From: Tubiluchus corallicola
Taxonomy: Eukaryota > Animalia > Priapulida
NCBI GenBank assembly: GCA_030141605.1
Contig: JAQGDQ010000100.1
Coordinates: 372,001 to 436,000 of the forward strand
DNA length: 64,000 nt
Reading direction: 5' to 3'
The notes below the pieces were generated by a model. That model was given only the letters and a program-made list of their open reading frames with translations, was not told where the DNA came from and searched no databases. Within the stretch, counting starts at the first letter, position 1; each line of letters opens with the position of its first letter. The translations under genes and the position numbers were made by a program. Below are positions 1 through 64,000 of the stretch, piece after piece.

Positions 1-2590
1 CACATTTAATAATCATGTAAGTGATTATGTCGTCAACGAGAATAACTACTCAAGACGAAATCGCTGCAGCTGCGGCATGGCGGTGTAACGCTTTATTTGC
101 TTTTAGTAAAAAAGGAAAATAACATAAAAAAGCGAGGAAACGCATACAAGCCAAATGTCTGTCAGAAATGCTGACAGAACAGCCACAAGGCAGACAGGTG
201 GTTTAGACTCCTGCTTATACGTTCACTGTGCAATGACTATATAGAATAGTTTTCTATACTCTGCAATGTTAATTATATTGACACTGTAGAGAAACATAAA
301 AGAAACGTGGAAATGTATACAATGGCAATTCAACAAACACTGAATAACAGCAGAACTTTGCCTGTGGCTTAGGATAACACCAGTAATGCGTTTTATCCTT
401 TGTAAAAGCGGGAGTGTTAGGAACTTGCAATGTTGAAAGTACGAGTTCGCATTTCTTTGTTTGAAAAAAATAAAATATAGCTATTTATAACTTTTCGCTG
501 AATTATTGTAATGTAAAATTATGCCATTAAAGAGAACAAACACAACGAGTGAAATGGTTCATGCGTTTCCTAGATCAACGACCTTAATTAATAAATCATA
601 CACATTTGCTGTGTCTCGTCTTTTTGCGTTGCAGGAAGCACACGCTGAATTTGCTCTGCTTTCTTTATAATAATTTTGAAATTAAACGAATAAGTGACTG
701 TTTTGTAAATGACACAAAAGAATTTTGTAATATAACTTTTAACTTCGCTATATTTACTGCCAGACTGCCAGTATGCATGACGGCCAGCATGCATGAGGTT
801 TGTATATACTGTTCAGGGGTTGTGCAAACTCCCAAGTGTAGTAAAGTAAATTATGCAAAGGTCGGCGCCTCTGCAGAATTTTGTACAATTTAGTATATTT
901 AAGGATTTACTTTATTATTTAAAGGGTAGCATCAATTATACAATTATATGGAATCAGTTTGGCACAATAATCGTGGGAAAACCGTATTCAAAGAAAGTCA
1001 AAAGACAGGCGCGAAAAGTCACCATAAATTAACGCTCTATTATAATAATTACATTCCAGGCCACCCGGCAGAAACAGAAGAATCTTGTACAAGAAACATA
1101 ACGGTCTATTATTTGGGGTCTGGTCCTAAGTGAAATGCCGCACCACATCCGTATGCAAATCTAATTTTAACGGCTTACCTGAAAAACTATGACGCCGGAT
1201 AGGTAAATTTACTCAACCAACTTTTGAAAGAAATTGACAGTACCTTGGAACAGTCATGTATAGAATTGACAAGTTCCTTAGCACGTCTACAGAAGTTAAC
1301 AGAACAAAACTGAGCAAAGTATATGTATCGCATATACTGTATTCTTATGCATACCTATCTTGCATACCTATCTCTATTTCTATTTTCGATATACCTCTAA
1401 ACAAATAAATATAGTCTTTATGTTCTTCATTTGCAAACTTCATAAAGTACAACGAAATTATTGGCATATTGGCAAACTGACATAGTTGACATTTTATAAG
1501 ATTAGAATAATGAATCAGAACCTAAAATCTTAACGATTTTACTAAGCTGTTGGCTCTAGATTCGTAAAAGAAATTTTATAAAATAATGCGTCAGTGTTCA
1601 CTATGAAATCCATTCCCATACATATATACAATTTTACATTACAGTGTTAGCAAAACTAGAATCAATGATAAAAGTTGCTTTGGTGAGTTCGGCATGCACT
1701 CACATATAGACAAGGATAAAAAAGTATAAAAACAAATGAAGCATGTGAAAAAGTCTTTCTCGCACGGGATCTGCAAACAGACAGAAATGATAACTGTCGC
1801 TTGTTAAACAGCAATTACAACTGGATAAGTTAGAAAGAAAACATTTGCCAACTTGTTAATCTGTTGGGTTTGTTGCACTTAAGGTTATTTATTACTGTTG
1901 GTTTTGGCAGAGAAGGCTGCTTCTTCACATGCACTACCGCGATTAAAAAGAAGCAAATTTGTGGGATCATGTGCATACATGTTGTACATGTCACTGTATG
2001 AATCGTACGTGTTAGTTCGAAATGGCGAAGAAGTCGCAAATACAAATTAAAGCAAACTTTTAAGAAAAACTTTATTAAAGTAGTCCAAATTATTAAAATA
2101 ATCAAAAATTGTGATATTTCTAATATTAACAATTCTATGATAACAATCCTGAAAATGCACTTCTTGGTCAGAGATTTGATCTTGTCTAGGATTACATCGC
2201 TAGAAGCCAGAGGGCTAAAAAAGAAGAGCGCAAAACAAGCACGAGCGAACTTCGCTGTCAAGCACAGCGCGGTTTCTTGTAACCCATTTCAAGCAATAAT
2301 TTTGAACAGGAGGAATATCAGAATTGGCTTGAATTCTTAATGCCCTGAATGGGGCGAATAATAACAAAAATAGGTTTAATTGGTCTTCAAAAGGGTTGCC
2401 GCAATTTCAGATTCACTTTTTTGGCACATGTAAACAGACTGACTTAATTTACCTTCTATATGACTACAAAGTTTCTTATTTCTATGAATTACACACGAAG
2501 TTAAATAAACGATAAAATTTAATAGTAGACCTATAAGATTAGACCCTGGAACTGCATTATTTTATATCAGAGTAAAGTTACGTAACTCAC

Positions 2591-2910
2591 ATCACAGCAT
2601 TAGTGCGAGTGTTTATCTTAGCCGTCGCTTTTCCCGTCCTTTCTACATATCATAACATTGCTTAAATAAGCTTTTGTTTAAAATATGAGTCGAGGATGTT
2701 TTTCTTGTCGAAGTAAAAGCTGGCGTGTAGAAGGTGTACAATGCAACCCGTCTGGTGTAAAGGAGGTAAAATCAACACCAATCGGCGGCCAGGATCTGCG
2801 CCTTTTATAGCTCTCTGGTAGGGACTGAAGTCTAAGCTTAAACTTAAACATGACCCTTTCAAAAGTGAATTCATGCATGCCAGGAAAGTGCTCACTAATG
2901 GAAGACGTCA
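2591..2910 (-). promoter_or_regulatory. Candidate TATA promoter and non-coding first exon of a leftward gene
   Basis: Minus-strand CTATAAAAGG at 2801-2810, CRE-like GACGTCA at 2904-2910, locally raised CpG, and a splice donor GAT|GTGAGT at 2591/2590. Confidence 0.4.
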
Positions 2911-3353
2911 AAAGAAAACTTGGGCGCTATACAAAAAGGTGTTTCATCACAAAGCAATACACCGCAGGTGATAACTGTGAAGACATTAAAAATTAATCAA
3001 TGCGTCCAAAGGAAGATAATATAAACGAGGGTTAAATTATGCCTGTTAATAATTCAGCATTATGCACGCACGTTTTCAATAATAACTCGCTAGTAACTAT
3101 AATTTACATTCAGATAATTATTCTGTAAGTGGTATTATATAACTAACACTACCACTTAGGCCTACATGCATTGGCCATTGGCAATGGCTTGCATTGGCTA
3201 TTTTGATCCTGTACAGTGTACTTTGCGCAATTTGCTCATTCTTCAACAATACACAAGAAATTCATCAGAAAATTGCGTCAAACTCTGTATTTTTCATAAT
3301 GAAAATGAAGCAGTCTGTGAACTGTCATATGTCGCGGTTGTGCGAACGACGTA

Positions 3354-3521
3354 GGTAATATTAGTGTGAGTGGTTCAATAAAAAATTTCCACTACTACAT
3401 GGTAGCAGGGATGGGATACAAACCCACACCAGTCTTTTCAGGGGGGTGGGTTCGTACCCACCGCTGGCACCATGTAGTAGTGGAAATCTTTTACTGAATC
3501 ACTCACACTAAGGTGATTACC
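3354..3521. repeat. Inverted repeat (about 75-bp arms) containing a tRNA-Leu-like 3' half with CCA
   Basis: 3354-3427 is the reverse complement of 3446-3521 at about 85% identity. The stretch 3429-3472, CCAGTCTTTTCAGGGGGGTGGGTTCGTACCCACCGCTGGCACCA, resembles the variable arm, T-arm, acceptor strand and CCA of tRNA-Leu. Confidence 0.85.
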
Positions 3522-6500
3522 CAAGGTCTGCGTCACCCTAGTTTGTATTTTTGACAATGAAAATTATGCAACCTATAAACTAGTATATTACAGTTAGCCA
3601 TCGCACGTAATGTTTCCCATGCTGACTGAAGAAGCAGTTTAATTATATGCGACAGACAGGCAGGCATGCAGAAATCCTGAGTAAAAAGGGACTGTGAGAA
3701 CAAAAGATGTTTTTTCTATTTCACCAGGGCAGGCTTGCTCTATTGTGTGGAAAACAAAAACAGGAATGTTGACTGCTCGTTGGAATAAAGTGTGGCCAGT
3801 CTAAGTGAAAATGCTAGTATGTTGTTCAACCAAACAACGTCAGGCGACCAGTATACAATACCTGCTTCGTCGCTCCTTTAGGATAAGTTGTCAAACAGTC
3901 AGAAAAAAACAAAAAAGTTAGCTGCCATTTTAAACGTTTTGATTCCAAGCTCAATGGACTTCTTAACAGTATGCAAACGAGAGATGTCAAAATCAAATAT
4001 TAACTTGGTGGGTTCAGTATTGTAGGAAGTCTGAAACTGGAAACTTATTTCACTAAATAGTACTACTAACAGACGGACGTCTGTAATACGTATGCACAGT
4101 TTAGGGAATCCCAATACGTTGGGGAGTTTTTGTATGACGGTGTATTAACCTAACGGGTCACTTTGGGTTTTGAATGGCAATAGTAATGTAAGGAAGTTCC
4201 ACCGCAGACTATGGAACACATTTATCCCAAGAACTGAGCCGTAGTTCCTCCCCAATGCAAATGCACCAACGAAATGTCAATATCGTTTTTAACAGATGTT
4301 TTATATTTTATGCATGTGAAACGACCGTTCCCCTTCTGCCAGAAGTTTAATCTATGCGCCGAGAAAAATGGCAATCATAAGTTTTCGCGACACACGCAAA
4401 AGCTACACCAGGGTGACCTTTACCAAGGTTTTAGAGACGGCGCACTCTTTCAATGAATTGCTCAATTACTCACATTCAAGTTTTTAAATCGTTACAATTA
4501 GCGTGGCACAAGAAATAATCATTACCACCTTTAAGGAAATTATGGGACATTTAGGTAAAAGTTTTATTCTTAGATGGTAGAATAAAGCTCTGATAAAAAT
4601 GCTGCATAATGCTGTTGAAATGTGGAGCGAGAACTTGTCTGACGGATTTGAGAGACAGATGATGGAAGAGAGAGGTGACGATTTAAATGGTCTATACATC
4701 GACTAACATCACAATTAACAAAAAGTTTTGCAACAGGGAAGCTACAGTCTACAATCATGGTATTTAAGCTTTCTATTGTGCTTTCTTTAGTAATTGTAAG
4801 TACTTACAACGAGAAACGAGATGTGATAAACAATTTTACAAACAAACAAACAATGGCATCGAATGAATATAATTTCCACCACACAGAACCTGCAAGCCTG
4901 GTCCAATGTCATATTTTAGCACGGCTATAATCTACAGACAGTCAAGCGCGAAACTAGCCCTAATGTAAAATTGACTTAAGAAAATGTGGACCTTCATACA
5001 TTATTCTATTGGGCTGCAGTTTACATAAATATGTTAAACGCAAACAAAAAGTCCATCCACTTTATAGTTAGTTCATCTTACGTGAGTCGGTTGTATGTCC
5101 AAAACAAAAACACACGATTCACTGTAAAATATGATTATAACAACCAGAAATCAAGTCTGTGATCGAACAATTCCTAAATTGCGCATCTCAACCACTAGCA
5201 TCTGGTATTTCTAATATCTCCTAATCTGAGGGTACCTGACAGAGAAAATTACTCAAAGTAAATCCACGTTATCCAATATATGATCATAATAACAGATCAA
5301 CACTTTATGACCAATCATCTCACCTGGTGATTGTCTGATCAACCAGGTGTAGATAAAGCGAGTTTACCTGCTATTAATCAGACAAAGGTAGGCACTAATG
5401 GATGGCTCACTTTTGTCTTACCTGCAGTGAATCATAATCAGGCTGCTTAATTGCTTTTGATAACCACGTAACCAAGGCTGGTTCGCAGGTAATAAATGCG
5501 CAAATTATACAGGTACACCACTGACTTCTTGACTATCGTATAACAAAGTTTTAGCAATTTATTACGTGTTGCAAACCAGAAAACGTCACAGGTGATCACG
5601 AGGCGTGCAGATTAAGATCAAATTCCTATTTGCCTTATAAAACACGCAAAACCCCCACAATCAAGCACAACAGCTAGTTCATATTGTGCAGTTTAAAATT
5701 CAGCATTCACTTACAAATCCTAAATAATAATTGCGGAGCACTTTAGAGGTTCTCTACTCTACAGCCCTCGACTCACGTTACCACACCTGGCCAAGTACAG
5801 GAAAGACCATTGTAGGTGGTCAAGATGGGAACAACTGTTCTATATCTATCATGTAGATGCTCTGAACTAGTAACAAAGAAATTCAGTTTATGGGCGGAGA
5901 ATTCAGGCTCACCTAAAAGAGAGTTGGGACTCTCTTTCAGCTGAAGTACGAGTATTTATAGTAAGTGATCGAGTACGGAAAATGCCAAGGCTATAAATAC
6001 ATTTAATTTCAACTAAACACAAGGCAAATGAAACGATAAAGGCGCCAAAACAGTTCCTTGTTCGTTAAAACGTCCTGAAGCACAGACCCATTTTCACAGA
6101 TTTAAAACTTGTTAATAGTAGAGCTTTCAAAAGTTACGTGGAGGCATTATCAGAGAAACACAAAAAAGATCGGGCTCTCCAGGCTAACCATACAAAAAAA
6201 CTTATCTACGGCTACTGTAGTTTTTTTTTCATTTTCTGAAGATTTAAAAATCACTCGTGCTACAAATGTCCGTATTTATACACGGCTTCTATGAACTTAT
6301 GTCCATGAAACAAAAAAAACTTACAGTTTGGCTAACTCCCAAGATAATGTGATGATATCAGTTCGGACGACAGATTGAAACTGAAGTTAACAGAGACATA
6401 TTTACAAACACAGTTGCAAAACTAATCGTCTTACTCAATAAATGTATTCAATTTGTGAACTAAGCTACTAAAAGACTTACGTAATTTGAAAAGTTTCCTA

Positions 6501-6811
6501 ATACAGTACCTAATGAAGTCTCAAACTTTAGCTGGAATTCAGTTCAGCTGCTGCAATGGCAAGTTGTTACGTAAGACACTGACAGGTAGCCATGAAACAC
6601 AGAACGCAGACGTAGCCCTAGGATAAGCATGATTTAAAAAGAGTAGGATAATGGCTATTGAGAAGAACCCAATTTTTTTAGCATCATTTTTGGGAACTTA
6701 TGTGGAGACAGTTTCACTAAATAAGTTACATATATATATATATTCTACACATTTATTAATTTGTTGCGTTCCACTAAAATCCATTGACGCCACATACGTT
6801 TTTATCAAACC

Positions 6812-7044
<233 letters not shown>

Positions 7045-10000
7045 GATGACATTTTTTGAAGTGAAATGATGTAATTTTAGGCGTTTTCTAATTTTTTCAT
7101 TTTTTTTACTTCAAGAATTTCCAGCTAACTGTTTCTATAAGACAGAGATTTACCTACAAAACAATTTCAGTATAAACATGAAAGCAACTTGGTAGTAGTA
7201 ACTAATAAGCACCCATGTTGGCTGGAATTGAGACGGGAAACTCTTGACACCAGCCCAGACAATGTCCTGTCAGAACTCATTACAAGCGCCCGTAAACAAG
7301 ACAAAGAACAAGGGCAGAATTGACATGATCTACTGGATGCTGGAAAGATGGTGTTAATATCAATCACACCTTAGCGTTGGCTAGACAGGTAACAGATTCA
7401 CTACACCTGACCACACACACTGCTGGCTGACATGATGGGTGCAATGTGTGTCACACTTCTCTCCAGCCAGACAGAAATCGGTAGATATATAGAAGCACAG
7501 GACACACGAAGGAAGTGACACTTTAACATAGACAACACCAATCACCTCATTGGGGACAAAAAGCCATTATTAGATAATCTGCAATCTAGTGACAGACAAA
7601 TTATGGCACAGGACGCTAAGAAAAGTTGCTTTTATACAGAGCCAGGTCTTTATAGGCTGAAGATATTAACTCTGTAGAGCGAAGCCTAGTTAGTGTACTA
7701 ATGAAAGCACATCAGCTTAGCATGAATAGGGTATTTTAATTGTATGGGCTTAGAGAAATGTATCTCTGCTTAATTAATAGGTTAATAAAGCTTCATAGCA
7801 GAAAACAGGAAAGTAGCTTTATTATAGTCTACGTAATTAGTGTGTCTATTTTCAACATCCACATCTGACGTTACCTTGCGATTACGCTAACACGTCTAAA
7901 AGATCTTATAGGTATTACACATAATTTATAGCTTAGGTTCGGATGGAAATACTTTGCCCTTGAACACTAATTATCTCATAATGTATCTGCATTTGCGCTT
8001 TTTAAGTACTTTTAGGTGACAGAAAACAAGTAACAGAAAAGTCTAATGCGAATCATTTGCACTATTTGCATGATGCAAACCAATTAGCACTTTACAGAAG
8101 AGGTTACTAGCACTGTTATGCTTAATTAGACAGAATTAATAAAGAGAACTAAACTGCCATTACAGTCATCAATTTTAATAAAAAAGTTAAATCTCTAAGC
8201 TATGTTAATATAGAAAGATATTCATTCAAGATAACATTCTTGAAAACAAGTCTTGAACTTCTCGTTGAATTGTAAACTTTCAACTCTCAAACACTGAATT
8301 TAACAAATGCAGAACTTTACAATTTGTACAATTTAATAAAACAGAAAAACCTGTCCGCTCACCACAGCACTGAGCCAAATCTTTTAAACTACATTCCACA
8401 CTTTGAATGATGACCTTTGGTGATCTGGTGTCCCCTGTATTTACTACCTACTTACTACTTATTTGGCATTTTGGCCAGAATAAGGACATTCATATTCAAG
8501 ATGATGAGCTGCATCTCAGATAAGCTGTGACTTAATGTAATATTCTATGAGCATCTTTATTCCGAGGAAAGGTCACTTGTCAACAACATAAACAGTGCAC
8601 CTCTTGTTGCACTGCACACTAAAATTTGGTTTTGTATAATATATTTATTATTTGGGCACATACGAGTTGGTGACCTTTGCCCACTATCATGATCCAGAAC
8701 AACAATCCAATGATTACATTTTAAAATCAGTCTCTTCAAGTTCAAAAAATTTACGAAACCTTGTGACAGCATCAATTAGCCAACAAAATAATCTTGCCAT
8801 CTCCCTTCTACACGGTGACATTTTAATTTCGCCTTTTTGTACATAGTGTCAGTTATGATTTGGTAACCTATGAAGACACCCTTATTATCAGGTTATCAAC
8901 TTATCTCAATGCTTATTTGGCACACCTGGGCATATTTCTTACACAGGAGCCACACTTTTGCACAGGTGGCAATGACCAATTTGATCCAAGTTGAAATGCA
9001 AGTTTACAAATTTTCACTAACTTAATAGCCCAACTTAAGTGCCATGTTGGATGTTCAGCAAAGTTCGGTCATAATTTATAAGATTATTCTAAAATTGTTT
9101 TTGCTTTCAAGTACATGAAAGAGCCTGTTTCTAGGAAAACAGGAATTGACATTGTATTGTGATACACAATCTCTTTCTCATATTCCAAAAACCTTAGAAA
9201 ATAGTCCAGATCTAACATAGCAACATGATTTGCAAATCAAAATGTGCTTTCTGAAAGGATCATAATCTTGCTGTATTTCATCTAAATTAACATAGAAGCA
9301 CTGAAAATATTTCAACTTAGGGTGACTAAAACAACAACGGCGACATTACATAATATTTTTTTCTGTATTATGTATTTTTCTATTGATAAATATTAAGATG
9401 TATTTACCAATCTAAGTCTGCATCATAGTATTTGAATGAAAAGAAGTATAACCAGTTTATTTTCCATTGTTTTATATCTCAAAGGAAGTATGGGTTAGCC
9501 ATTAGAGATTTATGGCTTGTTTAAATTATAATACAGTTAAATGTACATAAGTGAAAAACAGTCCTGAGTGTAAGACTTTATTTTAACATAATTTTTATTT
9601 TTCTTCACGCAAATAATACAAACATATTACACTGCGATAAAAAAGTATTGCAAAGAGTCAAAAACAGCAGTGTCACACTTGGTAACAAAGAACGTAATAT
9701 CCTTTTAAACAGCTATGCTTTTAAACAAGAAGGGACAGTAAACACAAAAATGTGTCCCATGCTGCATATGGCCCTGGCCGTGTGATATGGAAAGAAGAGG
9801 CCAACTAAGCTAATAAGCTTACACTTGCACTTATTATAAATAAAATGCTTTACACACGTTCAGGCTAGAAACTCGGGAGGGCAGGAAAACATTAATTTTT
9901 AATATGGAAAAAACATGGTAACTAAATTGAGTTTATGTTATGGGATAACTGATACAACTTGTTACGTTTTCATAAAGCTTAGAATCCCATTCACCAATTA

Positions 10001-11375
10001 TTAAGCTAGGAGATAATGTAAATTTGCTATGTAGGCAAATTAGAAATGAACTTTAAGTAATATTTTTGAAAAATTACACATGAATAAATTTAGGGATGAA
10101 TTATTGCTGTTACCTTGCCTGCAGTTTTGAAGTTTTTACAATATTATTGTAGTAATGGTAATACAGGAAAGAACCTGAAGCACAACTAACCTCAAGATCC
10201 TTTAGGCTTAATCTGTTAACCTCCAGAAAAAATACAAAGTATTCATTTATAATAATAAAGTAAAGTTTCTTGACACTGTTGTCAAGTAACTTAGAAAGAC
10301 AATGCAATTTTTACTATCACAAGTATTTATTTCAGTAAAATTTAATAGTACCCGAGATCTTGATAAGAATTGTGACACACAAACTTTGCAAATTTAAAAT
10401 GCAATAACCTCTTAGATTAACTGTAGCTGTAATCTACACAACACAATTGTCGCCATACTCCCTGGACAACCATCCACTTCACTCGCTTGCACGTTGAAAA
10501 TAATTCAGTCAAGGTCAGTGCATGATACATATAGTGACTAATGCATAAACTTGGTTTTTACTGACTACAGCGTATAAAAAAAAAAGTTAAAATTTTTATG
10601 CCAACTAACTGCAGTCTACGGTTGTTTGACTAGAATTGCTTGTTGACGCTTTTTCTACATACCTGGCTGCTTGGCACAGCACAGTTGGTGGCTCAGGATA
10701 CTTATAATGCGTACTGGCCTTTGAACCTCTTTCTCGCTCTAGGTACCCTAGCGGATACTACATTCTCTATTTAGAATTATTTTACTGTGCTGAGTTATAA
10801 AAACAGAACATTCTCATTCAATATTTTTTGCTTATTTGTACACTGTGCAGTGCTTTAATTACTAACAGCCAGGCTCACTGTACTGTAGCTACTGTATCAC
10901 AAGGTATAACAAGCCTTCTGTAAAGATAACCAACACAGTGAATACTAAATCACTGTATTATCATAAAAACAAAATCAATGAAAATGCAAATTTTTTAAAA
11001 TAAAATCTTACGTTAGCGTTGCTGTGACTTCTTCTACATATATTCTGACGAATGTCTATAAAATGCATGGTTACCTGCGTTAAACTAAGCAAATTTTAAC
11101 AAAACGACCGAAAACGTACAACAACAATTACTGACTCCATGAATCGATTGTACAGCATGCGGCATGATAGATTGCAGTTCCATCTACCGGCAGTTATAGT
11201 TTAGAATGCATCATATGAATTCCTATTATTGGTAGTTTGATGTCTCTTGAACATTGAACTGCATCCACACTCCAGAAATATATAAAAAGATTAATAGCAC
11301 GCTGTACGTGCAGTTTCCGTTACAATGCTAGAAAAAGTTCCCGTTAAAAACACTGGTTTATTTATTTTGATTTAT

Positions 11376-12403
11376 CAGCAGGCGCCGCTTTATAGACTCA
11401 CTTTGGGACCCATGTGTTTGATACAACTAACCGGTTGAACCTTTTAACCGATGGATGTGGTTTTACTGGTATAGAATGAGTTGTCAGCTTAGTATGCACT
11501 GCAAAGCTTTTTACTGAATTTTAGAGAAGAAGTAATGCCTTAGTGCAGTTGAAAACTTAAAAATATTTTAAAATATTAATTTATATAAGTATAATATAAT
11601 ACGTATAATAAATTAAAAAGTATACTTTTTTAAATCGCACAAGTCTGTTTATTTGCAAAAATTACAAAAAATCCTTCACAAAGTCGGCTGCTTCATTTTC
11701 TCGCGAAGAAGTTGGCTCACATAGTTTTCATAATTATGAAAACGTTGAAAATCTGTTGCTGTGTAATGCACGTATGCTCTTAAAATATTTAGCGTTTGGC
11801 GTACTTAAGCTGCAGTTGACGGTGCCCTTGTTTTCTCGCAAGTGGTTTCGTACAGATTTGCGTCTTGACTCCCCATTGTAATCCATATTTTAAACTTCTT
11901 ATCTCTATGCTCTTATTTACCGTATGATGTTTACTCTTGGAAGTCACAAGGAATACATGTACTGGCTGATTACTGTCCCTGCATCTTTGACTGTTAACTG
12001 ATTAGGCATGAAAGCGTGATGTGCAACGAGAGCTTCAGAAGGAAACCGCTAGACAAGTGATTTAAAAATGTTTAGCTTTCAGAAATTCTTGTGTAGCAGA
12101 TTCAAAGCAAAACCGGTACGCTAGCCTATTAGCGCATGATAAACGTACCTGCTTAACATGATTATTATAGTGCACAAAAGCGAAATAAAGATGCCATAAA
12201 AGTAGGAAAGGCTCTTTGGGCACATGCAAATGTCTTATTTTAAGTATGTGAATGAAAAATATTGAGTCATTTATGCGGAATTTTTTAGTCAATTGGCCGA
12301 CAGTTTGATGTACATTTGAATAGAAGCGGCACGTACCAGGCGTTTTTGAGTCAATTAAGCGATTGAGTCTATTAGCCGTGTGCCTATTATCCGGCGCCTA
12401 CTG
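11376..12403 (-). mobile_element. Degenerate pogo/Tigger-like internally deleted DNA transposon
   Basis: Imperfect TIRs CAGCAGGCGCCGCTTTATAGACTCAC and GTGTGCCTATTATCCGGCGCCTACTG|TA. Weak transposase-like remnants on the minus strand (SSGFL, NGES, KQPTL). Confidence 0.55.
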
Positions 12404-12669
12404 TAATGATGAATCATGATGGGCAGGAGCAATAAGTATTATATCAGGTTTTCCATTAGTGACAAACCATTACATTTGATCGTAGGCGACATGTCAAGAC
12501 AATTTCCGAGGTAAGTTTGAAATGTTATGGGAAAAGGTGTAAAATTTTACGTCCAGACACATGCATTGTTTCAACTGTTTAAACGGAGAGCTAGCAGAGG
12601 AAACTATGAGCAAAGCATGTCTATTTCAGTTCCGTTCAGTTCCTAGATCTTTTAGTATCAAGATGAGCA

Positions 12670-13130
12670 ATTAAAGACTGCTACTCGGCTAAAAAAGAAA
12701 AGAAAAGAAAAAATTAAACCAAACTCCATATTCCAATCTAAAAAGATTAAACCAAACTCTTAATTCCAACCTCACGACGTCTGTTCATTACGCCGTTAAG
12801 AGACTTTCTATCATAATCTGAAACATCCTACCAAACGACCGTTCCTCTCTCATTTTCATAAACGAATGCAACGTAACAAAATATGCTCTTATGTTTTTTT
12901 AATTCTGTTAATACACAAATTCTATTCTGTTCAGCCTCTTCCATCTAAAGAGAGTATTTTAATAACATTATGTTAAAACATTAAATTATTTAATTTCCAA
13001 AGCTCCAATTTCATTAATTCAATATTGTACATATCAATCGTCCAACTTTCAAATAAGGTCTTGGTTTATTAACCATATATCTCCCAGCCGTAGAATAGGT
13101 ATGTAGTTTTGCTATAAGGGTTCCGAGGCC
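12670..13130 (-). mobile_element. Highly decayed LINE 3' remnant (RTE-like)
   Basis: Minus-strand fragments resemble the post-RT region of a LINE ORF2 (YKTxxxPILxYGxEIW, then MREER), with many stops and frameshifts. Confidence 0.3.
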
Positions 13131-14126
13131 TGCTAGAGATTTAGCTATTAAAAATTTAAAAAATGATTACGTGCAGTTAAGTGGCTGGACAATTGCACCG
13201 ATCTTAACATCATGTGTATTCAGTTATGAATCTGGCTTGCTTACTTCAAGTAAACAAGGCTTTGTTTCATATTCGAACCATTCAGGGTAACCAATGCTAC
13301 CTCCGCACTAAAGTCGGCTTCCCATTTAGTTTTGTTAATTTGGTTTTCATGGTGATAATGGCGACGACAGTAATGACTATGAAGTCATCTCCAATGTTCC
13401 CTGTGCTTTTCGACAGGGTCGAAATGCGCGTTAGAATTAATATTTACACAATTAAGAAAGTTAACCTTATAATAATTTTCACACGAGCACATTGCATTTC
13501 TTGTTGAGTAGGGAAACTGGAACTTCATGGTTGAGATTTCACTTCTGAACTGACACTGTCGGTCACAGCACAGGATCTTCTAACAAATCTCATTATATTA
13601 AACATATTGAATAAAAATTGAATGTAATTTGTGTTAAACTTATCGTTAGGGGGTGGATAATTACCCTTGTGGGTGCCACATGGCAAGCTTAATGGTTCTA
13701 CACAATGTTACATTATGTTTGCCCCTGCGGATCTCTCATATCAACGAGCCACTCTTAGATGAAACGATAAAACAAGATCTATCAGAATCTCTTCTTTCTC
13801 TGTTAACCTCTATTGTCCATCCTGTCTATTCTCTCACCGATATGCCCTTATTCATCATCTTCCCTTTCATGTTCCCGAGCGTCTCTTTCTCTTCAACGCC
13901 CCTGTTTGTTTTTGGGTAAATTGCTATTCCCTGGTCCTCCATAAGTTACAGGTATTAATTAGCTATCTGGAATTGACGGTAACGCATTGTTACTTGTTGT
14001 GCAATACCGAGTCATATTCATACTAAGTAGTGCACATTGTAGACACAGCTGTCGTATATTTGATTGGCTATACTAAATATGGTCAAGTAGGCCTTGTATA
14101 TACCGGAGGGATGAAGAGAGGGACGG

Positions 14127-14129
<3 letters not shown>

Positions 14130-14185
<56 letters not shown>
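14130..14185. repeat. (GA)n microsatellite, left flank of LINE
   Basis: Directly visible. Confidence 0.98.
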
Positions 14186-14189
<4 letters not shown>

Positions 14190-16689
14190 TTATTATAATA
14201 ATAATAAATCTTTATTAAAGAAATGAATATATATACACAAAGGTGCCTCTTTTTGCAGGCTCAGATCAACAAATTACATTTTCACATAACAAATCTTTTA
14301 AATCCAGTTTCACACTATGTACAACGAATAACATTTTATACTTAAATTAGATATAATTTCAAACGAATCACAAGTATTATACAAACAAATTAACTTTACA
14401 CAACTACATAATTTGTTTTTTTTATACTGGAGCGGGCCTAAATTAACAGTTACTTAGTATAAAATTGTCCCTGATCAGGTTAGTGAAAGCCATTATTAAA
14501 TTTTTATCAGATTGAAGCATAATATTACGTGTATAATTGGCATCAGCTATTTCCATGAACGGCATTCTTTTTGCATTATCTATTTTATTACATCTGAATA
14601 AAATGTGCTGAGGAGTTTGCTCTTCTTCTCCACATGGACATAAACTAGTATCACACATATTAAGTCTATACAAAAAGCTGTTAAAATTCCCCTGACCAGT
14701 TAAAAAGGACATGGCAATGGATTCTATTTTCCTTTCATTATTTCCAAGCGGCAAATTTAAGGGTGTACATTTTATATTCTGTATTTCAACATTATCTCCT
14801 CGAAATTGCATAACATGCCTATATTTAGTTGCCCAGGTATAAGAAACATAATCTGTAATTTGACGTTTGGTATAAATTAACATATTTTCAGGAATTTGTT
14901 CAAGATCTGTATTACGAAAGTTTTCATTCCAGACCAATTTTAAAAAGTTTCTCACAGTCTGCACATTTGTATACATAATATTTTTATAAATATGTCTTCC
15001 TGTCAGACGTGTACTACCATACCGCAGAATCTGTTGTTTTACTAAATCATTAGCGCTCTGACATAATGTCTTAAGACATGATTTAACCACAATTACATTT
15101 AGTTCAATGTCTAACGGTGGAAGACCACAAAGTAATTCCAATTTAGTACGATCTGGTTTAAAAGCCAACCCCGCAGAAACTTTCATTATATCATAGGTTA
15201 TATCTTCAAATACAGTAAGTTTTTTACCTAACCATACAATAGCACCATACAGTATAATCGGCAAAATAGTAGTTTTATAAATATTTACAATGGTAGCAAG
15301 TCGCAAACCTGCATATTTACTGCAATTGTTTTTTACTTTCAACCATCTATACCATACCTTTTTATGAACATTGCCCGCGTGTTTAACAAATGTTAATTTC
15401 CGATCAACAGTTAGGCCTAATATTTTGCTGTCTTCAACAAACAATATTTCATTGTTACTAATTTTTAAATTGTCTGGCTTGTTATTTTCATCCCATGCCC
15501 CTACTAGCAATGCTTCTGTCTTACCAGGTAACGTATTTATCTTTAAACGCCATTTCTGGCACCATTTGTGAAGCACATCACAACAGCTTTGTGCAATTGT
15601 AACACAAGTTTGCGGGTCTGTATTTGACACATGCAAAGATCCATCATCAACATACTTGTACTTTTTAACAGAGTCATGCATATTATAAAACATATCTACA
15701 ATGAAAAATATAAACAGTATTGGGGCTATAACTGACCCCTGTGGGAGTCCTAAATTGCATCGATATTGATCGGACATATAATCATTTATCTTTATGCAGA
15801 TATTGCGATTTTGTAATATATATGCTATAAGGCGTAGCATAGACCCTCGTACATTTGCACAAATAAGTTTAAATAATAAACCTTCAACCCAAACACTGTC
15901 GAACGCTTTTTCGTAATCACAGCAAATTGTTATACCGTATGCATTATTCAAAATGTCGTCTTCCATATCAGTAACTAATCTGGTTAAATAACGTACTGTA
16001 TTTTTGCCTTTTATGAAGCCTTCTTGCTCTGTATCAATGCAGTTTAACTGAAAGAAATGATTTTTAAGTCTATTTGATATTAAACGCTCAACAAGTTTAC
16101 CTACATACGAAGAAATGGTTATTGGACGATAATTACTGGCATTTGAATAATCGATTTTGTTAGGTTTTTTTAGTGGAATTACTTTCGTGCACGTCCAAGG
16201 CCATAATTGATTTTCTAAGCACATATTTGCGATACGTAATACAATATTTTTTGCTACTGGCCCAAAATGTTTTATCATTTTTGGGTGAAACCCATCGGAG
16301 TCAAGCGACTTGCCTTCAGTTCGCACTTCACTTACTGCATTTTCTAATTCTTGTAAATTAAACCAGTTATTTAGACAAAAATTTTCGTTTTGTTCCCAGT
16401 CCATAACTGATAATGAGCGTTCAATGTGATTTTTCCAGTTTTCATCAAATTCTTCCGCGTTCATGTGTTCCCCACTAAAAAAAGTCTTATATAATAAATC
16501 AGCACTATCCGAGGCCGAGACTACAGGTGAGCCATTACTAATTAATATATCAACACTATTATTATTATTGCTATTTACACCTTTAAAAATTTGTTTATAT
16601 GTTTTCCAGAAGATGTCACCTTTTTCTACATTTAGTTTTTCTGTCTTGCTCTGTAGCCATCTATTCATAGCACTACTAAGTTCACTAGA

Positions 16690-16692
<3 letters not shown>
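14186..16692 (-). mobile_element. 5'-truncated non-LTR retrotransposon (RT + C-terminal CCHC; I/R1-like), inserted in (GA)n
   Basis: About 750 open codons from about 16690 to 14443 with RT motifs YRPITISS, QEGF, DYEKAFDSV, GLPQGS, YVDD and C-terminal LTGQG...CPCGEEEQTPQHILFRC. The 3' UTR has AATAAA and a TTA/TAA tail. (GA)n tracts flank both ends. No endonuclease domain is retained. Confidence 0.93.
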
Positions 16693-16742
<50 letters not shown>

Positions 16743-16751
16743 GGGAGAGTG

Positions 16752-16805
<54 letters not shown>
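16693..16805. repeat. (GA)n microsatellite, right flank of LINE
   Basis: Directly visible, interrupted near 16741-16753. Confidence 0.98.
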
Positions 16806-16809
<4 letters not shown>

Positions 16810-17667
16810 AGACAGACGGAAGCAAGCTCGCACTGGGTTATATGTAACTTGGATTAACTGAGGATATGAAACCAGCAGCCTGAAACGGAGTCAGAACCCA
16901 GGATCAAAATTAGTATTAATTATAACTACCACCACGAGAACAAAATTTGGGATGCTGTTTATTAGGTGCCAGTGACACAAATTGCAATGTGCAATTTGAT
17001 GTGTTTATCTTGGTACTTGTTGAACGAATTTCATTCCTTATCTTTCAATCATTACAATGTGGATAAATAAAATCAGAAACTCAAACCTGCTCCATGGGGA
17101 AACAGGCGATCATAGCGGACCTTGTCCACTTGACGCCAAGTTATAGGATTACTTCTTTTATGTCATGTCATTAGGGCCCCTAGGGGTGCCCTAGCAATGG
17201 GCCGGGCATGCGGGCAGGACAGGTAACGGGTTGCACCAACCATCCTTGTTGGTTTTTATAATTACAGGCATGGTGGATTAACGTTAACTGCGGATTAGCC
17301 ATAAACAGGGATTAGGTTAAGCTGACAAAGGTGAATAAAGGTCGGGTAACAGAGCTTGTCTTCTATCTCAACAAAATGTGGAAGTGTTGAAATACGGCGA
17401 GGCAAGATGAATAGAACGCAAGTCTGTTCCTATTTTGCTATTCTAAATTGTAGGTGAATTTTTGGCTACAGACCCGCCGATTTGTTAACTGCAGACAAAC
17501 ATACATGGATTCTACTGTTGACAAAGAATAGCAAAATCCCAAACTTTCTGAAGTATCTCCAGTTAATACTGGAAGAAAAAGAACAGCTTGATAAATGTGT
17601 GTAAACAGTGGCAATTCATACGTTTGTACCTTTTAGCATTAATTTGACAAAATTAAAAATCAAAGAT

Positions 17668-18056
17668 CAGGGTTCCCACAGAATTGTAAAATAAAAAATT
17701 CCCTGACCAAATATTGATTTTCCATGACCAAGATAAGCAGAAATTGCGTTACCAGAATACATATTCAAACATTTTTGGTGTAACTGATATATAATGTGTC
17801 GACCAATGATTATTTTTGGAACAGAAATCGAAACTTGGAGCGTGCCATAGCAAAATTTTATTTGAACACGAATCGCCAAAAAATATTTTTCGAAGAATAT
17901 CGATTCACGGTGATTATTTTTGCAACCATTTCCAATTTCCCTGATTGTTCGCCCCATTTTCCCTAACTTTTTACCAAATCATCTTTTTCCCTGACTTTCC
18001 ACATAAACCTGTATTTTTAAGATGTCCAGGATTTTTCCCTGACCGTGGACACTCTG
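17668..18056. mobile_element. Non-autonomous DNA transposon (MITE) with 6-bp TSD
   Basis: AAAGAT|CAGGGTTCCCAC ... GTGGACACTCTG|AAAGAT. Internal repeated TTCCCTGAC motifs. Confidence 0.75.
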
Positions 18057-19973
18057 AAAGATGATTAATTTTTTATGTTTTATTTTTTATTGAAATTTAC
18101 TGTTGCTTATTGCATCTGCCATGAAAGCTTTTGGAAGATAAAGTAAGTTACATTTTATTTTGTTAAGTGGATTTTAGTTTTATATTCACTTATAAGACGA
18201 TACTGTAATTTAATACAGATAATATTAGATCAACATGTTTTCACTAGAATCCAGCAACCAGAATTCACAATGACAATATAAAAAGAAATGTCAATAACTT
18301 GAATAGTATCAAGTAATGTTGAGTTGGCTGTAACTGTAAATAATAATGAAAGTAATTTTGTCTTTAATAATACCATTCTCGCAAAATATTGTTATCTACC
18401 TTAAGATATGCATTAAAAATTGCATATTCCATTTATAAATAACATTTTAATCAAAAGAAAAACAGGCCATGGGATAACGTGATTGTTAAATTGACAATAT
18501 TCAAATGTGAGTTTCTAATAGAAAATGAGTACAGAATCTCTAAACCCAGCGAAAGATAAATGGTAAACACATATATACAATACAGACAATTCAAACTTAA
18601 AAAAAGAATCAAAATAATTTTAAAGTGATAGACAGACTTTATAAAAAAACAATATTTATACATAGAATAAATAAAAATATTTCCTAATACATTGTAAGGC
18701 CATTATACAATAGCAAGTATAAACTACGATAAAACATGTTTATCTGTCAAATATAGTATGGAGCATATGATAAAATTTGTGCTATATTGTCAATATCAAC
18801 GTACAGTAAACAATTAACGGCACATTCTCTTTTCACTTTTACTCATTTTCCAGTGGCAAATGCCTCCAAAATTGTAAAACATACTTCGCAGAAATAACCA
18901 CCAGAATGGAATGGTGAAAGTCACATCAAATAAAGTACAACATTAGCTATTCTATTCAAGTCAATTTTGAATGACCAATAATAAAATGATGAACTATTTT
19001 CTGTCATAATACAGGTTTAGTTAATTCTACTTGGATGCTAGATTAATAATCTTCAAGTCACACATGATTTACACAGCAAGCCAGCATGAAAATTGCTGGT
19101 AGTTGTACTTGTGTGTATTCTTAGGCTTTTGTCTACACTTCACAGCAATAATGAGAGTAATTAATTAGTTACTAAACACAAAACTGCAAGAGGCTTTCAA
19201 CTAGCAATGGAATGACTTTTTTGGTTTTCAGCTAAAATGTAATTTGGGCAACCAATTTAGTACCAGGTGGGACAGATTATAATGGGATAACAAAGGCAGG
19301 AAATACAAGGTCAAAATATCTCAGACTTTTCAACAGTAATGTAATTCAAGGCAATAAGCAAATCATATTTTTAGCAGCAAAAATTTAAAGGATCTGCCGA
19401 AAGTGTACCATCCACAAACATGCAGACGACACATTTCGCACTACATTTCTTGACAGAAGAAACAATTTCAAGTTCATTATCACTAGTGTGCCTTCTGTAG
19501 TCCAACACAATCTTGCTTATTCACTCAAATATACAACAATGTGATAAATGACATTCATTACAAACATAAGAAAAATATGATTATGCTTCAATTGCTGACT
19601 TGTTCTGTATGCTGATGATCTTTCACTCAGTCATACAAAACACACAGACTTAATAGTCCAGCAGGACGCTACACTACACAAATATTTAAATGTTATCATT
19701 TAAGCTTAAGTACGAGTTATCAACAGCCCCTTAAAATTGTACTAATTCCTATTAGTTTAAAGCTAATTTTTGTAGATGACAACAGCAGCACTGCAAACAG
19801 AGCATACTCAACACAACTAGATTTGCCACTGACAAGAAAAGAAAGCAAGAAAAGCTCGTATGTTCTCTCTGCATACAACCACAAGTTTACTCATTCACGA
19901 CCAATTTAGTTCAAAGTAGTGATGAGCTACAAATGTGAAATGCAAGTAGCATTAGACTTTTGTGTATTGTCCA

Positions 19974-22900
19974 TCATGTAGATTTCATTGAATTTTTTAT
20001 CTCTTTAAGCAGCATTGAACCTATCACCATTTTTTCGCAGTTCACAGTTATAGTCAGCTTATCCTTGCTGGCACCCACAGATACCAGAACTAGTGACTCG
20101 CATGATAAAGTGCGCCCTGCAAACTTGTACAAATCAGCTACTGTTGACGGAACCTAAAGAAAAATTATACATGTATGCGCACATAATTGTGCAAGTTATA
20201 AAAACTGAACATATATGTACAGAAACAGTAGTGCAAAGCAAATGGTCTTGTACTATGTCAAACTGTCAGCAGAATTACAATTAATGGAGTTTTTGAGTGA
20301 ACAGATTAAGGTAGTACACATTTTTACACACCTTGTAGACATCTTAAACTCTTTGCTGATAACAAGTTCAATCAATTTTACCTGAATTACGTTAGCTGCC
20401 CCATAAATTTTCTGCTTTATCCATGATTCGCTATTCTGCTGAGTCTCAATCTGACTTGTGTTCTCATTCATTCCTTTAAGTTTTCCTGTAAATAGTAGCC
20501 ATACATCAAAACTGATTTGTAACACTGAATAAAGAAGAATGTTCTACTATATTTTAATAAATTTGGTCAATTTTGTTCAATGTTTTTCCACAAAAAAGGA
20601 CATATGGCAACTAAAATACTTTTTTATTACATAGTAAAAATTGAAACCAGGAGTAATCAACTTAGGGAAATATAATTAATAAGGATTCTGAATGCAGCTT
20701 GCAAACTTGAACCTTCACTGTTTAGCAGTTATAAAGACAATAACCATCACAACATGTCATCACCATCCATTGTTACAAATGCCTTTTACAGGAGAATTTT
20801 TACAAAGGAAACTAGAAATTACTTGTGTGCTTGCAATTATTCAGTTGTGCATTTTGTATATTCTGTTGTGCATTATGTATATAAAGACAATAACCATCAC
20901 AACATGTCATCACCATCCATTGTTACAAATGCCTTTTACAGGAGAATTTTTACAAAGGAAACTAGAAATTACTTGTGTGCTTGCAATTATTCAGTTGTGC
21001 ATTTTGTATATTCTGTTGGTCATTATGTATATGACCTTGGGTAAAGCAGGTACAATCATCTGCATGAAAATCCAAGATTAATGTGGCTGAAATAACCCGG
21101 GTCATGATGGATAAGCATCTCTCTCATAATATAACCAGCGACAGGTCCATTAATTAAAAATATAACCCTTTAAGCTAACCTTGGTGCAGATTAAAGTCAG
21201 ATTCTGTAATAATTATAGGTAACAACTGCTCCCCCACTGGCGCTGGCAACGAAACACTGTGTGTTCTCTCCTGGGTTTTAATATCAAACACAGCTGGTTG
21301 CGTTGTGTCAGCATAGTCTATCCCAACTGTAACTGACTGTGTTTGATTTACTGGTAATGCATCTGCAAATATTAAAAATTCAACAAAGTAAATCCTTGTT
21401 TGACATGGTGCAAAAATTGAGCTTAATGGAAGTCTGTAGCAGTGTAAAGGCATATAAAATCTACAGCAAACATACCTATTTCAGGAAAGGCATGAATGTC
21501 CATACCAGGTTGAAGTTTCTGAAAAACACAAACAAAACATGAAAATATAAATCAAAAAATAGTTTTTGAGCTTTTAAGTCTATTTGAAAAAGCAAGGTGC
21601 ATTAAAGTAAAAACAAATCGTTCTGAGTGTAAAGTTCACTAGCTGGCCAATCAAAGTGAGCACCTTTTCAGAGAGGAAATAGTCAGGTGTTTATGTTTAG
21701 TTTTCAAGTGTAACTCTGAAAATACCTTCCAAATACAAAATGCAGGAAATGAAAATTCTATTTTGGGTATATAGAAATGCAGTCAAATAACATTTTGGCA
21801 TGTCAAAAACACAACTTCTAAATGTTTTACAATGTTTAATAATACGCAAAAAACTTGCATTTTATCTTGCTATCTTATTTTTTAATGTTGTACAGCAGTG
21901 TCTACTTAATATTCCTGATTAGAGGCAGGACTGGACGGATAACCCTCCAAGCTTAGATGAATGCAACCGCCTACATTGCGAGAAACAGCTGGAGGAAGTT
22001 TGGTAAAATGCTCAAAATCATTGCACTCCACTCATTTTTTTCTCTGTATCTCGAATATAAAATTAATGTCTGCAATTACAAATTAATTAAAGATCGTTAA
22101 AGTAAACCACATTATTTTTGTATTTAAGTTCCAAACGAGATAGTTAAAAATATTAGAACGTGAGAATAATGTAAAAAAAGAGTTAACTAGCAAACTTATG
22201 AACAAGTACAATACTCATGAGAGCATGGCAATTTCACATAAGTTTTTGCAGTCTTGTTACAGTTCAGTAGCATTTTTTATTAGTTCTCCCAAACAAGTCA
22301 TGATGGTATGATAGAATCAATTAAACTTACCAAAATTTATGAAATAAGTAACATATACAATGCAGATTTATTTGATCACATCTGTTTTTTCCTTAAATCA
22401 TAATGAGTGAGTTTGAATTATAATGATGGTCTCTATATTCATGGTAACACACCAAGACTACCTACTTATTAAGTTAATGCAGATTATTATTTTTATTTAT
22501 GTCACTAATGCAGTAAAAAAATGTAAGTCAAGACACAGTAGCATGCAAAATTGAATAAACTGATATACCAAACGGTTAATTTAGAAATGCAATTGAGATT
22601 TGAACCACTCTTCACATTTTGTGGAATAGTGCAACAAAGCGGCTTAAGAGCGACTTGAGTAAACATTTTTTTATAAACGTTTTTGTTATAAAAACATATT
22701 TATTTAAGATGAGAATGGCAGTGAAGCCTGTAGACTTAATTTAAATGTCATCTAAAAATTTTAACTTTTAGGAAATAGATCACAATCTAGGATTAAATGT
22801 ACCTTGTTGCCAACAGATATTTTCTTTATATCATTGTCACCGTTATTCGACATGGTCAACTCAACAGAAACCATTTTCCGTGAATAAATATTTAAATTGC

Positions 22901-25900
22901 GAGTAAATCGATAATTAATCGATAAACCATTTCCATGAATACGGTTTAACAGCTCACGAGTCTGGTTTGAAACAAATGCAGGAGCAGCAATCTAAAAAAG
23001 AACAAAAAAAATTGCAAATTAGGAGAATGACATATTAACTGAGCTAGTAAAGTCAAAGTATTTTATTCAGTTAATTCTTTGTCCATGCAATTTTTGCACA
23101 AGCAATTTTCTTGAGGTGTTATGTATTGCATTGATATACTACAGTCACTACACTAAGTTGAATATATAATGGATGGAATGATAATTATGCATATTTGATT
23201 AAAAGATAAAGGTGGAACTTAAAAGCAACAAAAGTACTTATTTTCAGTCAAGTGTACATTTTTACACAAACTGTAATACAGACAAGGTAAGACAACACGA
23301 AACTCATAACAGCAAATATTATACAACTTACAGACATTTGGAGAGCAGACGATTTTTCACTCAGAGCAGGAGTTGGAATTAAGTTTGTTGTTGGTTGTAA
23401 CAAATTACTTGTGGGAACACTTGGTGCTGCAAAGACACAAATGTTTTATGATAAACATTTTATTTTGATGAATTTTTGATCTTAATTCTAACAAATTTAT
23501 AATAAAACAGCTAGAAGCATAAACCTACTGTAATCATCTTAATTTCCTGGCAGGCCATCAAATTTTTCAAGAAGCTATTGGAAAATAGACAGCCATAGAA
23601 CATTTACATTAGTTGGGATGACAACAACTTCATTGATGATATTTCATCAATTGCTGGATAACCAGTATTAGGTTGCTGCAGTTCACTTTCTATTTGCTAA
23701 ACAAAAAACTAAAGATAAATATTAATTACTGATCTTACTATCATCAAAATCTAGCAAAAGTAATGATTCCTTTGCAGCTGCTGGTTTCTTGCCTTCTTTG
23801 CTTTGTTTTGCTTCTAATTTCTGCAAAAAACAAAAAACTTAGTTTTTGTATCAGCATTGTGATCAAATTACTTAGACATGCAAAGCTTTAAATAGATAGC
23901 CAGAGCCTGTTATTAGTTTTAAATTATAATAAAATCAAGACTATTAATGCACTAGAAGATAACATTACTGACTTTCATTGCAAACATTACATTACTACAA
24001 ACTGCTGAAAATAGATTTTAATCTATTAACAGAAAATGCTTAGCCAATTTAGATTGATTGCAAAAAACAGCTCTTAGATTTATAACATGGTTTACTGGTG
24101 TTTGGGTTATATTTTCAGATAGTTTAAGCCAGGGGTGTGCAAACTGCGACCGGCCATGACATCTTGTGCGGCCCGCGAAAAGGTTTGTCAACCTAATGAA
24201 AGTGAGGCCCGGGCGATGAATAGAGTCGCAAGTATCAGGAAGATATTTCCAGCTGAAGTTTGCGCCACGATCGCAAAGATAGTGCGGGCAGATTTTTTCC
24301 ACTAAATTGGATGGCATTAACCCTTACAAGACGGTTGTCACTTAATGTCACTGTCGGATATGACGAAATTTAACATTGCTCACTTGGAACACAAAAAAGC
24401 GATCAAATTCTAGGCTTCTATTATCGTGCCAGTTGATCGGCCCCATCGTCTTCTTGGTCATAGCAGGTAGATCATTTTCACTTGGTTATTTAACAAAATA
24501 TATTATAAATATATAAATTATACATAAAATTATAAAATAACCAAGTTAAAATGATCTACCTACTATGACTAAAAAGACGATTGGGCTATTTACTAATTTG
24601 TAAATAGCCAGCAAGCTGAAAAGTATGGTCATCCCCAATATAGAGGGATTCCCAGATTTTAGTTTCTACTTAAGCTCAATAGTATACGCCTCGATCAGTG
24701 GCTGTTTCATCGTTTCATTAGGTGCAGTGTTCTTATAGATAAGAAATGGATCAGAAAAAGAGAAAGATTGAAGAAGAACATTGAGTGTTTCAAGACAGAT
24801 TAAATGTACTGTACTACAGAAAATGCAATACACTGAACTGATATGCATTGTAATAAAATTACCACTACGTGACATAAAAGTTGAAATCTACAGTTTTCAA
24901 CGTAAATTTTTGTAACTTCTAAAACAGTTTTCTTGAGTGTAGAAGTAATGAAGTGTGAAGATCGAATGCAAAAACATCGTTATTAGGTCCTACTGTTCTT
25001 GGCTCCTTGACCAAACTGTACGTGGCCCTCAGAAATTGCGAGAAGGCTTAATGTGGCCTAGCTAGTCAGATAATTTGCACACCCCTGGTTTAAGCATATA
25101 CCTTCAACCAACTTAAAATTTATTTACCAATTTTTATATGTACTCTCAACTTGATATTTTCATTAACTTGTTGCATTTAATGCTATTAAGCATAAAAAAG
25201 AATTTGTCTAAGGTACCTTGCTAGGCTTAACTTCAGGCTCCGATTCATCTGATGATTCAGACTCTGATGTCGAAGAATATTCATCTGAACTTGAGGTGTC
25301 ACTCTCGCTGCTTTCTTTGTCGCCTTCAACTGATTTACCTTCTTCTTCCTCAGCAGATGATTCTGAACCACTCTCTGATACATCGCTGCTGGTCTCTCCA
25401 GAACTAGATTCAGATGTAGAGCCTATACAAGATTAATAATTGTATAATTCTTGCAAACAGGAGAATTAAGTTATTACTTAATGTCGAGCTTTTGTTATTA
25501 ATAAAAGACAAAGAGAAACTGAAGTATGTAGCTTAAAGCATGACTGGCCTTTTAAGTTTGCCAACATTTCGAAACCAAGACAATAAATATCAACGAAACT
25601 CCACCTACTGATTTTAACTCGTTGTGGAATTATTTGTATTATTATTGCATTGTTTCTTTATTACACAAAGACGAAATACATTTGCCATTTTATGCTCACA
25701 TTATAGCAAGTTACATTCAAACAGAAACTTGAGGCGTAGACAAAAACGTCTAGGTAAGCAAAGAGACAATTTGAATGTACAACCAACCTTCACTTTCACT
25801 TTCCTCTGTGTCTGAATAGAATGACTGCTTCTTCACCTTTCCACCTTTCTGAGAAGCACGCTTTGCTCTTAAACTAGATGACTCGTATTGAGGTATGACC

Positions 25901-28900
25901 GGCATCTCCACATTGCGTACCGTTGGATCTGGAGCTACCTCTGGCCAGTTGGGCAGTTCCTGATACCCTGTAGCTTTACTATTGATGAAATGAGATAGTG
26001 TACCCAGTTGAAACTGATCTCTATCTACAAAAATAGGTTAAAAGTAAAACTCTTTAGTTTTAGCCAAAACTTTTGTGACAAAAATAATAAACATGTAATA
26101 CTATTACTAGTTAAAATCCAAAATACAACATATTATAATTACAAAGTGGTCCATGCTGTACTATTACCAGTTAAAATTCAAAATACAACGTATTATAATT
26201 ACAAAGTGGTTACATTGAACTAATCACCTTTAAACTTGGAGTCCAGAACAGGTGCTGGCTTGCTGCTTAGAAAGATTTTCTTTGCATGTTTTGCAAGTGC
26301 TCCCGATTTTTCATTTGGAAAAGCCATTTGTCGGAGAAATCGTGCTCTATCACGAATATCATAGTTCTGATCGTACTTTGCAAGACTAAACACATACTGG
26401 CTCAGTAGCTGGGTTTGTTTTGGATTAGTCAAGTACATCTTGGTAGCAAGATTCAAGATCTGAAGCTTGACAATGTCAGTCTACATGATTAAAAACAAAA
26501 AATGTTTTTGCAATATGTACAAGATATAAAGATATAGTCTTATAAAAGCATAAGACTTAACATAATTGGAAAAAAATACAAAAATACAAATGTTTCATTT
26601 AAATTAACAAAAGTGGCAGAAAATATAACTATTGTGAAGGATGCTGCATGAGTTGTTTGATGTTGTCAGAATGCTGGAAAGACTCAATGGTGAGGTGTTC
26701 GTTTTCTTGACAGGAGACGCAGGCTTAATGCTACGTTTAGGTCATGCTAAATGCTTAAAAACTGAAGCCTTACTTTTTCAACTAAGTGCAAGAGTTTCTT
26801 AAAGTAACATTCATGCAATAATAATCATTGTTATACAAATGTAGACTGCTGATATAAATCGACAAAACAAGTTCTCAAGTTTATTACAGTTATTACTGAC
26901 CTAGAGACTGATTTTAAACAAAAATTATCATTATAATTGTTGAACTGCATTATTATTACTTAGCCATAATTGTATAATTCAGCAGTACTAATGCTATAGG
27001 TAATAATATACCTCATTTATGAAGCTCTTTGCAACCTTTCGTAACACGTCTGGAGCTATTTTTGGAACCCTTTCAGAATATTCTCCAATCAACCAAAGAA
27101 TGCTCGCCCGTGCCATTGGAACAGTAATCTTGTCTACCAACTTGGCCATATGGACAATGATGTCTTTGTGCTTTGAAGGCTCCATCTGTAGAAGCTTCCG
27201 GATAACAACAACGCTTTCTGCCACTACCGCTTCTGTAAACAAACAAAATTATATTAGAATTAAGTCTGATAAAACAAACACTGAAGATATGTTTAACATG
27301 AATTATGATTACTCATTTCTATCATACCATATCTACTGCTGCACATATCATCACGAATGTCATCAGTTTCTGATTTCACGTTTATGCTTCAACAAGATAG
27401 ATGCAGATTTTCCTCACAAGGCAAACCAATTTATAATTTAGGCTAATATTGTTACAGAATTTAATTTTACTAATACAAACTTACAGGGATCCTTATAACA
27501 ATCAACAAAATAACTAAATTTAATTTTGATTATTTGTTCCAACTCTCTTACATTTTGCAACGAAAAATGGGTAATGATCATTCAGATAACATACCATCAC
27601 GATTTGACATAAGACTCACAAGTCCGTTCATGCATGTGTCAGTGCAGTCTGATATAGCACTAGCACAACGTCCTATGGCTTCAATAGTAGCAGCAACAAA
27701 ATCCTTATCTGAACTTGTTACATACGTCTAAAAGTATAAGTACATTGACAATTACTTTATAATTAAAACAAAACATCAATCTAAACATTACTAATCATTT
27801 TGGTTATAAAAACTTTCCACAAATTCAAAAGAGTAATTTAAACTAAGATATACTTATGGTACCTTAAATGTTCCAGGATAAAATAAATTGTGTGAATTTT
27901 ATAAATTAAGAAACGTGTTATTTCAGCACTAATGCACAGCTCAGATGCTGTGGATTTCATGTAACATATTTACGTAGCTAGTGCAATAAATAACAATAAA
28001 TAATCCATACTTATTTATCTGCAAATATAATTTTGCAAGTTAAGCTTTCTCGATTATATGTAAATATTTTGAAAATTACAGTTTTGGAAGCATGCCACCA
28101 TCATCAACATCAATATCATCGTCATCATCATCAGCATCACTACTTATTTTGTATATAACATAAACAATGAAAGCATAGCTAGGTGTTTGTATACAAAGTT
28201 AAGGGAATTGACCTACCTTGCACATTAAGAGAAGGCTTGTAAGGGTACATACATTTAGACACTTAAAAATAAGAAGGGACCAATTAATAAAAGAAAGTTT
28301 ATCTATGTACCCCAACAAGCCTTCTCCTAATGTGGAAAATAGTTCAATTTCCTTAACTTTGTTTAAAATATACAGCTCATAAAACAAAAGCAATCTGTTG
28401 TAAAACCATTCGTGCTGAATGCCCAACACCATATGTCACTTACGTGAAATTCACGTAATATAATTCCAATACTGGCATCTGTGGCAAGATTTGTCAGAAT
28501 TTCTAGCTTCAGTAACTTTACTGGCGATGGGTCCATTGGTCGAACGAAAAAGCTCTTCAAGTATGGCTCAAACATGCTCTGTCAAAAAGTGATTCACTTT
28601 ATCTATTTATCTGTAACTGTGTTTATATTTATATATATATATATATATATTTATATACATATAAAATTTATCACTATTCAACAGTTTTTTACCTTACGAG
28701 ATTAATGTTGTTAGCTTCTATTAATACCATATCCAGTTCTTGTTACTGTAAGTTGGAAAAGCATTATAGGTAGCAGAGTGGTCAAGTGGCAAGAGACAAT
28801 GACTCTTCACTGGTTAGGACAGAATGACTATCCAATAAGCCAATAAACATGCTTAACCTAGCTATATAGTTCCACAAAGGTATACATCTTGGTCCTTGGA

Positions 28901-31900
28901 ATGAACTTGATCTAGTCAAAGTTAATCCAGGTAAGGAGTTTATCATGCCTGTTAATAATTTTTTTCCAGCTGGTTCCAAGAAATTGATCAAATAGGAAAA
29001 TATAATACAAAGAGAATTTTGATCTAAAAATGGACAAACCTTCCTGGTAATGCTCATTGTAGCAATGCAACTGAGTACAATAGTTTGCACCTCTCGATGG
29101 CTGCGCAGTAAACGCACCAACGGTTTTGCTACAAGTCCTATCTCAGTTTTAGGAGCAACGTGGTGATACAGCTGTGCCACTGCCATAACTATGGAAGCAT
29201 TCCGACTTTGCAACAATGGTTTGCAATTACGTAGCAATAATCTAAAATGAAACAAAAACGTTGCATTGATGACGAATAAATAATTACCAATAATTCAATA
29301 AAACAGTTTCAAATAACGCAAAAGTGATGAATAAAGAGTACTGTGCCTACACCATAATACCTGTGATCTGAATCCATAACAAATGTTTTAGGTGCTTCAG
29401 GGGTGATGGGAGATTTGCTATCTGAACCTTCAGACTCATAAAATGCCTTTGTACTATTTTCATCCATCATCTGTAAAAAGACAACATAAAAATGTCATGT
29501 CAAATCAAATAGTTTCATTTTTCTTAAACAAACGCAAAATAAATCTTGTTACATCTGTGCACATATCCAACCATGCAGACCAAAAGTGGCAAAAAGCATC
29601 GCTACATATGCTAATACCAATAAAAATTTTTATGTTGCACATCCTCTAGGATTTGAAAAAGAAAGAGAGCTTGACAATACCTACATGTCCATATTTATTT
29701 GGATTAACAAACTGTGTTCGGGCATATCGTGTAAGCATGTTGATTATAACCAGTTGACCCCATTCTTCAACGTCCACCAATAGATTACAAAGTTTGCGGT
29801 AATTCTTATGAATGAGTTCTATCTGCTCCGGGCAGACTTCTTCAAAGGCCATCACCGCACTGCCAATGACTAATGTGGTTTTATCCGACAGCAACTTCTG
29901 AATGACTTCAATGCAGAATTCCTTCTGTTCCGGGTCCAAACTTGAAAAACAGAAGTAACGTTAAAATGCAGGCTAACTATAAATCGGGAAATAACATATA
30001 GTTAATGAACACCAGTTTTTCAAAATACAGAAATACAGCAGTCCTTGCTCATTTCTGTATTTGCAACATCTGTCTGTAATATGCAACAAGACAAGGGTTA
30101 AGTGAATTGTCACTAAATGAAACCATTTTTAGAACTAATGTAAGTGCATAGGATGTGGTTCAATCAATATCTGTGAAAAACTAATACAACTCACTTTATG
30201 TAAGAGACGAATGTTTAATGAATTTTATTCATATGTTTGTGTATTATTTTTTTCTACAAAAATAAAAAAGTAATTATTTATTATTAGGCCAATGCTGTTT
30301 TGCGCATATCACATAAAACTGCATGTAACTTGCAGCTATTATTTTAGTCACAGTCATTCTAGTTAATCAGATTTTGCATTGGTAATGCTTTCTGGGAAGC
30401 TAGGATCTGGCCTATAGAAGAATGACAAAGCATTTTAAGTACATAAAATAAAACTGCCTGGTCTCAATAATGACATCATAAACTTGTGCCATTATTGCCA
30501 TCGTCATCAAGCACAGTAGTTTATAGAACACCCAATTCAATCTAATTTAACTTAGTTCCGTACTATAGTTAATTGCATACATGCCTCACACGATTTTATT
30601 TCAAATTTCATAAGCAGCTTTGCATATGCATTTTCTTTCCTATTCTAAGCTGGCCCGTTTATGATGCAAAGTCCTACGACAGGTAGACAGACCCAGTAAA
30701 TTAGCCGAATCATAAGCCTGATATATACCTGTACAGCTTTGGAATGGCATGAGCTGCAGTTTTGCGCACGAACGGTGACATGTCGCTAACTGATTCTTTT
30801 ATTGCTAGCATCATAATTGGAACGATAACTGGGACACGGATGCTAGACAACACACGTAAAGCACTAGCTCTGATGAGCTGATTAGGATCCTGAAAATAAA
30901 TAAGCAAATTTGAAAATAATTTAAAGAGCTCTTAGTTTGTACTATGGTTCTACTAAAAGTAAGAGTAATCCATGTAGATGATTGGCAGAAAATTACAAAT
31001 GATTACAAACTTCAGAAGCATTTAGTACATTACAATAGCACATCTGAAAGATGCTCAGATTCTTCTTACTTACTGTAGCTTTTCATGTGGGCAACTTCAA
31101 ACAAACGACGGCTACTATAAGCACTTTTTGCAGCAGATTATTTATGGGGTCAGACAGCACTCCTTAGCACACACAAAAAGCTTAAAGCCCTATATAACCC
31201 CAAAAGAAGTCCTTTTAACTTATTATTACAATTACACAAAGAATTCATAGCTACCATTCAACAAAAGAGACTTATAAATGAAATAACTTTTTTTGCAAAT
31301 TTCGAATGTGTGCATTGCCATGTTTCGCGTCTTTGGCGAGAGTGAGCGAGAATGACATACGAGGTACAGAAAGCGTCTCTGGTTACCGATGTTTGTTTAC
31401 CGATCTTTGGCGACCTTGTGACTGTACTCACAACATCATTCGTCTCGCGCAACGAAAAATGGTGGTTCTTCAAATTTAATACAACTAAGTGATAAAAAAC
31501 AAAAGAAACAAGTTTTACAGTAAGTTTATAATATAATAAATTGAATATTCGTAAATCCTTACATTATAGTGAGGGTTTAGTTTGACTTTAAATTCACAAC
31601 TGTTACCTTTAGACCTCGCTGAAAAGTACTAATAGACAGCAGAGCCAAATCCTGTTGTTCCTCAGCATATCGCACCAGGTATACATACACAAGTTTTTTT
31701 ACCTGCAAAATTTTTTAAGATGCTTAAGACTGTTACTTTGAATATTTGCATTTGTACAAGTACATATGAGTTTGCAGAAGCACAGTGTTTTATGGGTACA
31801 GCAGGCCCCACGTTGGTTGCGATATTATGAAGAAGATGTCTTGGCTGCAAATAAGAATCACTTTGACTAGCAGTCTGGCAAGCATGATACAAAAATTTGT

Positions 31901-34543
31901 GCTTCAGCACATTACAAGTGAAAAAATCGGATTCTCCACAAATCAAGCAGATATCACATATATGTAACCTGGAGATATATTTTTTTCATTGCTTTTGTGT
32001 TTTAGTACACCTACTGCAGTAAATTACTTTATCATAGACACTTATGTCAGCAAAATTACAAAAAATTCATGCTGTGAAGTTTTATCAATAATTTTAAAAA
32101 TTGTAGTGCATTCCCTGACCAAAATATTTTGATAGGTTTTCACGAACTGGGCAAAAAATTACAGTTACGCCAACTGCTGCCTTTATAGTAAAATAAAAGT
32201 TACATCAAGCAGTTTGAAGAAGTCTGACATATCACTCACTTAACTCTCATGTAATGGTGGCAAGAGAATTTGCACTAATTGATTGCCGATTTTTATGTTT
32301 GCATAATAAAATTATTTTTGACAAACGCTATATGTGTGTTAACATCATTCCAGTGAACTCTGCAAAGACATAGAAATCCTTACCTCAATGTTTTTTGAAA
32401 CAACATTTTTTACAACTGCAGGAAATAAGTCACTAGCATCTTTGCCTTTAGCCACCATCTGAAACAACAAGTATGAATGTGAGCTACTACCTTATTCAAT
32501 TCTAATTGAATCAACTTATTGTAATATCTTAAGTCATTTTAAAAATGTAAAAGCATTTTTGTTTGACAGTAATTTGAGTCAAACAGGTAAGACAGTGGTC
32601 ACATGACTCAGAACTCAAAATAATCCACATAAATATTTATGATAACATTTTTTTTGATAAAATCTGCAGGCATTGACATTTTTATCTGTTTGATTATTAT
32701 TAGGTGTTTGATGCAATTGGTGCTAAATAACGATGTCACTCACTCACATAACCTGAATGAATGCCAATTCTATTATAACTAAACAAACACAGTAAATGTT
32801 CATCAGCATTTTTGAATATCCACAAAAAGTTGTAAACAAAACATGGATCTAAAGTTTAGTTTCAACTTTGAATAGTAGCGGAACGCCAGTTTTATTAAAG
32901 TCTTATTAAAATTAATAAATGTAACAAATTAATGGGTCTAATTTCTCACACTACATTTCTTAAGTATGCAATTACCTAGACTATGTCTAGAACCTGTACT
33001 TTTTAAAAGATAAAAATAGCATTGGATGAGTACAAGAATGCTTTGTTAACATGGTTGTAGGTCTTCCTGATTTATCCTACTCAGAAAAACGATTAAGTGC
33101 TAGATGCAAGCAGGTCATTTAATTGAAATTTTTAGATTATAAAGGGGTTCACTGACATTAATCCAATTTTTTTCATTTTAAACGAAACAGTGTGATCCTT
33201 CACATCCTACTCCATTTTGATAAAAAGTATAGACTTTAATGCCAACATGTTTCTGTTTATTAAATAACAGGTTAATAACTCAATTGATGGCCAACAGGTC
33301 CAGCTAGAGATGACATCACTACTGCACATAATTTCCAACAGCACAAATACTCCATGAGCATGTTACACATGCTTTAGAAAGTAAAAATTCAAGTACAGTG
33401 CTACTGTACAACTGTCAGTGTGACACACAAAATTAAAGTTTATCACTATGCTAACAGGAGCTCTTGAACAAGAGTGCTACATCACAAATCAACTACATCA
33501 TAAACTGAGAGGTAAAGCGCCTGTTTTTTGAGAAACACGCTCCCTAGATGTAGCCGCTAGTGCTATTCTAGTGAATGGTGACAAGTAACTCCGAAGAACC
33601 AGCCGCGCAAACATGAAATTAGATTTCTGTGGTAATAATTCTTTCATGCAAGACATTCGTAAAAAACAATGTATCCCATTTCAGTATTTTACTGGTTAGA
33701 CTGTATTGAGTTAAAGTTTAAGATAGGGTCTGGTTTTCCTTTAATAATTTGTCAATTAAAAGTCATAGTTTTAAGAGACATTCTAACACTGGTATCTACT
33801 AGTTTAGTTTTTCTAATGCAAAATCAAGCTATGAAAGAAACTGTAAATGCTGTTAATATCGATTCAATTGAAAGAAAATTAGATACATATCTGTACACAT
33901 GGAAACTTTTTTCTGAGCCTTTAAGGCTCGCTGAAGAATGCGTGCATGGTTGCACTATATGGCTGATAAATGGTTGATATTCTGAATACGGATTTTAATG
34001 ATTTCATAAACCACACTCACCTTGGATGGAGAGTAATTGTGCATAATAAAAATAGGTAGCCATGCATAAATCACAACATACCCCAATTATTCTTTTCATT
34101 GCTTCTAATTTCAAGTTGTCTTTGTTGCCATCCAACATAGTTTTCAAGTCTTCGTGTCTGAAACAGTTTGTGAAATGTTCGTCAGAGTAACATACAAGTT
34201 AACAGAACAGATTAATAAAAATTATCGAGTTTATTTTCAATAATTATTTTATTAAATATTATTTCTAAAAGCACATAATACATTTACAAGTTTCTGCAGT
34301 TTGCATGAATTAGCTTTCGATATTTGTTTTTTCATCCAAATGTCATAAGCAATTAGACGTGATGGTGACCAGGCCCCGGTAGCAATCATTCGCATGCGTA
34401 TAAGAACAAGTAACTATTTCATACCTTTTGTAATCTGCAGAAAAAAAGCTCCCGCTGGCAGGATCAACGCCCACTTCAGCATCCCCAGACGAGGAGCCTC
34501 TATCATTTGCATATGACTGAGTTACTCCGTTGTTGTTTGACAT
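19974..34543 (-). CDS. AP3B: AP-3 adaptor complex subunit beta (beta-3 adaptin), 21 coding exons, about 1051 aa
   Basis: Exons in transcript order: 34543-34425, 34157-34082, 32458-32384, 31702-31607, 30889-30729, 29940-29685, 29470-29361, 29241-29040, 28578-28444, 27727-27595, 27232-27012, 26480-26228, 26024-25788, 25422-25217, 23820-23739, 23426-23332, 22991-22803, 21518-21476, 21362-21180, 20485-20382, 20153-19974. All introns are GT-AG with compatible phases, total 3156 nt. Diagnostic peptides: [86 protein letters not shown]; [16 protein letters not shown]; Ser/Glu-rich hinge; LLLDFDD clathrin-box-like motif; ear domain ending [17 protein letters not shown]. Confidence 0.96.
20731..21030. 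repeat. Tandem duplication, 2 x 150 bp, in AP3B intron 19
   Basis: 20731-20880 and 20881-21030 are identical except for a TG/GT difference near the end. Confidence 0.95.
24130..25087. mobile_element. Non-autonomous hAT (Charlie-like) element with 8-bp TSD, in AP3B intron 14
   Basis: Termini CAGGGGTGTGCAAA...TTTGCACACCCCTG. Perfect TSD GTTTAAGC at 24122-24129 and 25088-25095. Subterminal GCGGCCC/GTGGCC motifs. Confidence 0.9.
24440..24586. repeat. Internal inverted repeat (about 52-bp arms, AT-rich loop) inside the hAT element
   Basis: GCCCCATCGTCTTCTTGGTCATAGCAGGTAGATCATTTTCACTTGGTTATTT pairs with the reverse complement of 24535-24586, with about 5 mismatches. Confidence 0.85.
26100..26210. 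repeat. Tandem duplication with 60-bp period in AP3B intron 12
   Basis: CTATTACTAGTTAAAATCCAAAATACAACATATTATAATTACAAAGTGGT is repeated at 26101 and 26161 with 3 mismatches. Confidence 0.9.
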
Positions 34544-34786
34544 TATTAGAATTATTTTAAAATTTCTCCCAGCTGGTAACAAAATGCCAACAAAACAAGA
34601 ATGGCTGCCCCCGGTGCATTATGTCATGTGACCAAGTAAGAAAGTAGTGATTTGGTGGAAACGCTCTGAACATGCGCATTTACTAAGTTGTTTTTATCTC
34701 GTCACATGAAATTGACGAGTCAATCTTTTTTCTTGACAGTAGTTTGTTAATTTTTGTGTGATTTCTGTGTTTTAGCTTTAAATACT
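34544..34786. promoter_or_regulatory. Bidirectional promoter between AP3B and SCAMP with MiT/TFE-type E-boxes
   Basis: 243 bp separate the divergent ATGs. GTCATGTGAC at 34623-34632 and GTCACATGA at 34701-34709 are CLEAR/M-box-like. CATGCGCA at 34671-34678 is NRF1-like. Confidence 0.7.
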
Positions 34787-37700
34787 ATGTCGGGGTACGA
34801 GAGTAACCCGTTTGCGGATCCTCACGCAGATAATCCATTTGCGGTATGTTACTTAGTTTCAGTTTTATTGGAATAACCGCCCTAGATTTTTTTAACTAGT
34901 AGTAGTACAGCATGTACGGCACTGCACCGTCAGTCATACGTGAATCGGCTAGTAATTAATTATTAAATTAATCATTTATAACATGCTGTGAAATGAAAGA
35001 ACATATTGGTTTGGGAATGTAATTTGCTTTATATAAACCTAAGTTTGTTGATGCCTTTTAAAGCTTTTTGAAATTTTTCAGGATCCATCTATCACGCAAG
35101 CAACTCGAGGAGCTGCACCTCCAGGACTTGACAATTACAACCCATTTGCTGATGGCCAGAAAGAAGCTACAGTTAGTGAAAATTTAGTTCATATGGTTTC
35201 GAAATTCCAGTTACTCCAAACTCATAAATAGGCCTATTGGTTTTGCAATTTTACCTTTTCGAAAATAAATAGCACCACATGCTATCCAACCTAAGTAGTC
35301 ATTACTAACATTGCATTTATCATTAATTTCAACTTTTCAGTCACCATCAGGGAGGCTAGAGATTGAACAGAGTTTCTTTATGTGTAATCCAAGAGGAATC
35401 CATAATACTTTGATAAACAAGCAAAATTCTAAATAATTTTTCCCAGTGTGTCATAGGTGCTTTGAAAATATAGGTAAATCTCAATAAAGGGAATCATGGG
35501 TCTTTTCCGGCACAGCATAGTAATCTCACTAAAATAAAAGCTCAAGCAGCTAGCTTTGCCTCTCACCGAGAAGCAGATTTGGTTATATAGTATTCAGAAT
35601 TTACAGAAATAACACCAGCATAGGCCAGTGCACTTAAATTGTCATTACAGTAATAAGACAAGCTCAGTTTTATTTATATGTTGTTTTGATAAATAATTTT
35701 TGTGTCTTTATTGTGCTAGATAAGACATATGTAATGTGCAGAGCATATGACATCCCTAATTTTTATGTAAGAATCGGAATAACACACTATTCAACGGGTT
35801 CATCTACTGTTTTTAAGGCTATTTAATTCAAAATAAAAACAAGAGACAAATAAATTTCCAAGCTATATTATAAAGAAAATAAAGCACAACAATCAAAATT
35901 ACATGAATGGCTTGCTACATTACTCCCCGAGGAAAGATGAGGATAGGAAAATGAATGCTCATAGCTTCTCTGACTGTTTGTTATGATGTTGCGCACAACC
36001 GGACGATCCTTCTAGTTTCTTCTACTATGATGATGCAGGCAATGGCAACATGATGACCCTCCATCCACCATAACAATGCAGATAACGAGAGCTAAACCAG
36101 TAGCTTCCGGCACTCCTCTTACCCCTGAATGGAATGGAACAACATCACACTTCTGTATCTTGACCAGCCCTCCAAACCACGTTACAGCAATGAGGTTGAG
36201 AAAAAAGCAGGAGAACACTGTCCTTTTTGCTGCCAACAACACCTGCCAATGACTCAGCTTTCCTTTACCATGGTGTATCCATTTGCCAAGTTACATCACA
36301 GACCATATACCAGTTTTTCCAGACAAATGCATGAACTACAAATATACTGGAACTTGCTAGAACAGGATAGGACAACAGTGAGTCTATACCAGCGAAAACT
36401 ATTAAATCAACTGTCAAGAACAGGTATTGCTTTTTCTGCACATGTAAACGAAGCACTCTGACAGGTAGGTAAAAAGCATTTCGAGTCTCAGAGGTAATGA
36501 GACGATGAATGAGTATACATACAGTAATGCAAGCCATGCGCCTCATTTACTATCAAAATTAACATCTTTGTTTATTTTTTCTCATTACTCATAAATGCAT
36601 TAAAGATGTGCTTACACTTCAAGTGAGACCTGAGAAATGGTAGTGAGTAACCTTCTAGGTAATAAGCTTACTGCTGCATAATACTCTTGCTGCACAAGTG
36701 AAAAATCTTTCATTGTATAAGAACTTATGCAGTTTGTAAGTTGCACATTAGCTGTTATGTGATAAACTACGTGTAAAGTTAATTGTTTTTTTTTAGATCA
36801 GAGTGCTTATTCACTGAAACTTCTGTAATATGCCTGGTGTTGGATCCACTTTATATTTTGATTGTTCAGTGTACATATTAAAATATCTATTGAAAGCCAT
36901 GTATGTCTCTATGAGAGAGTTAATGCTGCAGCGTTTGCATATTTTAATAACAGAAAACAGAGCTGCCAGAACAGTCAGCAATTTATTATCAGTTTATTTA
37001 CATTTGAATAGTTTATCAGTTATTCGTTTTTTTCCATATCATTGTGCAGATTTTAGAGTAGTCATTTCACATTAGAATCTGATGTTAATTTCATCACTAA
37101 GTAAAAACAGCCTGGCTAGTTTGGGTTTCTTGCATTCTAAAATTTACTGCTAGTGCTAATTACCCTTCTTGTCTGAATTCAAGTTACTGCAGTATAATTT
37201 ATATTTTATGTGCTTAAATCTTTGGCTATGATCTTTATTAATTATTTTCCATTGAATAATTAGACTTAGAAATGCTGTTAAATTAATATTTTAATTGTAC
37301 TTGGATCTTAAAATAAGATGCATTACTTTTTGCATTTTCCAGAAGCCGCAGTCTACTGGTCCTGCTGCTGCACCTGTCGCTAGTCCTGCACAACCGGCTG
37401 TGACACCCCATACACAACAGCCACCACCGCCAGTTTATACACCATCAGCTGCACAGAAAATTGACACATCCGAGTTACAGAAACGTCAGGAAGAATTAGA
37501 GAAAAGAGAAGCTGAGTTGGCAAAGAGAGAGCAGGAAATGCAGAGACAGCCTCATAATCGTAAGTTACTTTTGTTTGTAAATTGCTGTGCTGTGCAGTAT
37601 ACTTGGCTTTGTACGTATGCAAGCAACTAGTGGGCATAGACACATGCTCAGCATTATTGTTAATTATATTGTACAATGGTACTGAGCATCTGTGTGTGAT

Positions 37701-40700
37701 ATTTAAGACTGCACAGTTATATTGATGGTTAACAGAAGCATTCTTTTGGCCATGAGCTTTTTGATGTTTTACGACACCCTTCAAGAGTTTTTGTGCAAAC
37801 TTGTACGTATATATTAAGAACTTTTATTTCATTAAATGCCACTCAATTGTTTGACATTATTTCTTACCATGTGTTTAAAAAAGGTGTTTGCAAAGCCGAA
37901 ATGTGGCTAAATGACATTTTCTCTTTGCATCACCTGTAAAATTATACTTTTCAAAATACTTTTTGGTGTGATAAATATGGAAATATTGTTTTACTTTAGT
38001 TCGTCAAAACAACTGGCCTCCTATTCCTGATCGATGCCCATGCAATCCATGCTTTTACCAGGATTTCAATGTTGACATCCCATCAGAATTTCAACAGACT
38101 GTTAAAATTATTTACTATCTATGGATGTGTAAGTAATATTTGCAAAAATAATTTTAGTTATGTAGCATGCTCATTTGTGTTATAGGGCTATGATTGATGT
38201 GATGAGGTCGTTCTAAAATTATTGAAAGTGGATGACTGTGCAAGCAGGTAGTGATGGTTGTCTAATCAATTACTGAGTTAAATTCACATACTACGTACTG
38301 CTATGCAAAGCAATATAAACACTTGTTGAATCGTAACTCAGTGATTCAAAATTGCAAAAGTCTTGCCTTCACTGCTATGCAATGTTGACTTTATAACTAA
38401 CAACAGTTTAATAGTAAGAATGTACATTTTTGGCTATAAAATTTCAAATAGTTTTTAATATGCTGATGCAGCATGACATGGATGAATTCTTTACAACCTA
38501 GAGGTTGTTTCTATAGCAATACCTGTGGTTAGCTGACACGTGATTTGGCACCCTACATGTAACAAAGCTAAAACAAACCTAGAATGCTCTCTATAAGTGC
38601 CAGCTGACATTAACTTTTTCAGGAAAATGATTTTAGCTGATTTTACTTGTTTTGTTATTTTCAGTTTATGCTGGTACATTGCTTCTGAATGTGCTTGCTT
38701 CATTGGCATACTGGATCACAGCAGGTAGTGCAACTACGTTTGGGTTGTCAGTTTTGTTTTTCTTTCTGTTTACTCCTTGCTCATTTGTGTGCTGGTATAG
38801 GCCTGTCTACAAAGCATTCAGGTATGTTAACTCGTTCGAAATAACTCGTTGCCAAATTTATGAAAGAAAATGTAAATATAAAATATTTAAAGCTTACAGC
38901 AAAAAGTTTTGAAATGTTTAACGTATTGTTACGCCAAAATTGTTTGCATGCACCAACCATATTTCGTTCATTTGCTTTCCCGATAAGATTGCACACTGAG
39001 AGGGCATTGTCCTAACATGGGCAGCAGACTAAGAATCTCGGTCCCACTGCCGAGTTTGATCATTCAAGCTGAACATTTTGTTGCTTGCCATCATTAATTT
39101 GTGTAGTTCAGTGAGGCTTCAAAATTCCATTAAAACATTATTTTACTTTATTGGTAAAACTAATAAAGTCCTGAAAATCATATAACTGATTATAATTAAA
39201 TGAACAACTTTCATCTTTGGAATCTTGTGGGTAATTTCTTTTGACATGTAAAATAACTGACAAGACAACACAGTTTAAAAATAATTTTTATAGCAGCAGT
39301 ATTTACATATTTTATCCAACTTGTGATCGATCGGTATCGGTGAACAACAAAGTTGATCGGCTAGTGATCAGCTCAGTACCCAAAAATGTTTATCGACCCA
39401 CCACTACATAATTTGGGAAACACGAAGCTTAGGTAGTGAATAGTCAACAAAGTAATGCCGTGGAATTTCTTAACAGCAGTTAGCCTTCTTACTTTACAAT
39501 AATATTGGGGTGGGCAACATGAACATTTGCCGCTTCATGTACTCATAAGTACTTATGGTTAATTCTGCACTAGCATAGGGCAAGGCAATACTAGTATTTT
39601 AGTAATTTAATTAAAAGTTTATTAAAGTATTCCAATTTAAATGACGGATGATAATATAGCATTGTAGTTATAAAACAAATTATGCTGTCAAAGTTTCTTG
39701 CTACCATTTTTTACCATACTACAATGTCCCCTGTATCAACTAGCTGTGTGCAATGTGAATGACTTCCTAGAATTTTAATAACGTTGAATTTTTATGGTTG
39801 ATAAAGGCAAACCAACAAAGATGCTACTCCAAATTAAGGACAGAGTTTATAACCTATAATAACAACAACAACAATAACAATAATAACCTGTATTTAAAGC
39901 AGGATTTAAATTCAACAGACAACGCAAGCCTGCCATGGGGCTTTTATTGCCGACTGTAAATAACAAACTATAGCAACATAACAGAGATTATTATTATCTC
40001 ACTTTTACCTTAAATACCAAATCTGAAAGTTTTAGAGTCAATGTCAAGGTTGAGCAATTGTGTGCTGGAATGATCCTCCAGCAGCTCCTGCTCTGATGAT
40101 TCGTAAATTGTTCTTTCTAGTTAGATATGTGATATTTAATGTACAAATGTCACACTGTGCACACCATGGTTGGTTTATAAACTCTACTTATGCTGTAGTA
40201 CTTGAAATGGTAAATCTTTATGAACTAAACACTGATACTCCATTGAACCATCAAGTCCAGTCCTTTTGGTGGCTGTTACCAAATAGTATGTTGCCATTAA
40301 AAGTAAGCTTTTGTCACTATGTTGGTATTGCATAATGTACCAGTTCTAAGTTAAACTGTAAGTTGCGACAGTAATGAGGCAGTCCAAATGGTTGGATTTT
40401 TTCTGTGAGTTATCATATTTTCTCTGATATTACCTGATTACTAGCCTGAGTTTCTAATTGTACCAGTTCTATAATTTTGTCTTAAGAATGATCATTTGTT
40501 TTAATTGTATTTGGTTTGTTTTTATTTCAGAACTGACAGCTCTATCAACTTTTTCTTGTTTTTCTTCATATTTTTCATGCAGTTTGTCATTTCTATAGTG
40601 CAAGCTCTCGGCTTTGATGGTTTTGGCACATGGTAAGTTTTACTGGGGATGTGTAAAGTGCTACATTTAGTTGCTTTTAGACATACCTTTAAATGCATGT

Positions 40701-43700
40701 TCAAGATATGAAGGACTACAATATCAGTGCTACTAAAGTCTGAATGGAATTTTTAAAGTAACATTTTCAGTGTTATAACCATCAGTGGCACGTTATATGA
40801 AAAAGGAGCAATTTAGTTTTGATATGATATCGCCTGGCACTTATTTTCCAACTTGACCAAAATGTAAAAAAATCTTTTATAAAACAAGCTGTACACTTTT
40901 TTCTTAAGAAAAGGGTGTTCTACCGGCACTCGAAGTTACTGACTTCGTCACTTATAGACTGTCATTTATGACAGTTACCTATTCATGTGGAGTTTTCAGG
41001 TTAATGTTAGTGTTAATGTTTTATGAATTGAGTTTCTCCGCATCTTTCATTTTTCACTATTTAATATTTAAGTAGCAGTAATGATGATTATGATGTTTTT
41101 CAACTATACTAAAAGATGCAATAGAAAATGGCGTGTATGCTGTGTGTATACCAAGAAGCCTTCTATCTATGTATGCTCATATCTCAGTTTGCCGGACAAA
41201 AGCGGGGACTCGGCTGATGATGAACTTTCCCACGTTCATGGTGCTTAAACAGACTTGTGACTATTTTCAAGAAAGGTAGTCAAATGTCTTGTGATAATTA
41301 TAGAAGAATTTCTGTAATGGACTCAATTGCCTAGGTTTATGATAGGTCCTGTGTAGACGCCTTAATATGTGGTTTTCACCCGACAGGGAACAAGCAGGTG
41401 CTCAGAAAGGTCGAAGTTGCACCGAATGGATCGTTACTCTCAGATTACTGATGGATTATGTCTTATTTCGGAAAGTTAAACTGTTTGTGCTGTTCGTTGA
41501 CTTTTCCAAGGCATATGATCGTGTCTCCAGGCATGGTCTCATAGTCTCGCTTAAAGCTCTTGCATGCGCTATCATTACGCTTTGTGCAATTGCTGCCTTG
41601 TACAGTAATACACAATTAGTATTAGGAGCTGCTATAATAAGTGTAACCTTAGATGTTAAGCAAGGATCCCCTTCCTCCTGTTTTCTGTTCACACTAAGTT
41701 AATAAGCTTTTAAGAAGCCTCAAGGAAAAGTGCAGACCAGATGGTTTTTCTAGGGATGCTTCACTGTTTGTTATTGATGGATGATACTATTATCATATCG
41801 ACAACCAGAGAAGCTTTTAAGAAACCTCAAGGAAAAGTGCAGACCAGATGGTTTTTCTAGGGATGCTTCACTGTTTGTTATTGATGGATGATACTATTAT
41901 CATATCGACAACCAGAGAAGGACTTGTGGAAAAGATAGGCATCCTTGAAGAATTTTGTCGTGAGTCAGGAATGATAATTAACGAATTTAAAAACAAATTT
42001 ATGGTTATTAACGGCAATGAAAGGGATAAAGGGTTATCATCCGATTACAGCCCTCACTGGAAAAACATTGCGAAGAAAAGTTTACCCAAGTTCTTAAATA
42101 TGTGTCATTTGTGAACAAAAACTCACTATTCCCATTCTGGGTTAAGAAAAAAGTGATGGACGCGGTCCTGCTATCATCTATTTTCTACAGCTGTGAATCC
42201 TGGTTGACTGGCAATTTTAAACCGGTAAATGTGATGTACAATTCTGTGATTAAAGCATTGCTTGGCATCAAGAAGACAACCGCTAATGACTTATGTTTAG
42301 TCCAGCTAGGATTACCTTCTGCCAAAGTGTACGTTCAAAATGCTCAATCAAGGTTCTTTAAACGGATAATTGAATCGAGGGCCAACGAGCCCGATGACCC
42401 ATTTTCAATCATGTGGAATTTGTGCTCGGAAGCGAATACACCATGTGTGCAATATGTGAAAGCTATCCTTCGTAAAATGGATATTACCTCTGACGACTTC
42501 GAGAACAGGAAACAACGTATCAGGGATTCCAAAAGAACTAAACTGTGCACCTATCTCTATCTGAATCCCGAACTATCTGTCAGTGCAATGTATAGTGTTA
42601 AAGTAAATGAGCTCCATAGAATTAAAACATCTCGGTTATGCCTCTCCTCACATAACCTAGCTATTGAGACTGGAAGATGGGTAAGGATAAAAAGAGAAGA
42701 CAGGCTATGCTCCTGTCCTGGCTTAAGCATTCAAACAGAAGAGCATGTTATCTGTTTTTGTCTTCATGAAGATAACACTGAACTGAACTTCAATGATCTG
42801 CATGAATTTTTCAATGGAAACCCAATGTTATATTATGAATTTGTAAATAAGCTCTTTAGCAATTTTTGGACAGTAATGATCATGTTATGTGATCAAAAGT
42901 GTTTATCGTGAATTTGTAAATAACCCTTGAGCTGTTTTTGGACAGTAATGATCATGTTATATGATCAAAAGTCCTTTTTTGTAGTAAACTATGGACTGAA
43001 TCAAAATATCATGTTTGACTATCTCTTAATCAGTCAATAAACATATATATAGAATCAGTCACCTAATTGTCTCAAAAACGTCTGATACGGGCCGTTTCTA
43101 TGTAAAAGTATATAAAAGTTGTTTGCAATTGACTCCACATGTAACTCCTCAAATAACTCCACATAATTGATTGTTAACCACTATATATGTTGTTAACACA
43201 TTCTGATTAAACCACTATATATGCTGACATACAAGCTACACATGTGTCGTTACACGCTGCTTTGATGTAAACAAAGTGACGGCCTGCGAACTAGTGGTCA
43301 GCTCGCAAAACAATACTCTGTGTCCATACTATGCAGGACTTTTTAGCGGTCCAGATTTTGTCCAATTCTTCCGATATCCGCATAAAAGCGAGGTCCAGCA
43401 AACCGAGATATGAGCATAACCAAACTTTTGACATAAAATTCAAGTCATTTTAGTGCATATTTAGGAAAAAGTGCTTTTACACCTCACGTGTTTACCAGTT
43501 TGCACTTTGCAAAAACAACAGCTTCTAGATATATATTGGCCTATTTGTCTGCTATCTGATTCTTTCTTACCTATTTGTTAATGCTATAGTGGATTTCTCA
43601 ACGGACTTGGACACTTAACCAACAAAACAGCGCAGGCTTATGCAGTCGGAGGCATAATGTGCTTCATGGGACTGCTGTTTGCTGTTTGTGCTGCTCTTGA

Positions 43701-45669
43701 TTTCTTCATGTTATTAAAGGTATTCAATGATCCCACTGATTGTGCTTATTATCTGGGCATGATGCAGAGACAGTTTAGTTTTGTCAGTGTCATAAATTCA
43801 TGGATTATGGATTATTTTGTTTTTTATGCTATTATTTAATTCCATATACATTTTTTCTTAAGTTCTGCATGTTTTTTATAGCGGATGGATCAATTCATTA
43901 AACCATATTACTCACCATATTGGTGCAGGCATTGTGATGCTGATTGTATCTTTGTTCTTCACTGTATTTGCTGCTGGCACTATCCTAATGCTTATGAAGG
44001 TAGATTGTTTTGAGTTCTAGATGTGAACATTAATTTATGTTTCAGTTATCATTCATTACTATAGTGTATAGCTTGTTTTAAATTAAGGTAGATGTGTTTC
44101 CATTTATACAGTTGCAAACTTTTTTAGTGATCAAAAATCTTGTTTTGTTAAAATCACATCACGACTCATTCTATATCAAATTAATGGCATTGCAATTTGG
44201 CATTAAAATATTTCCAATAGTAATTGTCAACTTCAGTTTATAATGCGTTTGCAAGTAAACCACTTTATATATATATATATATATATATATGTATACACTT
44301 TCCCTCAATGAGGCAAATCATTTCCAAGTACCAGCCGAGTAATTTCTTTATATTTTGTGCCCGGTAATAACTGATACTGCCACTGAAGTTAGTGAGCCCG
44401 TAGTGGAGGGGTCCAAAGCCGGGACCCTGCGGTTGGCTGCTCCTTTTCCTCCACCCAACCGAGATGTTGGGTCGCCATGAGGTATGGTGCATCTCCTTTT
44501 AGCAACCACAGCTGGAATGTGGCCATATGGTAGCAGAAACCACCTAAAAAGCAATAACTTGCAAAAATCGATAAAAATCAGTTCACAAATTATGCATCAT
44601 ATCACCTTGAATTATGTGCCAGGTAATGTCTGCTTGATTAATTATCTAGTCACATGGCCAACATTAGCCAGGAACTAATCAGTCTAGCAGGAAGTCCAGA
44701 TTCAAGATTGAAGGCTCGTGTAGCCCAGGTGCTTGATCGTGATTTGTGTATGGCTTTAAATGAAAAAATCTTTGCTAGGGTAGCACATTACAGGCCGAGT
44801 CTACCAGCCTTATGTGGTGGTCTGGATGCATGGGTTCATTATAACAGACATTTCCATTATAACCATAATAGATGAGACAAGCAAAACTAGTCTGTTATAT
44901 ATTCAAAATCAGTTTTAATAAGATCCTTATAAGGAGGGTTTACTATTATTATGAGTTTTAAGTAATTTTTAGAAATTCAAAAAGGCATTTCTGTTCCAAA
45001 AAGGCTCGCTGCTGTTCTGTTCACCTGCTTTTTGTTTTTTTCAGAATAAAAGATAAATTGATGTTTTTAGTAAACTATTTTTAATAAAAAGCAAGTGATG
45101 TTTTCACATTTTAATTACTTTCTGTCAGAAATATAAAGCCTATAATGGTGTATTTTTATAATTCTACAGACTTTAGCTGGGAACCTTGGGCCTACCCAAA
45201 ATTGTTTCTGGTACTGCCCCACCTTTTCCTAATTGTCGTCATCAGTTGTTTGCCTATTCAGTAATGAAGTTTCAGCAAGCTGAATGTTTGAGTCGTATTA
45301 GACCTGCGCAAATCAGAAATGTATTAAAACACACCAACTGCAAAAAATGAAATTGTTTGGTTATTATATCTCACCTTCACAAATTGTCATAATCAATGTT
45401 TACAAATTTACATATTTGATAAACAAAATAGCAAACAAAACAATTTGTGGTTCAGTGCTGAATGCAGTATTGTTTGTTAATGCATCACACATTATGCTTT
45501 GATTTCTTACGTGTTTTTTAACTTTTTTTAGGTTCATCGTATATATCGAAGCACTGGAGCTAGCTGGGCAAAAGCACAACAAGAATTTGCTACAGGAGTT
45601 ATGACGAATGAGGGAGTTCAGCAAGGTATCGGAGCTGCAGCTAAGAATGCATTTACTGGACGATATTAG
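34787..45669 (+). CDS. SCAMP: Secretory carrier-associated membrane protein (SCAMP1-like, NPF-containing), about 335-339 aa
   Basis: Exons: 34787-34843 ([19 protein letters not shown]), 35082-35171 (DPSITQ...YNPFADG), 37343-37559 (Pro-rich then coiled coil [16 protein letters not shown]), 38000-38128 (NNWPPIP...[11 protein letters not shown]), 38665-38821 ([19 protein letters not shown]-peptide), 40531-40632 ([13 protein letters not shown]), alternative 43590-43719 or 43882-43999, and 45532-45669 ([23 protein letters not shown]...stop). Phases are consistent. Confidence 0.95.
41270..43051 (+). mobile_element. Decayed 5'-truncated LINE in SCAMP intron 6 (CR1/L2/Crack/Proto2-like C-terminus)
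   Basis: Frameshifted RT fragments [41 protein letters not shown], then YSCESW and [16 protein letters not shown]...REDRLCSC...EEHVIC. AATAAA near 43037 is followed by (TA)n. The 5' boundary is approximate. Confidence 0.88.
41704..41917 (+). repeat. 107-bp tandem duplication inside the intronic LINE, spanning the RT catalytic motif
   Basis: 41704-41810 and 41811-41917 are near-identical and each encodes [15 protein letters not shown]. Confidence 0.92.
43590..43719 (+). CDS. SCAMP: SCAMP alternative exon 7A (lumenal loop + TM4)
   Basis: Acceptor ctatag|, donor |gtattc; 130 nt, phase 2->0. Encodes (C)[43 protein letters not shown]. Confidence 0.85.
43882..43999 (+). CDS. SCAMP: SCAMP alternative exon 7B (lumenal loop + TM4)
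   Basis: Acceptor ttttatag|, donor |gtagat; 118 nt, phase 2->0. Encodes (C)[39 protein letters not shown], which has the CGWI motif typical of SCAMPs. Confidence 0.88.
44265..44470 (-). repeat. Possible tRNA-derived SINE with (TA)n tail
   Basis: GC-rich island with a degenerate B-box-like segment (GGTCCCGGCTTTGGACCCC on the minus strand), ending in the (TA)n tract at 44265-44290. Confidence 0.35.
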
Positions 45670-47984
45670 CTACTATAAGCCGAAAACCTTTATTGTTTCA
45701 TATTTAGTGTTATAACTATCATATTTTTCCAATACTCCAATAGTAACTAATAAATGTGCAACTGTATGGGAATATTTCTTGCACTGAGTCTAATTAAACT
45801 TTAGATTGGCATTTGAGTTCACTCATTGTAACTTATTTGGCTGGTTTGATTTCTGCTTCTAAAAATAAGAAGCCTTTTAAAATGGAAATGAAAACACTTG
45901 ACTGAAGCATAAATAATGGAAATTTTCACAGTCCTCAAAAGGTGTGTAGAAATGTATTCTTTTTTTAATATGACTGTAAATGTTTGATGTAAAATTGTGC
46001 TGTGTATATTTCGCATTTGGTATTGGTCTTGCAGAGCAATTTTAGTGAAAATGTTAAAATTTGTATAAATTATTTGAAATATTAATTATATTGTCAAGCC
46101 ATCTTTACACGTACTAGTTTATGAGACCTTCAGCAGCTAAAAAAAGTATTTCTGAGTTAATGTTGATGAATTAGTTTAACTTTTAAAGTGAGTAGCAGAA
46201 AGACCAAGTTTTGATCAAGTATGTTAAAATATGTAGCATTTTAAAGTGTAGAGTCTGAATGCACTATATGTATGTACCTAAATCGATTGGTTATTGTATT
46301 TTGCAAAGATTAAGAAAACGGAAAAAGTGTAGACTAGAAACGAAAGCATGCACTGCAAATGAAAGAAAAACTTATGTAATAAAATGTTTTTTGCAGTCTA
46401 TGTTGGCTGAATTCAACTTTGGTACAGTGGCTTGACTATATAATCAAGTAATTTTCCTTCTTGGTTTAATTTTTGCTTGTAAGTTGCACTCAGTGATTTT
46501 ATCTTTTTCTGGTTATAAGTACTAACATGTAAGTTTTACTAGCATGTCTAGTATTTAAAGTGAAATTAGTTGTCATACGAAGTATTGTAGCACAAGTTTT
46601 TGCAGTGATGTCATGCTGAGTTGATGACATGGTAAAGTGACCTGCTAAAATGTGGTAAACATTTTGGAACATTTCTTATGTGTTCTTATGTACATTTTGG
46701 TCTACAAAAGGACATTTGATAGTGACCTTGGCAGGTGTAAATCGTAGAATACACTAAAAAAGTGCAATTATAATAACTGTTCTGATGTCATTCATAGTCA
46801 AATTTAAAGCAGTAACAATGAACAAAATTTGGACTCCAATACGTATTTCTCATCTACATATTGTTTACACATCACATAGCTCTTTTTCTTACTGCTAAAT
46901 GCTAATTTAGGCATTGATGTCTATACATTTCTTAGCTGCTCTATGAATAAGGAATGAATAACACTATTTATATTATTATTTGATTTCTGTCATGCATCCT
47001 TTTTGCTATTATTATATTGTATTGGTGTGTATAATTGTTGATGCTATGTCAATCTAGATTACTATCATTCTGTACATGTATTACATGTGGTAATAAAAAT
47101 TAGTTATTATCATTATACTATTGCTACTGTCATGATTATGTCTTTTCAGTTTTGGTACTTTTGTATCTTCAGATGAATGCTTCCAGGATTTAAATTTTGA
47201 AATTAGGCTAAAAATTAATTTCTCACAAGGTGAGCCAGTTTTCCTCTGTGCAATTTATAATGTGATGTGGATTAACTATAATTTTTAAGGACAACATTAA
47301 TTAGTACTTGCAAAGTATGACCTATCCAGTTTAGATAGTTGTTGCTTGTGATACATTTGTTATGAAGTTTAGGTTTTCGTGTTTCCAAAAACTTTAGTAA
47401 CTAATATAAATTATATTTAAAATTTAGTTTAAAATTTACAAGTCAAGTTTGTTATAACATTTTTATTGTCAATTATTTATGATATACCATCATAAATGTG
47501 CAATATTTTAAACAATTATTATTATATTACCTGTTGATGCTAAGCACTCTGAAGACCATTACAGCCATGATGAAGTATCCTCCAAATGTGGAATTATATT
47601 TGCCAAATCCCTTTCAGCCTTTTGCATTTGGCTCCTTCATGGCCTTTTTTGTTACTTAAAGAGTTTTGCACAATTCTATAGGGAGTGGGGAGACCTTAAT
47701 CATGACCTACCCAATACAGTTTTCTTTTTTATTTAATTCCTCAATTTTCATTGCACTGTGATATACACGCAGTAAAAAATCATTCACACAGATGGTAATT
47801 TGTATGCTGGAATCCAACACTCACTGGTATAGCTTAGATGCTCGAATTGGAATATTGTGGCAGGATTGGAATCTATGTCATACTCAAGGAAAATTCTGTG
47901 AGATGAGATGTTGAATCTGGAGATGTCTTTGAGATTCAAACACATTCTCTAAGGTTCAATAGTATGGCAGGTTACCAGGTGGTC

Positions 47985-48027
47985 GGTCACTCATCTGTTC
48001 ACTGACCAAGTTTGGTTTGTTAACTTT
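47985..48027 (-). repeat. Second, more degenerate 5S-derived fragment
   Basis: The reverse complement AAGTTAACAAACCAAACTTGGTCAGTGAACAGATGAGTGACC aligns with the 63131-63172 segment. Confidence 0.45.
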
Positions 48028-48664
48028 GATCACTAAGTGTACAAAATAAAAGTACAAAATACTATGAATTATCGTTACAGGCATATACACAATGAATATT
48101 TTCTTACTAATCATGACAGGTGAAGCGAAACAAAAATATCACACCTTTTTAATCCGTTAAAAACACAAAAGTGTTGGTATCTAGACTGTCATTGTTTTTT
48201 AATAACTGTAATGCAAAATAGCATTGAATTTGTATAATTATGACAATCTATTACAGTATTTATCAGTTATTTAATTTGTGACTTCAATGTAAATATAATA
48301 ACTATATTTTTTGACAATAGGTTTGTGATTTCATTATCACATGACTACATGTGTTGTTTTTGGAAAGTTGGTAAGCAATGACAGTGATCAGGCCTCGGCG
48401 AATTAAATGGTAAATATAACGGTGTACCGCATTTTGTGGGAACTTGCAATATTTGTGACTGGTGCGCCGTTTAGCGTATGCAGTTTGAACTAAATTCCAA
48501 CTTTCCCAGGCAGTGACCTAGTAATTACTGGAAGTAACAGTCTTCGAAATAATTCGTATAGTTTGAGTCTTAAGTTTGCAGAAATAAGACTTTATTGGCC
48601 TAGTGGTATCTCCTTATTTAAATCAGCATTTTGTGCGCGGCCATTTGGATTCGGTTTGTGTAGC

Positions 48665-49247
48665 ATGGCGAATTGTGGTGATTCGTTACACAAACAAAGT
48701 GAAACTGTGAAATCTTCAGCGAAAATTGAAGAGGGCACCACCCCCAGTGTTGTGATTGTGGGGGCAGGGCTTTCGGGTTTAGCTGCTGGTGAAGTACTGA
48801 AAGCGCATCATTTGAACAATTTTAAGATGCTTGAAGCTACAGACAGAGTTGGAGGTCGCATTTGGTCATCGAGTTTAGGTGATACTTTGAGTGAAGTTTG
48901 CACTTTATTATCTTTAATTTTGTCAGTTATGCAGTGAATTGGGAATTTCTGATTTACGTTATTTTTCCCCTTCAGACTTTTTCCACAGGCAGAACAACAC
49001 AGCCTCAAGGAAAATGAAAGCAAACAGCTAACTCCTAATTATTGAATCAGCTACCCTTAAAAAGTCTGTTCACATATGTAGGGTGCAAACCAAAACATGC
49101 ATGGTGGGAAAGTTGAGAGGATTACTCACCGTGCTAACTGTGTTATTTCAAAAAATCTTACTGTGGGTATATAAAGGACATTAAGATGGTACATATTATC
49201 CATTCCATTTTTGTCAATGGTTAAACTTATAATGAGAAGTAGGTGTC

Positions 49248-49315
<68 letters not shown>

Positions 49316-52300
49316 TTTACGCTAATGCAGATCATTCTTCCGTTTCCTGCTTTTGTGCAAACAATCAGCTGCTGTATCAGTGTATCAACCAAAACCACAT
49401 GCACAGCTGTGTTAACACTTGTAACATCTGCATCTGTATAGTTTTTTCTACCTTAAACCTAATTGGAAAACAGTTTTTATTGAGACAATCTTTTCCATGC
49501 TTATTTCTGCCTACACAGTATTTAATGTTAAGCAACTTGTATCAGTAATGATTTAAACTAAATGACCACTGGTATTATTATGTTTTTGATTAGTGTTGTC
49601 TGTTACCCAATATTAGATGTCGGATACCCAGATATTTAGCAAAATTCCAACATTTCCCGATATATCGAATTGCCGATAATTGCTTAAATAGCAGCTGATC
49701 TTTATCTGCTTAAACTTCCAATATGTACAATTTTTTCAAGGAAGTGGGTGCTATAACTTCACACCTTTGAGCGACCTTGTTACCCTGGCCTAAATATTTG
49801 AGAGTTTGCTAAGTACAACCACATCTGTACAAAATGAAAATTATATGGTCCTTATTAACTTTTGCATAACTGAACTCATTGTGAACACTGAAACCTGTCT
49901 AGCTGTGGTCAATCTATAGCATATTCTGAATAAGAACTTTAGGTTGACTTTAGGAGCTAGCTGCAAGAAACTTTCAAGTCTAGTTAACCATGCTGTTTTC
50001 ATTGATAATGGAAATTCTTTCAGCTTATTGAGCTTCAAAGTATATAATCTTTTTTGGTCCTGGTAAAATGGTGCTTTCGTCTGTGTTAAGGCTAGCCCTA
50101 GACTGTATGCTGTAGATTAGCTCGCCTTAAATGATGATGGGGCTGGTCTGCTGTTTTGTCTTACAAAGAAACAAAAAAATATTAATTTGCAATCATTTTT
50201 TAGCAATCACTTTGTTTTCTGCTAGACTGTAGTATGTAGCAGAGTTTTGACTTTAAAAATTTTGTACTATAGCACAAGCCTCTCTCATATGAGTAGACGG
50301 CCACTCTGCATGGATCCATATGACATCTATGTTGATAACATGGAAGAAAATCTTAAAAATAATCCACTATGAATCGAGTGGGCAGTAGAGCAGTTGTATC
50401 ATACCATGTTCTGTGTAGCTGTAATTCATTGCGTTTACGTATTAGTTGTGTTGCAACTAAATACTATTTTGCAAGATTATATTGTTGCCCCAACGAAGTG
50501 GAAAACTGCAGAATATTATCGGTCTCGTTTGCCCATCTGTAGACAATTTTCTTTGAACTGGAATAATCTAGGAAACTGAAACTAAGTCTTAGAAATAATC
50601 GACAAGAAGTTGAGCAGCCAGTAGAGTCGTTACATCCCTGCCAACACTCACGCATTACAAGTGTGTCATACACATTTTAAGTCTTTCACTCGGATGCACG
50701 CTTCAAGTTTCAGTTCTCACGCAGTTCTGCAACTTTGCATGCAAGGTTACAAATCACCTGGCTTCCTTTGCTCATCAAGACTAACCACAACACAGTTAGT
50801 AGTATTAATTTCAATAATACAGTAGCATTCATGACTCTCATGACATATGTTGTGCTATAGGGTATTATAATTATCAAAAATTAAGCACTTTTGGGTGCTA
50901 CTGAACCTTTTTCATTTGTCCAAAAGAACACTTGTGTATAAAGTATTTTGAACTATAATAACAAAGCTCAACAATAACCAAAAATTACCCTAATTTTTTT
51001 AATGATTTGATACCCAAAAAGCAAAAATTTCTCCCGCATAATTTGACCCCCCCCCCCCCGAACCCTCCCAAGAGCGAGATGATACCAGGGCTTTCTACGT
51101 TTCACTCTCATTTTCATATCAAATGGATGGAGGTTCGCAGTTGTATCATACCATGTTCTGTGTCGTAATACACTATGCAGCTGTAACTCAGTGCATTTAC
51201 ATTTATGTTAGTTGTGTTACAACTAAATGCTATTTTGCAAGGTTATATTTATAGTTGCCCCAAAGAAGTGGGCAGCTATAGAATATTGTCTGTCCAATCT
51301 GTCAGTCTGTTCGTCCGTCCACTCTTTCGTTTCTGGAGTATTGCCTCAATGCCCAAATGAAGTGGAAAACTATTGAATTACCAGTTCCATTGGCCTGCCA
51401 CCACTTTTTCTTGCCACTGAAGCAATCTAAGAAGTTGATGCCTCGCGCATGGGGTGGAGGATAGATTGTCGTTCCGGCGTGGAGCCTGTTTATTTTTGGA
51501 TCAATCGATATAGATTTTTCACATTTTTTTAAAGATCTGCATATAATAACTATAAACAGTAATGTGCCTGCACTGAGCGCTGAGGTACGTGTAACCAGGC
51601 GAAGGATAAATGCTAGTGACAGCTAAATGAATGACTCATTGGCAACAGTATAAGATAACAAAAATTAATAACATGCTTTAAACCAGCACACGTTTTGACT
51701 ATGGTGTAGATTCGAGTTCTGTTTGTATTTGAATCTGTTACAATAGTATGCATTTTTCACAGAGATTTAGTATAATTTTATGTGTGAGTGCAGAAAGCAC
51801 ATCTATCAGTAATCTCCATGTACACTGTTCAGTTTAACCCCCACAATATGATGGTGGCTTGTGGTTTTTCACAGCCTTTGAGTATGTCTGTTTCTGAATT
51901 TAGAATTTTATTTATAATCTTACACCATGTGCATTGTAACTTGTTTACACCCATGTGCATTGGTCACTTTTAAAGCTTTTCCATTAAAAGCTAGCCTTCC
52001 AGTTCTGTCTGTAACAAATCCTAATTTTAACTGACCAGATGCTCTATATGATGATAGCTGTTTTTTCACAGAAATTTAGTATCATTTTAAGTGTCAATGC
52101 GGAAAATACATCTTTGCTGTAGTCTCGCGTATGCCTATCTCATTGGGCAGATATGCACCTCTGTTGACGGCTGTAGTAGTACAGGTGTAGTTTTATGCAT
52201 ATTAGCTAAGAAATCTGAAGTTTCTAATTTTATGCATGTTAGCTAAGAATTGTGGGTAATAATTCGTAAAATAAACCGCAATGGTTTATAAAAATTCTGG

Positions 52301-55300
52301 CAATCACAGTCGTAATTAATTAATGAAATTAGGAAAAACTGCCCAGATATAGTCTAGTGATAATTAGTCGTGAGAGCCCTGCATATTAGACGTCACACGA
52401 TTAGACTGCACTACCAGGCATAGTCAAGTAATAAACATGATCATGCAGGTGGATTTAGATCTAAATTTATTCAGTCTGTCAAGTACTAAACTTTCGGCCG
52501 TGCTTGAACATTTGCATCTGAATTCATTCTTGCTTATAAAAATTATTGTAATGCAAGTGTTTGGTATTAAAATTGCGCTTCTGTTTAGGAGGGCGTGTTA
52601 TAGAGCTGGGAGCTAATTGGATTCATGGCATGCTTAGCAATCCAATTTTTGAACGAGCATTTGAACTTGGATTAGTAGATTTACCAAGAAGTAACAGGTA
52701 AGTAAAACAAGTGTGTTTAAATAGTTGGTTTTATGTATTAACTATTGATCTCCAATAGCACAATGAATTCATTAAACCTGTGTATGGTGAATGCACATAC
52801 TGGTGCACATGTGTGCATGCTATGAAGAGATAGTTAAATGTCAGTGTAATGAATTTAGGGCATGTGCAGAATTTGAAATGCTATTTACTGCTGTTAGTAG
52901 TTCGTACATTGCTGTTTTTGGTATATGTTCTGTGTTTGTTAACAGAGTTTGCTTGTTTATTTGTTATATTTGGGAAATGACTAGAATTTAATTAATTTTT
53001 GACAAGTATGTTACAACTATTTCAAGTGCTATTTGACCAGTAAAGTTGTCATTAAATAAGCTTTTACATCAATTACAGTGATTACAGGAGCGGTAGTAAG
53101 TTGTGTATAATGTGTTTTTGCAAGTAATGCAGCGTTGTGTTGCTTTAAGTAGTTATTTGATCTGTTGAGTCACACAGTTTCAAAGTTACAATGGTGTTGG
53201 GAGACAAAGAACAGTTCTACTCCTACTCTTTTGATTGTTTATTTAACTGACTTATTAATAAGACTACAGCGAACTAAATGCTGGTTGTTACATTGGTCGC
53301 CAACTCGCCTTTACTCACTAATTTGTGGGGATATAGCCTATACTGATAACAACATTTCCTGCAACTAACGCAGCAGCATAGTAGGCAAGAATGAGGACAG
53401 AAATTGACCGTGGTGGTCCTAGTGAGAAGCTGGCCTTTTTAGCTCATCAGCCAATAAGAATTTGGCACTTAAAAGAATTTTGACTTCAAAAATTCAGCAA
53501 AAAATATAAGAAGCTTATGTCATCTTTACTATATTAAAGTTATTTGTAGCTAGAAAAAATCAGGTCACAAAGTATTTCCTTTTATTCATTTTTTTTCAAT
53601 TGGTGCCTGTAACCCATGTCATCAGTTTTCCATAAGTTTGAAAATTTCTGTTTTTTCAATTATTAATGCACTTTGGCTGATTTGAACAGTTTCCATGAAT
53701 GGAGTTTTTTTAAGAGAGGCTACTGCTTAGTGAGGTTCTCTAACCTTAATTTTTGCACTGTTTTCTACATAAGTTTTGAAAGTATAAGCTATAAACCGTA
53801 ACCGTTAATGTGGAGAGTGGTCGCCGTATGCTTGTTCATTCCAAGCTTATTCCCTAACATGTTTTTTTTACTAAAGGAAGTGGGAGACTTTGGGGATTTT
53901 TCAAGGAAAGTAACTTCTCAGATGATCTGTTCTATGTAGACACGTATGAAGGGAAGTCTGGGGCAGCGATTTTAAGCAAACATTTGATACAAATCATACT
54001 CCTGTATTTGCCTTTATTGAAATAAATTGTTTACACACATTTCATATTAATACTTAATTAATTAGCCCCTTGTTTGTCCTAGCTTTTTTAAACATATAAA
54101 TGACTTTAATGTAACCTTGACTAAAAACGTAGCTCTGTCTTTAAGGGCATTAACAATTCTGAATAGAAAAGCTATCTGGAAACTGTGCAGAAAATCTCAA
54201 AACTCTGGAATTAGCAAATCGTTTCTTTTTTAATAGTAAAACTTTTTTAGGCTTTTATTATTTTTGGATTCAGTAGTCATGTTCATAGTTTTTTAAATTT
54301 AGACTGAAATGTTTTTTCCAGGTACTGCAATGTGATGGCATGTACAGATCAAGGTAATTACGTGCCAATATCAATAGTTGATGAAGTGAAACAGCACTAT
54401 TACGAAAGTTTCAATGCAGCTTGTGACATTTACACACTACAGGTGCCTGTTATTGAACCCACAAGTGTCGGTGCATTTCTGAAGCAGCAGTTCCGTAAGT
54501 GGGTATCACAGTTTCCCAACGAGGATCAGCAGTTAATACGCTTGATGGTTTTCGAACAGATGTTGAAACGCGAAGCGAGCATTGATGGTGTGCACGATCT
54601 CGATGAATTGGACCTCGCAGAAATAGGTGCATATGCAGAACTGCCGGGCGGAAATATTCGCATTAAAGACGGTTTTAGCAATATCATTGAAAACATCTAT
54701 CAGACGCTACCCAAAGATTGTCTGATGCTAGAGCATCCAGTGCGGTGCATTCATTGGGACTGTGGAGACAAAGTCAGAGTGGAGTGTTCTAATGGCAAAG
54801 TGTTTCTTTGTGACCATGTGATATGTACTGTATCGATTGGCTATCTTCAACACCATCATGTATCGTTATTTGATCCCATTTTACCAGAAGAAAAACTAGC
54901 AGCTTTTTCGCGAATCGGTTTTGGAAATGTAAATAAAATTTTCATCGAATTTGAAAAGCCAATGGACTTTTTGGACTTGTCTTTGAATGAGATTCTTCTT
55001 TTATGGGAGCCGAATGGAACAGAGGAAGAGGAGGATGAAGAAATAAACAAGAATAACTGGTTTAGAAAAATATATTCCTTTAAGGTTTTGTAGCTTTTTT
55101 ACTATTTATATTAGAGCTTTGTAACACACTACATAAAATTTCTTTCAAACGAATATGATATGACAGTAATTTTCGTCTTTACTGTGCTCAGGTGCATGCA
55201 CGATAAGTAGCAACAGACCTCAGGTGCAGGCCTAATGTTTTAATTGTGTGTTCGGTTACCTGCGCAAACACCTACTGTTGACTTGTTGATATATTTAGTT

Positions 55301-58279
55301 TATTGGTCAGATAGCCTGGCAGAAAGCTGCTAATAATGATTAACTATCACCTTCACTTTAAGTGACTGTTGTCTTGAGTAATTAATATATGGTCATTTAT
55401 TGATCAGGTTCAGTTTGATAATGTGCTGTGTGGATGGCTGGCAGGCAAACAAGCCACATTCATGCAGTCACTGACTGATAAGGAAGTTTTGGATACTGTA
55501 TGGATGATGTTGAAGCAGTTTCTCAACAATCCGAGCATTCCTCGACCGATTTCTCTTAAAAGGTTTGCTACTTGCACATATGCAAATGTTATACTCCTTT
55601 ACAGACACGTAGTCAAATAAGACATTTCAAATATGCTGCAACTTATAAGTAACCCCCTCTTTTCACTTAGCCATTTCACTTTTCTATGCCTTTGAGTGAT
55701 ATACACACCATATATGTGGTCCTATGCGCCCTCGGGGGGGGGGGGGGGGGGGGTACAGTAACTGTGAACTTTGTGTGAAAATTGTAGCTGTGTCATGTAT
55801 ACAACGAAGAAGCAGCCTCTGAGGTTTTTGCTCAATACTAGATTTACAGTGCAAGTTAACACTATGTACACACGGAGAAAAAATGTTTCAACTTAGATTA
55901 TTTTCAATTTGACTATACTTTTTCGACAGCTAAGTGATTCACCACAGTAAACTATTTTAAATCAATGGCATGCCTGAATTACTGTGCAACCAGTGGCACA
56001 GATGCACCTGACTGAATTAAATAACAATTAACCAACTAAAAATGTGTTGAGCTGTTATACCATGATTATTAGAAATGCCTTGCAATAGAAGTCTTGTGTC
56101 ACTTTATCGTGCTTTTTATCCAGTCAGAAGTGTAAAATCTTTCGTAATATTGGACAATACAGTGGACTCTCGTTACAAGAATCACACGTATAAGAATCAG
56201 CTCGATATAAGAATCAAAATCGCGTTTCCCGAATTGATTCGGCATTTTCCTAGCGAAAATCCGCTCGTATAAGAATCACCCTTCTTTCGATAGTAGAATC
56301 AATTTTGGCGCCAACTCCATTGTCTCTCACGCCCTGCTTACAAGGTTCTGCGCAGTGGGCGTGGCGGAAAAAAATAATGTGCATTAAAAAAATTTTAAGG
56401 CAATTCTGGCATCATGAAATATTTACCCAACCATGAAATGAAAACATTAGTCTAGTAATTTTTAGGTCCTTTTTAGGCCAGAAAAACATTATGCTGTTTC
56501 ATGTCGTTTCTAGCGTAATTTCGGGAAATAAATAATTTTATGTGCATAAAATTTTTTTAAAGCAATTCTGTGTCATGCTCGTTATAAGAATCGCTTGTTA
56601 TAAGAATCACTTTGCCTTCTCCCGAGGTGATTCTTATAACGAGAGTCCACTGTATTATTTTAATAGTTGCTTGTCTGTTATGAACTTAAAGCAAGTTCTG
56701 TTAATAAATTTTGTTTTGTAACTTGGTAATCACTAAGTGTAACAAATCACTAACTTAGTGCTCATACGTAAATTACATTACCGCCTCAGTAAGCATGTAT
56801 AATAAAAATAATTTTTTCCTGCGTTAATGTGCATGCTAGGATTGAGAGTCTTTGACGTCTTTATAGCTTCTTGGCTGTCGATGTGAATTTTTAGATCTTT
56901 TTTCTACATATTGTCTTTCAAACAAAGAAGAGTATTATTAACTAATCATTGCAATATTTTTGTAATTTTTCGAACATGTTTCAAAATGTGCTGATTTTTA
57001 CACTATGCTTTAGGACTTAGAGGCTTTTTATGGTGTTGTTCAATGCTCATGCTGATGTTTTTTAGACACAATTGTTTTAAACTATTTAATGACAGTAATA
57101 AAACTTAATTACAGGCAAATCTGCTTAAGACAGATCTGGTTAATTCAGATCTCATGTTAACTCACACTACATTTTAGTTTCTATGGGGTTTATGTTTCTC
57201 TCTTTATGTAAAACATCTCTTAAACAGTGTTTCTCTAGCCTCGCTCATTGGAGTTTCGTTGATCTCGAGATGTGTGACTTAAGTAGGTTTGCCTGCATGC
57301 TTATCAGTGTATTTTAAGAAAAGTGTTTCAATGAAATAAATTCAATGTAATTGCTTTTTACAACAGGCTGTTGGTTGTGCAAGGGTGGGCCTGGGGTTAG
57401 TGGACACCTGACCTTATTGCTGGGACTTCTTGTGACATTTAGTTTTATCATATCTTGTTTCAGTTTACATTTGTGTTTGTCATAATATATTAATATATAT
57501 AAATTATGTTCTTCTTCCAGAACAAACTGGGGAGAGATGCCGTACATAAGAGGAGCGTATAGTTCTCTTAAACCTGGCGGAAAAACTTCAGATTTTGAAA
57601 CTGTAGCTGCTCCTCTGTATTCATCTACTGATAATAGCAGGGTAATGTAGTCACTGTGAAAATTTATTGGAGAAATTTTGATTTAAATACTATTAAAATA
57701 TGTGCAGTGCCTTCTTAGAAAATGCATGTTTTCAAAATGTAATCAGCATTTACCTGTATGCTGCTAATGTGGCTTCGTGAAATGTTTCAGCTTATTTTTA
57801 ATTATTTAAGCTGTGGCTGAAGCTGAGTCGTTCAAATTGATGTTCTTGGTGCTAACAACATCAATTTGACTGTTGTTCAAGCTGAAGGGGTCATGATATC
57901 CATGCGACTGTAGAAAACAAGATTTTTGTACAATTGTAAATTTACGATTTGTTTTTGTTGGTTAGGCAAAGTTATTCACTCGCTTCGCAAATAATATTTT
58001 TACAAAATTTACAAACAAGCATAGTTGCTAATATTTTATTATTTTTTTAACTAATAATTCATTTTCTTTTTTCAGCCACTAGTTCTCTTTGCTGGAGAGC
58101 ACTGCCATCCAAATTATTACTCCACAGCTCATGGTGCTTTGCTTACTGGGCGCCACGAGGCAGAACGGATTGTGACGTTATTACAGAAGTCTGAACATAC
58201 ACCCAAGCCATGTGCTTGTGTTAGCGAAGGTGCAGGAGCACAAAGCATTCAATATCATCCTGATTCAGATTCCGAATGA
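48665..58279 (+). CDS. FAD-dependent spermine/polyamine oxidase (SMOX/PAOX family), 6 coding exons, about 521 aa
   Basis: Exons: 48665-48878 (VVIVGAGLSGLAAG...LEATDRVGGRI, FAD-binding), 52589-52697 (IELGANWIHG), 54322-55084 (DHVICTVSIGYL, GFGNVNKIFIEF), 55408-55562 (LCGWLAG), 57521-57641 (WGEMPYIRGAYS), 58076-58279 (LFAGEHCHPNYYSTAHGALLTGRHEAERI). All GT-AG with consistent phases, total 1566 nt. Confidence 0.93.
49250..49312. repeat. (TA)n microsatellite
   Basis: Directly visible. Shorter (TA)n tracts occur near 28630 and 44265. Confidence 0.97.
51248..51497 (+). mobile_element. Helentron-associated / DINE-1-like short element
   Basis: T-rich start, subterminal inverted repeat TATAGTTGCCC...GGGCAGCTATA, a GTCT/GTCC microsatellite (gtctgtcc...gtccgtcc) and a T-rich end. 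A related partial copy lies near 50480-50570. Confidence 0.5.
56160..56652. mobile_element. Tc1/mariner-pogo type MITE with TA TSD, in oxidase intron 4
   Basis: TA|CAGTGGACTCTCGTTACAAGAATCAC ... GTGATTCTTATAACGAGAGTCCACTG|TA, a 26-bp TIR with 1 mismatch. Internal TATAAGAATC repeats. Confidence 0.92.
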
Positions 58280-60798
58280 TTTCAAAAGGTGAACTTTTCC
58301 TCGTATGGTTACCTGCCGTAACAATGTCGTATGAATGTTTCTCTAGTCGTATTTAGGTGAAAAATTAAATACGCATGTAGGTTGAGTTGGTGAAGTCTTG
58401 TCCTTCTAGACATGAAAATGTCACTTGATTAGCACTGTCACTTATAATGTAGAGTAATGAAATTTTTCTTGCAAAATACCAGCCAGTGGCCTGCAGTGTA
58501 CAGGGTGGAATAACGCATGCTACCATCTAAGAGACCTGGGGAGCACTGTAAGCAATCGAGGTCCAGTATCAACGCATTTTTTCTGTGTTTAAGGACATTT
58601 TAGAGGCCTAGCACGAGACCTAAATTCTGGTATGCACACTTTCTCAAACATGAAAATACTGCTTAAATAATGCTATTTTAAGATACATTTATCTGGGCAA
58701 TATTCATTGTATTCTGTTGTAGTAGTCATATCTTAAAGCAAGCTCACATTACAGTGCAATGCAACAGCCCTAAAAATGAATCCATTACTTAAGCTCAAAT
58801 TTAGTGTCAACATTAAATGGCATTTTTCATTATCTAAACTCCACCCACTGTGCAAGCATTACAGAGTTTGGGTGCTTCACCCAATTCGCATATTAAAGAC
58901 TTGAGCGCTAATTTCTAACCTTTTTTCTGATTTGAGAATGATAAGTCTAAGGCCCACCCACTGTGCATACAAAATTTGATGTGTGTGCTAATTTGTTTCT
59001 CAAATCACAGGTACATACCAGACTGTCTGGGACAAATAACGTTGAATTTGTAGTTGAATCACAAAGTAAATTAAATAATACTGTAACGCCACTAAGCATT
59101 ATTTAGTTGTACAACCAGATTAAACTTGTATATAAGAGATTATTTATTTTTCTTTTTTATTTTGTGTAGGAAAAATTGTGTCACATTAAAAGACTGACTA
59201 ATTATTACGCTTATGTGGTAGTCTGATGTTGCTTTGTAATCTTTAGGATGAGGAGCATATTTAAATCAGGGTGTGCACTCATATCGGTGTAGTTGTTACT
59301 GGAATGGAAATATGTTTATTTGTTCAAAAACAGTGCCATTGCTTATGATTGAAAATTGTGGTTGGACAAATTTTAAGGTAGTCATGCCTTTGAGTACTCT
59401 GACTAATATTGTTTTATTTGAGAAATCACATTGGATAACACGCTGAGTGCGTACAGTGTCTGGTGAACAATATGATGATATCGCATGAAGTATACAGCCG
59501 TTATCATGCAGTATGAGCGCAAAATTTTAGTGAATTTTAGCTGTAATAATTTGTTAGACTAAGCAAATTTGTTAGATAATTAGAAAGAAATATGTGCTTA
59601 ATACAGTGTAATTGTTCTTTTGTAAATAAGAGTATTTATGGACCTGGATGCATGGATTAGTACTGACAATATTTATTGGCTCTGTTTCTGTAGTTTATCA
59701 TTCAATAAAAAGAATTGTTTAACATGTTTGGTTGTGTATTTCTATAATAGTGTATTTCATAGTGCAGATATCATCTGAGTAGTGTGTGTAACTTTATCTT
59801 GGACACAAAACTGGTACCTTTATGACAAGTTTGTATCATTTCAGGCCAACAACTTGCTGATCTGAAGTTTGCCAATCTAAGAACGAAAATGCACTTCTCT
59901 CCAACTGAAATACTGTAGTTCTTCCCTTACTGGTGGTGTTGCGGCAGGTTTACATGGTTTTGATGCTGATAAAACTAAGTGATTCAGATAATTCATATTC
60001 AAGTGATTAAACAGGAAGACAAATCAGGGATATATATATACGTAAAGGACACATACAATAGAAATCCTCGATACGTGAGAAAAAATGCAAGTTTGCTAAT
60101 ATTACTCAGGGCTGATGTGTGATTTCAGAAAAAGTCACATTATGTGTAAATGAGCTTATTTTAGATGTTTTAGAATTCTGTTTCTCATTTTGTTCACTAA
60201 TTAAGTGTAAGATAGAAATTAAAATTTGATTAAGCTGTTACAGTATTGCTGAGTAATAATTAATGAAGTGAATTTGTAAACTTCTTTGCTAAGTCTTTGC
60301 TGCTGTGTTGGCAGGTTGTGGTTAATTTCACTCATCATGACTCCAAATCATCAGGCATCTAATAATGGTCCATTTTTTGTTTTTGTAGCAACACTAAATT
60401 TGCCAGGCTACTTTAATAGAGTGCCAAATTAAGATTTTTTTAAGCCTATGCACTTATCCCGAAGGCATTTTAATCAAGGTGTTTTCGACTTTTTGGCTTA
60501 TGTTTCAGTTTTTTAACCACATAAGTACTTTATTTTGAGTTTCCCACTTCCAAAAAATATGTTCTTAACACTTTTCTTATGTACTTCCTTATCGGCATTA
60601 AATCAGAGAAATTAAATGTGAATGGAACGAGACATTACTGTATGATTCAGTTTATGGGACCTTTGTTAAGGTTTGCTACAACACGCTTATGTGCTTGAAC
60701 TGGTTGTCTGTCGTTTAGTTAATTGGACATTAACAGCTATCTGTTGTGTTTGAATTAATATAAATTGATCAGCAGCTACATGTTTTTGTTTTAATTTA

Positions 60799-61447
60799 CA
60801 GTAAATCCTCGCTTAACCATGTTGATGCAAGAAAGGATATAAATGAAGCCATCCATATCACAATGTCAATAAATGCTAGATGTAATAACATCTGGCTCAT
60901 ATTAATCAAACACCTTACCCAAAGTTACAGTTGTTTAACTTTTTATATCGTCGCTTATTATTTATAAAAGAAAAAAATTAATATAATTAATTTTGGCATT
61001 GCAATATTTATGCAATCTTCATAAATATTCTTTCAGGTAACCTTGTTGCTATTTCATGCAGTAAAATGAAATTTAACTAGTATGTTCCCAAATTACTTAG
61101 TTTGCACATTTATGGATTTTCTTTTCTACTTTATGACAGTATTCTACAAAATAGCGTATACTTCTGACATTGTAAATGCAAATGAAAATAATTGTGACCG
61201 GGATTGGTAAATACAGCTATTGTAGGTAATGCAGTGTGTTGAACTCGATTGGCAGGTTTTCGTTATTTGTCGCTTTCGTAAAATTGTCCGAACAACTTGA
61301 ACAGTTTGTGTTTTAAACAAGATTACAAATTTCTTGATAAAGTAAACTATTCATTGTTAAGTAAAAAAATGGATGGGAGCAGAATCTCGTGGTTATATAA
61401 ATGTATTGTCACTAAAAGAGGAGTAATCATTAAGCGAGGATTTACTG
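60799..61447. mobile_element. Tc1/mariner-pogo type MITE with TA TSD
   Basis: TA|CAGTAAATCCTCGCTTAA ... TTAAGCGAGGATTTACTG|TA, a perfect 18-bp TIR. Confidence 0.85.
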
Positions 61448-63090
61448 TATGATGTGCATTTGGGTGCCGAAACTTTGATAGCAATTTATGAGCATTGATT
61501 TTGCTCTGATTTGACCTTTTGTCTTTGCAAAATGATTCTGAGACTGCAACAACCATTTCAGAAGCAAAACTGTTGGCACATCTTCAGTAAATTAAGATGT
61601 TACCCAAGTTTCAAGCACAGTAGCTATCTTATGACAGGAATTAATGGAATTTCAGGTTGCATTTGTTATTTCAAAAATTGGTAGTAGGAATTGTAAGCTT
61701 GATATATAGATAAATTTATGGTGCATGCTGCCTATATCTTTTTGCCCATGCCTCCTGTGTTGCCAATTCCATTAACACTATGAGTGCTGCACTTTTTTAA
61801 AAAGAACAAAGTAAAAATATAATTAAACACATATTTCAAATCCATTTTAGGGCTTTTCTGTAGTGAAAATGATTATTTAGAAAAAGTGTTATCTTAAGTA
61901 TTTTTAGTATGTATGTATGATATTATTAGATATAAAAGTGTTTTTGTTAAAAGAGGTTAGTATAGTGTTGGTGGATTTTGTAGATTTTGAAAGCTTTGTA
62001 TAATTTTTTTGGTTATCTGTATTACAAAATACAAATACTGTAAGTGTCACAAAAGTATTGTAAGCATTGTATCGACATTTCATTATATTGTGAGAATTGC
62101 GAAAGCTGTCAGGTTAGAAGTGAAATTAAAGTTTTTGTCTGGTTTTTCCAACTGCGACAGGATTCATTGATAAAGAAAGCACAAGCTGTATTGTATCATG
62201 GCAATTGTAGTTCATGATATATATAGTAACTGTAAAATGAAATGTAATTTGTCCGATTTTAACTTAAAAAATCTAAGTGCAATAAGAAAATCTGTGTTAC
62301 GAAGATTCAGTTATTTCTTTACTGAACTCTGAACATAGAGTGTAAGCTTATTGTGGTAAACTATAAAATGAACTGTATGGCTGTATGTCATGTATGTGTA
62401 AACATACACGGCTTCTTGCTATGTCATAAGGCATTTTAGCTCATAATATTGCCCAGATTCGTATTACATGCCCTTATTATTATTATATCACGTCACCTGT
62501 CACCTATAAGATGTTTTAAATAACACAGCCATTAGCATGCAAACTAACTGTTCTTATTGTTAATATTGTTAAAATGGCACTGCAGTTTGGTAGGTTTTAT
62601 TGTATTAAGTTTATTGTATCAGGGAGATGATGAAGTGATGCACTGATGGATGTAAATACGACACTTGTATGTAATTACTATTTTATCTTCCTATGCTACC
62701 TTTCAGATGGTGCTAAGACCTCATGGTATTCTTTACTGTCTTCGTTTCTGTGCCTCTTTTTGAAATTCGAAGCCCGTATCGAGGGATTTTTGCTTATGGC
62801 AATTGTCTCTGTGTTTATAGGCCATATGTATTTATAATCTCTGTGTAATGTTCCTTGCATTCAAAGGTGTGGTATTGCAGAAGTTAAATTTCATTCACTG
62901 GATATTTAAAATACGTCTGCCATTACTTTATAGTGCTGTGGGCATAATACCTTATTCAGTATTGTCTTTTCAAGTATAAGATAGCATAGTGTTAACAGGA
63001 TATCGTGATGGTCTATTGATTCTGAAAAAAATCGAGTTAGTTTACTGTTGCTGGTGGTATGAGGCTTAACCTTGATGATAGATAGCCAAA

Positions 63091-63174
63091 GGAGATTGCT
63101 GAGTGGTTATGGTGTGTGTTCGCATTTGATAGTTAAGCAGCACCAGGCCTGGTTAGTAAGTGGATGAGTGACAC
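63091..63174 (+). repeat. 5S rRNA-derived fragment (SINE3-like or 5S pseudogene)
   Basis: AGTTAAGCAGCACCAGGCCTGGTTAGTAAGTGGATGAGTGAC matches the 5S internal control region (box A, IE, box C). The upstream GCTGAGTGGTTA is tRNA A-box-like. It is not a full-length 5S gene. Confidence 0.65.
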
Positions 63175-64000
63175 TACATATGCTATTATTCCACATATGT
63201 TGCATAGCCAATGTCATCGCCAATCCTGAAACATGTTTGTATCCAGTTAACTTCTTTACTTTGATTAATGATTTTAATTAATTTATGATTTGGTGTGCAT
63301 TTGTTTTCAAATGTTTCCTCATTTGTTGTGTGGACTAAAAATTTTGGTGTGGTAGTTGTAGATTTTTTATTTAAATGTATGTATGTCATCATTGAAAGAA
63401 TGCTCAGTCTGGATTAAAGAAAGGTTTCGCAAAATAACGATGGCAAAATTTGTCTGATGTCAAGGATGTCGTTTGTTTGTTATTATGTGTTCCACTTGCT
63501 TCTGGTCCTTGGTCAGTGTTTGGAAATGGTTGGCAAGCCGTTTTACTCAGTATCGTGTCATTTTGGGAATCAAAGTAATTTCAGTTAGAGTCTTGACCTC
63601 TGTTACGCTTTAATTTCCATCCCTAGGCTTTCTGAAATAAGTTCTAAAGTACTATTGTATGACTGTTTGACATTTTAAACTCAGGGACTGCCTTGTACTT
63701 TTACTTGAATGTCAAATGCCTCTTGCAAGCCACCTAGCATAATTATTACTTTTTGTTGGGATAATTAAGTCCACTGATTGGAATAATTAGCACCAATTTC
63801 AAGAGTGGTAACCAATATAATGTCAGGACAATGACTGGTTTAAACACACGACCGAAAACCCATTTTGATGTTAAAAGTGTTGGAATGTGTGAACTGTGAC
63901 TGGTCACAATGCCACAAATTTTTAAAATTTGCACAATTTTGTTTGCACATCCTGGCTACCAAAGTGTCAGCTTGAAGCAGGCTTGCTAGAGTTTGCTTGG

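What the first reader, a model, noticed from the sequence alone, without database searches (positions are those of the whole stretch)
43590..43999. Tandem mutually exclusive exons swap the lumenal loop and fourth transmembrane helix of SCAMP
Seen: two homologous exons (130 and 118 nt) lie 162 nt apart. Both start in phase 2, completing the Cys codon TG|T or TG|C, both end in phase 0 at ...MLLK/MLMK, and both have good splice sites and open frames. Either exon alone joins exon 6 to the last exon in frame, while including both or neither shifts the frame. The peptides are strongly diverged but keep the same architecture (GFLNGL...[15 protein letters not shown] vs GWINSL...[15 protein letters not shown]), which implies an old duplication still under selection. 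7A has a potential lumenal N-glycosylation sequon (NKT), whereas 7B has a His-rich loop (NHITHH) that could respond to vesicle pH or metal. Inference: one gene makes two vesicle-membrane isoforms by exon switching, where vertebrates use several SCAMP paralogs. I do not recall this being described for SCAMP but cannot check the literature.
Basis: partly seen in the sequence, partly recalled or inferred. Interest (0 to 1): 0.82.

Follow-up and report, generated by a model that had tools for sequence, protein, structure and literature searches.

The report
Swappable fourth-helix exons in SCAMP
A marine worm's gene for SCAMP, a vesicle-trafficking membrane protein, carries two tandem, intact copies of the exon for its fourth membrane helix that are likely used one at a time, and gene models of five other invertebrate phyla swap the same exon, so this is likely an old splice switch that we found described in no paper.

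Summary
The gene groups with Priapulus (100/99). A spliced contig joins exon 6 to 7A; nothing shows 7B spliced here, but Priapulus caudatus models use a 7B-like exon (54% identical). In 19 of 22 isoform sets from nemerteans, a brachiopod, molluscs, hemichordates and a crinoid, this exon is swapped between identical flanks. 7A is nearer nemertean long exons (51%) and 7B nearer mollusc short exons (59%) than they are to each other (35%), hinting at a pre-protostome duplication, but an AU test does not reject a priapulid-only one (p 0.18). Not supported: glycosylation or histidine sensing (neither conserved), enforcement by frameshift/NMD (stops fall in the last exon), and vertebrate paralogs replacing the switch (all sampled are B-like). 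Exons 5 and 6 are swapped in other lineages. No paper found in ten searches; the scan noted a three-exon version on another genome before. Verdict: real, new member of a known kind.

The parts
43590..43719 (+). Alternative exon 7A (long type): short lumenal helix, turn with 4 extra residues, and TM4 of SCAMP
   Evidence: spliced to exon 6 in a contig of run X2; nearest to nemertean long exons, 51%
43720..43881 (+). 162-nt GT-AG intron between the alternative exons; branch-like TTAAT 117 nt from the donor, too far for steric exclusion
43882..43999 (+). Alternative exon 7B (short, GW type; ancestral-like): same structural segment
   Evidence: DNA of run X1 matches it with 0-1 differences; 54% identical to the exon in Priapulus caudatus models; splicing here not shown
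34787..34843 (+). SCAMP coding exon 1 (two NPF motifs)
35082..35171 (+). SCAMP coding exon 2 (third NPF motif)
37343..37559 (+). SCAMP coding exon 3 (proline-rich region, coiled coil)
38000..38128 (+). SCAMP coding exon 4
38665..38821 (+). SCAMP coding exon 5 (TM1-TM2, E peptide); single copy here
40531..40632 (+). SCAMP coding exon 6 (TM3); single copy here; phase-2 donor shared by 7A and 7B
45532..45669 (+). Last coding exon (cytosolic tail, stop); 3' UTR follows, covered by X2 contigs to at least 46391
40880..40897 (+). 5' arm of a candidate 18-bp intronic RNA helix that would bracket both alternative exons (weak lead)
   Evidence: -24 kcal/mol; 2 of 44 control blocks as strong
44063..44080 (+). 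3' arm of that candidate helix, 64 nt past the 7B donor

Best explanation
Exons 7A and 7B are two intact tandem copies of one SCAMP exon in a likely priapulid worm, and they are likely spliced mutually exclusively, giving two full-length proteins (339 and 335 aa) that differ only in a predicted short lumenal helix and the fourth membrane helix. Shown: exon homology, phases, open frames, the exon 6-7A junction, and the same swap in gene models of five other phyla. Inferred: that 7B is used here, and that the choice is made by regulated competition between the two 3' splice sites (RNA-binding proteins, possibly helped by a long-range intronic helix), because steric exclusion, U2/U12 incompatibility and last-junction NMD do not apply. 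Inferred function: the cytosolic machinery (NPF motifs, coiled coil, E peptide, tail) stays fixed while the membrane-facing surface of TM4 changes, which would alter intramembrane partners, oligomer packing or vesicle sorting by tissue; 7B is the conserved, ancestral-like form and 7A the derived partner. Age: likely at least as old as the priapulid-nemertean split (about 0.6), with further independent duplications in deuterostomes.
For: Anatomy. Spliced contig exon 4-5-6-7A in run X2. 7B DNA confirmed in run X1 and scoring 47 bits on an exon-7 profile, above 7A's 41. Priapulus caudatus X1/X2 models, the closest sequences (77% over exons 4-6; 100/99 sister), use a 7B-like exon. 19 of 22 isoform sets with divergent exon-7 peptides have identical exon-5 and last-exon peptides: Tubulanus, Lineus (3 variants), Lingula, Liolophura, Aplysia, Pomacea, Octopus, three Mytilus sets, Dreissena, four oysters, Glandiceps, Saccoglossus, Antedon (3 variants), one unnamed cluster. 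Mya and Nucella GenBank models string 3 and 2 copies in tandem, non-W copy first as here. AlphaFold models of a Lineus long form and the Priapulus short form put the exon on a 9-residue helix plus TM4, local pLDDT above 90. 7A groups with nemertean and prawn long exons at 98/87.
Against: No transcript with 7B, and none joining 7A or 7B to the last exon, was seen for this species; the X2 contig ends inside 7A and differs from the window at 9 of 106 bases there, so X2 may be a close relative. Relatives' isoforms are database gene models whose read support I did not see, and no relative's genomic DNA could be fetched. Only B-type proteins were found for Priapulus caudatus (2 of 2). The AU test does not reject 7A+7B as one clade (p 0.18) or 7A+7B+Priapulus (p 0.16) on 39 columns; in that 42-row tree the 7A-nemertean node itself is weak. 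7A does not prefer a mollusc non-W profile over a mollusc W profile (36.0 vs 37.5 bits). A Glandiceps model (P0119) skips exon 7 altogether, so the choice is not airtight everywhere. No functional test of either isoform exists.
Confidence: 0.87

Rival explanations
1. 7B is a silent, vestigial exon in this species and only 7A is used.
For: The only spliced contig uses 7A; no X2 contig touches 7B.
Against: 7B is open, has intact splice sites, fits the family profile better than 7A and is 54% identical to the exon used in Priapulus models although the constitutive exons are only about 73-77% identical; X2 is a single 13-Mb contig set that drops rare variants.
Confidence: 0.06
2. The two exons are loosely regulated cassettes: double inclusion or double skipping is common and yields proteins with altered tails.
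For: Stops fall in the last exon, so such mRNAs would escape junction-based NMD; no steric or U12 block; a Glandiceps model skips exon 7.
Against: Of 347 fetched proteins with an exon-7 domain, 3 hold two or more, and none is a RefSeq isoform: two GenBank models with read-through linkers and one exact internal duplicate.
Confidence: 0.06
3. On age only: the exons are mutually exclusive but arose by a priapulid-specific duplication, one of many convergent duplications of this exon.
For: AU p 0.16-0.18; Antedon's three exons form their own clade at 99/95 and both hemichordate types sit among deuterostome exons; exons 5 and 6 were duplicated separately in lampreys, bivalves and hemichordates, so the gene duplicates exons readily; 7A is equivocal on mollusc profiles.
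Against: 7A and the nemertean long exons share a 4-5 residue insertion at the same place, a non-W second residue, Gly at -17, Ala at -13 and Asp at -7, and 45-51% identity against 35% between 7A and 7B.
Confidence: 0.35
4. The functional point of the switch is a lumenal N-glycan on 7A versus a pH- or metal-sensing histidine loop on 7B.
For: NKT and three His are in the sequence; the listed X2 differences leave NKT intact (4 of 9 differences listed).
Against: Sequon in 2 of 30 A-like and 10 of 52 B-like exons; two or more His in 2 of 52 B-like exons; Asn 7 residues from TM4.
Confidence: 0.07

Closest known systems
Tandem duplicated exon substitution events / mutually exclusive homologous exons (PMC9741552 passages, PMC5740500 passages, PMC4165533 passages)
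   Same: Two homologous same-phase exons in tandem, each giving a full protein that differs in one homologous segment; ancient, enriched in membrane proteins, prone to convergent duplication.
   Different: SCAMP is not named in the main texts of PMC9741552, PMC5740500, PMC4165533 or PMC4417111, nor in the held supplements of PMC9741552, PMC8373072 and PMC5740500. The swapped part is a whole TM helix of a trafficking tetraspan, not an ion-channel or cytoskeletal segment, and the frameshifted forms would not be junction-NMD targets.
Database isoform pairs of invertebrate SCAMP (RefSeq X1/X2... of Lineus, Tubulanus, Lingula, molluscs, hemichordates, Antedon)
   Same: Same exon, same boundaries, swapped between identical flanks; long and short types in nemerteans match 7A and 7B.
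   Different: Annotated automatically, without comment; none from an ecdysozoan with both types was seen in my sample; Priapulus caudatus showed the B type only.
Vertebrate SCAMP1-5 and Drosophila Scamp (PMC4235465 introduction and passages; PMC10316736 passages)
   Same: Same family (PF04144), four TM spans, cytosolic ends, E peptide; the window's gene has the NPF-bearing N-terminus of the SCAMP1-type.
   Different: Sampled vertebrate SCAMP1/1-like/3 proteins carry one short W-type exon 7 (91 of 91 parsed). The fly paper mentions transcripts RA, RC, RD but no exon swap.

Membership tests
SCAMP family (PF04144) | Pfam SCAMP domain over the four-TM core with E peptide | tested here: met
   Exons 4 and 5 pass the curated cut-off, 7B matches profile 125-164 below it, 7A alone no hit; profile hits on all exons
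Tandem duplicated mutually exclusive exons | Neighbouring homologous exons, same phases, similar length | tested here: met
Tandem duplicated mutually exclusive exons | Each exon alone restores the reading frame and the same structural segment | tested here: met
   models of relatives' A and B forms
Tandem duplicated mutually exclusive exons | Both exons occur in spliced transcripts of this species | tested here: inconclusive
   exon 6-7A junction in X2; 7B not covered in that one small contig set; B type used in Priapulus models
Tandem duplicated mutually exclusive exons | The two exons are not spliced together | not testable with these tools
   No raw RNA reads available; indirect only: no RefSeq isoform with two copies among 347 proteins
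Tandem duplicated mutually exclusive exons | Alternative exons kept in other species | tested here: met
   19 of 22 isoform sets, five phyla; by protein models, not genomic DNA
Sterically enforced MXE (alpha-tropomyosin type) | Donor-to-branch distance under about 50 nt in the intervening intron | tested here: not met
   162-nt intron; branch-like motif 117 nt from the donor; a motif at +17 is followed by six AGs before the acceptor. Branch point not mapped experimentally
U2/U12-incompatible MXE | Mixed U2 and U12 splice sites | tested here: not met
   All donors are ordinary GT sites without the U12 donor consensus (consensus recalled)
NMD-enforced MXE | Double inclusion or skipping makes a stop more than 50 nt upstream of the last junction | tested here: not met
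   Stops lie 32 and 73 nt downstream of the last junction
Docking-site/selector MXE (Dscam, 14-3-3 type) | Conserved competing intronic RNA pairings | tested here: inconclusive
   Best duplex of the inter-exon intron (-26.3) is matched or beaten by 9 of 22 real-intron controls; one 18-bp helix bracketing both exons, 2 of 44 controls as strong; conservation not testable
Splice-form subfunctionalisation in vertebrate paralogs | Paralogs fix different ancestral alternative exons | tested here: not met
   91 of 91 parsed named vertebrate SCAMP1/1-like/3 proteins are short W-type; unnamed representatives that I recall as SCAMP2/4/5-like are also GW, 39 aa

The most novel reading that the evidence does not exclude
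The A/B split of the TM4 exon dates from the last common ancestor of protostomes and is kept whole in priapulids and nemerteans, while crustaceans/insects kept an A-like form and nematoids and chordates a B-like form; more widely, every membrane-coding exon of SCAMP (5 in lampreys, 6 in bivalves and hemichordates, 7 in at least six phyla) has been turned into a mutually exclusive cassette, so animals tune SCAMP by combinatorial helix swapping in its four-helix bundle, pointing to an unrecognised intramembrane specificity code for vesicle cargo.
Probability: 0.4. Interest if true: 0.68.

Novelty: new member of a known kind. Interest (0 to 1): 0.48.

Why it matters
SCAMP function is usually assigned to its cytosolic parts (NPF repeats, E peptide). 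Repeated, long-kept swapping of exactly the membrane helices says the helices themselves carry specificity, and gives natural isoform pairs, identical elsewhere, with which to test that in oyster, mussel, Aplysia or octopus. It also adds a deep-time case to the catalogue of homologous-exon switches and a case where exclusivity cannot rest on steric hindrance or junction-based NMD. It does not open a new mechanism, and the isoforms already sit unremarked in automatic annotations.

Tried and rejected
No genome is held for the window, so gene copy number and repeat status of the helix arms were checked in the window only. Run search: no RNA holder listed, 2 runs in all. X2 has no contig on 7B or on the coding part of the last exon, and X1 none on 7A or exon 6: holes in contig sets, not evidence. 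Protein search with 7A alone: 0 of 16 candidates scored. One search's upstream exon coordinates were off by one and its isoform translations are void; redone. One search counted 21 of 68 taxon rows with two or more variants; Arion and Bradybaena pairs differ in all flanks (likely paralogs) and the Physella pair differs in the last exon, so they failed; most single-variant rows had one or few proteins, so they are not absences. Trees left out near-duplicate congeners and Arion/Bradybaena (69 of 94 rows, 42 of 94). One search's vertebrate list of 100 held one Aplysia protein by my slip (the single non-W row); 8 did not parse, of which 3 show GW by eye and 5 lack the exon. No solved SCAMP structure by sequence and no Foldseek match at E 0.001 or better. 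Third exon-7 copy or second exon-5/6 copy in the window: none. Docking/selector search: not above real-intron controls; the 18-bp helix looked unique under a post-hoc cut (0 of 46) but 2 of 44 under an energy rank. Mollusc-trained profiles failed to class 7A as mollusc-A. dN/dS could not be computed (no orthologous DNA). Hubbard 2000 (PMC14966) is not held. Ten paper searches gave no paper on SCAMP exon swapping; subscription journals, the Drosophila MXE catalogue of Hatje and Kollmar (recalled, not seen) and bioRxiv supplements were out of reach.
Full report
Observation. With the upstream exons corrected (one search was off by one there), the gene has eight coding positions: 34787-34843, 35082-35171, 37343-37559, 38000-38128, 38665-38821, 40531-40632, either 43590-43719 (7A) or 43882-43999 (7B), and 45532-45669. 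All introns are GT-AG. 7A gives 339 aa, 7B 335 aa. The peptides are 35% identical with one 4-residue gap; 0 of 5000 shuffles score as high. A profile built from 92 exon-7 peptides of other animals hits only these two stretches in 34-47 kb, at E 3.5e-14 and 5.9e-16, and whole-protein profiles show no second copy of exon 5 or 6. Including both or neither exon shifts the frame, but the stop then lies in the last exon.

What the gene is. Exons 4, 5 and 7B match Pfam SCAMP. The best relative is Priapulus caudatus: 77% over exons 4-6 and 79% over the last exon, sister to the window at 100/99 in a 27-row tree of constitutive exons. The animal is therefore likely a priapulid; no genome is held.

Transcript evidence. 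Two runs were listed, neither on record as RNA. One contig of X2 skips three GT-AG introns and reads exon 4-5-6-7A, so it is spliced RNA and 7A is used; it ends inside 7A and differs at 9 of 106 bases there, so X2 may be a close relative. X2 has nothing on 7B. X1 (unspliced) matches 43868-44078 with 0-1 differences per contig, so 7B is real DNA. Use of 7B in this species is not shown.

Relatives. Searches and cluster look-ups gave 433 proteins. Among 22 sets with divergent exon-7 peptides, 19 have a pair whose exon-5 and last-exon peptides are identical (17 also in exon 6): two nemerteans, a brachiopod, twelve mollusc sets, two hemichordates, a crinoid and one unnamed cluster; Arion, Bradybaena and Physella failed. 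Lineus, Mytilus edulis and Antedon have three variants. Two GenBank models read straight through the cluster, three copies in Mya and two in Nucella, non-W copy first as in the window. Of 347 proteins with an exon-7 domain only those two and one exact internal duplicate hold more than one. One Glandiceps model skips the exon with a frameshift. These are database gene models; that RefSeq isoforms usually rest on RNA-seq alignments is recalled, not seen. Priapulus caudatus showed only a 7B-like exon (2 of 2 proteins; 54% identical).

Age. Each window exon is closer to an exon in another phylum than to its sibling: 7A 51% to Lineus and 45% to Tubulanus long exons, which carry the same insertion; 7B 54-59% to mollusc short exons. 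W at position 2 and Gly at -17 are nearly exclusive across 94 exons (52 W-only, 30 G-only, 12 mixed; rows are related, so the p-value is not meaningful). In a 69-row tree 7A joins the nemertean and prawn long exons at 98/87. Against this: only 39 columns; the AU test does not reject 7A+7B (p 0.18) or 7A+7B+Priapulus (p 0.16) as a clade; and mollusc-trained profiles class 7B firmly as W-type (65 vs 28 bits) but leave 7A undecided (36 vs 37.5). Antedon's three exons form their own clade (99/95), a separate duplication. So 7B is the conserved, ancestral-like exon; a shared protostome origin of 7A is likely but not shown.

What is swapped. AlphaFold models of the Lineus long form and the Priapulus short form, not of the window's own proteins, place the exon on a 9-residue helix after the TM3 loop, a 2-3 residue turn, and the whole fourth TM helix; the long form starts TM4 about a turn earlier. 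Four TM spans with cytosolic ends (PMC10316736, passages) put the short helix on the lumenal side. The E peptide, NPF motifs and tail are untouched. All 91 parsed named vertebrate SCAMP1/1-like/3 proteins have the short W-type exon, so paralogs did not split A from B.

How exclusivity might be enforced. Known routes (PMC5740500 and PMC4165533, passages) are steric hindrance, U2/U12 incompatibility, NMD, competing RNA structures and RNA-binding proteins. The first three do not fit: 162-nt intron with a branch-like motif 117 nt from the donor, ordinary donors, stops in the last exon. The inter-exon intron has no duplex better than real-intron controls. One 18-bp helix, 40880-40897 with 44063-44080, would bracket both exons; each arm is single-copy in the window and 2 of 44 control blocks are as strong, so it is a lead only. 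By elimination, regulated competition between the two acceptors is the likeliest mechanism (inference).

Comparison and novelty. This works like, and on anatomy and conservation is a member of, the tandem duplicated mutually exclusive exon class; the two transcript-level criteria are open in this species. SCAMP is absent from the texts and held supplements of the human and worm catalogues I could search; the fly Scamp paper (PMC4235465, introduction and passages) reports a single gene and no such swap; ten searches (listings only for the rest) found no description. Subscription papers and unseen supplements may bear on this. The scan itself noted a three-exon version on another genome (e1-8074594), seen after I had the nemertean, mollusc and hemichordate pairs. 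New here: a likely ecdysozoan with both types, the long/short match to nemerteans, the negative tests above, and the finding that exon 5 (three lamprey genera) and exon 6 (mussels, oysters, hemichordates) are swapped too.

Verdict. Real; likely a functional mutually exclusive pair (0.87); new member of a known kind; interest 0.48, rising to about 0.68 if the protostome-wide origin and a helix-borne specificity code hold.

Noticed in passing
proteins P0028/P0262, P0255/P0256, P0258/P0260 (Petromyzon, Lampetra, Lethenteron): Lamprey SCAMP1-like isoforms swap the whole exon-5 segment (TM1 end, TM2, E peptide) between otherwise matching flanks: a likely vertebrate mutually exclusive pair in SCAMP that touches the E peptide.
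   Followed up: partly
proteins of Mytilus, oysters, Glandiceps, Saccoglossus; P0181 (Pinctada): Exon 6 (TM3) is also swapped in these lineages and occurs twice in tandem in the Pinctada model, giving combinatorial exon 6 x exon 7 isoforms.
   Followed up: partly
window 41172-43418: A 2.2-kb element with 26-nt terminal inverted repeats and reverse-transcriptase fragments inside (41346-41699, Pfam RVT_1; more at 41821-42908) sits in intron 6 and ends 172 nt upstream of 7A; high depth and loose ends in X1 mark it as a repeat.
   Followed up: partly
window about 21000-34600, minus strand: An adaptin beta-type gene (Adaptin_N; looks like AP3B1) lies head to head with SCAMP; the AP3B1-SCAMP1 head-to-head pair in human is recalled, not tested, and would be a deep microsynteny.
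   Followed up: no
window 48494-55090, plus strand: Flavin amine oxidase exons (Amino_oxidase), polyamine-oxidase-like by recall, downstream of SCAMP.
   Followed up: no
window 14446-16890, minus strand: An 815-codon open frame with a reverse transcriptase domain (RVT_1, E 8e-27): a LINE-like element.
   Followed up: no
window about 6800-7050: A long trinucleotide (ACT/CTA) microsatellite.
   Followed up: no
proteins P0208, P0317, P0220, P0283: Named chelicerate proteins (scorpion isoform X3, spider) have short exon-7 peptides while unnamed chelicerate-like ones have long ones, suggesting both types exist in chelicerates; no within-species pair was seen.
   Followed up: no
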